Translations under genes and position numbers: made by a program
Shown here: piece by piece, positions 1 to 64,000 of the stretch
Numbering within the stretch: the first letter of the stretch is position 1
Layout: the number at the start of each line of letters is the position of its first letter
DNA from: Hyaloraphidium curvatum SAG 235-1
Taxonomy: Eukaryota > Fungi > Monoblepharomycota
Assembly (NCBI GenBank): GCA_025558095.1
Contig: JAIVFI010000010.1
Span: forward strand, 682,001 to 746,000
Reading direction: 5' to 3'
DNA: 64,000 bases
Notes under the pieces: generated by a model
The model's input: only the letters and a program-made list of their open reading frames with translations
The model's database searches: none
What the model was told of the DNA's origin: nothing

Positions 1-1209
1 CTCATCGACGCGTCCCCGGACCCCCTCGCCGCCCTCCGCGCGCACCTGGCCCTCCGCCCCGCACCCACCCTCCCCTCGCTCACCGCCCCCTCGGCCCTCC
101 CCGCGCACTCGCCGGCCTCCAAGACCCTCTCCGTGCTGCACGCCGCATCGGCGGTCCCCGCCCTCCCCGACGCCCCGCTGCTCGCCACCGCGCTGCATGC
201 CTTCTTCCTGCGCCCCCTCCCGCGCCTCGCCTCGGCCGCCGTCGACGTGTTCTCCTCCGACTTCAACGTGCGCCCGGGGCCCGGCGTCTGGGCGCAGTTG
301 CTGCACCGCGCCTCCCGCACGGGCGAGCTGGACGCCGCCGGCCGCGCGCTGGACGGCCTGTCGGCGGCGTCGGACGCGCCCCCCGACGCGCGCGCCGCGA
401 CCATGGTGCTCGCGGCGTTGGTGATGGCCGGCAGGTTCCGCGAGGCCGCGGGGGTCTGGGGCGGGCTGGTGGATGCGCGCGGGGGGAGGGTGGCGGCGGA
501 GACGGTGGGCGCGTACCTGGGTGCCGTGCTGGCGACCGGCGGGGACGCGGGGGCGTGGCTGGCCGAGGTTGCGGGGAAGGGCGGGGAGGTGACGGCGGGG
601 CACTACAACAAGGCCGTGCACCGGCTGATCGGGATGGGCAGGGCGGAGGAGGCGCGGGCGGTGTTTGAGGGGATGCGGGTACCCGCGAACGGGACGACGG
701 CGGCGACGGTTGCCAAGCTGGCGGGGGTGATGAAGGACGCGTGGCTCCTGGACACCGCGCTGCGGTGCGTTCCGGCACCGATGCTGGGCGCGGATGCGTG
801 GGCGGCGGCGGGCAAGGCGCTTTCGGTGATGGGGCGGCCCGGGGAGGGCGGGGAGCTGCTGCTCGCGTGCCTGCAGGGGCGGGAGGCCGATCGGGCCCGG
901 CTCCCGGACGGGTTCCCGTTGGCGGGTGTGCAGCCCCCCCGGCCGCACGTGGGCGTCGCCGCGGCCGCGCTGCAGATCGCCGAGCGCGTGCCGGGGGAGC
1001 CGAGCGAGGAGCTGGTCCGCGCCTGCCGGGCGTTCTTCGAGGCCGCGGGGGAGCCGGGGGCCGGGGGGATGGGGATCGAGGGGCTGCTGAGGCTGGCGGG
1101 GATGGAGCCGTGGGTTGACAGGCCGAGGGAGCAGCGGGTGGAAGGGGGGAAGGGGGGGGAGAGGCCGGCCAGGGAGCAGCGCGGGCGGTTGCACGGGAGG
1201 GGGGTTTGA
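1..1209 (+). CDS. PPR (pentatricopeptide repeat)-like protein, 5' end outside the window
   Basis: Frame 1 is open from base 1 to TGA at 1207-1209. PPR-like helical repeats, e.g. PDARAATMVLAALVMAGRFREAAGVW and TAGHYNKAVHRLIGMGRAEEARAVFEGMR. Confidence 0.65.
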   Translation, partial: LIDASPDPLAALRAHLALRPAPTLPSLTAPSALPAHSPASKTLSVLHAASAVPALPDAPLLATALHAFFLRPLPRLASAAVDVFSSDFNVRPGPGVWAQLLHRASRTGELDAAGRALDGLSAASDAPPDARAATMVLAALVMAGRFREAAGVWGGLVDARGGRVAAETVGAYLGAVLATGGDAGAWLAEVAGKGGEVTAGHYNKAVHRLIGMGRAEEARAVFEGMRVPANGTTAATVAKLAGVMKDAWLLDTALRCVPAPMLGADAWAAAGKALSVMGRPGEGGELLLACLQGREADRARLPDGFPLAGVQPPRPHVGVAAAALQIAERVPGEPSEELVRACRAFFEAAGEPGAGGMGIEGLLRLAGMEPWVDRPREQRVEGGKGGERPAREQRGRLHGRGV

Positions 1210-2091
1210 GGCGCCGCCCTGAATCGATGCGGCATCCGGCGAACAAGATTTCGAAAGCCGTGCCGGCGGTGCCGCTCCCTCAATCCTGCCGCCGCGGTGA
1301 GCCGCGCCGGTGAGACAGTTCCCCGATCCGATTCCCCGATTCGCGCGGCCGCATGACGCAACGCGGAAAATCGGCCCCACCATTGACGTCGCCTGCGGCG
1401 CGTCGCTTCCATCCAACGCCCCTCCCTTCCCGTCGCCGTGCATCGAACGACCCTGCTTGTCATCGGCGGATTCGGATCCCGCCGCCCGGTCGGCGGCACG
1501 GCCGCGCCGGCCGAGCGCACGGAACCCGCGGGCGGTGGGATTTCCCCACCGGCCCACCCCGCGATCGCGCGGCGACGGAGCGCCGTCGGCAGCCGCCCGC
1601 TCCTGCGGATCAGGGCCGCCGGTGCGGACCCCGTGATGGCGATGCGTGGGGTGCGGCCTTGGATTTTGGGGTGGTCCGCGGGAGCCTAAACTGTGGCGGC
1701 GTGGCGTGCGGGTGCGGGGCCCGATCGGTGACCAGTGGTGGCGGGACCCGGGCCATCGGTGGGCGAGGAGGAAGGCGCTGCGTCAAGAGAAAGTCAGGGG
1801 CAGCGGCGAGGCGGCGGTGGTTCGGTGGCGTCGGGGAACTCGCGGCGGCACGCGGTCGGCAGCCGTCCGCGGGCCCCGCGTGCCCTGATGCCCCGAGTGT
1901 GGATGCAGCCACGCGCCCGGTGCCGGATGGATAAAATCCGGAGGGCCGAGGCTCGACCGCCGCATAGTTATCGGCGGGGCGCTTTTTCAGAGGCACGAAC
2001 CGCTGCGGGCGGGTGGCTGAAGGCGCACTCCACACCCACACCCAGCGGCCTCCAACCGAACCGGGCGGGCCGAGCTTCCCGGGCGACGGCG

Positions 2092-4115
2092 ATGTCGTGG
2101 GACCGGGCGGCCGCGGACGGCGGCGGCGGGGCGGCGGACTTTGCGGGGGCGTTGGCGGCCTCGCTGGCGCAGTCGCAGAGCGCGCGGGCGTTCCCGGCGG
2201 GCGGTGCGGCGGGCGGCGCCGCGGCGGGCGCCCCTCAGCAGGCGGCGGCGACGTGGCCGCAGCAGGCGGCGGCGTGGGCCGGCGGCGGGATGGGCGGCGG
2301 CGGCGGCGCGGGAGGCCTGCCGGCCGGGTGGGGCGGGCTGGCCCCGCAGCAGGCCGCGTTCGCCTTCTCGGCCGTGCAGCAGTCGGCGGCATACGGCGGC
2401 ACGCCCCATTTGTCCGGCACGCCGCAGCTCGCCTTCGTGGCAAACAGCTCGCCGCCGCTGCCGGTCGCCGGCTCCTTCGGCTTCCGGCCCGCGCAGATGG
2501 CCCCGTCGGCGCTCGGCACGCCGGTCGTGCACGCCTCGCACTCGTCGCACGGCTTGCTGGGCGTGCAGCGCCCGTCGGGCACGCCGCTGGACACGCTGGA
2601 CCCGCTCGACCCGTCGGACTACGCCGCGCTGAGGATGGCCGGCTCCCAGGGCTCGCTGGCCGCGCCCGTGCCGCAGCACGCCTTTGTGCGCCCATCGCAG
2701 CAGCTATCGGCGCAGCAGCTCCCCGCCGGCGCCCTCTCGCCCGGCTCGGCGCTCGCCTCGCAGCTGTACGGCATCGACCTCGGCGGCTCCCTTGACCCCG
2801 CCGCCCTCGCCCGTTTCCCCGTCGCCAATTCCACGTTCCCCTTCGGCAGCAACGCCGGCTTCGCGGACCAGGCCGCCGCCATCCTCGGCGCCCAGCCCGG
2901 GATGCGCATCTCGGCCGACGACGCCGCCATCGACGCCCTGCTCTCCTCCGTCCTCTTCGAACAGGCGCAGCAGCAGGCCGCCGCGGCGCAGAGCGGCTCC
3001 CCGTCCGCCTACTCGGGCGGCGTCGGGTCCCCCGCCGGCTCGGCGGGCACCCCCGCCCCGTCGGACCTCCTCGCCCCCCCGCAGCCCCCGGCCTCCTCCC
3101 GCCGCACGCACACCTTCCCCCGCGCAGCCGTCGGCGGCCGCGCCCCCGCGTGGCCCGCGGCCCTCGCCGACCCGGGCTCGTCGGCCTACTCCCTCGCCGC
3201 GGGCGCGCGCACCGCCGAGTTCTCCTTCCCCGGCCTCGCACCGCAGCTCCTCTCCAAAACCCGCTCCGAGACGCTGCTCCGCTCCCCCGCGCAGCCCACC
3301 CTGCCTCGCGCATCGGCATCCGCCGCCGCACCCCTGTTCCAGAGCCCGATCGTGATGCCGTCGCAGCTCTCCGCCGCCGCGCCATTCGCCAGCCCGCCCG
3401 GCAACCCGCAGATCGGCAGCCCGGACCCGCCGCCCGGCAGCGCGCCGGTGGGCTACTCCCCGCTCGTCTTCCAGGCCGCGCCCCCGGGGGACGACGCGGG
3501 GGCCGCGCTGTTCCGCACCTTCCCGTTCGAGGACGCCGGGGTGCTCTGGGACTCGACCCTCGAGCCGGGCGCGGTGATGCCGCCGCCTTCCGGCGGCGAC
3601 GAGGAGCACGGCGAGTTCGAGGAGGGCGACGAGCACGGCGAGCAGTTTGGGCACGAGGCCTCCCCGCACGGCAGCCTGAGCCGCAAGGAGCGGGAAAAGG
3701 GGGAGGGGGTGGTGCGGCGGCGGAGCAGCGTCAAGAAGGAGCGGACGCACGTGTGTCCGCAGTGCGGAAAGGGGTTCCTGACGGCCGGGCACGTGAGCAG
3801 GCACGCTTATTCGCACCTCAAGGAGGAGGACAGGCCGCACGGTGGGTCGCCTCTGCTGCCGGACGCGGGGACGGCGCGCTGACCGGACCGGACGGGAACC
3901 CAGCCTGCCCCTACCCGGGCTGCACCAAGAAGTTTGCCCGCAGCGACAACATGAAGACGCACCTGCAGACGCACTTCCGGCCCGGCGGGCGCAACGCCGA
4001 GCACCCCCCCGCGGCGGGGGCGGCGCCGGGCAACTCGACGTGGCCGGTCGCGGGGGCGCAGGGCGAGGGGTGGGACGCGGCGCTGGAGGGGATGCTGGGC
4101 GAGGGGGGCATGTGA
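2092..4115 (+). CDS. C2H2 zinc-finger transcription factor (two fingers, Nrg1-like); exons 2092-3841 and 3904-4115
   Basis: Splicing the GTGGGT...GCTGAC...CAG intron (3842-3903) gives CPQCGKGFLTAGHVSRHAYSH-LKEEDRPHA-CPYPGCTKKFARSDNMKTHLQTH. Low-complexity A/P/S/Q N-terminus. Start codon inferred. Confidence 0.85.
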
Positions 4116-5038
4116 TGCCGGATCGGGGAGTGGGATGCGGTGCGGTGGAGGCTGCGGATGCCGGCGCGGGTGGGACGACGCGGGTGGGGGTTTGGAGGTG
4201 CCTGCAGGGATGCGGTCGCGCGTGTATTGCTCTGTCTGCCTATTGGGAGGTTCCGAACGGGAGGGTGGTTCGCGGTGGTCCGTTGGGCGGATCCCGAAGC
4301 CTGCGGGCGGGGTCGGTGGGTGGGTCGAAGGCCGCACGCCGGAGGGATCGGATCGGACGGGCTCGGCACGGCCGGATCGGCCGGTCCCGTGCGGTCCGGG
4401 CGGCATCGTGCGGCCGGCCGGTGCGGAGGCCGCAGCGCAGCCAGTTGGGAAAGGGCGCGCTCGGAAAAACGGAGGCCGGCGGGCGCTGTCGGAATGCACG
4501 GATCGCGGGCCGGAGGGCGCCGGTTGGTTCCGGGGGTGGTTGGCCGTAGCTCCTTTGTGGGCTTCGGGGATGGGGCGCGGGGGTTGGAAAGGGACGGGCG
4601 CCGCGGTGGCGGGGACTAGGTGGCCGCGTCCGATTCTGTTCTGGCGATGCCGCCGAGGGCTGTGGCGAACGGCGGCTCGGAACGGGCGCGGCAGGCGCGG
4701 CGGGCCGGTGCGGAAGCGCTTTCGCCGGTTCGGGAGTCGGCCGGCGAGAAACGGGCGGCGCGGTGGGTCTGCGGTTTGGAGCGGCATCTTGCGGTCGGGT
4801 TTCGAAGGTGGGTAGGGGTTGCCGGAGGGACGGCCGGCGGGCTCCCCGGCGAGGGAAAGGGCCGATCGGGGCCGGAAGCAGCTGGATCGGGGGGCGTCAG
4901 AGCTGCGGGCGCGGTTGCGGTGCGCGGAATGCGAGCGATCGGTCCGGTGGGGACCGGCCACCGTCCTCGGGTGGGGTCAGGGATACCGATGACCTGGATC
5001 TCCAAATTACCCGCAACCACCACGACATCCTCCTCGAC

Positions 5039-6095
5039 ATGACGCCGCTGCAGAGCGCGTACGTGTCGCTTGCCGGCCCGGGCTCGCCGGCGGCGCTGCT
5101 CGGGCCGTTCCCGGTCGGCGGCGGCGGCGCGGGGACGCCAAACTCCCTGCCGCGCAACGCCGCAGGTGCGGCCACCGCCGGACCCCGCTCCGCCCGCGTC
5201 TCGCGCCCCGCCGGCGCCGCCGCGCACCGTGCGGAAGCCGCGGCCGTCGCGATGGCGGCGGCGCAGGGCGGGCCGCCGCCGCCGGGCTTCCCCGCATGGC
5301 AGCCCCCGCCCCGCGCGCCGATGCCGCAGCGCACCCCGTACGGCCCGTACACGAACGTGCCGGGGGCCGCCCGCCGCAGCCCGCACGGCCCCGCCGTCCC
5401 CGCCGGGCAGCCAGCCACGCTCCCGCTCGCCTTCTTCCTGCCGTCCCTCGCCGCGCCGCCGCAGGACCCGTCGGACTGCTACTGGACGTCCCGCGCTTAC
5501 CTGGACCTGGTGGCGCCGCTGCTGGCCCGCGCACACGCAGACGCCCCCCAGCTCCAGCCGAACACGCCCCACCCGCCCTCGGCCTGCCCCTCGGCGGGCA
5601 CCCTGCACCCCTCCCCCGCACGCCGCACCGCATCCTCCTCCGGCTCGGACACCTTTGTCCTCCCCGGCGCAGAGCCCGGCGACGAGGACGGCGAGTTCGA
5701 CCCGGACCCGATGTACCCGGGCCCCGGGGACCCGTCAGCCCAGCCGGCCCTGCCGAGCACCCCCGACCCGGCGTCGGACAGCGACGCGCACACCGAGCCC
5801 GCATCGGACGACGGCAAGGTGCACGCATGCGGGGAATGCGGGCGCGCGTTCAAATCCTTCGGCCACCTGAACCGGTGCGTCCCCCACCCGTCTCCGCGTC
5901 ACCCCCGCCGATCGCTCACCCGTTCCCCTTCCCACCGACAGCCACGCCAAATCCCACCTCCCCGAGGCCCTCCGCCCGCACGCGTGCGAGTACGGCTGCG
6001 GGCGGCGCTTCGCGCGCACGGACAACCTGCGGATGCACCACGCCACGCACGACCGCTCCGGACGGGGGAGGAGGAGGCGGCAGAGACGGGACTGA
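5039..6095 (+). CDS. C2H2 zinc-finger transcription factor (two fingers), tandem relative of the previous gene; exons 5039-5874 and 5942-6095
   Basis: Intron GTGCGT...CTCAC...CAG (5875-5941) joins CGECGRAFKSFGHLNR-HAKSH-LPEALRPHA-CEYGCGRRFARTDNLRMHHATH, followed by a basic NLS-like RGRRRRQRR tail. Confidence 0.85.
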
Positions 6096-6807
6096 GCGTG
6101 CGGGCTGCGCGGTGGATGGAATGGATGGGCGGATCGGAGGACGTACGGCGCGGGTCCGGATCCGGATCGGGGGCGGGGAGCGGAAGCCGCCTCCGCCTCG
6201 GGGTGCCGGCCGCGCACTTCCCGCGCCCCGCGCGGCATCTCCGGACGCACAAGGGGATATCCCGGGCTATGTAGCAGGCTCTCTTTACACACGATGCTGT
6301 AGCGCGACTGGCGCCGAAGACTGCGGCGGCGGCTGTGCTCGATGGGGGTCAGCCGCCCCCGAGGGCGTGCGGGCTTCCGCGCGCCCTCGGCGCTCGGCTT
6401 CCTCCCGAATCATCGGCGACGTCGCGGCATATGTTTGCTCGCCGGTTCGGCGGTGGACGGACGGTAGATCGGGGTCCGGAGTGCGTTCGCCACCGGCCGG
6501 GCCGGACATCGGAGATCCCCGAGTGAGCCTGTCCACCATTGGCAGCGGTTAGGGATCCGTCGACCCCGCCCGCGCGATCGTGGCATGCGGGTCGAGCGGG
6601 CTGGGTGTTGGCGTGCACGTTGGAAGCCCGGTGTTGTCTCCAATGCGCCGCATGCACGCCAGCACGGGCGATTCGGAGGGTCACCCTTCACCAGCAGCCC
6701 TCTTCTTCCAGGTCTCCGCAGCCAATCGCATCCGCCCCTTGCAATGCTCCCGGATCCCGCCGAAAGCGGCACATCTAGCACCAGCGGTGCAGCCACGCAC
6801 CCGATCC

Positions 6808-8542
6808 CTACTCCGCCCCGACGTACTTGAGCCACACGTTCCGCGGCCGCAGGATCCCGCCCGTGCTCGTCATCTCCGCGCGGTCCGTCACCCCGCCCGC
6901 GCACTCGTCCGGCGCCGGCAGCGCGAACGTGCGGTCCCGGAGCAGCGCCACCAGCGCGGTCTTCATCTCGTGCAGGGCAAACAGGCGGCCGAGGCTGTCC
7001 GACAGCAAAGCGTCAGCACGGACGCACGCCGCCCCGCACAGGCGACAACCCACCACATCCTCGGCCCCAGCGCGAACCCCCCGAACGCGGCGGAATTCCA
7101 CTCCCTCCTCGGGTTGTACTCGAGCGCGTCCTTCCCCCACACGTCCTCGCGGTGGTGCAGGTTGATCCACGCGACGTTGATCGTCGTCCCGCCCGGCACC
7201 ACGATCTCGGGGCGGCTGGGGAGGGGAAAGTCCTCCGGGGAAGAGCGGGCGGCGGCCATGATGGGCGGGCGGAGCCGGAGGGATTCCTCGAGGCAGCGCT
7301 CGGCAAAGGGCATCCCGCGGAGCACGGCGTCGGGATCGGAGAGGGAGTCCGGGGTGGGGAAGGCGGCGCGGATCTCGTCGCGCGCTTCGGCGAGGAACTT
7401 GGGGTTGGCGGCGAGCAGGTGGGTGGTCCACGCGAGGCAGGTCGAGGTGGTCTCGTACCCCGCGATGGCGAGGGTGAGCAGCTGGTCGCGGATCTCGTCG
7501 TCCGTGAGCTTCTTCTCCCCGCCGATGTCGACCTCGATCAGGATGTCGAGCATGTCCTTGCGGCCTTCCTTTGCCCCGCCGCCCGGCGCCGCGCGCCGTT
7601 CGCGGATCAGCCCGTACAGCACCCGGTCCACGATGCGCCTGGAGGAGCGATACACGACGTTGCCGAGGATCCAGCCGCCGCCGGGGAACAGGAACAGCGG
7701 GTTGCCCGTGCCCAGGATGAGGTTCCTCAGCGCGCGGACGAACCCGTCCACGTCGGTGCCGAACCTCGCCAACGCCGCGCCGTCGCCGTCCATCCGCACG
7801 GAAAAGGCGATGTCGACGAACACCGAGAGGCTGAAGCGGTCAAAGAGCGGCATCAGGTCCGTCGGTTTCCCGCCCGTGGATTCGAGGCGGTCCCGGAGGA
7901 GCCGCGCGTGCCGCACGAAGATGGGGTGGTACGCGTCGCGCACGGCGCCCAGGCGGAGGGCGACGGCGAGCGCGGAGGCCTGGCGGCGGTGGTGCGGGCC
8001 GTTCTTGAGGATGATGATGGAGTTGGGCCTGGGGCGGCACGGCGGGGGTGAGCACGGCGTCGGAATCGGTGCCGCAGCGGGGCGGGCACCCACCCCCAGT
8101 ACGACACCAGCTCCCTGTACATCGGGCCCTTGTCCAGGTTGGCCTGCTGGCACACCACCCGCGCGTCGACCGGCTCGCTGGTGTCGATGTTGGGCAGCCA
8201 CAGCATCGTCCGCAGGTACGCCGGCCCGAGCTTCCGCCAGTCGAAGTAGTCCTCGTGCGGCTCGCGCGGGACGAACGGGCCGAGAACGGGGCGCGTGGGC
8301 GGGAGCGGCAGCTTCACGCGGGGGAAGATCCGGCGCGCGTTGACGTAGTCGTTCTGGTAGGCGAGGAAGGCGACGGCGCCGAGGAGGGCGAGGAGGGGGA
8401 GCGCGAGGGCGGTGGAGGCGAGGGCGATGGCGGCGCGGAAGAGCGGGGCGGTCGCCCAGGCGGGGAGGAGCGCGTGGGCGAGGAGCGCGAGGCCGGCGGC
8501 GCCGGCGGCCAGCAGGAGAGGGGACGGGCGGGTGGGCGCCAT
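6808..8542 (-). CDS. Cytochrome P450; exons 8542-8094, 8028-7054 and 6994-6808
   Basis: N-terminal membrane anchor, I-helix AGYETT, K-helix EESLR. The heme motif FALGPRMCLG is completed only after removing intron 6995-7053. Confidence 0.92.
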
Positions 8543-9034
8543 TTCTGGGAGATCGGAGTTGCCTTAGGCCCCCGAAGACGGCTTTCGGGAAGAGAGAGGG
8601 TGCTGCTCTACGAGGTTGGCGGCTCTGGCCGAGGTCCCGCCTAAATCGCGACTGACTCTATCGACAGCTGAAGCGCGAGACTTCTCCCATCAAGTTGGGC
8701 TGCTGGAGCGGGACGCAGCCCTCAGTCTAGCTCTTCTTGCTACTTTCCGGTGGCTTCACGGCTTCAACGCTCGGATTCAAGTTGCCGTTGCCAACCATCT
8801 TGTCGGGTCCTGCAAAGAACGCCGCGAATGACGGGCCATCCTATCGATCGCACTCCAATTGAAACGCTGATGGCAATCTGAAGCTTGTATTGCGTTCTAA
8901 GCATGCCTCCAATGGCCCATTATTTGCTTGGCGGCGGCCCGACCGACCCCGGTCCGTGCGCGGTGCCGTTGCGGCGCCGCAGCCGATTCGCAATTCCGAC
9001 CGCCCCGCAAACCCCGCTGCGTACCCGCGGCGCG

Positions 9035-9988
9035 ATGCGGAGGATTGCATTCGTGCTACTAGTCGTTGCGGTGCTCGCCGCGGTAGCAGCATGCGCAGCG
9101 GAGGGGTTGGAGCGGAGGCAGGCGGGCGCGGTGCGGGTGGGTCCTCGCCAGGGTGCGGAGATGAATGCATTCTGATCAACGCCCGCCGCCCCGACAAAGA
9201 CGGTGTTGAGGGCACGGCCGACGAGGAGCCCGAGGCCCAGACCGAGCAGGACGAGGGCGACGGCGGGGTGGACGACGAGCACGGGGACCCGGACGCCGAG
9301 CACGAGCACGCGGACCACGAGTTCGACGACGCAAACGAGGACCACGGTGGCTCCTGTGCGGCCTCCTTCGCCTCCTCCCCCGCCAAATTCGCCTCCTCCT
9401 GCGCCTCCGCCGCCCCCTCCGCCCCCTCCCACCATCCCTTCCGACACTCTCCTCACCAACCGCACCGGGGACAACTCCTGCCGCCAGCGCGCCCCCGGCA
9501 CCGGCCGCCTCCGCCCCGGGGACAACCCGGCCCTCGTCCGCTTCGCCACCTACAACCCCCCCGCCCCCGACGCCCCCGGGTGGTGCGGCGGCTCCGGCGT
9601 CTACGGCAACCCGCACGGCAGCCTCGCCTACTCCCTGTACAACCAGTGCTGCCGGTGCGGCACCCGCGCGGGGCACGACTCGTGCGCGTCGGGGTGCTGC
9701 TTCGACGGGGAGTGCAAGCCGCGGTTCTACTGCCGCGACAACGGCGCGAGGATGTGGCTGGAGGACAACTCGTACTGGCGCGTGCCGTCGTGGGGGCCGC
9801 AGGGGTTCAACCACGGCGCGAGGTGCGACAGGGAGGGGTTCTCGGCCATGTGCTTCTCGGGGTGCTGCAGGGGAGGGAGGTGCGCGCACATCGGGGAGTG
9901 CCCGGGGTACAACCCGCCGGCGAGCTGGAGCGCGTGCTGGACGTACGGCGGAGGAGAAGTCTGCATCAGGAGCAAGGACAGGGGTTGA
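9035..9988 (+). CDS. Secreted Cys-rich protein with Thr/Pro-rich linker; exons 9035-9130 and 9200-9988
   Basis: Signal peptide MRRIAFVLLVVAVLAAVAACAA, LERRQ dibasic site, T-rich then poly-Pro stalk, C-terminal domain with two CxSGCCxxGxC units. The intron removes the in-frame TGA at 9173. Confidence 0.7.
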
Positions 9989-10249
9989 TGCGGAGCATGT
10001 GAGGCGTCGCCGCTGAGTAGTTCAGTTGGTTGATTGTCTGTACGTGATTTGGTTTCAACTTTGTCGAGCTCGACATCTTCCACTGGTGCGGGAGCGGTCG
10101 CAGAGAAGCATTATGGAACTACAACATCCCCGAACGCTGGGGGGCTGGGCCCTGTCTCCCACGCCCAATCGAACTGGCCAGAACTTCCACGGAAACCCGA
10201 CCTCACTCCCGATTCAAAGCCCCTTCCGGCGCCGCAAAGTAACGTCAAG

Positions 10250-11841
10250 ATGGCACCCATGGGCCCCGAGAAGAGGGTGAGCCAGAAGGCCGTCGAATGT
10301 GGGTGCATCGCGCTGGTGGCGCCGGGTGAGACGGCGGGGGGCACGGAACATGGTTCCCTGCCCCCGTGAGGGCGCCAACGCCCTCGCCGACGCTTCTGGA
10401 AGCATGGAAACGCCACGGACACTGTTGCTGACGCGCATCGGCCGCAGGGAACCAGCCGCTGCAGCGCATCGAGGAGCCCGCCCCGGAGCCCCAGGGAACC
10501 GAGGTGCTGATTCGCATCACGAGCTCCGGCCTGTGCCACAGTGACCGTGGGTCATCAATGCTTCATTGCAGCTGATTTGGCGCTGATTTGCCTCCCCGCC
10601 GCCGCGCCGACTCCTGCCCGTTCCGTGATCAGTGCACCTGATCGAGGGCCACATGGACCTCGGCGGAGGCAACAAGCTTCCCGTTGAGGCTCTCGGCGGC
10701 AAGAGGCCCCTCGTCCCCGGGTACTGGCATCATACGAGCTCCGTCTCCCAATTTGACTGACTCCTCTGGACAGCCACGAGATGGTCGGCGAGGTCGCCAA
10801 GCTCGGCCCGGACGCCAAGGGCGTCGAAGTCGGACGCAAATACATTGTGTACCCCTGGCTGGGGTGCGGGCAGGACTCGTGCGCCAGGTGCTCCACCGGG
10901 GCCGAGCAGCTCTGCACCAACGGGTCGAGGTGGCACTCGGTCCAGCTCGACGGCGGCTTCAGCACCCACGTGGTCTCGCCGCACCCCAAGTACCTCGTGC
11001 CCTTCGAGAACGTCAGCGAGGAGTTCGCCTCGACGCTGGCGTGCTCGGGCCTCACGGCCTACGGGGCGATCCAGAAGAGCCTGGTCGACCTTCCCGATGG
11101 GTTCACGGAGAAGGACAAGCTTCTGATCAACGGAGCAGGTGAGCGTCCGAATTCGCGTCGCGCGATTCAGAAGTTCATCTGGACCGTTCGCAATTCCAGG
11201 CGGTCTCGGCACCCAGGCCATCAAGATCGTCCGCGCGCTCTTCCCCAACTACAAGCCCTCGGTCGCCGACATCGACCCCAAGAAGCGCGAGGCCGCACTG
11301 GCGGCCGGCGCGGGGGAGGCCATCGACCCCAACGACCCGGCCCAGGTCGGCGCGATCGCCGGGGCCGCGGCGAGTGGGTGCTTCCGCGCTCGATGCGGTG
11401 ATATCGTGCCTGACGAGCGATCCACGACAGCCGGCCAGGGAGGCTATGCCCGCATCATCGACTTTGTCGGCGCCGGCAAGTCCGTCGAGACACTCGTACC
11501 GATGCTGCGCCGCATCGGGTCCACCCTCACCGTCGTCGGCCTGTTCGGCGGCGCTGCCACGCTGCCTGTTCCCATGTTTGTCATGCAGGTGGGTTGTATG
11601 GAGCGCTTCCTGCGGGGATAGCGCCTGATCTTGCACGGTGTCGCAGAACTGGCGCCTCCAGGGCCACCTAGTCGGCTCCCTCCCGGAGCTCAAGGAGCTC
11701 GTCAAGCTGGCCGATGCCGGCAAGGTCGACGAGATCCCGATCGTCAAGCGCAAGCTCTCTGAGGCCAACCAGACGATTGAGGACCTGAAGGCCGGCAAGA
11801 TCATCGGGCGCGCCGTGTTCAAGCCCCAGGAAGGCGCCTAA
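10250..11841 (+). CDS. Zn-dependent medium-chain alcohol dehydrogenase (6-hydroxyhexanoate dehydrogenase-like), about 7 exons
   Basis: Spliced motifs GLCHSDLH, PGHEMVG, structural Zn CGQDSCARC...C, LACSGLTAY, GAGGLG, C-terminal GKIIGRAVF. Confidence 0.9.
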
Positions 11842-12341
11842 GGTGTCGGGGGTGGGAAAAATCGCGTTTCTTGGCAGCAGTTGGAGTTTCGTCTGCACTT
11901 TGGGAGAACAAGCTGTGGAAGAGTGTACCTATGGACATAGCAACACGCTTCCCGAACCGAAGCTTGCGTAGTGGGTTCCGGTGGTACCACCAGCGGAGAC
12001 TTCCGCCAGCGGAAACTCTGGGCATATTGGGGGAAGCCGACGGGTCCACTTTGGATGGGCGTGCGACTAGTTCGATCCCCATTCGAACAACGGAGCGCTT
12101 CGGAACATGGCGCTCGAGATATGCATGCGGAAAGCTCGATCCGCAATCAGGGCAGCTGCCTCGTCTGTTTCCAGTCGGGACCTCCTGCCATGATTTTCGG
12201 GTAGAAGGTGGCCGGCCCCCCGCAACGGAGGGAGGGGGACGGCCAAGCCCGGCTGGTGAGGAGGACTCGATTGGTCCCTCAAAAGTGTCCCCACCTCCCC
12301 CCGCGGCGCTCCGAGGCTCCCCACTGCGCCCTTGATTCAGA

Positions 12342-13311
12342 ATGCGTTGCCTACTCGTTATCCTCTGCGCCGCCGCCATGGCGGCGACGGCATCTGGCGC
12401 GTGGGTGCCAGCGGAAGTTGCACCGCCAGCGCACTGCTTGACGACTTGACGTGCCCTCACTGCCGCGCAGGCCGACCGCCGAAGCGTGAGATCCCTTCCA
12501 TGATCGTGACGCGACGTGGCGCTGATCCTCAGCCCCCTCGCAGGCCCCTCGGCAACCCCGACGCGCCGGCGGAGCTCGCCTACTTCCGGCGCGCCTGCTG
12601 CGAGTGCCCCGTCGAGTCCACGTACTGGTGCGTCCGGTGCCTCCTCGCCGAGCCCGCCACCTGTACTGATCGGTGTGCCCATCTCTCGTCCTGCCCGCTT
12701 CCTGCTTCGGCGCGCGGTGCCCGGCCAACGCACCCTGTCAATGTTAGCGAGCTCGGCTACCCCGACACCCCTCCCGACCGCGTGGCCTGTGTGCTCTACA
12801 CCGAGGAGAACAAGCTCTACAAGCGGTACCTGCCAAGCTGTCTTCTTCGTAGCCCCGCCGCTCACCCTCGCCGACTTCCAGGTACCAGGCGCCCGTCTCC
12901 TGCTGCGCGGCCGACGGCTCCATCGACGGCTCGCAGATCACCGGCACCCTCGTCTCCGCCACCATCCCCGCATCCCGCGTGACCGGCACCCTCTCCTCCG
13001 CCACGATCCCTGCAGCGCAGGTCACGGGCAGCCTGGAAAACGCCGTCGTCCCGGGTGCCAACATCGACAACCCCATCGCCATCTTCCACGCTCTGGGCCT
13101 GACGGACGCCACCGTCCAGGTCCTGAACGACAAGTTCGGGGGCGTGCTCCAGTGCCCCGGCAATACGGCGCGCATCGGGGCCTGTCCGGCCGTGCCCAAC
13201 GTCGGCGGCACATCCTGCCAGCTCGACTCTTCGGATTCGTCTTCGTGCAGCTACATTTCTACCGCGCTTCCGTCGGGGGACTGCCCGGAGTTCAAGATCT
13301 TGTGCGCCTGA
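12342..13311 (+). CDS. Secreted Cys-rich protein with 14-aa IPxxxVTGTLxxAT repeats (copy A); exons 12342-12400, 12471-12485, 12544-12627, 12748-12825, 12882-13311
   Basis: Signal peptide. Exon structure is supported by the paralog at 22944-23972, where exons are conserved and introns diverge at identical positions. Confidence 0.8.
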
Positions 13312-13755
13312 GCAGGCGGCATGGTGCGTGACGTCCGCCCGGGACTACACCGACGGGCCGTAGTGTGTCGCACTGTGTTGTGTCTTTCACTTGTGTCTGG
13401 TGCTTGCACGATGTATGCTTCCGCGAGAAGAGATGTGGTGCCGAATCGCATGGACGCGGAGCGGTGGCGGCGGATGCGGAGAGGCTAACAGCACTTCCGT
13501 CGAACCGACAAAGGCCCCTCCTAAATCCAAGGCAGCAATGGGGTCTGTTGGTCGCGCATCGCATCTTCTGTGATGCTTGATGCTGCAATGCATATTCAGG
13601 CGAGTTCTTCGGATACCAGAGCCCAGCTCCCGAGGGTCGAGTCCGCGATGAGGCACGTCGAGCAGCCGCGGCGCACAGCCGGGCCGACAGCTCTTCCGCA
13701 ACACCGCGTTCCCACGCGTCCTTCGCGATGCCGGACTCCAACCCATCTCCGTACA

Positions 13756-15042
13756 ATGGCACGTCCTGCCTCTCTCCGCGCCGCGTCCCGCCGGGCGCTA
13801 ACCGGCACCCCTTTCCCCTCCAGAGGCCGGCCAGTCGACGTCCCCCACGGTGCGCTTCCCGTTCCCCGTCGACGCGCTCGAGCGGTACCTCCTCGACCGC
13901 AAACTGCCGGGCTTTGTACCGCCGCTCTCCGTGTCCTCCTTCGCCATGGGCCAGTCGAACCCGACGGTGATGCTGACGGGCGGCGACGGCGCGCGCTTCG
14001 TGATGCGCCGCAAGCCGCCGGGCAAGCTGGTCTCGGCCACGGCGCACCAGATCGAGCGCGAGTTCAGGATCCTGAGGGCGCTCAACGCCAACGCGCCCGG
14101 GTTCCCGGTGCCCACCGCGTACCTGATCGAGGAGGGCGAGGAGGCAATCGGGCAGGCGTTCTACGTCATGAGCTTCGTGCAGGGGAGGATATTCGCGGAC
14201 CCGAGGCTGTGGAGCGTGCAGAGCGCAAAGGACAAGGAGGAGCTCTGGGTGGACGCGGCGAGGACGCTGGCGAGGCTGCACCGCCTGAAGCCAAAGGACC
14301 TCGGCCTGGACAACCTGTCGGCGCCGGGGTCGGGATTTTACCCGCGGCAGCTGAAGTCCTTCGCGCGGCTGTCGGAGCAGCAGGCCAAGGCGATCAAGGA
14401 GGGTGGCGGGGCGCGGGGGGTACCGGGGACGGGGGACCTGCCTCGGTTCGGGGAGATGGTGGCGTGGCTCGAGGCCCACGTCGGGGACGTGCCCGCGACG
14501 GAGGGGGTGCTGATGCACGGGGACTTCAAGTTCGACAACATCGTGTTCCACCCCACGGAGAACCGCGTCGTCGCCGTGCTCGACTGGGAGGTCCGTCGTC
14601 ATCGGCGCCCCCTCTCCCTGCCCCGTGCTGACGACCAACCCGACAGCTCTCCACCCTCGGCCACCCCCTCGCCGACCTCGCCCACTTCACCCAGGTCTTC
14701 CACCTCCCCCACCCCCACGGCGTCGTCCACCCCCCGCCCGGCTCCCCCGACCCGCACATCCCCCCGCTGCCGCGCGTCCTGGCCGCCTACGCCGCCGAGG
14801 CCGGCACCTCCATCCCGTACCCGATCCCGGGGTGGCGGTTCGCGGTGGCGTTCGGGATGTACAGGCGGTCGGTGATCAGCCAGGGGATCGAGGCGCGGAG
14901 GGTCAGGGGGCAGGCCAACTCGGAGGTGGCCGAGGCGAGGGGGTGGGGGATGGCCGAGGTGTGGAGCACGGCGGGGTGGGACGTGGTGGAGGGGAGGACG
15001 GACGTGGAGAGGGTCGAGGGGGAGGGCAAGGGGAAGCTGTGA
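13756..15042 (+). CDS. APH-family phosphotransferase (stand-alone ACAD10/11 kinase-like domain)
   Basis: GQSNPT, RRKPPGKL..TAHQIEREF, HGDFKFDN. Intron 14591-14646 restores DWELSTLGHPLADL. Ends in -GKL. First exon uncertain. Confidence 0.88.
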
Positions 15043-15152
15043 ATGGCGTCTGCGGACCGGCAAGAGGTTGCGGGGAAACCGCGTTCTCCGTTGATCCTGT
15101 ACAACGTCAAGAGCGAAAAACCCCCAGGGCACGCCGCGACACCCTCAATCAG

Positions 15153-16544
15153 TCACGTGTGCCCCGTCTTCTTCTGGTGCCTCTGCATCGCGTCCGGCCT
15201 CGTGTAGCCCTTTCCGCACGTGCCGCACTCGTACGCCCGCTCCTTGGTGTGCACTGGCTGGTGCCGCACCAGGTCGTGCTCCCGCCAGAACCGCAGGTCG
15301 CAGTGCGGGCAGTGGAAGTCCTTGGCGCGGTTGGCGTCGTGCGTCAGTATGTGCATCTTGAGGTTGAAGGAGCGGGAGAAGTCCTTGCCGCAGATGGGGC
15401 ACGCGTGCGGGCCGCCGCGGCGCTTGCGGCCGCCGCCGCCTGCGCCGGAGGACGAGGGGGCGGGCCGCTTGCGCGGGTTCGACGGGGCCGGGCGGGCGGA
15501 GGAGGGCGAGCCGGCGGTGTGGTCGGACCAGTCGTCGTCGCCCTCGCCGTCCGCGTCCGACAGGCCGTAGTCCGAGCTCGCGTACGAGCTCCCTGCGTAG
15601 GAGCTGCCCGCGTACGAGCTGCCGTCGTACGGGCCTTCGATGTCCCCCGGCGGCGCGGCGGCGGTGTTGCCGGAAGCCCAGCCGAACAGGCTCGTGCTGA
15701 GCACGTTCATGATGTTCTCGCCGAGCGACTGCAGCGCGCCCCCCACGGGGCCCCAAGCGGGTTGCGCGGAGGCGTGGAACGAGGCGGCGTCGATGTCCGG
15801 GGTGCCGACGGACGCGCTGGCGACGATGGCGGAGCCGAGCTCGTGCGGGAGGCCGGTGCCCCTCAGCAGGCCTTCGACGAGCGCGTTGCTGTCGAGGTCG
15901 CCGCTGCCGGTGCGGGGGACGGCGTCCGGGAACAGGTCCCCGAGGTTGTCGGGCAGCGGCGAGTTTGCGTAGTCGCCGAGGAGTGACAGCACGTCGTCCA
16001 CGTCGTGGTACTCGGAGCCGCCAAACTCGGAGCCCGCGTAGTCCGAAAGGAAGTCGGGCGCGGCGCCGGCGGCGTCCGCGGGGGCGACGGCCGCCAGCAG
16101 GTCGGCCGGCAGCGCCAATCGCACGTCGAGGGTCGTGTTCTGCTCCACCTGCTCCACCTGCTCCGGGCTGCCCGTGTCGTCGTCGGGGGCGGTCAGCGAG
16201 GTGTCGAGGTAGTTCTGGAAGTCGTCGGCGTTGAAGTCGCTGAACAGCGACGACGTGTCGGAGAAGTGGTCGTCTGCGGGCGCGGGCGAGCCGACGGCGG
16301 TGCCGAACGAGTCGGAGCTGTCGGCGGACGAGGCGACCGAGGCGGCGCTGGCGACGCTGGCGGCGGAGGTGCGTCGCCGCCGCGGGTGCTCCAGCTTGCT
16401 GCGCGTCGCCTCCTCCGCGCGCGTGACGAACGACAGCAGCGACGCCGCGTCGCCGCCGAACCCGCCGAGCATCGACAGCAGCGCGGGGTCGGCGAGCAGG
16501 GAGGGGACGCCGTCCTCGGGGTCGTCGGGGGCCCCGCGCGCCAT
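15153..16544 (-). CDS. C2H2 zinc-finger transcription factor (three fingers, Crz1-like finger pattern)
   Basis: CPICGKDFSRSFNLKMHILTH / CPHCDLRFWREHDLVRHQPVH / CGTCGKGYTRPDAMQRH. Acidic Ser-rich N-terminus. Intronless. Confidence 0.88.
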   Translation of the reverse strand: MARGAPDDPEDGVPSLLADPALLSMLGGFGGDAASLLSFVTRAEEATRSKLEHPRRRRTSAASVASAASVASSADSSDSFGTAVGSPAPADDHFSDTSSLFSDFNADDFQNYLDTSLTAPDDDTGSPEQVEQVEQNTTLDVRLALPADLLAAVAPADAAGAAPDFLSDYAGSEFGGSEYHDVDDVLSLLGDYANSPLPDNLGDLFPDAVPRTGSGDLDSNALVEGLLRGTGLPHELGSAIVASASVGTPDIDAASFHASAQPAWGPVGGALQSLGENIMNVLSTSLFGWASGNTAAAPPGDIEGPYDGSSYAGSSYAGSSYASSDYGLSDADGEGDDDWSDHTAGSPSSARPAPSNPRKRPAPSSSGAGGGGRKRRGGPHACPICGKDFSRSFNLKMHILTHDANRAKDFHCPHCDLRFWREHDLVRHQPVHTKERAYECGTCGKGYTRPDAMQRHQKKTGHT

Positions 16545-16862
16545 GGCGGGGGCGGAAAGCCGGGAATTCGCTAAGCGGGCTAACTGAGTCTCCTTAGGGC
16601 GGGATTCGCGCCGCGGCGGCCGGAGCAGAGGGATCCAGGCGCTGGGGGTGGTGGAGAAGCCGTGCGGGTGAATAGAGACTCAGCCCGCCGCGCCGCTGTG
16701 CTTCCACGACCTCCCAAGCTGCAGGCTGAATAAGCGCGGATTATCCTGGGTTACCAAGAGACGTACATCCAGCTCGACTGCACTTGGACTGCTTTTGTCC
16801 GGACGTCCGATGTCGGGACGGTTCGGCTGAGCTGAGGGCCCCCTGGCCGCCGGTCCTCATCC

Positions 16863-18265
16863 TCACGACTCGAGCACCTTCAGGCGCGGATGGTTCGTCC
16901 TCATCCACTCCGCCACGGCCGGGGCCCGCACAAACACCTCGGCGAGCGACGGCAGGACGGCCAGAGCCGCTCCGAGGATCGCCTCCGCGTCCCAAATGGC
17001 CAGCCCTCGAAGCCCATCCGCAGCTCCCGGACCGCCGGGAACGTGAGCGGATCGCAGCCGGAAAAGAAGGCGACCATCCAGGGATCCCAATCATCCTCGA
17101 CGGGGTAGACTTCGAGGAAGGTGAGCGAAGGGAAGGCCGCTCTCTGGCGCGCCTCCAGCTTCACGAACTGGAGCCGCATCTCGTGCAGAATGCCGCTGCA
17201 GCGCCGCAGCAAATCGAGGTGGAACGTAGACGGACCTGCCCGCATCAGGTCGATGCCCCTGAGCTCGAGGCTGCGCAGGGACGCCATGCCCGCAAGGTCG
17301 ACCATCAGGGCGTCGTCGAGATCCGCGACCAGGCGGAGATGCTCGAGCCCGGTCTGCGACTCCAGGACGCGCATCTGACGGAGCCCCTGCGTCGCCAAGA
17401 CCTCGAGCTCCAGGCGCTTCAGCTTCGGCAGGGCCGCGAGGATCTGGGCCCACGAAGCCTGCGGGGAATCGTTGCGGCAGGAAACGAAGCTCGCCGATTC
17501 GAGCCTCGGGAGGAATGACCGCGGTTCGGGAACCCCATCCGTCCGGATGGCGGTGCGTTCCAGCTTCAGCTCCCGCAGCCGGGGTCCCAGGCCCGCGAGC
17601 GCGGACATGCCCATGGACATGGCCCGGAATCTCGATCCGTCCGCCGGGGAAAAGGCAGCGGCGAAGGACCGCAGCCCCAGCTCCATGCCGCCCAGCATGG
17701 CGGTGATTTCCTCCGCGACGTGCTGCGCGCAGACGGCCATCGAAAAGTCTCGCAGATGCTCGAAGAGGCGCACCAGGTTGCCGACGCCTCCGGCGCAAGA
17801 GACGTCGAACAGCGAGATCCGGACGATCTGGCAGAGGACCTGCGGTGCCGCGCCCAGGGCCTTGGCCCAGAGCGCGGCGGCCCCGTCCTTGCCGAGGGAC
17901 ATCCCCAGGGAGGCGAGCCGCCCGCCGGCGCAGTTCCGCAGCACCCCGGCAACCTCGACAACGCGCGGCCGGGACATGGCGACCAGCACCTCGAGCCTCC
18001 TGACCAGCGGCGCGTACTCCGTTCCCCCGGCCGCACCGTCGCCGCCCGCCGTCCTCCGGAGCGCCTTCCACAGCCCTTTTGCGCGGCCCGAAACCGACGG
18101 AACCACGACGCGCTCCCAGAGCAGCGATGCCGCGGAGACGTGCAGCGCGCGGATCCGCACGCACGCGAGGAGGGCGCGGCGGTCGAGCAGCACGGCGATG
18201 TGGTCGAGCACCTCGCGGGGGAGGGAGTGCAGGCCGGGGGGAGGAGGCACGGAGATCTCCGACAT
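16863..18265 (-). CDS. F-box/LRR-like protein, probable frameshift near the 3' end (about 16995)
   Basis: F-box LHSLPREVLDHIAVLLDRRALLACVRIRAL; LxxLxL repeats. The LRR-like tail (LPSLAEVFV...HPRLKVLES) lies in another frame. Confidence 0.65.
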
Positions 18266-18443
18266 CGTCTTTCTCCGTACGCGTCACGCGGGCGGATTCG
18301 GGTTGGATGTGGGACCGAGACGGATTCTCTTCCTGGTGTGACGCCGGCCCCAGCATGCGTTGGCTCTTGCAAATCGCTAGAGGGGTACGCTACACAAGAC
18401 GAAGAGGTACATCATCAACCCGACTACATCTCCGGCACCCGCA

Positions 18444-21198
18444 TCACGCCCTGCTCCGCTGCAGCTCCGCAATCTTGGCGTTGGCCTCGTCCAGCTTCCC
18501 CGAAAGCTCCCTCACCGTCCCCGCCAGCGCCTCCAGCAGCGCCACCACCCTGCCGTCCCCCTCCGAGGGGCCCGACACCGACTTGCGGGGGGACCGCGCG
18601 GCCGGCTGCCCCTCCCCCGCCGGCGCCGCCCCGAGCCCTTCGAGCCGTGTGATCCCCCTCCTCTCGCCGTCCACGACCTCCACCAGCTCCCGCCCCATCT
18701 TCTCCCTCCCTTTGCCCGGCGGTGTTGCGCCCTCCCTGATCACCCGCATCGGGCCCTCGGGGTGCGCGAAAGCCCCCAACGCGGCCTCGGCGACCTCCAG
18801 AAGCCAGACGAGGACCAGGAGGGGCCAGCACAGGGCGTAGAAGGCCGCGCGCTCCAGGGGGCGGTAGGCCGCGCGGGGGAGGACGAGGCGGAAGGGGTAG
18901 AGGAGGATCTGGATGAGGTTGAAAGGGGGGAGGAAGGGGTGCTCGTCCTGCCAGAGGGTCGACTCGAGCACTCGGTCTGCAAAACGGGGGAGAAATGCGT
19001 TCAGATCGCGCGCGCGGTGGCAACTCGAGTGACCAACAAGTGAGGTCGAACTCGTACTCGGCGTCGGCGCGCTCGACGATCCTCAAGAACGAGTTGGTGA
19101 CAATGGCTGTGGGTTGGAATCGGCAGACACGACGCAGTGAGTGAAACCCATTGCGCACCGCCCAGGCAACCCACCGATCAGGAACGGCGTCAGCAGGATG
19201 TTAACCACGCCGATGAACAGCACGATGTAGAAGAGCGAGTAGCCGGGAAACCCCTGGTCCACCGCGGCGTCGTACACGTTCCAGTACAGCCTGCCGAAAG
19301 CCGTCAGCCCCGACCGACATCCGGCTGATATCGGGCGGATCACCCACCCCGTGAACACCTGCGCCATGTCGCCCATGATCTTGAAGTACGATATCTCGGC
19401 AAAGTACCTCGCGTACCCCTGCACCACCGAGTAGAGCGCCGACGTGAAGCCCATGAGGACGAACACGCAGGGGATGATGAAGAAGAGCGAGTCGAGGAGC
19501 ATCTCCCTGCACACGATGGTGAAGATGCCGAAGATCTGGATGCGGTCGAGGGACGAGAGGAAGCGCGGCCAGACCAGGCAGGAGGCGAAGCCCAGCACGG
19601 TGAACTCGACACCCTGCACGACGGGGGGATAGAACCCTTGGGAGGGGTCGTCGGGGTCCACGGGGACGGGGGGCTCGGGGGCGGGAGGGTAGTAGAGGTT
19701 CAGGGCGCGAAGGACGTAGAAGGCTACGAGGAAGGCGATGATCATGAGATCGAGCCAGGTCCAGAGGTCGGAGAGGTAGAAGCGGATCCCTGGGAAGGCC
19801 TGGAGTATCAGGTTTGCGGCAGGATGGCGGCGGGGCAAGCGGCCCACCGAGGTCCGAGATCTGGTCGAGCTCGTCCAGCACGTACGACGCCGAGATGACG
19901 TAGAAGACGACCTCGTACCACGTCACGGTGTAGCTCCGCACGTGCAGCACCAGGGAAAAGAACAGCAGGAAGCTGGCAAAGTGGATCACGCGCACCCAGT
20001 ATCCCCACTTGGGCACCCGCGGCCGCGAGGCGTCGAAAGCCGAGAGCGGGTTCAGCAGCTGGGCCAGCGTCGGCTCCGGGTTCTCGGAGATGGCCACCAG
20101 CTCGGGCGGGCTGTCGTCGGGGAGCGGGGGGGCGTCCTCGTCGCGGACAAAGAGGATGCGGCCGTTCCAGACCTCGTTGACGAGCTCGACGACCCACGGG
20201 TGCGAGGTGAACCGCAGGCACCTCGCGTCCACCGCCACTGTGCCGCCGTCAGCCCACATCCTCTTATCCCGCGGCAAATGCGAGCCACCCACCAGCCAGC
20301 GCGCTCTCCTTTGCGTCCGCGTTCTTTCCCCCGACCTCCTCGTTCTGGCCCCACAGCGCCGACGTGCCCTCCGCCACGCTCCTGCTGTCGTCCGCCGCCG
20401 TCTCCCCGTCCCCTTCTTCCTCCTCGTTCTCCTCGAGCACCTCCAGGCCGTAGGGCTCGTACTCGTCGTCCGAGTCGATCAGCTCGAGGTCCTCGGCGCG
20501 CTTGGAGAGCATGTCCATGAGCTCTTCCTCTGGCGCGGGGGAGGAGACGGGCTCCGGCGGGGGGGTGGGGGTGCGGGGCACGGAGAGGGGCTGCGGGGCA
20601 CGCGGGGCGGGCGGTGCCGTTGCGGCGCGGTGGGCGGCAGGAGGCGGGACGGCCGGCGCCGGGCTCGCGGGCACGGGCGTGGGGGCAAACTTGCTCGGCA
20701 GCGGCAGGGTTCCCGCCTGCTTGGCGCTGAACTCGCCAAAGACCACCGTGAGGAGCTCCTGGTCGCTGAGCCACTTGAGGATGCGCGTGGCGACGATCTC
20801 GCAGATGTCGGCGCGGGTCCGCCAGAGCTCCTTGGCGCCCGAGTCCTCCACGGCCTGCTCCTTGAAGAGACGGCAGAGATAGAGAAGGCAGTAGACCACC
20901 GAGGGGTTCTCGAGCTCCCGCACGTGCTGGATCAGGGGCCGCAGGACCTCGATGTTGAGCTCCGAGCTGCCGTCGATCTCCTTGGCGACCACGGCGAAGT
21001 CGATCTTCCTGACCACCAGCGACTTGAGGTGCTTGATGATCGGCGTCACGGGCACTGGCGAACAGGCGAATGGGTGTTCAGATAGTGTCCAGACGTGACC
21101 ACTGTCGGAGACGCGTGGAGCCCACCGTTGAAGAGCTGGGCGCGCGAAAGGAGCCGCCTATTGGCCACCACCGTGGGGCTCCGTCCCGTGGACGCCAT
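18444..21198 (-). CDS. YVC1: Yvc1/TRPY1-type vacuolar TRP cation channel, multi-exon
   Basis: N-terminal helical linker (VVYCLLYLCRLF...RADICEIVATRIL), EVWNGRI, RVPKW, multiple TM segments, PPFNLI motif. First exon 21198-21126, intron 21055-21125. Confidence 0.82.
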
Positions 21199-21859
21199 TC
21201 CGGACGCGTCTCGGACACGGCAGGCCCTCGCGGCCGACTCCTTGCGAGGGAACGCACGCGGTGATTCGTTAGGCGATTTCTCTAAGGACCCGACGCCTCG
21301 CCGGATTTTGGCTTATCGCCCGCTAAGCGCATCACGTCCCATCTCCATCTCCTCGCGGCCCCCTCGCAGGCCCGTCCGCCCCGTGCCGGTCGCGCCGTCT
21401 CCGCGCGGCCGCACTCCCGCCGCGGCGCCGCCCCCGCCGCCCGCGCAGCGCCCCGCGTGCCCGCCGGCCGCGGACGGTCGCGGCATTCAGGTGCGCTGCC
21501 CGGCCGCCCCCGCGAGCGCCTGCTGACGCCCGCCGCCCCTCTGCGCCGCCTAATTGCGTTCATTATTGCCGCGTGCCGCCGCTGCCGCCGTGCGGCCGCC
21601 CTCTGGCCCCCGGATCGCCCGCCGCTGCCCCGACGCCACCCCGCCCCGCACACACGCGCACGCCCCATCACCTGCCTGCACCCCTCCCGGACCCCTCTGG
21701 ACGGATTTATCGGACTGCTGCGTGTTCTATCGCCCGCCCTTCCGGCCCCCGGAACGCGCGGCCGCCCCGCCGGCGCACACCCGGCCTATCGCATCGCAGC
21801 CCGGTCCGCGCCGGCTGTAGAGCCCCCTCTCCCCGCATACCCCGATCCCCGTCGCCACA

Positions 21860-22736
21860 ATGGGCGCCATCAGCAATGTCGCCTCCTACTTCATCTACAC
21901 CCTCTTTGCGGTGTTCTTCTTCGTGGTCTTCCTCAACATGCTCTTCACCAACCAGGGGGAGCAGTTCAACGTGGGGAGGTACCTGGTCCAGGTGTCGCCG
22001 TACATGTGGTCGCAATTGGGGAGCTCGCTGTGCGTCGGGCTCAGCGTCGTCGGCGCAGCATGGTGCGTGGATCCTGGGGGCGAGCAACTGCGGAGCTCAC
22101 CACCGTGACCGAACGCGCAGGGGTATCTTCCTGACGGGCGCATCGATCATCGGTGCCGGCATGAAGACGCCGCGCATCATCGCCAAGAACCTCATTAGGT
22201 TTGTTTGACGGCAGGGCCGCTCGTGACCACGGCCTAACGCGCCCACCCAGCATTATCTTCTGCGAAGTCGTGGCCATCTACGGCATCATCATCGCCATCG
22301 TCTTCTCGGGCCGCGTCTCGTTCGTCTTCACCAACGCCGGATACTCGCGGGCGGACTACTTTGGCGGTGCGCTCCCTGCATCGCCCCATCCCTCTTTGCG
22401 CTCACCCCCTCCCCCATCCAGCCTACGCCCTGTTCTGGGGCGGCATCACCGTCGGCTTCTGCAACCTCGTCTGCGGCATCGCCGTGGGCATCACCGGCTC
22501 TGGCGCCGCCATCGCCGACGCGCACGACTCGACCCTCTTCGTCAAGATCCTCGTCGTCGAGATCTTCGGCTCCGTCATCGGGCTGTTCGGCCTGATCGTC
22601 GGGCTGCTGCAGAGCGGGAAGGTGCAGAACTTTGTGGGGGTTTCCAACGGCGCGGGTGGGTGCGGTGCGGGCGCGATCAGTCGGGCTGAGGCTGATCTTC
22701 CCCTTCCATACCACAGACACGATCGGCTACCCGTAG
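21860..22736 (+). CDS. VMA16: V-ATPase V0 proteolipid subunit c'' (ATP6V0B)
   Basis: [43 protein letters not shown] and [25 protein letters not shown]. Last short exon inferred. Confidence 0.93.
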
Positions 22737-22943
22737 GAGGGGCGTTTGTTGGTTCGGACGATAGACTTGGACCGGTGCCACGGGAATATTATCGGCATCT
22801 CTCTGCATCCGCGGCCTCGGCTTCTCGTCCAAATCCAATGCGGCGTCGCATCTTTCGCGCCGAACAATACATGACAGCGACAAAAATCGAGAGCACAACA
22901 GAGCGCCATCCGCTTCTTGCCGGCCAGACCCGCAACCCCCTGC

Positions 22944-23972
22944 TCAAGCGCACAACATGGACATGTCCGGGCAACTTCCCCCGAAGACGGTGACCTGGTA
23001 ATCGCAGGTCGACGCGTCGGAGCTGGCAAGCTGGCAAGCTCCCGTGACGGGCGGGCAGCTCCCGATGCGGACCGTCCCGGGGTTGCACTGGAGCACAACC
23101 CCCGCGGAACTGCCGGGAGCGGCCTGCGTGTTGGCGCCCGTCATGCCCAGGGCGATGAGGATGTTGATGGGATCCCCGATGCTGGCGGCCGCGACCTGGA
23201 CGCCGGTCGGCAGTGCCCCGCTGAGCAGCGCGGCGTCGACCGTTCCCGTGAGCTGTGACCCGGGCAGGGCGGCGTTGGAGAGAATGCCGGTGACCTGCGC
23301 CGCGGGGATGGTGGCGGAGGAGAGAGTGCCCGTCACTCGGGCGGCGGGGACGGTGGCAGAGACGAGGGTGCCCGTGATCTGCGAGCCGTCGATGGAGCCG
23401 TCGGCCGCGCAGCACGAAACGGGCGCCTGGTACCTGGAAGGCGAATAGCGGGATGAGCAGCGGGGCGACGAAGGGGTGCAACCATGCAAGTACCGCTCGT
23501 AAAGCTTGTTTTCCTCGGTGTAAAGGACGCAGGCCACGCGATCGGGCGGGGTGTCGGGGTAGCCGAGCTCGCTGGGTTTGACAGGCAGCATTGCCGGGGT
23601 TCAGTGCGCCGAAACAGACAGCGGGCCGCAGACAGCGGAGAGATGAGCCAATGCGCGAGCACGTCGGTGTCGCCGCCGCAGGTTCTAACGCACCAGTACG
23701 TGGACTCGACGGGGCACTCGCAACATGCTTTGCGGAAGTAGGCGAGCTCCGCCGGCGCGTCGGGGTTGCCGATGGGCCTGTCCGCGGGCGAGGATCAGCG
23801 CAACGCTCCGCTCAGATTATGGGTGAGATCCCACGCTTCGGCCGTCGGCCTGCGCGGCGGGGAGGGCACGTCAAACACGGCGCAGCGGCGGCGGGATTCG
23901 CGCGGGGACCCACGCGGCGGAGGCCAGCGCCGCCACGGTGGCGGCGCAGAGCGCAAAGAGGAGGCGGCGCAT
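22944..23972 (-). CDS. Secreted Cys-rich protein with 14-aa repeats (copy B, inverted paralog of 12342-13311)
   Basis: Near-identical exons ([71 protein letters not shown]) and a 15-nt microexon at 23835-23849. Confidence 0.8.
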
Positions 23973-24258
23973 GGTGTCGGGAGGCGCAGGGAGCCGCGGA
24001 GTGTGGGAACGAATAAGGGGGACTTAGCCGCAATGATTCTCGGCGGCCCTCGCTCCCACCAGCCTAGCCGATGCTGGCTGTGCCATTGCCTAGGACGGCC
24101 AAACGGCCATCCACACACGCCTCTTCGCGTTACGGGCAGGACAAGTCGCAATGGAAGCAGAACAGGCCGCTTCGGCTAGAACCAGGCTGGGTTTCACGTC
24201 TTCGATTCAAGAATGCCATGTTCCGCTACGCAACGCCAACAAGTCAAAAGGGGACGCA

Positions 24259-25365
24259 CTAACGCGCAGAGCCACCGGGGAACGGTATGACGTCTCCCTC
24301 CCCTTCAAAGTACCCGCTGTCCTTGGGCGTCTCCAATTCTTCAGAAATGTCAGCGGACTGTGGCTGCGCGAGCCTCAGCTCTCCGTCCTCGAAGCAGACG
24401 ATCCATCCGGAGCTGTCGGCCCGCGACAAGTCGTCACCGGAAGGGGATTCGTGGGTATGCGGTTGGGTATCCAGGGCGAGCCAGGGGTGTGCGAGCGCGG
24501 CGGCTGCGGCGGCCCTGCCGGCCGGGTCGCGCTCGAGGAGGCAAGAGAGGAAGGAGCGCAGCGGTTCGTCCATGCAACTTGGGAATTCAGGATCAGTTGT
24601 TGCGATGGATGTATAGAGCTCCTCGAATGTCCGGGAAGACTGGAAGGGCGTCTCGCCGGTCAGCACCTGCCAGACGAGGCAGCCCAGCGCCCAGATGTCG
24701 ACGCCGGAGTCGTATGCCTCGCCCCGAACAAGCTCCGGGGCGAGGTAGTAGGGCGTCCCAGCAATCGTCGTCATCCCATCGGTCGTGATCTTGAGGACAG
24801 GGGAGTCCTCCGGGCTGCTGCCGGCCACGTCGCCCACGTGTGCCGAGCCAAAGTCGGCCAGGCACAGCGACTCTGCGACGAACGCGGGGTCGCGTACGAG
24901 CACGTTGGCAGGCTTGACATCGCGGTGTACTGTCCCGGCAGCATGCAGCTCCGCCAGCGCCTGCAGAATCGACCGGGCGATTCCCCGGGCCAGCGGCACC
25001 GGCAGCGGCCCGCGCTCCCCGAGGAAACACTGCAGGTCCGGCCCGCGGACGAGCTCCTCGACGATGTAGCCCTTGCCGCCGGCCGAGAACGCCTCGAGCA
25101 TGCGCACGAAGTGGGGGTGGCCGCGGTGGCGGTACAGTACGGCGGCCTCGCGGCGGAAGGCGCGACCGAAAGTGTCGAGGCGGTAGGCCTTGACAGCCAC
25201 GCGGGTCCCGTCGGGGCGCTCTGCCTCTCGAACCGAGGCCTGCGTGCCGGAGCCGATGTGTCGCAGCATCTTGAGCTCGGCGCGGCGGGCGCGGCCGGCG
25301 GGGCCGGAGGGGGGCGGCCAAATGGGGGGTGGCAAGGTGGGCGGCGCGTCGGAGAGTGCCGCCAT
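24259..25365 (-). CDS. Ser/Thr protein kinase (CAMK/ULK-like), intronless
   Basis: IGSGTQASV, VAVK, HRDVKPAN, DFG, GTPYYLAPE, DIWALG. Confidence 0.88.
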   Translation of the reverse strand: MAALSDAPPTLPPPIWPPPSGPAGRARRAELKMLRHIGSGTQASVREAERPDGTRVAVKAYRLDTFGRAFRREAAVLYRHRGHPHFVRMLEAFSAGGKGYIVEELVRGPDLQCFLGERGPLPVPLARGIARSILQALAELHAAGTVHRDVKPANVLVRDPAFVAESLCLADFGSAHVGDVAGSSPEDSPVLKITTDGMTTIAGTPYYLAPELVRGEAYDSGVDIWALGCLVWQVLTGETPFQSSRTFEELYTSIATTDPEFPSCMDEPLRSFLSCLLERDPAGRAAAAAALAHPWLALDTQPHTHESPSGDDLSRADSSGWIVCFEDGELRLAQPQSADISEELETPKDSGYFEGEGDVIPFPGGSAR

Positions 25366-26555
25366 GCGGAGATATCGCTGTGCGAGCGAGACGAGGTTGT
25401 TTCACGGCGGCAGAATGCTCGCCTGCCAGCGAGGGGTGAGGCGAAAAGGTCAGCGCTGCGTTTGGAAACCAGCGCCGCGGTGGCGGCCGCGTCACCGGAA
25501 ACGGGCGTCCTGTGCCCGGATGACGCTGGCAGCTTGACCCACCCGGTGTACGGTCGAGCTTGTTCGCCCGCTGCGGGCAAGATGGGGCGGCCGCACTGGG
25601 AGGTCGGATCTGTGTGTCAATGCTTTGGGTTGCGGCCAGCCGCACTGGGCCGCCAGTCCCTGTGAAACCTAAATGGCGAAGCGGCCGTTCCTGGCCGCGA
25701 GCATTTCATCCACTCGCCCCATTCAATCTCGGACTTTGCATCAATGCTCGCAAATCTGCTGTCCGGGACCTCGAAGGGCATGCAACGGTTGCGAGAATGG
25801 ACCGCCTTCGCGCTGGGAAGGTACAGCCAACCGAGCCTCGGGACCCCCGCTCGTTGGAGCCTGCAAGCGCACGGCAACCCCGCGGTCCCCGCCGCGCGCC
25901 ATGCCTACTCATCCGGCTCTTTAATGGTGCATTGTCGCCGCGCTGGAGCAGCTTCCACTTCGGAGACCCGACCGACCGCCGACTTCCGGGCGGAAACCGC
26001 ACCGCCGGGACCCGCATTGCCGACGACCATGCAGCACACTCGAGCCGTCCGCTGGTCTACGGATCGGGTGTAGGAAGACGGCCCAATGCTTTCCACGCCG
26101 CGGAGAGAGCCGTGGAGGGAAGGGAGCCGGCCGGCTGCACGCACATCGGGCGGGTTCGGGGGCCGTCGCAGAGCTCCGGATCGCTGCGAATATCAAGCGA
26201 GCGAAAACGACAACGGCCAATGAGATACCTCTCATTGGTTCCCGGGAACCGCCGTGATCTCCGGCAATGCCGCCGTCAGGATGGGTGGTTGCCCCTTCCG
26301 ACGAGCAGTCCCGCTGACGTCAGAGACGAAGCCAAACGCAGGTTAATGACCAACCTTCGCCGGGCCTCGGTTCGGGCCGACGGCCAACCTGCCGGACTGC
26401 ACATCAACGCACGCCGCGTGAAATGTGGATTGATCCAGCTAATCTCCTACGATGCCGCTTTTCGAGCGATTCGCATCCGCGCCTCCAGCAAGAAAGGAAC
26501 GTACATTCGAAAAGCAAGCATCCATATGCAAAGCATAAGCCTAGCCTCCGCTGCT

Positions 26556-28175
26556 TTAGCGCGAGCACCAACGGCGGCACCGGCACACGGGCTTCCAACC
26601 CGCGTAGGCACCCGGCCTTGGAGGGCCCACGGGGAGCAGGTCCGCGGGGCCGGGTCCTCCGTCGAACGGTGCCGGGGCCTGTTGCGCTTCGCCCTGCCCC
26701 GCCACGTCCAATGCTGCATCATCCTGCACTGTCGCATCCTGCGCTGGCGCCTCCGGCTGGGCCCCTTCCTCCTCCTGGCCCTGCGCGGCCGGCTGTCCCT
26801 CGTCGGGCTGCAGCACCCGTTCCCAGTCCTCCACTCGCCTCCGCTTCCCCTTCCCCTCGACAGGCACCTCCTCGTACCCGCAACCGTTATGCGCGGCGCA
26901 CCTCGGGCAGTACGCCTCCCCGTCCCTCGGACACCTCGCCCACCCCGCCTCTCTCCACACCCTCCAAACCGCCTCCTCCCTCCCGTGTTCCCCTCCGAAC
27001 GACCGCCCGCAGACGTGGCACAGATACCCAGGGCATCCGTGCGTAGCGCACCGCAGGCCGCAGGAGGTCCACGCAGGGTCGGAAGTGCGGGGAGCTTGGT
27101 TGCCGCACGCGGGGCCGACGAAGGCACACCTCGTGCACATGGCTTTGACCAGCCTAGCGGCGTCCTCGCGCCGGGCTGCCCATGGCGGGAGAGGGGTGTG
27201 AGGGCGGCCGCCCCAATCCGGCCCGCAGCGCCGGCCGCAGCATGGCAGCAAGAACGGCGCCAGGAACCCGCCCGGCAAGGCGTCGGGGTAATCCAGGGGG
27301 TACGCGTCGGCGGTACAGCCCGAAATGCAGAGGGTCAGGAGCCGGCGAGCGGGGTGCAAGGGAAGGAGAGGGGCGGGGCGGAGGAGGCGGAAGTGCCAGG
27401 GGTCGTCGTCGTCGGCGTCGGAGGGGGCTGGGGAGGGGGCACGGGAGGGGGGGCCGGTGCCATCCGAGCGCGGTTCGGCGTCGCGGGGGTCCCACACGGA
27501 GAAGGCGTCGGAAGCAGGGCCCGAAGCGCGGCCCGCGGCCGAGCTCGGGCCTTCTTCCGCGTCGGAGGACCCGCTCCTGCCCACGCCGAGCATCCAGGGC
27601 CTCGCCCATTCCACGAGGTCGTCCAACGAGGCCCACGCGACCCCCTTGCACCCCACGGCAGACAAATGCTCGAGGTTCCTGTTGCCGCACGCGGCCAGCG
27701 CGGTGTGCAGCCCGCGCCGCGAGATGCCGGTCCAGTCCAGCCGCACCGTGCGCACAGAGTCCAGAGCGGCGGGCGCGAGGTTGCGGAACAGGCTGACAAC
27801 GGTGGCGTCGAATACAATCGTGGGGCATGCGCCCCCTGCGGACCGCATCGAGCCGCGAGAAACGGGGACGCCCGGGGTCTGCGCACCGGCAAAGTCGATT
27901 GTGCGCCACGCCCCGTGCGCGGCGGTTTCGAATCCCTGCAGAAAAACAAGCCGCCGCAGCGCACGGCACGTTGACCCGAGGAGGAGGAGAGACGGGAGCG
28001 GCAGGGTGGCGACGAGGAGCCCGAGCACGTCGACCGGAAGGGCGAGCAGGGGAGCGTCCGTGTCCTCCGCCAGTGGGGTCGAACCCGAAGCGGGCGCCCG
28101 ATTTCCGGCATTCGGGAGGTCGGCAACGTTGGCAGGGGCTGCATCGGCCGGAGGCGCTTCCGAAGCGGGCTCCAT
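26556..28175 (-). CDS. F-box protein with LRR-like segment and Cys-rich C-terminal region
   Basis: F-box LLALPVDVLGLLVATLPLPSLLLLGSTCRALRRL; WRTIDF; several CxxC pairs in the C-terminal half. Confidence 0.7.
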   Translation of the reverse strand: MEPASEAPPADAAPANVADLPNAGNRAPASGSTPLAEDTDAPLLALPVDVLGLLVATLPLPSLLLLGSTCRALRRLVFLQGFETAAHGAWRTIDFAGAQTPGVPVSRGSMRSAGGACPTIVFDATVVSLFRNLAPAALDSVRTVRLDWTGISRRGLHTALAACGNRNLEHLSAVGCKGVAWASLDDLVEWARPWMLGVGRSGSSDAEEGPSSAAGRASGPASDAFSVWDPRDAEPRSDGTGPPSRAPSPAPSDADDDDPWHFRLLRPAPLLPLHPARRLLTLCISGCTADAYPLDYPDALPGGFLAPFLLPCCGRRCGPDWGGRPHTPLPPWAARREDAARLVKAMCTRCAFVGPACGNQAPRTSDPAWTSCGLRCATHGCPGYLCHVCGRSFGGEHGREEAVWRVWREAGWARCPRDGEAYCPRCAAHNGCGYEEVPVEGKGKRRRVEDWERVLQPDEGQPAAQGQEEEGAQPEAPAQDATVQDDAALDVAGQGEAQQAPAPFDGGPGPADLLPVGPPRPGAYAGWKPVCRCRRWCSR

Positions 28176-28646
28176 GGCGGCAGAAGTAGGTGGTGTCTGC
28201 GCAGCGCGGGCGTCTCAAATGACCTCGCTCATACTTCTCAAACCAATCTCTCACGGCCGATCAGACTGTTAACCAGTTCCAGGAGCCCATCGCTGGATCG
28301 ATACACCATCCTGTAATAGAGTGCCCAATTCGGGTGTTTCGCCAGGCCGACAGAGGAAAGGGCCGCAGAAGGTTTCGCCGAGGTATCGATCGCTCATGCG
28401 AGGGAATCCTCGGATGGAATCGCGAAGTTCCATCAATGTGGAAGTCCACCGTATCACTTATTCGCAACGCGAGGGAAGTGTTGCGGGGTGGGTCCCGTGT
28501 GAGCCAGGGGCACGTGAGCCTGTGACGCCTGCGCGCCGCTCGCAAGTTCGTCAGTCATTTTCTTTATTCCCCCGACGGCCGACAGCCTCCCACTTTCGCT
28601 ACCGTACTCTCCTGCACCCGTCCTCCGCTGGCTACATCTCCAGCCC

Positions 28647-29852
28647 TCACGGCATCCACACCGGCAGCCCCAGCGCCTCGGCGACCTTGACGAACGCGGG
28701 CGTCGCCTGGTGCGCCTCCTGGTCCGACGCCGGCGACACGGTGTTGAAGATGACCACCGTCGCGTCCCCCTGTTCGTGCCTCCCCACGGCGCCCCTGAGG
28801 CCCTGCAGCGACGGGTTGGTGAAGGTCCAGTTGGACCACACGCCGGTGCCCATGCCGTAGTACTTCTGCGGGTTCGGCCCGAAACCGAACCCGGGGTAGG
28901 AGAGCAGGGTCTTGAGCGAGGCGGGGGAGAGCACGCGGCCGCCGTTGAGCGCCTCCATCCACGTCCTGACGTCGTCCTGCTGGCATATCAGGTGGCCCGG
29001 GAACGAGATCCACTGCGGGTTCCAGAAGGTGGCTTCCTCGTACACGCCGCGCTCGGAGGTGTACGAGTGCAGGACGGGGTCGGGGATCGAGGGGTTCCAG
29101 GGCATGTAGGAGGAGGTCATGTTCAGCGGGCGGAGCCAGCGCGCCGTGATGAGGTCCTGGACCTTCTGGCCCGTCGCGCTTTCGATGCACAGGCCCTGTA
29201 CGCGAGCGCGTCGATCAGCAGATCCCACAAAGTGCTCTCCGGGGGCAACACGTACCAGGATCACCAGGTTCGTGTCGGAAAAGTGCCAATTCGTCCCAGG
29301 CTCGAAAAGCAGCGGCACACTGATTCCGTAGCCGACCAACTCCCTAGGATCCCATGTCCTGAAGGGGTTTTGGTAGAAGGCCTTCTGGAAGCTGTCCATG
29401 CCGGGAAAGTGCTCGATGCCCGACGTGCCGCTCGCCAGCATCCTCAGCGTGATCTTGTCGGCCTTGGGAATGCCCAGAGAGGGGACGAATTTCGCGACGG
29501 GGTCGTCGATGCCCAGCACGCCCTCCTCGGCGAGCTTGAGGTACAGCGCCGTGAGCAGGCTCGAGCCCACGTTGCCGCAGATGTGCCGCATGTCCGGGTT
29601 GGCGGGCAGGCCGGGGAGCGAGTCGCCCAGCCCGCCGACGGCCACGGGCTGCCCCTTGTGCCACACGCCGGCGACGAGCGCGGCGAGGGAGCCGCCGAAG
29701 AAGGTCTCGCGCAGGGCCGCGGCGACGTTCTGTGCGGCGGGGTGCGCGGGGGACACGCAGAGCCCGCGGTCGAACGCGGTGCCGGCCGGGCAGCTGAACG
29801 CCGCGGCGGCGCCGACGAACGAGAGGACGGCGAGGGTGAGCGAGAAACGCAT
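28647..29852 (-). CDS. Secreted beta-lactamase/penicillin-binding (serine hydrolase) fold protein with degenerate active site; intron 29196-29255
   Basis: Signal peptide; GVLGIDDPVAKF, ITLRMLASGTSG, LLFEPGTNWHFSDTN, LRPLNMTSS. 60-nt in-frame intron GTACGT...CTGAT...CAG. Confidence 0.85.
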   Translation of the reverse strand: MRFSLTLAVLSFVGAAAAFSCPAGTAFDRGLCVSPAHPAAQNVAAALRETFFGGSLAALVAGVWHKGQPVAVGGLGDSLPGLPANPDMRHICGNVGSSLLTALYLKLAEEGVLGIDDPVAKFVPSLGIPKADKITLRMLASGTSGIEHFPGMDSFQKAFYQNPFRTWDPRELVGYGISVPLLFEPGTNWHFSDTNLVILVRVAPGEHFVGSADRRARVQGLCIESATGQKVQDLITARWLRPLNMTSSYMPWNPSIPDPVLHSYTSERGVYEEATFWNPQWISFPGHLICQQDDVRTWMEALNGGRVLSPASLKTLLSYPGFGFGPNPQKYYGMGTGVWSNWTFTNPSLQGLRGAVGRHEQGDATVVIFNTVSPASDQEAHQATPAFVKVAEALGLPVWMP

Positions 29853-30311
29853 TGTCGAGGCCGTGATGGGCGGGCGGCGGGATGGTGGCCGGCGTGCTGC
29901 GCCGCGCGAATCTTCTACGCGGGCGGCTGACGCTGCGGCGGGCGGGGATTCGCCGGGTCCACCAGCTGTCGCGCCCCCTCACTCCAAGGCCGACCGATGA
30001 TGCGGGCCGGATGTGATTCGGCCGGATGGATGGCCCGATAAGCCAGCGGGGCCGACCCGCGCTGGCGTCTAAGGACGCTCTGGTCGGTCATGGTCGGTCA
30101 TTGGGTTGGGGGGCTTTGCTCAATGCGGGGCGCAGCGGCCGGCCAAGCCCATGGCGACGAACGCGCACCAGTACTTTCGGGGCTGAGCTTCTGGATATGA
30201 TACCACCTTAGTGCAGATGCTTCCTGTGGACTGCAATGTTGCCGGTGTGTTCAGGAGGAGATGGGCCGCCGAGCGACGCGAACCCGCGAGGCCGGAAAAT
30301 GGGAGACCCGC

Positions 30312-31172
30312 ATGACCCCGAAAAAGGAGCAGAAAGGCCCGCCGATCCAGCCGGACATTTCGAACGGCACGGAACGCGTGCCCGTGCCGGGGGAACTCCC
30401 GCAACCGCTGGACTTTGCCTACATCGCGCGTTCCGTGCTCGACCGACGCGATGAACCCGGACGCGCCGCCCGCCCGCCGATCCCGTTCTACCCCGGCTGC
30501 AGCTGCGGGCCGGGCCCGTGCGACCCGGAGGACTGCTCCTGCGCCGCGGAACACGGGTTCCTCTACTCGTCCGACGGGGTGCTGCTGCTCCTTGGCGACC
30601 GCGGCCAACAGCGGCCCCTGTACGAATGCAACTCGGCCTGCGGATGCTCGGCGGACTGCCGCAACCGCCTCGTGCAGCACGGCGTCTCGCGCAGGCTCGC
30701 GGTGCGGCCCGCGGACGGCAAGGGGCTGGGCGTGTTCGCCGTCGACCAGGTCCCCCGTGGCGGCTTCGTCTGCGAGTACGCCGGGGAGCTCGTCGCCCTT
30801 TCCGAGGCCCGATCTCGGCTCGCCGAGCATCCCGAGAACCACATCCTGGTGATCAGGGAGCACGCGGCCAACCCGGACGGCAACGGTTCGCGGTCCTTCG
30901 CGACGTGCGTCGACCCAACAAAGCAGGCCAACGTCGGGCGGATCCTCAACCACTCGTGCGATCCGAACCTGGCGGTGGTGCTGGTGCGCATAGACGGGCT
31001 CGCGCCCACGGTCGCCTTCTTTGCCTCGCGCGACATCGCGGAGGGCGAGGAGCTGTGCTGGGACTACGGCGCCGCCGCGGCGGGAGGTTCGCTCCCGGGC
31101 GCCCGGCCGTGCCTCTGCGGGACTGCAAAATGCCGCGGCAGGCTGCCGAGCCTGAACCCTTTCACGGACTAG
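30312..31172 (+). CDS. Histone-lysine N-methyltransferase (pre-SET/SET/post-SET; SETMAR/SUV39-like)
   Basis: Cys-rich pre-SET (GCSC...YECNSACGCSADCRNR), KGLGV, NHSCDPN, ELCWDYG, post-SET CLCGTAKCRG. Confidence 0.9.
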   Translation: MTPKKEQKGPPIQPDISNGTERVPVPGELPQPLDFAYIARSVLDRRDEPGRAARPPIPFYPGCSCGPGPCDPEDCSCAAEHGFLYSSDGVLLLLGDRGQQRPLYECNSACGCSADCRNRLVQHGVSRRLAVRPADGKGLGVFAVDQVPRGGFVCEYAGELVALSEARSRLAEHPENHILVIREHAANPDGNGSRSFATCVDPTKQANVGRILNHSCDPNLAVVLVRIDGLAPTVAFFASRDIAEGEELCWDYGAAAAGGSLPGARPCLCGTAKCRGRLPSLNPFTD

Positions 31173-31233
31173 CCCGCACTGCCCGTCCGAGCGATTTCCC
31201 TTGTATCTCGGGCCTCTGCCAATACATAACCGC

Positions 31234-34200
31234 TCACGCCCTGATCAAATTCTCGGGAAAGTCCACCACGGGCCAGGCAACGTTCCTCAAGATCTGCCCC
31301 GCGGCGCCGGCCTCCTTGTCCTTCCCCGCCGGGCGCGCCTTTCCCTCCGCCCCCGCCTCCCCGCTTGCCGCCGGGCCGGACGAAGGCTTGCCCGCCGCCG
31401 AGCCCTCGTAGAACTTGAGCTCGGCGGAGAGGATGTTTTTGAGGTGCGCGTTCTGGATCGGGGGCCACGTGGGGGGGCGCTTGGGCTCCGCGAGCTGCGC
31501 GGCGCGGAAGAAGGTGAGGAAGCCCTTGGGGTCGCGGTCGTGGACCAGGCGGTGGTAGGCGAGCAGGTACAGGGCATCGACACCATTCTGCACAGGAGTT
31601 GCTCGAGTCATTGGTGCTGCGATTATTGGCCCGCAATAGATCCCACCTTTGCGTCGGGTCCGGCTTCGCGGACGTAAGCCTCCAGGTCCTGCGTCGCCTG
31701 GTACCAGTACTGCTGATGCTCCTTGTTCCTCGCCTTCTGATCCTTCTTGAGCGGCGATCCCAGCGGCGGGTGCTCGCTGAGGTTCGACCCGCCCGGAGGC
31801 ACCCGCAGCTCGCCGCCCGGCTCGCCGGCGCCCACGAGCTGCAGGCCGCAAACACCGCGCAGGAACAGCGCCTCGTAGCGGGGCAGTAGCCGCCTCTCCC
31901 TCTCCACCAGCCTGTCCACCTCGGCCAGCGGCAAACCGTTGGCCTTGCCCTTGCCCGCCGGCACCAGCGCCCCGTCCGCCCCAGTCCCGGTCTCGCCCGC
32001 CACCGCCGCCCCCCTCGCAATCACGTTCCCCAGTTCTCCGTACGCCCGGCGGAACTTTTCCCATCCCCCCAGCTTCATCAGCAGCGAGCACGCAAACACC
32101 GCCTCCGCATCCGCTCTCGCCGGGTCCCGCAGCAGCTCCAGCGCCGGCGACGCCGCGGCCCCCTTCGCGGGCCCCTCGACCCGCCCGCGCGACTCCCACT
32201 TCCACAGCGTGTACTCGGCCGGCCACCCCGCGCACGTCTCCATGAGGTAGCACAGCACGGTCTCGGCCATGCGTCCGACCTCGGAGCCGTAGTACGGCTT
32301 GCGCTCCCCGCCGGCCAGCGGGGCAGCGGTGCCGCCCGCGGAGGGGTTGCCGCCCTTCCTGCTCCGCGCGCCGTCGCCCGAGGCCACCTCGGCGTGCAGC
32401 GGGGCCGAGGAGTAGACCGAGGCGTAGTAGCACACGACGGCGCAGACGAGGCACTCCGCGATGCCGGCGTTGCGGAAGGCCGAGGGGTCCGTGGTGAAGC
32501 CGCGGTAGTAGCACTGCAGGCTGCGCACGGGATCCTCGAACGAGAGGGCGATCCGGTGCGCCTCGAGGAACTCGTTGCGCGCCGCGGCAAAGGTGAGGAT
32601 GGTCTTGGTGCGCTGCTGCTGCGAGTTGAGGACCAGCGAGGAGAGCTGCGCCGGGAGCGCGCGGAGCAGCGGCGCGGGGAGCTGCGCCGACAGATCGAGC
32701 GGGGAGGAGAGGTTGGGCGGAGCGGTGGAGTAGTGCGTCGAAAAGGCGAGCGACGATAGGAGGTGCAGCGCCGACTGCAGATGCGGGTTTGCCGCCGCCG
32801 GCCCGCTCCCGGGCGTCGTGGCGGTCCAGCTCCCCGTCGCCGCCGACGACGCCGACCCGATCCCCCCCGGGGGCTGTGAAGGCGACTGGCCCCCGCCCGC
32901 TGCCGAGCCCGAATCCGAGTCCTTGAACCTCGACATGAGGCTGCGCTTGCCAAGCACCTGCTTGCCCTTTGCAGGCCTCTTGGCCCTCCTCGCCGCCCCG
33001 TCCGCGTCGTCCTCGCTCGACTCGGACGCCCGCCGCGACTGGCTGGGCGACCGGTACAGCTTCGTCTTCTTCTTGGTCCCCTCCTCGTCCGACGCCGCCG
33101 ACGGCGCCGCGGGCGTCAGTGGCGCCGCGACGGGCGCGGGCGCGACGCCGCTCCGCGGCGTCCCCGCGCTCCCGGGGAGCAGAGGCGGTTTGAGCGCGTT
33201 CGGGTTCCCCTTGGGCGTCTCCACCGCCTCCACCTTGCCCTCCCCCTCCTCGGGCGTCCCCGCCCGCGCCGCCTGCGGGAGCGGCAGCGGCGTCGGCGGC
33301 GCCGGCGCCAGCGTCCCCTTGCGTATCGGGCTCGGCGACACCACCCCGCCCTTCCTCGCCCTCCTCTCTCCCCCCTCCTCCCCCTTCTCCTGCCCCGCGG
33401 CCCCGATCCCGCCCCACCCCCACACCAACCCGCCCAACCACTCGGCCCCGCGCCCGCCCGCCCCGCCCCGCGCGCGCCCGCGGCCGACCTCGACGCTCTG
33501 CACCCCCGTGCCGAGCCATTCGGCGTGCATCGCCGCCGGGGCGGCCGAGGGGAACGGAACGAGGTAGCTGCCGATGTCGCCCGGGTCCAGCGGCAGGTGG
33601 CGGATCCACCGGCGGCCGGCGGGGTCCCATACCCCGGGCAGCGTGCCGGGCCCGGGGACGGAGAAGGCGAGCTGGTCCGCCTGCGGGGTCGCGGCGGAAG
33701 AGAAAGCCGAGAGGGAGAGGGAGGTGGGCGACAGCGGGGAGAAGGCGTAGGTGGATGGGAGGAGGAGGTCGTGCAGGGATTGAGGAGGGGTGGTGGGCAC
33801 GGGGGGAGGGGGTGCGGCGGCGGAGTACGGCCATGCGTAGGCGGGCTTGGCGGGGCCCGAGGGCGGGGAGACGGGGGATGTCGCTGCCGGCGCTTGCGCG
33901 GGTGCCGCTGCAGGCGCGCTGCTCGCGGGCGCCTGCGCGGCCTTGCTCGCCTCGGCCGCCGCGGCACCGGGCAACCCTGCCATCCCCATCCCCATCCCCA
34001 TCCCCGGATCCACCACGAACCCGTTCACCCACGCCGCCGACATCAGCCTGTCCGCCTGCCCCCTCTCCCCGTTCTTGGGCGCCGGCGGCCGCGCCAGCTC
34101 CGTGCTCTTGAGCAGGCACCCCAGCTTGGCCAAACCCCACGGATTCCCGGCCAGCGCCGACCTCGCGAACCACTCCCTTTCCTTGCCCGGTCCCGCAGCC

Positions 34201-35816
34201 GACTCCTCCGCCACCCTCCCCAGGATGTACGCCGCCCTCCCGTTCCCCATCTCCGCGCTCCTCGCCAGCCACGGCACCGCATCCTCCACCCCCTCGCCCC
34301 CCGGCCCGGCACCGTTGAGCAGCGCCAGCGCGTAGAACAGCGGCACCCTCCCCGTCGTCCACGCGCCCCCGGCCAGCATCGCCTCGAGCTCCGCCGGCCT
34401 CCCGGGGATCGTGCGCCGGTCAAGGGCACGGCACGCGAGGCGGACGAGGGAGGGGAAGAAGTGGCCCAGCGAGGAGAGCGAGTACAGCACGTCCGTGGGC
34501 ACCAGGTGGGCGCGAATCCCGCCGCAGGGAGACTGCGACAGCGCGGGGTCGGGGCGGGAGGGGTGCAGACGCATGGAAAAGGCGCGGGCCCATGAGAGCG
34601 CGTCGTACTCGACCTCGGCGCCGTAGACCTCCTGCGAGCGGGCGAGGAGGTAGCATGCCAGGGGGTTGTCGGGGAGGAGGAGGGAGAGGAGGCGCGAGGA
34701 GAGGGGGAGCGAGGGGGGGCAGCCGATGCCGTGGTGCGCGAGGTGGGACAACGTCAAGATTGCTGGAAAGGACAGAGGGTGAGGGACGAAAGGTGAGGAG
34801 AGGCCGCCCGGCTCACCTTCATCGCCGCGCCAGCCCCATTCGCCGTCCTCGGGCCGCACGATCCCGAAGCGGCGCACGCCCTCGGCCATCCAGCGCACGG
34901 CGAGGGCGTAGTCGACCTCGCGGCCGAAGCTGCCGTTGAGGTACCACAGCGCGACGCAGAAGAACATCTCCGACAGGAACTCTGCCGACGCGGCGTCGGG
35001 CGGCTCGTCGCCGTACGAGTCGTCCGAGCACGACGACGCGCCGTCCTCGGGGGCAGCGAGGTGCGGCGGCGCGACAAAGTACGTGTCGGGGAGGAACGGC
35101 GGCGGGTCGTAGAATGCCTCGATCAGCGCGTCTTCGACCTCGTCCGAGGCCAGCTTTGCGCGTGCCTGCGAGCCGGGGTCGACGAACAGCGTGCGCGTGG
35201 CGGCGGCCAGCGCCTCGAGCACCTCGGCGAGCGCGGGGCGCGAGCGCAGTGCGGAGGGGCCGTCGTCGCCGGGCGGGTCGGCGCCGGGGAAGCGGTCGAA
35301 CACGCGCGAGAAGAGGTGGCGCACGAGCGGGTTGGCGAGCAGCGTCGAGTTGAGGTCGAGCGAGACGGAGTAGGACTGCTGGGGGGCGGTGGAGGGAGTC
35401 GGGATGGCGGGCGGCGGTGCCCCGTTGGGCGCGCCCTGGGCGGCGTCCTTCGCGTCCTCCGACCCCGCATCCGCGTCCTCCATTTCTTTAGGCGAGTCCT
35501 TAGCGTCCCCATCGGCGGATTTAGGCTGATTGGCGTCCGCGGCGGCGGCGGCGGCGTGATTCGCCTCTGCGTCCGCGTCGGCCTTTGCCGCGACCGCCGG
35601 CTCCGGCAGCCCCCCGCCGCCCGTCACCGCGTCATTGATCGAAGTGATCGGCGTCGGCACGACGACCAGCGCGCCCATGAACGGCCACGAGCCCTGCAGC
35701 ACCGCGCCCAGCGTGAGCGACGGCGGCGGCGGCGCGGCTGCCGGGGCCGCCGCGGAGCCGCCCGCCGCCCCGCCCGCGCCCGCGGCCCCGCCGCCCTTGG
35801 CCTTCTTGCCGCCCAT
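31234..35816 (-). CDS. Large protein with Sel1-like repeats and low-complexity linkers; introns at about 34763-34816 and 31589-31645
   Basis: Sel1-like AVPWLARSAEMGNGRAAYILG and EWFARSALAGNPWGLAKLG. Last exon (NGVDALYLLAY...NLIRA) follows a GTGGGA...CAG intron. Confidence 0.7.
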
Positions 35817-35948
35817 CGGCGGGCGCTGTGGCCGCTGCCGGCCGAATCCGCGGTTGAAAACGCGCGTCGCGTCTGATCACAACAACGCGCGAATTGACCG
35901 CGAAGCAGGCACAAACCGGTCCCCCATCTTCGGATCTAGAGCGATTAA

Positions 35949-37112
35949 ATGGCGTCTGCAAGTTCGAGTGACGCCTTGAGAGATTCGGAAGCCGCGAGGG
36001 CCATGGTCGCCGCGTTCGTCGAACTTGCGGGCGAGGCAGACCCCGCGACCCTGGACCTCCTCTCGACGGCCCTCGGGCTGACACAGGCAGAGAAAGAACC
36101 ACCTACACCCTCTGGTAGCAACAAATCATCCGATGACCAAAGGATCCGCGTGAGGGACGCGCTGGAAACCCTCCAACGCGCCCTGGACTCCCCCGACCCC
36201 GCCCCTTCCGACACCCTCGCATCTCTCCTCCGTGCCACCTTCCACAACCCCTCCTGGCTCTTCTCCTCCGGCCTTGCCTTCCTACACGCCGGCGACAACG
36301 CCGCCCCCGCCGACGCGCACCACAACCTCGTCGCCCTCTGGACCAAGAACTGCATCCTCGCCCTCGGCATGCTGCCCGACCCCGCTCCGTACCGCCTGCT
36401 CACCCACATGCTCCCCCCCGGCCGCGCGAGGAGGTTCGTCTCACCCCCCTTGGTCGACCCGCTCTTCGGCCCCGGCACCCGCGCCGCCGGCCGTCCCACC
36501 GCCGAGCGCATGGCGTTCGTCACCGCGCGGCTCGAGCAGGCCCTAGGGACGATGCCCCCCGGCCCGCGGCAGATCGCCGTCGTGGGCGGCGGGTTCGAGG
36601 TGATCCCCCTCCGCGCGGCGGAGATGTCCCCCGGGATCAGGGGTTTCGAGCTGGACCTGCCCCACGTCGTCAGGGCGAAGGCGCTCGCGCTCCGCCGGCT
36701 CGCCGAGGAACTCTCCCTCGACCCCGGTTCCATGCCGGTGCTGATCGGCGCTGACCTGCTCGAGCACACGCCCGCGGAAGCCCTCCTCCTTCCCCCCTTC
36801 GTCGCGCCCGTCTTCCCGGGCTCCCGGCAGCACGTATGGGACCCCCGCGTGCCGACCCTGTTCCTCGTCGAGGCCGTGCTCATGTACCTCCCGCCCCCCC
36901 GCGGCGCCGAGATCCTGCGCTCGCTCGCCTCCGCCGTCGCAGCGGCGCCCGGGTCGGCGCTGATCATGTGGGACCACATCGCGACCGATGCGAAGGAGGG
37001 CGAGGGGATGGTGGAGGCGGCGAGGAGGGCGATCGAGGGGTTGGGGCTGAGGGCGGTGCACGTGGAGGCGGGGATGGAGGGGTTCGCGGCGGCACTGGCG
37101 GTGGCGCCCTGA
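35949..37112 (+). CDS. SAM-dependent methyltransferase, leucine carboxyl methyltransferase (LCM)-like
   Basis: QIAVVGGGFE, FELDLPHVVRAK, GADLL, PTLFLVEAVLMYL. Confidence 0.75.
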   Translation: MASASSSDALRDSEAARAMVAAFVELAGEADPATLDLLSTALGLTQAEKEPPTPSGSNKSSDDQRIRVRDALETLQRALDSPDPAPSDTLASLLRATFHNPSWLFSSGLAFLHAGDNAAPADAHHNLVALWTKNCILALGMLPDPAPYRLLTHMLPPGRARRFVSPPLVDPLFGPGTRAAGRPTAERMAFVTARLEQALGTMPPGPRQIAVVGGGFEVIPLRAAEMSPGIRGFELDLPHVVRAKALALRRLAEELSLDPGSMPVLIGADLLEHTPAEALLLPPFVAPVFPGSRQHVWDPRVPTLFLVEAVLMYLPPPRGAEILRSLASAVAAAPGSALIMWDHIATDAKEGEGMVEAARRAIEGLGLRAVHVEAGMEGFAAALAVAP

Positions 37113-37356
37113 AGGGCGGTTCCTCCTTCGCGCGACGGAAGAGCGAGCCATGTGTGGCTTGCTGTTGCGGTTGGACGGGCGGATCCGTGTCGTCTATGGC
37201 GGTCTGTGTAGGCGGATTTGGCAAGCGATACCGAGATCGCCCGCCGGGGAGAAAAGCCGCACCGGTCGCCGCTATTCACCGGCATGGCTTCCCACGACGG
37301 ATTCTCCTTCGGGATCCACGGAGTTCGCTTTGTTTGATGTCCTCGAAGATTTCGAA

Positions 37357-37388
37357 AGTCAGTCAGTCAGTCAGTCAGTCAGTCAGTC
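37357..37388. repeat. (AGTC)8 microsatellite
   Basis: Perfect tetranucleotide array. Confidence 0.97.
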
Positions 37389-37745
37389 AAGGGGGGGATC
37401 GGTGCGTTAGTCACGTCCCCGGAGGACATCGTCCGTGCGGCCGTACTACTCGGGGGAGCTGCCGCCGGCCTGCTTGCTGCGCCGGTGCGTTTCCTTGTCG
37501 CGGGGGGGAGCACGGTGCCCGGCGTAATAGTGGAGCTGACGCCAACCCTCCCGCCGCGGAAGCGCAGCCGCCCGTCAGCCCGTGCGACTCGGGGCCGCGG
37601 CTCGCGAAAGGACGGCGCGGCGTACACTCCCCGTTGAAGACAAGGTGGGCCGCGGTTGCCCGCCGTACGTCCGTCCGGCGGAGCATTGCTGACGTTCCGC
37701 CCCACCCCCCACCCCCCAGCCGCGACCAGCAACACCACCGCAGCG

Positions 37746-38072
37746 ATGGTATCCCAGGACTGCCACATCACCCTCTCCGTCTTCGGCGTCGTCGCCGTGA
37801 TGATCGGCGGCCTCCTGTACGGCCTCGTTCCCCCGACCAACGGCGCCGCGCGCGGTGTGGGGCTGACGCTGCTGGTCCTGGGGTCAGGGGTGACGGCGGT
37901 GTACCTGCTCGCGTGCCTGTGCGGGGGATGCGGGGACGGCAAGGGGGAGGGGAAGGCGGCGGAGGAGGGAAGGGCGGGGGCGGGGGAGGGGGCGAAGATC
38001 AGGAAGGGGCAGGTGTTGGGGGCCGCCGAGATCGGGCTCAACGTCGGGACGCTGGTCCAGGCGCTGGCCTGA
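37746..38072 (+). CDS. Small two-TM membrane protein, Cys/Gly-rich after TM2
   Basis: Two hydrophobic helices then CLCGGCG; coding-like GC3 bias. Confidence 0.55.
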   Translation: MVSQDCHITLSVFGVVAVMIGGLLYGLVPPTNGAARGVGLTLLVLGSGVTAVYLLACLCGGCGDGKGEGKAAEEGRAGAGEGAKIRKGQVLGAAEIGLNVGTLVQALA

Positions 38073-38108
38073 GGGCGGAGGCCTCCTTCCGAGGGGGGTT
38101 GCATGCCC

Positions 38109-38131
38109 GGGGGGGGGGGGGGGGGGGGGGG
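38109..38131. repeat. G23 homopolymer
   Basis: Direct count. Confidence 0.95.
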
Positions 38132-38279
38132 CTTTTCTTTCGCGGCTCGGGGAGACTGGTTTTCTTTCGCGGCGCGGATGGTGTCGGGTCTTGTGCCTCA
38201 CTACACACGTGCCATTTATTGCCGCAACAATATCGCCGGCGGAGCCTTTCCGGCCTAAGAACGAAAGTGCTCCGCGATG

Positions 38280-38863
38280 TGGCGCTTCAATTCTTCGGTC
38301 GTTCCCCGGCGAGCACGACCCCGTCGGTGACTTGACGTACGCCACGGTGCGGCTCGACGCGTCAGCGACCGGCCGCGACGTCTTCAGTGCGGCTGCCCCG
38401 GATTCCGCGTGCGTCGGAGCCCGCTTGCGCCGAATTCTGGGCCCGGGACCGCCCTACCACCTTTCTTGAAGCTCGGCAAGTTCTCGGCAACAATCTCGCA
38501 TTGGACAGCACACTGGATCTGGCTGGCGTGCGGGACGGGTACTTTTTTGTCGCGCACCATGCACCGCTGGGTGTCGGAGCAGCACTTGGAGGTCGGAGCA
38601 ATCGCAGCTCATCAGCGGCCGCAAACTCACTGTCGCTTGAATGCCCAGGAAGCCACGTTCCTCCCGTTCAGCGCCGGAAGCAGTGGCCCCCGAAGGTGAC
38701 CTTTGAGTTCTGGCTGGGTGCCGGTTTGGGCACTACCGGGACACTTTTCATGGTCGCGGTGGCTAGCTTGCGCGAAGTCGCCTTCGCCATGGGAGGAGCG
38801 GCCCTAACCGTCGGGCTGTCCTTTGTGTCGGACGCGGTTATCAAGCTTCTTTTCGCCCCGTAG
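38280..38863 (+). pseudogene. Frameshifted remnant: ubiquitin-like header segment plus C-terminal TM pair
   Basis: YATVRLDASATGRDV...ARLRRILGPGPP continues in another frame as TFLEARQVLGNNLALDSTLDLAGVRDGYFFVA, then two hydrophobic helices. Confidence 0.3.
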
Positions 38864-39038
38864 AACCGGAGGAAAGAAGGTCCTAAGACATCTTCATCCC
38901 CTTGAAAACACTACAACCACGCGGGAAGGGCATCCGTTGCTGGGCACCATCATCCATCCGGGGTCGAGCGGTTCAGACTGTAGCGGGTGCACGCGGTTGC
39001 TTCGATCGCTTTTGTCCGGGCGGAGGGCGACAGCAACC

Positions 39039-39614
39039 ATGCTCCCGCGGCTTCCCCGGACGGCGGGGGCGGCGACGGACGGCGGCGCGGAGGACGAGGA
39101 CGTGGAGGCCGGGGACGCGGAGGCCGGGGCCGCGGAGGCCCGCAAGCGGCCTGCGGGGCCCGCCCTCTTCGCGCTCGTGGGGATCCCCGAGCGGACGCCG
39201 CTCTTCCTCCCCGTCCCGCTGGACCGGCTCGGCCCCACGCAGCGGTTCTACACCGTCATTTGGGATGTTGCAGCCGCTTTCGGACTGTCGCCGCTGGAGG
39301 CCGCGTGCCTGCGGCTGTACGACGCCGGCCCGCGCGAGCCGGACCCGGCCGAGGCCGCGGCGCTGCTGCGCGACCCCGAGGCGCGGCGCATCGACGGATG
39401 GGAGGTCGATCTCGGGCGCTACGCGGGGCGGTTCCTGGTGGGCAGGATCGCGGAGCCCGCCGGGGGGATGCGGTACATGGCCCGGCAGGAGGCGGTGTTC
39501 CAAGCCGAGGCCGACTGGACGCGGAACGGACCGATGGGCGCCGCGGCGTTGCACATGTTCAGGGCCCCAGCAAGGGTGATGTCGATGCTTGGCGTGCACG
39601 ACAAGCGGGACTGA
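39039..39614 (+). CDS. Hypothetical protein, possible ubiquitin-like (Crinkler-header-like) domain
   Basis: Strong GC3 bias; LRLYDAGPREPDPAEAAALL...RFLVGRI pattern. Confidence 0.5.
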   Translation: MLPRLPRTAGAATDGGAEDEDVEAGDAEAGAAEARKRPAGPALFALVGIPERTPLFLPVPLDRLGPTQRFYTVIWDVAAAFGLSPLEAACLRLYDAGPREPDPAEAAALLRDPEARRIDGWEVDLGRYAGRFLVGRIAEPAGGMRYMARQEAVFQAEADWTRNGPMGAAALHMFRAPARVMSMLGVHDKRD

Positions 39615-40316
39615 CGCCGGTGGGCCTTTCTCGTCACCGCCGCCCTGTCGGACCTGCTTGACCGGCTGCATGCCGAGGCGGAGCTGCCAGCCGATCGCCC
39701 CAACGCAAGATCTCCCGACCCGGACCCGTACATGCACCTCCACGCGGCCCTGGTCGGTGCATGGACAACCCGGTTCGAGGGGCTGTACGGCATCACCCGC
39801 GCCAACCTCCTCCTCGTGCTGCCGGCCATTGTTGCGGCGTTCGTCCTGAACGCCGCAGCGGGCTCCTGCGTCGCGGCATGGCAGCTGGCCTGGCTCGCGT
39901 TCCTGCTCGCCTTTGGCGCGTCGGATCTCGCCACCTGCGCCACGGCCAACGCGGAGATCGCGGCCGTGCTCGCGCTGAACGGGGGCGCGCGGGGCGAGCT
40001 GCGGACCATGGCGGCGAGGGCGGATGCCGCGCGTCCGGCGCTGCAATCTCGGCTGGCTGCGCACGACCGCGTGCTCGAGTGGTACACCGGAGAGGCGGAG
40101 GCCGCGAGGGCCAGGATCCTCGGGTTTCTGATCACGGGCGGCGTCATACGCACTCTCATCGTGACGCTGTTTACGATCGGGGTCGGCCTGTGGACCGTAC
40201 TGAGAGGCAGCGGCATCTTCCTGACTATGGAGACGTGGTACTGCGATGAGCAGCTGACCGGAACGGGAACATGTTTGTCCACATCTGCCCGTGCTGGAAC
40301 CTGTACGCTACCATGA
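39615..40316 (+). pseudogene. 5'-truncated member of the 7TM family at 60981 (second loop to TM7 only)
   Basis: AALSDLLDRL, PYMHLHAAL..W..RF, ANAEI, ARILGFLITGGVIRTLIVTLFTIGVGLWTVLRGSGIFLTME align with 60981-62504. Confidence 0.7.
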
Positions 40317-40594
40317 CGACGAGCTCGATCATGTCCGCGCTGCTTTGCGCGGCATGCAGAAACTGAGGATCATCGAGCTCCACGGGGAGGCCAGCGGCGA
40401 CGTTTTGCGCGAGCGGATCTTCTGGAACTCCCTGGAAGATTCCAGACGTGCGAGCGCCAGCAGCCGAGACAGTGTAACGGACTAGACGGGATGGAGCACG
40501 GGAGGCGAACAATCCACTCCAGATAGCACACGGAATGCATGGGTGACTCAGACGCCCCTTGCCCTTTCTTTCCATCGTCCCGATCTCGCTCTTC

Positions 40595-41824
40595 TCAAGA
40601 TATGCGTGCCCCAACCAGAATGAAGGTCGACTTGTCCTCCCAGCTCCCCTCGCATGCCCCAATGTGCCGCAGCTCGTCTCGCAGAGCTGCGGAAAGCTTG
40701 ATGTTAGGGCGCCCGATCGCGTGCTCCCAGAAAGCCACCTCCGAAACGACCCTCCAGCTCGAGCTGTGAGCTGCGGCGGCACGGTCGGGCAGGTCCAGCT
40801 GGCCGACCGTAATGCCCAGATGGGGATGTGAGTCCTCCAGGGACTGCGTAAGGTTGTGCAGCCTGTCGAGGTCGTGGGTATCTAGAACAAGGCGTCCAAC
40901 GTGGACCTCGCGGAGGTTCGGGGGGAAGGGGAGCCCGATGAGCACTGATGACCAAAGCTCCGCGGCTGAAAGGCAAGCTCCGCGGGAAGAAGTGGAAGGC
41001 AGCTGCTCTCCGATCACTCGCAAGTCGGTAGTCGTGAGCGTTCCGTTCCTTTTTGCGATCCGTTGGGGCTTGAAGGTCGGAGGCACAGTGTAGATCCGAG
41101 CCAGAGACAGATCGTCGAACTGCACGTTCCACGCTGTCACTTTGTGTAGAACCTGCTCATTGCGATTTATCCACGAAGCCGAAAAGAGTTCACGTCCGAC
41201 CTCTTCCAGTCCGAGCTCGAAATAGTCCAGCAAAGGGGCTCCGGAAACGATCTGAGCGATCGGGAAAGATGCCCCTCGTTTCCCTACTCCCATAATTTTG
41301 AGCCGTCGAAGGGAGGGGAAGCTGAACGGCGGTTCCAGTCCCGCTCAGTTCGGGTTGGCCAAGGCGCCAGGATCGTTGCAACCGTGCCTGACGTCCAGAT
41401 CCGTGACGGACGGGGGCATGAAGCGAAGGAGCTCGAGCAGGGGCTCGAACGCACCACTCGACTCGAGAGTGAAGGATTCCAGCGCCGGAGTGGCCCGCAA
41501 CAGGCGCTTCGCGGGCGTGTGCGGGCAGAGCTGCAGCGACACGGTGCGCACGTATCGGAGCCAACCGCGGCGGTGCCAGGTGTCGACGCGATCTCCGAGA
41601 GCGGACAAGAGGTGCACATTGTTGCGGAAGTGGCGGGGCCCGTGCTGGAAACGCCAAAAGACCAACGGGGCCAGGGGCGCGAGGGCGTCCCGCGAGGCGC
41701 AGGCGAACCTGACCCGGGAGCGGTGCGGGAGGAACACCGCAATGCGGTAGATGAGTTCAGGTAGGAGCGCGGGAGCATGTCCGAACGAGGCGAGTTTGTG
41801 CGGAGTTTGGGCGTTGGGTGACAT
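40595..41824 (-). pseudogene. F-box/LRR-like gene with in-frame TGA at 41345-41347
   Basis: F-box LLPELIYRIAVFLPHRSRVRFACASR. The frame resumes after the stop (FPSLRRLKI...FPPNLREVHV). Confidence 0.6.
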
Positions 41825-41905
41825 GAGTCATCACTCGATCAGTGCCGCCCCGACATGCGGGGATCTGGCACGGCATCTTTGTCGAGCGTATATTGTATCG
41901 ATAAT

Positions 41906-44900
41906 TTACAGCATGAGTTTGGCCGTCTCCTTCTCCAGCTCTACAAAGTCTGGGCGCGACTGCGGGTCCTGCGCCCACGCGCACTCCATCATTGCCCACA
42001 TGGCGTCCTGGACGCCGTCGGGCCTCTCGGGCCTGAGCTGCTCGACCGCGACCTTGTACACGATCTGCAAAAGCTCGATCAGATGCGATCCACGGCGATC
42101 GCCGGGAATCCCAACGCACCGCGGCAATGCTGTTAAGGTCGTCGAAAGGATACCGTCCCTTGCTGACCACCTCGTAGCACAGCATCGCGAAGGCGTACAC
42201 GTCTCCCGCCGGCTTAAGCGGGCCGCCGGCGAGCATCTCGGGGGCAACGAAGCCGGGCGTGCCCTGCATCCCGTTGCCGGTGCGCGCGCTCGACTTGCTG
42301 ACCTCGAGTCGGACGCGTGAGAGGCCGAAGTCGGTGATGACGGCGCGGGAGCCGTCGACGAGCACGTTGAGGCTAGACGGAGAGGCTGGTCAGATCCTGA
42401 AAGGATGGGCCGCGACCGGCACGCACCTCTTGAGATCCCCGTGCAGGATCCCGGACGCATGGAGGTAGGCCATGCCGGCGGTGACGTCGTGCAGGAAGCG
42501 CCGCCCCAGGGCCTGATCCCATCCGAGCGAGCCGAGGTACTTGCGCAGGTTGCCCTCCTCGATGAGGTCCATCACCATCATGGGCGGGGAGATGCAGAAT
42601 GCCATCAGCGGGAGGACTGGGTGCGAGGATGTGCGGTCAGCCAAGTCCGAGAGGGCGTGCGTCCCGCGCCGAGCCCACCGTTCCGCTGCACGAGACCCTC
42701 CCAGTTCGCCACCTCCTTGACGAACGCCGCCATGGTCCGCTCGTCCAGGTCGCCCTTGATCGTTTTGACCGCCACCTTCGTCGACCCGCGGAGCGTGCCC
42801 ACGTACACGACGCCGAACCCGCCCTCGCCCAGGCGCTGCGCCCTGTCGATGGCGATCTCGTCCTCGGTCACAAGGAGCTTGGATGCCGAGGGCGAGATGG
42901 CGATGGCGACCCCGCCGGCGCCGCTACCGCCGGACGGCCGGGCGGCGTTGCCTGGAGTGCCTGGTTTTGATCCCGCGCTGGATGGGGCAGCGCTCTGCAA
43001 ACGCCCCGACGGTGACACGAGGGCGCCGGAGCCGGCGACTGATGCCGTCTTGGAGCCCGCGCTATCCGGCGTAACACCTTTTGCAGGCAGCAAGGCGGGG
43101 GTGGGGAGCTCTGAAGTCGTCTCGGATCCGACTGGGCCGAGCTCCGGCTCGGATAGCTTTGCAGGCTGCGGCCGAGCCGCCCCAACGGCTTGAGCAATGG
43201 GAACAGTGTCGACGACGGCCGTTTGCGCCATCTCGGGGCGAGTCGCCAAGGGCTGCGCCTCGTTATGCTTCTCCTTGTGGTGATCCGAGCTGTCGTCCGC
43301 CAAGGTGGAGACCGAATCATCCGTGGCTGGCGATCCGTTGCGCCGCTCCTTCTCCGCCTCGACGTCCGTCGCCGCTGGCCGGGCCTTCTTCCGCTTCACG
43401 TACACGGCGATGCCGCCGGCTGCCGCGATGACGACGATACCGCCGACGACGCCGCCGACGATGGCGGGAATGTTGCTCGACGAGGACGACGAGGTCGCAG
43501 ATCCGGTGGTAGATCCGGGCGCGTTCCACTGCGCAGCCGCGGCACTCGAGCAGGAGCCGAGCGAGACGCTGCTTCCCGAGGAGGCTTGCAAGCAGCCAGA
43601 CGACGCATCCATGTTGGCGTTGAGGATCATGAGCGAGCCCGACGACGAGTTGAAGAGTGCCCAGTACGGGAAAAGCTGCCCTCCGGCCTGCCGGTGCAGG
43701 AGCCTTGCCGGCGAGGTCGGGCAGCTCCCATCCGAGACGACCAAAGAGACGCCCGACTGCCGCGCTTGGAGACACGACGATCCGCGCTGCAGCCTGATGA
43801 CGGGGGAGCCAGCGACGCCCGCAACGGCGTACTCGCCGGACGATCCATCGGCGAGCACGCAGTCGGAATCGCACGACAATCCCCTCGATCCCACTGTCAG
43901 AGAGATACGCGAGCCGGCAGACAGGGACATCGGGGTTGCGCCAGAGAGGGCAGGCACCGCGGTCGGAGCGGTGGCAAAGACGAGTGTCGCGGTCGTTGTC
44001 GAGGCCGAAGTGGAGGACGATGTGGTCGCTGATGTCGTTTTCGTAGTGGTCACAGACGAGGAAGTCGTCGTGGTGGTAGCTGGGGGCGGGGAAGGAGACG
44101 GGGAAGGAGCGACAGGAATCTGGCAGACGCCGTTCGCGCAGCCCGTCGCCCCCGATCCGCAGGCATTATTGCACCTCCCGCAGTGGTTGATGTCGGAGCT
44201 TGTGGCAACGCAGGCCGAGCCGCACGCCGTGAACCCGCTCAAGGATCCACAGGTCCCAGAGGAGCACTGTATCGCGACCATGTTCTTGTCAGATTCAGTG
44301 CCTCGGAACGGCCAGATCAACTCACGATCTGCCCGCTCGGGCATAAGGATCCGCATTTTCCGCAGTTGCGAATATCCGAGTCGAGGGTGACGCAGTTCAG
44401 CGAGCTCGCGGTGCCGCAGTTGGTCTGACCGGTGCCGCACGTGGGCCGGAACTGGCAGGTTCCCGAGGAGCAGCCCATCGAGTCCGCGGGGCACGAAGTC
44501 CCGCATTGGCCGCAATGATTCCTGTCCGAGTCGACGGCAACGCAGAATCCGTTGCAGTTCGTGAGGCCAGTGGGGCACAAGCAGCGTCGGGAAGAGCATG
44601 ACTGTCCGTCGGGGCAGGAAGTGCCGCAAGCGCCGCAGTTGCGCGAGTCTGAATCGAGGGAGACGCAGCTCCCGCCGCATGAGGTGAGACCGGAAGCGCA
44701 GGCGCAGGCACCGTTGGAGCACTGGGGAAGGGACGATCCGGTTAGATTCCAAAATTGCACGTACGAGGCAGGACCCACAACTTGGCCAGAAGGGCAGGTC
44801 ACGCCGCGGCACGGGTCGACGGGAACGCAGGCCCTTCCGTTACCGGACGGCGAAGTGTAGCCGGGATTGCAGGAGCAGGTCCCCCCCGAGCACGACGAGA

Positions 44901-46138
44901 AGTCGCCGCAATTTATGCCAGCGCACGGGTCTATGGCGCGGCAGTTCTTTCCGTCGCCGGTCGAGGAACTGTAGCCGGGATTGCAGGTGCAGGTTCCGCC
45001 CGAGCACGAAGAGAAGTCGCCGCAGTTCACGCCCGCGCACCGATCGATCAGCTGACAGTTTCGCCCGTCTCCAGAAGGGGAAGAGTAGCCAGAATTACAG
45101 GAGCAGCGACCAGCCGAGCAAGACGAGAAGGGTCCGCAGTTGATGCCGGCGCAGGGATCGATCAGCTGGCAATTCCGCCCATCGCCGGACGGTGAGGAGT
45201 AGCCCGAGTTGCAGGAGCACCGGCCCCCCGAGCACGACGAAAATGATCCACAATTGATGCCGGCACACGGATCAGTGGAGCGGCAGACGCCGTTGGTGCA
45301 CTATTGAGCAATTGGTCATTTAGTAGGTCGTGTGATGATGGGCTTAATCAAGATTACCATCGTCGAGAAAGGACAGGCGTTTCCGCAGGAGCCGCACTGT
45401 GTTGTTGTCAGCATATGGGGCGCTTGCAGTCGAAAACCGGCCTTACGTTTCGGTTATCGGTGTTGCGATTGACGCAGTTATGTTGACCGACTTCGGTGGA
45501 AGAGCCGCAATTGTACAGAAGCGTGTTTTCACAAGGCCGCTGGTCCAGAGCACCCCACATAAAGTGAATAACGAAATCACACAGTCGCAATCTGTAACTT
45601 ACGCAGAAGGCGCATGGATTCTGGCGGCCGTAAGCCAATATTTCCCCAGGATCGCAAGTTGGAATGACACAGCGGGACTGACACTCCCCTGTTAGGTGTG
45701 CTGGTCAGCGACGCAGCGAGCGTAAGCCAAGAAAATCCCTGCCTCCAGAGCACCATATCTGTTGATTGGGGTAAGGGACCTGCAGGCATTCGTTGGCGCA
45801 GGATCCACAGTGGTTTGCCGAAGTCTGTAGATTGACGCAGCTCCCTCCGCAGCTCGTCTGCCCGGAAGGGCAACGCGTCTGCCGGTCCCACAATCGAGTA
45901 GAAGCATTGAGAGAGAATCCAGTTCCAAGAAACACCAGCGCCGGAGCGGCGTCAGTCACGGTGCAGCACACGGAGAGCCAAAGCAGTGCCAGCGCTAGTG
46001 CAGCATAATAGAGGGTGAACGGGAGCCGGGCGGATATGCGGTGGTGCTTTCGGCTGGCGTGTCGGCCTGCCGCTTCCGCGTTTCATTAGCTCGCCGGGCA
46101 GCGAAAACGATGGCCTCACCCATGTCAGTGATTTCCAT
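41906..46138 (-). CDS. Single-pass receptor-like TKL kinase with STIG1-like, EGF-like and ricin-like ectodomain; many introns
   Basis: Signal-like helix LYYAALALALLWLSVCC; six CxxGxxxC..CV...(S/T)D..(N/H)CGxCxxxC units; four EGF units; TM IPAIVGGVVGGIVVIAAAGGIAVYV-KRKK; kinase GEGGFG, VAVK, HGDLKSLN (spliced), DFG, APE. Confidence 0.85.
44818..45273 (-). repeat. Four tandem 114-bp repeats encoding 38-aa EGF-like modules
   Basis: DPCAGINCGxFSSCSGGxCSCNxGYSSPSGDGRNCxxI x4 in a single exon. Confidence 0.92.
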
Positions 46139-46639
46139 GGGCTTCCTCTCGGCTGCGTCGTAGACCACCGATGCGGTGGCGCGAGGGCTCCCCGCTGCGG
46201 CGAACTTGCCGCAGGGCATGTTCGCGGGGGTCCGAAACGCGGGCACGGCGTTGTTGCCGCGCCGTCGATTGCTGCCACGCATCGTCAGTCGGTTTCCTTG
46301 GGGCTTCGACGCCCAACGCTGCGCTGCCGCAGCACTCAACCCACGTCCCAGACGCAGCTTACCCGTCCGACACTTGGGCAACAACGGAGGTGTTCCGGCA
46401 GCGGCCGCTGTGGGCTCTGTGCCTTTCGGACGAGACGGCGGGGCGATTCCGGGAACCTGAGCGGCTGGTGCGAGCAGTTGCCCCGCCGATCTGAAGGGAT
46501 CTGCGCGCAAGTCGTGCACGCCGCGGAGATCGACAACGACCCTTAGAGCTAGATGTCATGAGGCGAAGAAGCGGTAAAGTTCCGTCCTAAGCGAGACAGG
46601 CCCATCTCCCCGCGCACACAAGCTCCAAGGCGGCTCCCT

Positions 46640-48205
46640 CTACAAGTATATCCTGTGGAGGCTCTGCACCGTCTTCCTGCAAAGCGGGCAAGCCTGCCTC
46701 GTCCTGACCGCCCTCGCCTCCATGCACGCGAGGCACAGGATCACGTGGCCGCACGGCAGCGCGACGACGGAGGGGGCCTCGCCCAGACAGATCACGCACT
46801 GCTTCTCGCCCTCGTCGGGCTCGTCGTGGGTGGGGCCGTGTGGTGGCGTCGGTTGGCGAGAGGGAGGGTGAGACGGGGTGCGCCGTGGCGGGGTAGGCGG
46901 GGGAGCGTTGGAGGGGCCGGCTTCGGCGGCCCGCGAGGATTCCATCTGGTCCAGCACCGTCTCGATCGAGATCTCCGGCTGCGACGGGTCCAGCGACATC
47001 GCCCTGATCGTCTCGGCGATGCGGTCCAGGTCGGTGAGCTCCATCGCGATGGCCTGCTCGATGATCATGGCGTGCTCCTCGAGGAGCTCGCCGTCGGCCA
47101 TAGAGGGTTCCGAGGCCGGTCTCGGCGGCGTTGGGGGCCGCGGCGGGTCGGCAAAGGAGACCTGAAAAGACGACTCCTCGTCGACGGATTCCCACTCGTC
47201 CTCCTCGTCCTCATCGTCCTGTGGCGTTGGCGACGGAGCCGATCCTGCTTCCGCTGTTCCATAGCTCTCGTCGCCGTCGTCCAGGACCCCGGTTTCCCAC
47301 AGGTCGCGCCCGGGCAGCTCCCCGAAATCCAGGCCGCCCCTTCGGCAAATCAACCTCTGCATTCGCACACAGGTTTTGAGCTCAGGATCGTCGGGCGCGT
47401 CCCAGAAGGGAAGCAGCGCGTCCGTCGTCCAGCTTCTGGTCTTCATGGAAAGTATCTTCTCCCCAGCGGTCTCGCGCCCGCCACCGTCCCTCCGCGCCGA
47501 AACATCCGCCCCCGCGCGCAGGAGAAGCAGCGCGGAATGCGGGCGCCGGTGGTGCACCGCGACGAGCAGCGGGGTCCGCCCTTCGTTGTCCCTCTCTGCG
47601 AGCTGCGCGCGGTTGGCCTCCTTGCCCTCCGACAGCAGGATCCGCACCAAAGTGCGCATTGCTGGTGGGTCGGCGAACCTGGGCCGCGGCAGCACCCCGT
47701 TGGGCGGGCTGCCGCCCGGGAACGGCCGCTGGAACTTTTCGACATCGGCCTCCGCAGGGAACGCGTCCAGCAGCAGGCTCAGCGGTGTCCGGCCCCGCGC
47801 GTCGCGCGCCCGCAGCAGCTCCGGGTACCGCTCGACGAGCAGGAGGGCGCAGCCGGCCGCGTTCCTGTGGGCCGCCCGATGCAGTAGCGTCCACTGCTCG
47901 CCGTTGGCCGCGGCCCGCACGTCGCCGCGCGACTCGGTGGACACGATCAGGCGGAGGATCGATGGTCGATCATAAATCACCGCGATGTCGGCCGCAGAGT
48001 GGCCCTGGAGCGGCTCATCGAAGAGGAGGCGCCGTCGGAGGTCCGCGGTGGTCCACCCCGCCGTCTCGGTGCCGCCAGAGTCCAGCGCCGATTGCAGCAC
48101 GTCTGGGTGCAATAATGACGAGAGCTCCTCTGCGTTGCCGGTGGCGCAGGCCTCCCATATCTGGGGCGCGAGGAACTTCATGGACGCGTTTGTTGTCTCG
48201 TCCAC
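46640..48205 (-). CDS. Ankyrin-repeat plus C-terminal C3HC4 RING E3 ubiquitin ligase
   Basis: WTLLHRAA, GRTPLSL, EGRTPLLVAV; CVICL...PCGHVILCLAC...CPLCR. True start uncertain (first ATG at 48181). Confidence 0.85.
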   Translation of the reverse strand: MDETTNASMKFLAPQIWEACATGNAEELSSLLHPDVLQSALDSGGTETAGWTTADLRRRLLFDEPLQGHSAADIAVIYDRPSILRLIVSTESRGDVRAAANGEQWTLLHRAAHRNAAGCALLLVERYPELLRARDARGRTPLSLLLDAFPAEADVEKFQRPFPGGSPPNGVLPRPRFADPPAMRTLVRILLSEGKEANRAQLAERDNEGRTPLLVAVHHRRPHSALLLLRAGADVSARRDGGGRETAGEKILSMKTRSWTTDALLPFWDAPDDPELKTCVRMQRLICRRGGLDFGELPGRDLWETGVLDDGDESYGTAEAGSAPSPTPQDDEDEEDEWESVDEESSFQVSFADPPRPPTPPRPASEPSMADGELLEEHAMIIEQAIAMELTDLDRIAETIRAMSLDPSQPEISIETVLDQMESSRAAEAGPSNAPPPTPPRRTPSHPPSRQPTPPHGPTHDEPDEGEKQCVICLGEAPSVVALPCGHVILCLACMEARAVRTRQACPLCRKTVQSLHRIYL

Positions 48206-48715
48206 TGAGTGACGCGCTCGTGGACGGCAGGATGGGCGGATGCGAGCTCATTTGGCCAGGCATACATAACCATTAGCATGCTTTTAACATCGACGCTTGC
48301 CAAAGAGACCATTTCCGGGGGATTGGCGCGGAGACGGCCATCCATACCAGGTCAAGGCGCGGGGAGGCTTCCGCTCAAAGCATCCCGATCCGGGCTCGAT
48401 GGTGAACAAAGCGGTAGGTGACTCAAGCAACTTCATCATGTTCTTCAAGTTTCTCTTGATGGAAATGGCCGATCTATGTTCTTTGGGCGTAAGGCCTGAC
48501 GACGCCACGCCGCCACGGGAGGTGGCAAAAGTGCACTACCGTCTCCCGTCCGACTCGCTCCCGACACCGCTTTCTCCACCCCTCTAGCAGTCGCAGCGGC
48601 CTCCCCTTGCGCTCTGCGTAGGGCCAGTCTCCTCGTTCTTCCTCCCCTGCACTCCGGCGCTCGGCCAAGCCGTCAAACTTGTGCCCCAACGGAACCTGCA
48701 CTCCCGAAGTTTGAA

Positions 48716-50707
48716 ATGGCCTCCCCCGACCTCGTCATCCGCGGCGGCACCGTCGTGGACGGCACCGGCGCCAAGCCGTTCGTCGCCGACGTCGCCGTTA
48801 CCGGCGGCCGCATCTCGGCCGTCGGCCCGAACCTCCCCAAGGGAGCCAAGGAGATCGACGCCCGCGGCAAGCTCGTTACCCCGGGCTTCGTCGACATCCA
48901 CACCCACTGTACGTACCTCCTGACTTCAAGTTGCGATCGCTAACGCCCCGTAGACGACGGCCAGGTTATCTGGGACAACCGGCTCGCCCCCTCGTCGCTC
49001 CACGGCGTGACGACCTGCCTCATGGGCAACTGCGGCGTCGGCTTCGCCCCCGTCCGCAAGGAACAGGTCGGCAAGCTCGTCGAGCTAATGGAGGGGGTCG
49101 AAGATATCCCAGAGGCAGTTCTTACCAACGGGCTGGACTTCTCGTGGGAGTCTTTCCCCGAGTACCTCAACAAGATTTCGGAGAAGAAGCACGACGTCGA
49201 CATCTGCGTGCTCATCCCGCACGCCGCCGTCAGGGTCTACGTCATGGGCGAGCGCGCGGTGAAGCTCGAGGACGCGGAGCCCCGCGACATCGAGCAAATG
49301 CGGCGCATCGTCTCCGAGGCCGTCAAGGCCGGCGCCTTCGGCTTTTCCACCTCGCGCACGCTCAACCACCGCACCGTCAAGGGCGAGCCCACGCCGACCC
49401 TGCGCGCGCAGGAGGCCGAGCTCGAAGGGATCGCCGCCGGGCTGCGCGACGCCGGCGCCGGGCTGATCGGGGTCAACTCGGACTTTGTCGACCCCGCCCA
49501 TGAGTTCGGCCTGCTCCGCCGCGTCTCGGAGCAGTCTGGCAGGCCCCTTCTCTTCCTCCTGGCCGAGGCGCACGACGATCCCAAGCAGAAGTGGCGCCAC
49601 CTGCTCTCGATGGCGGACCAAGCCGCCGCCGAGGGCGTCGCCGTCCGCCCCGTGTTCCCGCCCCGCCCGATCGGCGTCCTCCTCGGCCTCCTCGGCACCC
49701 AAACCCCCTTCACCGCCTGCCCGACCTTCAAGTCGATCGCCCACCTGCCCCTCGAGGAGCGCGTCGCCAGGATGCGCGACCCGGTGGTGCGCAAGGCCAT
49801 CCTCGCCGAGAGGGAAATCACCCCCGGCGTGCTGCGCATGCCGTTCACGCGGATGTGGCTGCTCGGCAACCCGCCCAACTACACGCAGCCCAAGGAGACC
49901 AGCATCGCTGCGATTGCGGAGCGCAAAGGCGTTACGCCCGAGGAGGTCGCTTACGACATGCTTCTCGAGGACGACGGTCGCGCCTTCCTCTATGCTCCTT
50001 TTGCGGGTTACAGTAACTACACGCTCGATGCCGGTACGTCGTTTCACCTTGCACGCGGAACTTTGCCTAAATCGCTCACCGCAGCCGCCGAGATGTTCAA
50101 GCACCCCAACGCCCTCGTCGGCCTCTCGGACGGCGGCGCCCACGTGGGGATGATCATGGACGGAGTACGTGATCGGAGTCTCCTTTTTCGGGGTACCGTA
50201 GCTCACTCCACTCCGCGTTCTGCGCCGACCTGAACTGAACTCTTCAGAGTTTCCCGACCTTCCTCCTCACGCACTGGGGCAAGGAAGTCGGGATGCCGGT
50301 CGAGGAGCTCGTGCGGAGGCAGACCAGCCACACGGCGCACGCCGTGGGGCTCATGGACAGGGGCGTGATCAAGGAGGGGATGAAGGCGGACATCAACGTT
50401 ATCGACTGGTGGGTTGCGTGCATTACGGCGGCTTCCTGCGCGGCTGACGGGGTTCGATAGGGACGCGTTGGCCCTCGAGGCGCCCTGCATCCAGTTCGAC
50501 CTCCCGGCGGGCGGCAAGCGGCTGATGCAGTACGCCAAGGGCTACGAGGCCACGATCGTCTCGGGCGTCGTGACGTACCGCAACGGGCAGCCGACGGGGG
50601 AGCTGCCGGGGACGCTGGTCCGCTGCGAAGGTGGGTTGATGCCGGGAGCGGTCTGGCCAGCTGAACGTTGACGGGCCGTTGCAGTGCCGAGCAAGCCGAT
50701 GATGTAA
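48716..50707 (+). CDS. N-acyl-D-amino-acid deacylase (D-aminoacylase, amidohydrolase family), about 6 exons
   Basis: DLVIRGGTVVDGTG, PGFVDIHTH-YDGQ, HGVTT..MGNCGVGFAP, LSDGGAHV, DRGVIKEGMKADINVID, DLPAGGKRLMQ. Confidence 0.92.
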
Positions 50708-50963
50708 AAAGGTGTCTCACTGGATTGAGTGGAATGGAATGGAGTCCGAGCAATGGATTTTGGAATGCAAGATGTGCCACAGTCGGCAATACATCGTTGG
50801 AAGTGCTCTCGGTGGGGGTGCTCGTGTAACTGGGGCAGCCGATTGCCCCTCTCGTCGAGAGTAATGTCGTGCATGGTGACCGGGAAGCGGGTTTTGGCAG
50901 CTTGCCCAGTACGGAAGTCAAGAGGTTGAGTCGCGGACAAACAAGTACACTTCGCCAGCCAGA

Positions 50964-53133
50964 ATGCTCCCCGGAGCCCTTGTCGGGCCGTCTGTGCGGT
51001 CTTTACGATGGCACGTTGCTCACTGGACCCCGCTTGTGGTCGCCGGGTCCCGCTCGCCGCGACCGGCGCCCCGGTCTTGGCCCCAACGGCGAGCGCAGTC
51101 CTCGACAGTTCCCGCGCGTTCGGCCACGCCGCAGGCCGAATCCGCGGCCGTCATGGACCTCTATCAGGCCTTTGCCAGCGGCCGATTGTCGCCGCAATAC
51201 GGTCGGACGGCGGACACGGTGTGGAACCTCTACCGCAAGGTGGCCTCGGTTGGATCGGCGCTGGCAAAGGTGGACCCAGGCGCGCTCGAGGAAGTGGCAC
51301 GTTTCCTTTCCGAGGCGGCGCTGGAGAAGCAGAAGCGGCTGAAGGATGCGCCCAAGGGGGACCGTATCAGGGAACGGGACGTTGCCGCGCAGGAACTGGA
51401 CCTGGCGGCCGGCAGGCTGAAGCAGCTCGTGGAGGACGCCAGCCGGGCCGGAGTCGCCGTGTCGCCCAAGATTGTGACGCGTTTCTTGAAGGCGGTGGAG
51501 CCCTCCTTGACGTGAGTAGTCTGCCGTCACGGTTCCGTGGTCAATCGTTCGCTCACTTCGGAGCAGAACATACCAAAGGTGCTGGGATGCCGCGACTTTT
51601 CTGGATGATCTTGGGATCGAGCTCAATGCTTATCACCTGGCGTCGTTGCTCCATGTGGTTGCCCAGTCCGGCAACTACACCGCCTTCCTGGCGCTGCTGC
51701 ACGAGCTGGGCGCCGACGAAGGCCGAATCGTGCCGGACGCGCCCCTCGTCAACCTTTTCCTGGGCGCGATCACGCAGGGACGGCCGGGCAGGGCCGAGAA
51801 CTTGGAGGACTACCCGACGGGGCCGTCGTTCGTGGCCGATCTGCGGATTCCCAAGTGGATCTGGATGCTCGATCGGGGCCGGTACGGAGACGTCAAGCTC
51901 GGCGACGGGGAGAAGTTGCCCATCGAGGATGCCAAGGATCCCGCGGAGGCGCTCTCGGCCTATCTGGAGGAGGCTCCGACGTTGTCTATCGCGGACCTGT
52001 GCGCTCCGCCGACCGAGCTGGGCAGCGTGACGTCGGTCGAGAAGGCATTGCAGCTTCTCCGGCTGGTCCTTGCTTCTCACCAGAACGGAAACGCCGAGGT
52101 GCTTACGAGCTACGTGCTGACCAGCTTCGTCGAGGTGTTTCTTCGGGGTCTCCATCCGCGGCTGGCCGGCGCGACCGTGAAGCTTCTGGCCGAAGAGCCT
52201 TACAACGTTCGACCCACGAATGCGATGTTCCTCCTCCTGATCGACGACGCCGGCAAGCGGGGCGACGCCGCGGTCTTGACCTCCCTGTTGGACTTTGTCG
52301 CCGAGCTCGGCGTCGAGCAGGACATCCAGCTCGTGACGGCCACCATGGCGGCGTTTGCCAGGATGGGCAAGACGCGCGAGGCCGCGGCACTCTGGCGTTC
52401 CCTGCCCCGGCTCAACCTCGTCCCGAACGCGATGACCATCTCGGCCTACATCGACATCCGGTTCGGCCCTGCGGCGGGGCAGGTGCCCGACCCGATCGGC
52501 TTTCTCGACGAGCTGCGGTACCTGGGGTACTCGCTCACCGTGCACAACTACACGAAGCTGCTGGCGTTCTTTGCCAAGCGTGGGGACGTCCGGGCCGCGG
52601 ACGCGATCTGGAACCACATGCTGGATGCCGGCGTCGAGCCCGATGGAGTGGCGTTGGCCGCGGTGCTGAACGTCTATTCGAAGCTTCCGCAGGTCGGGCG
52701 TATGATGGAGATTGCGGGGTCGGTTCCGAAGGAGGCCCTCTCGAGCTCCTCCGTTTGGGCCTTCATGGTCCAGGGCCTGGTGCGGACGCACAAGACGCTT
52801 CGGATTCCCGCGAGTGCCAGGGCTGCGGAGGCTCTTTGCGAGGCCGTCGTCCGCGGCCGGACGCTGTCTGCTTCGGATCTGCCGGAGCAGTATCGCGCCA
52901 TGCCCCTGGTCGGCATCGCGCCGCCCCTGCCGGACACCGTCTTCTTCGTCGCCGTTCACATGTTTCTGAGGACGGTGCCGGCGGGGAACGCGATGCTGTT
53001 GGGAGCTTTGCGCGCTTTCCTGGTGGGGAGCGGCGTCAGCGCTGCCAAGGACGCGAGCCTGAACGAGCTCCACGATCTTCTGGTCGTGGATACCAGACGG
53101 ACCAGGAAGAGAAGGGATCGAGAAAGATCGTAG
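50964..53133 (+). CDS. PPR protein, probably mitochondrial; intron about 51512-51566
   Basis: Arg-rich targeting-like N-terminus; PPR motifs such as VHNYTKLLAFFAKRGDVRAADAIWNHMLDAGVEPD. Confidence 0.8.
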
Positions 53134-53243
53134 CTGTAGCTCGCTCGTTGATGAACGGATGAGACTGTCACGAAGCAGTTCGCAAGAGCGGCCGCCTCCG
53201 CCTCCAACGCGTCCTCTGAGCCCGCCGAAAACTTTCCAACGCG

Positions 53244-54680
53244 ATGGCGGACGCGAACGCTCCTCCGCCGCCAAAGTACCGTCCTCCGCCGAGGGCGCCT
53301 ACAGCCGAGGAGCTAAAGGCCGCGAACCCGTTCGCCGCGCCGCCGGGCCCTCCTCCGGGCGCTGCGACTGCCAACGTTTCCTCGCCGCCTCCGCCGCGGC
53401 CCGCGGCCCCTCCCGCGGCGAATCCCGCGCCTGCCCCCGCGTATAGGCCGCCGCCGGGTCCGCCGCCATCGCAGGCGCGCCCGCCGACCACGTATGCGCC
53501 CCCGCCGAGACCGCCGCCCGCTGTGCCCTTCGCGGCACCTCCAGGGCCCCTTCCCGCCCTTGCCGCTGCCCCTCCCGCGGCACCTGCCGTCTATGGATCG
53601 TATCCTTCGCCTTACACCGTCGCAGTCCCGCACCCGTACGCGGCAGTGGCCCCTGGACCGGTGGCGCGCACGCCGATTCCTCCGCTGGAGCAGAACCCCT
53701 ACATCTACCGATCGATGCAGCTCCGCGGGCCCGTGTCTGGCGCTCGCCCGCCCCGGAAAGTGTGCCTGTACATCGGCATCTGCTACTTCAACGGTCGGAG
53801 GCCCCTCAAGGGCTGCATCAACGACGTTTCGGCCATGAGGACCTTCCTGTCCCAGACGTACGGCTTCCCGGCGACGGAGCCCGACTGCCTCTTCCTTGCC
53901 GACTCGGCTCCGGATCCAATGTACCAGCCGACGCGCACCAACATCCTCTGGGCGATGCAGTGGCTCATACACGGTTCCCAAAAGGGCGATTCGCTGATTC
54001 TTCACTTCTCCGGGCACGGTGGCCGGCAAAAGACCGAGGACTACGCCGACGAGCCCGACGGCTACGACGAGACCATCCTCCCTGTCGACCACCTGGTCTC
54101 GGGCGAGATCCTGGACAACGAAATGAACGAGCTGCTCGTCCAGGCCGCTCCGGCCGGCGTCAAGCTCACGGCCATCTTCGACGCCTGCCACTCGGGGTCC
54201 ATACTGGACCTCATGTACGTCCACGACTTTGACGCCGCCGCGGACGAACAGCGCGCGGTCGGGGCCGCGGCAGTCAACACCGCGATCGGGGACCAGATCA
54301 AGGACTCGGCGCCGTACCGGCCGCCTCCCGCTCCGGGATCGACGGCTCCTGCCCAAACTGGCGGCAACGGCGTGCCCCACGTGACGGCCACCCTGGCTTC
54401 CTTCTCCAACAAGGCCCCAGCCTCGCCGACCACCTCCATCACCTGCTTCTCAGCCTCGACGGACTACCAGGAATCGGCCGACACCTGGCTCATCGGCATC
54501 CCCAGCGGTGCCCTGAGCCTGGCCTTCATCTCGGTGCTGGTCGAGGACCCGAGGGGAATGACCTACGCGGAGCTGTTCTGGAGGATCAGGAACTGGCTGG
54601 CCGAAAGGGGTAAGCAGCAGACGGCCATGATCAGCACGTCGGGTTGGAGGGACTTGAACGCGGAGATCTTCAGCCTCTAG
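53244..54680 (+). CDS. MCA1: Type I metacaspase with Pro-rich prodomain
   Basis: LKGCINDV, HFSGHG (catalytic His), DGYDETILPVD, FDACHSG (catalytic Cys). Confidence 0.92.
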   Translation: MADANAPPPPKYRPPPRAPTAEELKAANPFAAPPGPPPGAATANVSSPPPPRPAAPPAANPAPAPAYRPPPGPPPSQARPPTTYAPPPRPPPAVPFAAPPGPLPALAAAPPAAPAVYGSYPSPYTVAVPHPYAAVAPGPVARTPIPPLEQNPYIYRSMQLRGPVSGARPPRKVCLYIGICYFNGRRPLKGCINDVSAMRTFLSQTYGFPATEPDCLFLADSAPDPMYQPTRTNILWAMQWLIHGSQKGDSLILHFSGHGGRQKTEDYADEPDGYDETILPVDHLVSGEILDNEMNELLVQAAPAGVKLTAIFDACHSGSILDLMYVHDFDAAADEQRAVGAAAVNTAIGDQIKDSAPYRPPPAPGSTAPAQTGGNGVPHVTATLASFSNKAPASPTTSITCFSASTDYQESADTWLIGIPSGALSLAFISVLVEDPRGMTYAELFWRIRNWLAERGKQQTAMISTSGWRDLNAEIFSL

Positions 54681-54781
54681 ATTGTAGCGGAGATGGGAAC
54701 TATTTGCTGCCCGGGCCGAGCTTCGTGTTGAGCGGTCGATCTCGCCCCTCGCCACCGGAACCTCCTAATCTCGGAGCGCCA

Positions 54782-56257
54782 ATGACGCCCGTAGAACAGA
54801 AAGCCCACGCGATCCTGTCGAATCTCCGCAGCCTCGACCTCGCCCACCTCCTCGATGGCGGCTCGGGCGCGCTCCCGCCCCACGCCGCCCTCCTCCCGTG
54901 CGCCGCGTCCTCCCCTCTCCTCCGCCTCCTCCGCGCGATGCCGAAAGGAGCGGTGCTCCACGCCCACGGGGATTCCGTGCTTCCCGCCGACTGGGTCGTG
55001 AGGGAAGCGACGTACGACGAGCGGTGCCATTGGCGGTGGACGGAAGCGCTGGCGGGCGGCAAGAGGCCCGAGTTTCGGTTCCTCGCGGGGCCGGTGGAGG
55101 GGTGGGAGCGTGTCCAGGACGCGCGGAGGCGCTGCGAGCGAGGCGCCGACGCGTTCGATGCCGAGCTGGGGGAGCACTTGGTCCTGCCGGGGGATGCGGA
55201 GGAGCTCGCGGTGCTGCGCGGATCCGGGGAGCTCTGGCCCAGGTTCTCCGACTGCTTCCTCATCATGGACGGGCTCTTTTCCCACCTGCCGTTCTTTCGA
55301 CGCTACTTACGGAAGCTGTTTGAGGAGTTTTACGCGGAGGGAGCAAGGCACGTCGAGCTGCGGCTTGTTCCGTTCGTACCGTACGACGTCGACGACCTTG
55401 CCGGATCCCCGCCGTGGACGTTTCGCGATGCCTTGGATGCGGTCGCGGACGTCGAGCTAGACTTCCGAGCGTCGCTGCCTGCCGGATCGCACTTCTCGGC
55501 GAGGGTCATCTACTGCTGCTTGCGGCATTTCACACCCAGTCAAATGCGCAATCATCTGGAAACGGCGCACGAGCTGTCTTCCGCGCGCCTCGGATTGGTC
55601 GGGTTCGACATCATCGGAACTGAACTTCCAGCTCCGGGCCGTCACTCCTCGCTCCGCGACTATCTGCCAGCGCTCGAATCCGGCTTCCCGGCCGGCACAT
55701 CAGCTCTGCAACCGATGCTGCATGTTGGGCAGGCTCTGCCCCCATATCTGCCTGATGAGGCCTCGGAAAACATCTCGCTCGCCCTCCGGCTCGTTCCCCG
55801 CGGATTGGGCCGCCTTTCCCACTGCACCGCTCTTCCCTTCCACAAGGATCTGCCCTCCTTGCTATCCAGCTTCTCGGATTCCGGCATCGCCGTCGAGGTC
55901 CAACCCGTCTCGAACCACGTGCTCCTCGGGGCGCCCCTCGTCCCGGGCGCGGGCCACCTGCCGCTCCTCCTCCGCAGGGGTGTACCCGTGGTTCTCGGGC
56001 CCGACGATCCGGCGATCTGGCGCGTACCGTTCGGGGTGCTGGCCACGTGGGACTGGTTCGTCGCCGTGCTGCTCCAATGGGAATCGATCGGCCTCGATGG
56101 CCTGAAGAGGATGGTGATGGATTCGGTCCGATTCGCCTGCGTGACCGAGGAGGAAAGAGCAACTTTGGGTGGTTCGGTCGAGGAAGAGTGGGCTGCGTGG
56201 GTGCACATGGTCGCCAAACTTGACGATGCGGACGACGAATCGCAGCAGACAAAGTGA
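54782..56257 (+). CDS. Adenosine deaminase-like protein (ADGF/ADA2 type) with HAGE changed to HVGQ
   Basis: MPKGAVLHAH, GFDIIGTE, LHVGQ, RLSH, EVQPVSN, PDDP. Confidence 0.82.
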   Translation: MTPVEQKAHAILSNLRSLDLAHLLDGGSGALPPHAALLPCAASSPLLRLLRAMPKGAVLHAHGDSVLPADWVVREATYDERCHWRWTEALAGGKRPEFRFLAGPVEGWERVQDARRRCERGADAFDAELGEHLVLPGDAEELAVLRGSGELWPRFSDCFLIMDGLFSHLPFFRRYLRKLFEEFYAEGARHVELRLVPFVPYDVDDLAGSPPWTFRDALDAVADVELDFRASLPAGSHFSARVIYCCLRHFTPSQMRNHLETAHELSSARLGLVGFDIIGTELPAPGRHSSLRDYLPALESGFPAGTSALQPMLHVGQALPPYLPDEASENISLALRLVPRGLGRLSHCTALPFHKDLPSLLSSFSDSGIAVEVQPVSNHVLLGAPLVPGAGHLPLLLRRGVPVVLGPDDPAIWRVPFGVLATWDWFVAVLLQWESIGLDGLKRMVMDSVRFACVTEEERATLGGSVEEEWAAWVHMVAKLDDADDESQQTK

Positions 56258-56312
56258 ATGCCAAGATTCATTCCAAAATGAGGCAACTGTACATTCTATA
56301 GACAAAGCATGC

Positions 56313-58329
56313 TCACGCCTTCACTTTGTTCACGCGGAAGTCCATGCTTTCCCGCACGCAAAGCGTCAGCGCGAACCCGTACCGGCCTTCCCGCTTCGCC
56401 GGGTCGGCGTCGAACTTGCCCCACTTCTCGGGCTGGTCCTCGTTGACCAGCTGGAGAGAGAAACGCCGGATGATCTGGGCCATGAAGGTCATGGCCTCCT
56501 GCGTCGCCATGTTCATCCCCAGGCAGATCCGCGGGCCGGCCTTGAACACGGGCCACTTGTACTGGTTCTCCTTCTTCAGGTTGCCGAACTGGTCGATCCA
56601 GCGCTCCGGCTTGAACTCCTCCGCGTCGGGGCCCCAGATGTTCTTCAGGCGGCCCATGACCCAGGGCGAGTACTGGATGCGGTCGCCGGCGTAGACCTTG
56701 ATGCCGGAGCCACTGAGGACGGCGTCTTTGGTGGCGGTGAGGAGGTTGCCGGGGACGTTCTGCGCGGACCGAGTCAGATCACGAAGCAAAGGATCCCGTT
56801 CGAGAAGAACTCACAGCGTAGAGGCGCAGAGTCTCGTTGAACACAGCGTTGGTGTATTTGAGCTCCTTCAAAGTCTCGTAGGTCGGCTCCTTGTCGCCAA
56901 GCACCGAGACCAGCTCCTCGCGGACCTTGCGCTCGACCTCGGGGTGGTTCGCGAGGCAGTAGAAGAGCCAGGTGAGAGTCTGCGCGGTGGTGTCGCGGCC
57001 GGCAATGACGATGTTGGCGACGAAGTCACGGAGCTCGTCGTCCGGGGGAAGACCGCCCTCGAAGTTCTTGGTGACCATGAAGTAGTCCTGCGTACGGAGC
57101 GGGAGCGAAATCGTGAGCGACTGCCCCACTCGACAGATCTCCGAACGGCCGGAACGCACCAGCATGTCCTTCTGCTTGTGCTCGCCCTTTGCGATAGCGG
57201 CCTTCTTCTGTGCGATGATGCCGTCGGCGACACGGCGCATAACCTCCTGGGACTTTCGGAGCTTGGCGTTCTCGCCCGAAAGACGCTCGGTAACCGGCCA
57301 GAAGGGGTTCACGGTGCGCTTGGACACGAGCATGTTCTGCAGTCGCGCGATCAGGCCTTGTGGGACCGACAGCGTTGATCCAACTCACGACGAAGTCGAA
57401 GCTCTCCATGTACTCAACATCGGGGAGTGAGTACTTGCCGTTCTTGATCACGGGCTCCTGCGAGATGCAGCCAAAGTCCGTCCCCATGGCCAGACGTCCG
57501 AACGAATCCAGGGTGCAGCGGAGCAGCAGGTCCTGGAGATCGACCGTGGCGTTGGCGTCGGAGGCCTTCTGGAGGTGGTCGCAGAGGTGGTTGACCTCCT
57601 CGATGAAGTCGCCGCTGAAGACATCGCGGAAGTTCTTGACGTTGAACACGTGCGAGGCCGTCTTGCGCTGCGCGTGCCACCGTTCACCGTCCTGGTGCGC
57701 ACGATCACGGTCAGCAGGGCGATTGGCCGTTCGGCATGCTGAGACCCACAGAGTTGAAAATGCCCCGGCCAAGGAAGTCTCCGAGGTTGTGAATGAAGAG
57801 GTCGCCCTTGATGAAGGCGTACGGGTCCCTGGAACGTCGTGTGAGCACGCGCCGCGCTCGGGAAAAGTGATCAAGGTTACCTCAGAACATCCTCGACATC
57901 TGAACGGCGGGGAGCGAAAATGAGCGTCTTGCTTCTCTTCAAAGAGCAGCTCAATCCCACCTTTCGGGTCCGAGACGGTGATGATGTCCAGCGGGCCGAG
58001 CACGGGGTTCCACAGGGTCTGGCGGAACGGCTTGCCCTCGCCGGCGGCGCGGGTCTTGCGCAGGAACTCCTCCAGGCGGTAGGGCTGCGATTTGCCCATG
58101 GCGAACATGTCGCCGACAAGCGGCTTCGCCTCGGAGGACGAAGGGAGGTCGGGGCGGGCGCGGGTCCCGTAGGCTTTGGCGCAGGAGTCAGACGTCGGCC
58201 CTTTGTCGGCGGGGCGGGAAGCTCACCGCGGTCGCTGTACTTGAAGAAGATGTAGGCGACATAGCCGCCGAGAGCGAGGAGAGCGAGGACGGGGAGCGGG
58301 AGCCCGAGAACCGCGTCGATGAGTCCCAT
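56313..58329 (-). CDS. Cytochrome P450, fatty-acid omega-hydroxylase-like (CYP86/704/52-type motifs), tandem copy 1
   Basis: DGERWHAQRKTASH, AGRDTTA, ETLRLY, FKPERW, FKAGPRICLG. Includes a 19-nt exon at 57881-57899. Confidence 0.93.
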
Positions 58330-58656
58330 GACGGCGCAACCGAATCGGGGCTCAGGGACACGTCGGAGGAGCGGCGGAAGAGCAGAGCCGCCGGAAGATG
58401 GAGAGAGAGCTGCTCGAAACGGTGGCCGCGGCCGCTTTAAACCAAAGTGCCGGTGGAAAGCTCCGAACGAAGTGCAGGGTGTTTCACGTTTCTCCGCGCC
58501 TCGGCGGGATTGGCTCACTCACTCGGGGTCCCTTTGACTCAACCGTCTCCCGCTTGCGAAGCAGACCCAGCACACGGCAAAATCGCGCGATCTATAGAGT
58601 CAATCACTCTGCCAACTACACATCCATGATGAAGCCGCCCCGCTCGCCGCGCTCGT

Positions 58657-60609
58657 TCAAGCCTTGGCCTGGTTCACGCGGAAGTCCATGCTGTCCCTGA
58701 CGCACAGCTGGATGGAAGCGGATCAGAATGGTTCCGGTCCAACACGGCAAGCTACCCACCGTCAGCGCGAACCCGTACCGCCCCTCCCGCTTGGCCGGGT
58801 CGACATCAAACTTGCCCCACTTCTCAGGCCGGTCCTCGTTCACGAGCTCCAGCGAGAAGCGCCGCACGATCTGGGCCAAAAAAGTCATGGCTTCCTGCGT
58901 CGCCATGTTCATCCCGAGGCAGATCCGCGGGCCGGCCTTGAACACCGGCCACTTGTACTGGTTCTCCTTGCGCAGGTTGCCCGCCGCGTCGAACCACCGC
59001 TCCGGCTTGAACTCCTCCGCGTCGGGGCCCCAGATGCTCTTGAGCCGGCCCATGATCCAGGGCGAGTACTGCACGCGGTCACCGGCGTAGATCTTGGTGC
59101 CCGAGCCCGACAGGACCGTGTCCCTTGTCGCGGTCATGATGTTGTTGGGCACGTTCTGGATTGGGCGGGTTAGGACGCTAGGGCAAGGAGCCGTCGACGG
59201 AGAGGCTCACGGCGTGGAGTCGGAGGGCCTCGTTGAACACGGCGTTGGTGTACTTGAGCTCCTTCAGGCTCTCGTAGGTGGGCTCCTTGTCGCCCAGCAC
59301 GGTGACCAGTTCCTCACGCAGCTTGCGCTCGACCTCGGGGTGGTTGGCGAGGCAGTAGAACACCCATGTCAGGGTCTGCGCGGTCGTGTCGCGGCCGGCA
59401 ATGACGATGTTGGCGACAAAGTCACGGAGCTCGTCGTCCGGGGGAAGGCCGCCCTCGAAGTTCTTGGTGGCCATGAAGTAGTCCTGCGTACGGAGCGGGA
59501 TGGTGAGCGACTGCCCCACACGACAGATAAACCAAACGGCCGGAACGTACCAGCATGTCCTTCTGCTTGTGCTCGCCCTTGGCGATCGCGGCCTTCTTCT
59601 GCGCGATGATCCCGTCGGCAACCTTCCGCATGACCTCCTGCGACTTGCGGAGCTTGGCGCTCTCGCCCGACAGGCGCTCGGTGACGGGCCACAGGGGGTT
59701 CGAGACGCGCCTCGACACGAGCATGTTCTGCAAAGGGGCTTAGCACTGCTCGTGCTGCGGCGCCGGGCTGAACTCACGACAAAGTCGAAGCTCTCCATGT
59801 ACTCGACGTTGGGGAGCGAGTACCTGCCGTCCTTGATCACGGGCTCCTGGGCGATGCAGCCAAAGTCCGTCCCCATAGCGAGCCGTCCGAACGAGTCCAG
59901 GGTGCAGCGGAGCAGAAGGTCCTGCAGGTCCACCAGCGCACCGGCTTCCGAGGCCCGGTTGAGGTGGTCACACAGCTTCTCGACCTCCTCGATGAAGTCG
60001 CCCGAGAAGACGTCGCGGAAGTTCTTGACGTTGAAGACGTGCGAGGCAGTCTTTCGCTGCGCGTGCCAACGCTCGCCGTCCTGGGAACCGAATGGATAAG
60101 GACAAAGGGTCGGGAAGGCGGATCAGGGAAACTCACGGAGTTGAAGATGCCGTTGCCGAGGAAGTCGCCGAGGTTGTGGAAAAACAGCTCCCCCTTGATG
60201 AAGAGGTACGGGTCCCTCAGCACATCCTCGATGTCCTTGGGGTCCGACACGTTGATGATGTCGAGCGGGCCGAGCGAGGGGTGCGGCACCGTCTGCCTAA
60301 ACACCTTGCCCTCGCCTGCGGCGCGGGTCTTGCGCAGCATCTCCTCGAGACGGTAGGGCTGCATCTTTCCGACCGAAAGCATGTCGCCGAGCAGGGGGAC
60401 GGCAGTGGGGGACGGGGGGAGGTCCGGGCGGGCGCGGGTGCCGATGGCTTGGTTGAGAAGCGCGTCAGTGTCTTGCGTCGCTGTAGTTCGGAGGAAGCGG
60501 GCCTACCCCTGTCACGGTACTTGACGAGCAGGTAGACGAAGTAGCCGCCCATGACGAGCAGGGCGAGGACGGGGAGCGGGAGAGCGAGGACGCTTCCGAG
60601 GAGGCCCAT
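58657..60609 (-). CDS. Cytochrome P450, tandem copy 2
   Basis: Same motifs (AGRDTTA, EALRLH, FKAGPRICLG) and highly similar exons to copy 1. Confidence 0.93.
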
Positions 60610-60980
60610 GGTTGAAGCGAAGGGGAGGGCGGGCTGCAGTAGAACGGGGTTGCCAAAGAGGCTCGTCGAGGCGATGTCGAAGTGCGCGGAGCAGTGCCGG
60701 AGCCATGACGGAGCTTTATAGCAAGAATCGGGGGTCGGGGCTTGGAGTCGGGCATTCCGTGGGGGACGTTCGGTTTTCCCGCGGGCCAATCCCTACGGCT
60801 CACTCACTCGCCAACGCCACGGATAGGGGGCGGCCAGCAACTAGCAAGCACGTGAATTCAAGAGAAACGAATAGAAGACGCTTTCGCGCTTTCTAGTGTC
60901 CTCACAGACGGGCACCTCAACACGTGACACAATAGAATGTTCGATCTTCCCACTGCCTCTATCACGCCCGCCCACGCGCC

Positions 60981-62504
60981 ATGTCCTCGCCGGCCGCATC
61001 CCCGCCGTTCGCGGAGCTCTTTTCCTCGGCCGAGCTGCTCGCGATTTTCCCCGCCGCGCCGCCCGTGGAGTCGCCGCTGAGCGCCCGCACGCCGTCCGGG
61101 GACGACCCCGCGGCCCCGTTGAGGGCAGCCAACCCGCTGACTCGCGCCGCGCTCGAGAAGGAGCTGGAAATCTCGTCGGTCCTGCACACCGCAGCTCGGT
61201 TGCAGCTCACTTTTGCGCCCTTTGCTCGGGCCATTTTCGCGCGCAACCTGCTCCTGGTCTTCACTCCCGAAGCGCTTGCGGCCGCACCGGTCTGGGTGTT
61301 CGGCCGCGGTCTCTTCGGCACGCAGCAGCTGATCGTCGGATCGGTTTGCATTGTTCTTTTCGTCTGGCTCGTGCCCATGTTCCTCGCTCTGCCTTCCGCT
61401 GCGGGGCGCAACTTGGGCACCAAGAGCGACGTATTGGACCACCACAGCCTATCGGGGATCGCGCGTTGGCTTCAGCTAATCCGCGATACGTGCGGTGAGG
61501 CGTCAATCGACGTCAGTCCCGTGACTAAGGAGGCCGCATCTCCAACTCTAACCAGTTCGGAGCTGATCCGGCACCGCGCGGATGACCCCCAGTGCTCCTG
61601 CCCCGCTGCCTCCTGCGCCGGCGCCCTCCTGCACAGAGCAGGCATGACCCGACTCATCGAAGTCGCCGGGCGCGCCGCGCTGTGGTGCTTCACTTGCCTG
61701 GCGTCGGTCTGGACCGCAACCGTCACCCTCGGCCCCCAGCTATGGACCTCCGGATGGGCCGCGGTCGGAGTCTGGGCCATCGGCGGCGGACTGGTTGTCC
61801 ACACGCTTGCTAACGCGGGCCGGCACTTCACAAACGTCCCGCTTCTGGACCACACCCTGCGCGTCCACCGGCGTGCGATGGACATTGCTCTTTCCGACCT
61901 CGTCGACCGCCTGCGCCGGGATCTGGTTCCCGACGGCCTGCCGGAGCCCCCTAAGCGCGAGATCGCGGGGCAGGAGCCATTCCTGTGGCTCCACACCCGC
62001 CTAACGGCCCTCTGGCGGCATCGCTTCTCACTGGTGCAGTCGGGTTGGCCCATGATCCTCTTTGTCGCCCTGCCCTGGACTCTCTACGGCATCGCCAGCG
62101 TCGCCGTCGGCAACTGCCTCCCCGCCTTCGTGCTCATTGGCCTGAGCCTCATCGCCGTCAATGTCGTCGCGGACCTCGTCAACTTCGCCTCGGGAAACGC
62201 GCAGATCGGCTCCGTCCTGGAGCTGTACCGCGCCGCCTCCTTCGAGATCCGCCGGCTCGTCGCCCGCGCGCGGGAACCAGGCTCCCTTGCCTCCGACCGC
62301 GCCGTTTTGCGCGCCGAGGCCGCGGACAGGCTGCTCGAGTCGTGCCTGGCCGCGGAAAGGTTCGAGGCCAAACTGTTCGGCGCCGCGGTCGATACCGCCG
62401 GGGTGAGGAGGTTCGCGGCGGGGCTGGTGACCGTCGCGCTGGGGTTCTACTCCGTGCTCAGGGGGAGCGGGGTGGTGCTGACCATGGACAACTACTGCCG
62501 GTGA
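60981..62504 (+). CDS. Seven-TM membrane protein, candidate 7TMIC (Gr/Or/GRL-like) channel, intronless
   Basis: About seven hydrophobic segments, long second internal loop, C-terminal AKLFGAAVD-TAGVRRFAAGLVTVALGFYSVL. Two paralogs in the window. The CDS is well supported; the family call is inference. Confidence 0.75.
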   Translation: MSSPAASPPFAELFSSAELLAIFPAAPPVESPLSARTPSGDDPAAPLRAANPLTRAALEKELEISSVLHTAARLQLTFAPFARAIFARNLLLVFTPEALAAAPVWVFGRGLFGTQQLIVGSVCIVLFVWLVPMFLALPSAAGRNLGTKSDVLDHHSLSGIARWLQLIRDTCGEASIDVSPVTKEAASPTLTSSELIRHRADDPQCSCPAASCAGALLHRAGMTRLIEVAGRAALWCFTCLASVWTATVTLGPQLWTSGWAAVGVWAIGGGLVVHTLANAGRHFTNVPLLDHTLRVHRRAMDIALSDLVDRLRRDLVPDGLPEPPKREIAGQEPFLWLHTRLTALWRHRFSLVQSGWPMILFVALPWTLYGIASVAVGNCLPAFVLIGLSLIAVNVVADLVNFASGNAQIGSVLELYRAASFEIRRLVARAREPGSLASDRAVLRAEAADRLLESCLAAERFEAKLFGAAVDTAGVRRFAAGLVTVALGFYSVLRGSGVVLTMDNYCR

Positions 62505-63116
62505 ATGTAAACGGGAGCGTCCCATTTTTCGGCACCCTGGTCTCCTCGAGGAGGGTGATGGACAGCAGCAGCAGAATGCATCCTGCGAGTTGCGCCCTCC
62601 ACCGCTTCGTGTTGGCCCCTGGACTCATCCTGTACCCAGCCGCTGGCTCCATACACCTCACCGGGAGGGCGCGGCCGCCATGGTCCCGTCCTGAAGCAAT
62701 CCCGATCCCGAAATTGATCCACCTGCAACTTCCCGCATCCGGCACCTACCGCCGCTACGCGCTGCTGCGGGTAGTGGGGCCGTAGGCGAGGGACGAGCCG
62801 TAGGACCATCCCTCTCTACCCGCACTACCCGCAGCTGCTGCCGCACTCGCTCGCCCGTGGCTATACGACACACTTCCCAGCACGGCTGCTGCTGCCCGTC
62901 GGTTACGAGACTCAGCTGTCCCCAAACTCTCCCGCACCAGCAAAGATCGCCTAGCTACAGCTCCGCCCCCCCAGAGTCGAAAGCATTAGACTTTCCGTTC
63001 CGTCGCATGGAGCGAAAACATCGTTTGAGCCGAAAGTGTGGTTAATTGACGGCGGAAGAGGCGAGCACGGACTGGCTGCACACGCACGCTTCCATCGAGG
63101 ACTTCGACGAAGCTAG

Positions 63117-64000
63117 GAACAGGCCGAACATGACACGGTCGGGCTTGCCCCGGCGGAGTGGCTCGTGCTTTTCCCCGCCCCGCCGGCTGAGCCCCGGAGT
63201 GCCACGTGGATCCTTGCGCCCGACGAGCGGCTGGCGGATCCCGCCGCGGCGGCGCGGGCCGCGTCGCCGCTGACGCGCGCGGCGCTGCTCGCCGGGCTGT
63301 GCGGGCGGCCGCTCCTGCGCGGCATTGTGTTGCTGCAGTTCGCGGCCGCGCCGCTGGGCGCCCACTCGCGGGCCCGCGCCGCCGCGTTCGCCGCGGGCTC
63401 GGCCGCGCTCGTCGGCCCCGTGTGGGCGCTGAACGACGGGCGCTTCGCGCGGCGGCAGCTCGTCGGGGGCTCCGCCGCCGTCGCCGCGTTCCTCGCCATC
63501 CTGGTCGGCACCGTGGCCGCCACCGGCAGCTGGCGGGGCCGCTTCGCAACGGCCGCGCCCGGGCAGCCGCCGGCAGACGTGAGCTCGCACGCGCTGGCGT
63601 CGCTGGTGCGGTGGAGGCAGCTGGTGGATATGGCCCCCGATCGCGCCGCGAAGCCCGAGTCGCAGGGGGAGGCGGGCGTCGGATCCGGGGTGCCGCACAG
63701 GAGCGTGCTGCTCGACCACGAGCCCAACGACCCCTTCTGCCCGTGCCCGGCTGACGGGTGTGCGGGCCGTCTGGTTGCTTCCGTCGGTTACGTCAAGCTC
63801 CTGGACGGGACCCTGAGGATGTTGGCGGCCGCGATCGGGACCTTTTACGTGCAGCAGTGGACGGCTTTCGTCACCTTCGGACCGGCCTTCTGGACCACGT
63901 GGTGGTGCGTCGTCCTGGGGCTGCTAGTGAAGTGGGTCCCCGGCTCCCGATTGCTCGCCCGCTTCCCGCTCAGCATACCGTTTCCCCGCAGTCGCCGGAA
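63117..64000 (+). CDS. Tandem paralog of 60981-62504, runs off the window; start not resolved
   Basis: Open frame missing from the ORF track: AEWLVLFPAPP, AASPLTRAAL, PVWAL, SHALASLVRWRQLV, HEPNDPFCPCPADGCAG, WTAFVTFGPAFWTTWW. Confidence 0.75.

Follow-up and report, generated by a model that had tools for sequence, protein, structure and literature searches.

An intact, expressed gene of a several-hundred-member family with a predicted 7TMIC fold in the fungus Hyaloraphidium curvatum

The closest described counterparts of the gene family reported here belong to the 7TMIC superfamily, which includes the odorant and gustatory receptors (ORs and GRs) of insects, the GR-like (GRL) and DUF3537 proteins of unicellular eukaryotes and plants, and the PHTF-like proteins. 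Outside animals and plants, 7TMICs have previously been described as single- or few-copy genes, and the function of none is known. The 2020 count of unicellular 7TMICs comprised 17 proteins from seven species. Spizellomyces punctatus and S. palustris carry one GRL1 gene each (PMC7746228), and a function is known for only a minority of the 7TMICs found outside insects (PMC9998090; bioRxiv 10.1101/2023.08.30.555482). The searchable literature yielded no comparable 7TMIC repertoire outside animals and no paper tying Hyaloraphidium to 7TMICs. The window analysed here is a 64,000-nucleotide stretch of the genome of Hyaloraphidium curvatum, whose identity bears out the basal fungus proposed in the first-pass annotation of this DNA. 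H. curvatum is an early-diverging, culturable fungus of the Monoblepharidomycota that lives as a non-motile planktonic saprotroph. The favoured reading, with a probability of roughly 0.6, takes the intact and expressed gene at 60981-62504 to be one of several hundred genes whose products have the 7TMIC fold and presumably act as ligand-gated chemosensory channels.

Positions 60981-62504 (+) form a single uninterrupted, intronless ORF of 507 aa with its stop codon at 62502-62504, as first annotated. The protein retains every residue that is invariant in the columns of the family alignment, and its length is in agreement with that of the 7TMIC superfamily (about 350-500 aa; criteria taken from PMC7746228 and PMC9998090). 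RNA contigs span 61150-62247 and 62311-62990 without joints, indicating that the ORF is transcribed and unspliced. CYP introns of neighbouring genes are spliced in the contigs of the same library, and introns in the genes neighbouring this locus measure 50-97 nt. The features of the protein and of two decayed copies in the window are collected in Table 1.

Table 1. Positions of the intact gene's features and of the two decayed copies in the window
Feature	Position	Strand	Basis
Cytoplasmic N-terminal region, aa 1-84, K/R-rich directly before TM1	60981..61232	+	column counts; pLDDT mostly 89-97
N-terminal conserved motifs E18-W-L-A-L-F-P24 and D42-P-A..R48...P52-L53	within 60981..61232	+	column counts
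TM1 aa 85-107, short extracellular loop 1, TM2 aa 114-140	61233..61400	+	hydrophobicity and model
His/Cys motif of intracellular loop 1: L195, H198, D202, C205, P206, C207, C212, A213, G214	61563..61622	+	pLDDT 92-95
TM3 aa 214-242, extracellular loop 2 (17 aa), TM4 aa 260-280	61620..61820	+	hydrophobicity, model, topology
Intracellular loop 2, aa 281-355, helices 286-315 and 333-351	61821..62045	+	DSSP of model; 9.8 K/R per sequence
TM5 aa 356-377, 4-residue extracellular turn carrying C379 (in a G-S-C-I-P context), TM6 and cytoplasmic extension aa 382-430	62046..62270	+	model, columns
Split seventh helix: TM7a aa 439-461 (cytoplasmic), beta-hairpin linker aa 462-471, TM7b aa 472-495	62295..62465	+	DSSP
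Extracellular C-terminal tail aa 496-507: strand 499-501, invariant C506	62466..62501	+	both models
Tandem paralog, pseudogene	63117..64000, homology continuing past window end to ~64257	+	sequence comparison
5'-truncated relic, TM5 + TM6 + TM7a/b	39633..40316	+	sequence comparison

Topology was assessed in an alignment of 63 full-length paralogs (480-543 aa). Seven hydrophobic cores are present in the family-averaged profile, and seven membrane helices appear in each of two AF2 models; the TM1 and TM2 cores (92-102 and 122-134), for example, correspond to model helices 85-100/102-107 and 114-140. Lys and Arg residues near the transmembrane ends follow the positive-inside rule, with means of 11.7 inside and 1.2 outside and an inside excess in 63/63 sequences. 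Median lengths are 57, 75 and 67 aa for intracellular loops 1 to 3 and 6, 17 and 4 aa for extracellular loops 1 to 3. The predicted topology is N-in/C-out, the inverse of that of GPCRs. Seven helices, an internal N terminus and intracellular loops that exceed the extracellular ones in length are all characteristic of 7TMICs (PMC7746228; PMC9998090). A GPCR-like, N-out arrangement was rejected on the K/R distribution, and GPCRs are absent from the fold lists.

The models were built without templates from the window protein (model 1: pLDDT 90.2, pTM 0.90) and from the paralog least similar to it (model 2: 26% identity, pLDDT 89.5). TM7 is split in both, as helices 439-461 and 472-495 in model 1 and 441-457/460-463 and 474-497 in model 2, each pair flanking an EE--EE hairpin. 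The linker carries A-K/R-x-L-G-F, including G467, and in TM7b R476 is invariant while T477-T481-T484-G488-S491 form a polar stripe. Cytoplasmic helix projections, read from secondary structure and alignment ranges, comprise 260-280 with 286-315, 333-351 with 356-377, and the continuous helix 382-430 in model 1, with equivalents in model 2. The helices of intracellular loop 2, where R294, R298, L337 and W345 are conserved, thus extend TM4 and TM5 into the cytoplasm and are, as modelled, the counterpart of the anchor domain; TM6 with its extension bears D398 and the invariant N406. The helix architecture of both models agrees with the description in PMC9998090. In a structural ranking against 48,161 PDB representatives, ranks 1-7 for model 1 and 1-8 for model 2 were all ORs or GRs, which were matched with near-complete target coverage and were the sole full-length matches. 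The best two Foldseek matches of model 1 were both AgamOR28 (probability 0.99), and ranks 1-17 of model 2 were exclusively ORs and GRs. Over both Foldseek searches, E-values were modest at 2.5e-3 to 0.1 and TM-scores were 0.22-0.44, all below 0.5. The best ESM Atlas match, to an echinoderm cluster, had TM-scores of 0.56/0.66 over 365 residues.

The first-pass annotation had proposed a 7TMIC fold with seven transmembrane helices, an internal N terminus, anchor-forming loops and a split TM7, and had named a dissimilar fold, an external N terminus or a different helix count as grounds for abandoning it. Fold, topology and helix count were each tested and none spoke against the proposal. Assignment to the 7TMICs is supported at the level of fold, the link being structural only. 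It is improbable that convergence or a modelling artefact accounts for the resemblance to ORs and GRs and that the family is an unrelated orphan group of seven-helix membrane proteins: two template-free models place all OR and GR representatives at the top, GPCRs, rhodopsins, transporters and any other membrane family are absent from those ranks, and a rare inverted topology, cytoplasmic helix extensions and a TM7a/hairpin/TM7b split coincide.

Profile searches at the sequence level gave no such link. A Pfam-A hmmscan of the 63 members at E<=1 returned no 7tm_6, 7tm_7, Trehalose_recp or DUF3537, and the family profile found only noise among PDB sequences. A genome search with PF08395 and PF12056 (7tm_7 and DUF3537) gave no match, the controls being silent as well. 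Of the TM7 motif (T/S)Yhhhhh(Q/K/E)(F/L/M), described as diagnostic but not definitive (PMC7746228), only T484 fits (T in 62/63 members, S in one); position 2 is V/L, position 8 S/T/G and position 9 I/L/V. When named Atlas clusters were compared by language model, the top cluster was TMEM39, which is not a 7TMIC; DUF3537 scored 0.88 and 7tm_7, Trehalose_recp and SRR scored 0.83-0.85, which may be taken as a weak lead drawn from sequence only.

The three copies named in the first-pass annotation all belong to the family, but two of them are dead, leaving one intact gene in the window, and the family runs to several hundred genes rather than three. The tandem copy from 63117 onward is homologous to the 507-aa protein (35% identity over 262 aa, E 3e-21) but does not stand as a gene. 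It is preceded by a TAG at 63114-63116 and has no in-frame ATG, that at 63130 being out of frame; its homology, in frame 3 at first, continues in frame 1 after a shift near 63944-63988. Since homology stops at about family residue 378, the copy lacks TM6-TM7, and RNA depth over 63401-64000 is 0. The third copy, placed at 39615-40316, is indeed a 5'-truncated family member, with homology starting at 39633; only family residues ~300-518 are represented, aligned at 39633-40238 (32% identity over 208 aa, E 7e-20). An in-frame stop lies immediately upstream (39612-39614), and the native stop has been lost, giving a read-through tail beyond the C-terminal Cys. This relic has no poly(A) tract, and its retroposition was rejected on that ground.

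Genome searches returned 92 matches with a first query and 87-90 with each of two further queries; combined, the three queries define ~145 distinct loci, an unsaturated count. An exhaustive profile search of the library returned 479 representatives, 308 of them at E<=1e-30, and the expansion suggested by the first-pass annotation is borne out. Among the best 150 of these 479 matches, from which the host was judged, the family has so far been seen only in H. curvatum, and the gene models have a median length of 501 aa. A region-restricted search found two paralogs, both from H. curvatum; a metagenome scan with one protein found no relatives, at low sensitivity. All 22 named matches are annotated as "hypothetical protein" in GenBank. 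The family is under purifying selection, with dN/dS of 0.24-0.36 in the six closest pairs, and these values together with the numbers of genome matches argue against a chance resemblance.

An origin of the copies as passengers of mobile elements, or as retroposed, mostly non-functional products of their spread, would be consistent with an intronless family among intron-bearing neighbours, with hundreds of dispersed copies and with the truncated relic. This is very improbable, as most genomic copies are full length, stop-free and constrained, the relic lacks a poly(A) tract, and the youngest pair, located outside the window and 77% identical, is an adjacent head-to-tail tandem rather than a dispersed insertion. 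Median pairwise identity is 30%, which marks the genes as old and independently maintained. The family instead expands by tandem and dispersed duplication and sheds copies by truncation and frameshift, both types of loss being present in the window; the tandem pair, the decayed copies and the low median identity fit the birth-and-death evolution first proposed. TM7b is the best-conserved segment among the 63 members (top-residue frequency 0.60) and TM1-6 are the most variable. In the alignment consensus, the loop between TM4 and TM5 carries YxxLHxxLxxxW, TM6 is followed by AAxNxQI, and RARxLGF precedes the final helix; the motifs listed in the first-pass annotation (LHxxL..W, A..N..I and A(K/R)(L/I)(F/L)G) are thus features of the family.

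Two sets of Cys and His residues are conserved throughout. In the loop 1 motif H-x6-C-x-C-x4-C, located on the K/R-rich side, H198, C205 and C212 are shared by all 63 members, while C207 is kept in 62/63 and D202 in 61/63; this His-Cys3 cluster is a candidate cytoplasmic metal (zinc) site. C379 in the TM5-TM6 turn and C506 in the C-terminal tail are likewise present in 63/63 members, and strands 379-381 and 499-501 occur in both models; the two cysteines probably form an extracellular disulfide tying the tail to the turn. Arg or Lys is conserved in 63/63 members at position R494, at the outer end of TM7b. A basic residue would not be expected where a cation pore opens to the outside.

In the proposed mechanism, four subunits would assemble via the cytoplasmic helices of the anchor domain, and the Thr/Gly/Ser stripe of the conserved TM7b would line a central pore. 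The variable TM1-TM6 bundle would bind extracellular small molecules, opening the pore, and the repertoire would therefore act as ligand-gated channels sensing the chemical environment. The His-Cys3 cluster and the Cys379-Cys506 pair are additions peculiar to the fungal family. H. curvatum lacks a flagellated stage (PMC8371127), and the usual chemotaxis rationale is therefore inapplicable. More tentatively, and at somewhat less than even odds, H. curvatum may have independently evolved several hundred ligand-gated 7TMICs for environmental or biotic sensing by a non-motile planktonic cell, adding as new modules a His-Cys3 metal site in the cytoplasm and, on the extracellular side, a disulfide clamp on the pore helix. 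If true, the repertoire would be as large as insect OR/GR sets and ~100 times larger than those so far described from fungi or unicellular eukaryotes.

The same fold could also serve another role in which expansion and rapid divergence are favoured too, such as self/non-self or parasite/virus recognition on the cell surface, or that of transporters, scramblases or constitutive channels (cf. PHTF and DUF3537). The scarcity of assigned functions among non-insect 7TMICs, the long loop 1 with its His/Cys cluster (a long loop 1 marks the PHTF-like class), the non-motile host (PMC8371127) and R494 at the outer pore mouth all lean this way. We nevertheless consider it rather unlikely, as variable TM1-6 combined with a conserved TM7b and anchor is the pattern expected of ligand-diverse channels, and the size and birth-and-death turnover of the repertoire resemble those of chemoreceptors. 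With several hundred mostly intact, selected genes, at least one of them expressed, large 7TMIC repertoires would not be an animal invention. The many intronless genes of ~500 aa are suited to testing ligand-gated conduction as the ancestral 7TMIC function, and two invariant features absent from insect receptors, the His/Cys cluster and the Cys pair, offer handles on assembly or gating. A further question posed by the family is what its host, a planktonic saprotroph without flagella, perceives through a 7TMIC repertoire.

The fungal family shares only ~5-12% identity with the insect ORs and Orco (7tm_6; MhOR5 7LIC, AgamOR28 8V3C/8V3D, AaegOR10 8V00/8V02, Orco 6C70). Relative to these it adds a conserved cytoplasmic N terminus of ~60 aa, a loop 1 of 57-73 aa that contains an invariant H-C-C-C cluster, and the invariant extracellular Cys pair, and it is fungal and intronless, with no conserved co-receptor identified. 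To the insect GRs (7tm_7; BmGr9 8VC1/8VC2, Gr43a 8JM9, Gr64a 8JME) it shows no sequence similarity, and it lacks their TM7 TYhhhhhQF motif. Animal GR and GRL genes have typical 3' introns, whereas 60981-62504 has none, a criterion that is uninformative in intron-poor unicellular eukaryotes (PMC7746228). PHTF-like (Class-B) 7TMICs share the core fold and an enlarged first intracellular loop with the fungal family, although that loop is far longer in PHTFs and their genes are low-copy and conserved (bioRxiv 10.1101/2023.08.30.555482); the structure libraries searched contained no PHTF, and the comparison implies no placement in Class A or Class B. Spizellomyces GRL1, compared by description, resembles the fungal family in its topology criteria, its early-diverging host and its degenerate TM7 motif (1/4 positions kept). 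Unicellular GRLs and DUF3537 proteins were detected because BLAST or HMM searches linked their sequences to GRs or DUF3537 (PMC7746228), a similarity that the fungal family lacks. They number 1-6 per species, and 4-12 in plants (PMC7746228), whereas the H. curvatum family numbers in the hundreds.

Seven hydrophobic cores appear in the family-averaged hydropathy profile of the 7TM gene product (507 aa, hereafter the window protein) and its paralogs, and the protein's predicted fold resembles that of the 7-TM ion channel (7TMIC) superfamily, which includes insect odorant and gustatory receptors (ORs and GRs), GRLs and plant DUF3537. An AlphaFold2 model built without templates from a 63-sequence family alignment (the window protein and 62 extracted full-length paralogs) has a mean pLDDT of 90.2 and a pTM of 0.90. 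Its first Foldseek match is AgamOR28 (E = 0.014, probability 0.99); all matches stay above E = 1e-3, with TM-scores of 0.2-0.44. A second model (pLDDT 89.5) was built with alignment A2 for L066, the paralog most divergent from the window protein (26%); for this model, Foldseek ranks 1-17 are exclusively ORs and GRs, with a best E of 2.5e-3. By shape, the ESM Atlas search matched an unnamed echinoderm cluster (TM 0.56/0.66 over 365 residues) and, more weakly, cnidarian and arthropod clusters. Nowhere in the fold-search lists was there a full-length match to any GPCR, rhodopsin or transporter family. We place the probability that the family shares the 7TMIC fold at about 0.85. At the sequence level, the window protein has no Pfam match at E ≤ 10. 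Running the 63 members at E ≤ 1 gave only scattered noise, with 7tm_6, 7tm_7, Trehalose_recp and DUF3537 absent, and the family profile found only noise among all PDB sequences. The nearest named clusters in language-model features were led by TMEM39 (0.92), with DUF3537 at 0.88 and 7tm_7, Trehalose_recp and SRR at 0.83-0.85; these scores, those of TMEM39 and DUF3537 included, are treated as leads. The 7TMIC assignment made in the first-pass annotation is supported for fold, topology and architecture but not for sequence family, and for this reason the family is classed as a branch of the superfamily that is new, highly divergent and massively expanded, not as a member of Gr, Or or DUF3537.

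The original observation stands and extends to a far larger family. With the window protein as query, and with 85 of 731 first-look candidates scored, the organism's assembly of 31.9 Mb in 55 contigs gave 92 matches, ~80 of them full-length, at 27-37% identity and nearly all without stops. Two other members used as queries added ~30 new loci each, and the three queries together yield at least ~145 distinct loci with saturation not in sight. Median pairwise identity is 30%, and 46% between nearest neighbours. The closest pair, L054 and L062 (77% amino acid identity, dN/dS 0.24), lies head-to-tail on contig 6 (C6:171262-174528) and is the youngest duplicate seen; dN/dS is 0.24-0.36 in the six closest pairs. 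Further tandems or clusters are found at C39:391487-395099, C28:38945-49339 and C32:37430-44293. When the family profile was searched exhaustively against 1.84 billion representative proteins, 479 matches were obtained at E ≤ 1e-3 (425 at ≤ 1e-10, 308 at ≤ 1e-30). All 22 matches that were named are singletons called 'hypothetical protein DFJ74DRAFT_...' from Hyaloraphidium curvatum, and the description of the host as a basal fungus was correct. A metagenome scan of low sensitivity found no relatives; given this sensitivity and a profile listing that covers the best 150 of the 479, restriction to H. curvatum is likely rather than proven. The window protein belongs to the profile but is absent among the best 150 library representatives, where the top match is 34% identical, and the 7TM gene may be unannotated in GenBank. 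Four GenBank models, P0001 (772 aa), P0043 (739 aa), P0050 (788 aa) and P0105 (710 aa), are much longer than 500 aa or carry several profile-matching stretches; neighbouring genes run together, or fused domains, may account for this. Previously described fungal 7TMICs comprise one GRL each in two Spizellomyces species (PMC7746228). A 2023 survey (bioRxiv 10.1101/2023.08.30.555482), in which 'Fungi' covers Chytridiomycota and Blastocladiomycota only, makes no mention of Hyaloraphidium or of an expansion. Among the papers searched, none pairing Hyaloraphidium with 'gustatory receptor' was found, and the top-ranked papers of a wider search were likewise silent on the organism.

Three family copies had been proposed in the window, and the open reading frame and two homology matches bear this out: the diverged tandem copy, from 63117, is 35% identical to the window protein over 262 aa (E 3e-21), and the third copy (39615-40316) is 32% identical to its C-terminal 40% over 208 aa (E 7e-20). 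These two copies are dead. The tandem copy is directly preceded by a TAG (63114-63116) and lacks an in-frame ATG, the sole one nearby (63130) being out of frame; its homology runs in frame 3 until ~63944 and in frame 1 from ~63988, and stops at family residue ~378 even with the sequence past the window end included, so that TM6 and TM7 are missing. The third copy spans only family residues ~300-518 (39633-40238), with a stop codon immediately upstream, beyond which no frame shows homology to the family; the usual stop past the terminal Cys is lost, and there is no poly(A) tract. Beside it lies a minus-strand ORF (41345-41824) with an F-box-like N-terminus (LPELIYRIAVFL...). G+C is 60-77% across the window, peaking at 72-77% in 1-6000 and 32001-36000, with most of the remainder at 60-69%.

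Coordinates of the 7TM gene and of the introns in the adjoining genes
Feature	Position	Strand	Basis
7TM gene	60981..62504	+	ORF encoding 507 aa
Introns of tandem cytochrome P450 (CYP) genes, 59007-60737	59155/59211, 59482/59550, 59727/59778, 60079/60136, 60447/60507	-	RNA contigs

The 7TM gene is real, expressed and under selection. Transcription was assessed in the one public run containing the stretch (an RNA library), read as contigs, which for that reason tell neither strand nor expression level. Contigs span the 7TM ORF at 61150-62247 and 62311-62990 with no joint; no coverage is seen at 60801-61000 or across the body of the tandem pseudogene (63401-64000). In the CYP genes just upstream, contigs skip five introns of 50-67 nt, GT..AG on the minus strand; two single-base differences near a contig end (59418 A>G, 59448 G>A) probably derive from a paralogous CYP copy. 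One contig departs from the 7TM ORF at 62273 and continues with 146 unrelated letters; a splice joint there was rejected, and the contig may be a misassembly or a chimera with a paralog transcript. A 97-nt joint, 62990->63088, GT..AG on the minus strand, is present in contigs covering 62794-63229 (depth 110-130) and represents a spliced transcript antisense to the 3' flank of the 7TM gene, reaching the start of the tandem pseudogene. No ORF was assigned in this region, and Illumina adapter follows the contig at 63229.

Lysine and arginine within 15 residues of the TM ends average 11.7 on the cytoplasmic side and 1.2 on the outer side, with the excess inside in 63/63 sequences; median loop lengths are 57, 75 and 67 aa (cytoplasmic) and 6, 17 and 4 aa (outer). 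H198, C205, C212, C379, N406, R476 and C506 are invariant, and D202, C207, R294, R298, L337, W345, G467, T484 and G497 are kept in ≥90% of members. The first cytoplasmic loop carries the motif L195-x2-H198-x3-D202-P-L-C205-P-C207-x4-C212-A-G, modelled at pLDDT >90, a putative His-Cys3 metal (zinc) site. By the topology, both C379, which lies within the TM5-TM6 turn of 4 residues, and the C-terminal C506 are extracellular, and the two are predicted to form a disulfide; strands 379-381 and 499-501 are common to both models. D398 (49/63), N406 and R476 group where TM6 and TM7b, the membrane half of the split TM7, end on the cytoplasmic side. The 4-3-4-3 spacing of T477, T481, T484, G488 and S491 places these five TM7b residues on one helix face, which is predicted to line the pore or face the axis. 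By analogy, the protein would assemble as a tetramer and act as a ligand-gated channel, its pore formed by TM7b and its ligands bound by a variable bundle. We place ligand-gated channel function at even odds or slightly below. Of the GR TM7 motif, only T484 is retained in the Hyaloraphidium family. In insect ORs and GRs, TM7 is the most conserved part and the pockets for ligands sit in the TM bundle, which varies more; the Hyaloraphidium family resembles them in this pattern, with its highest conservation in TM7b (mean top-residue frequency 0.60) and its lowest in TM1-TM6 (0.29-0.40).
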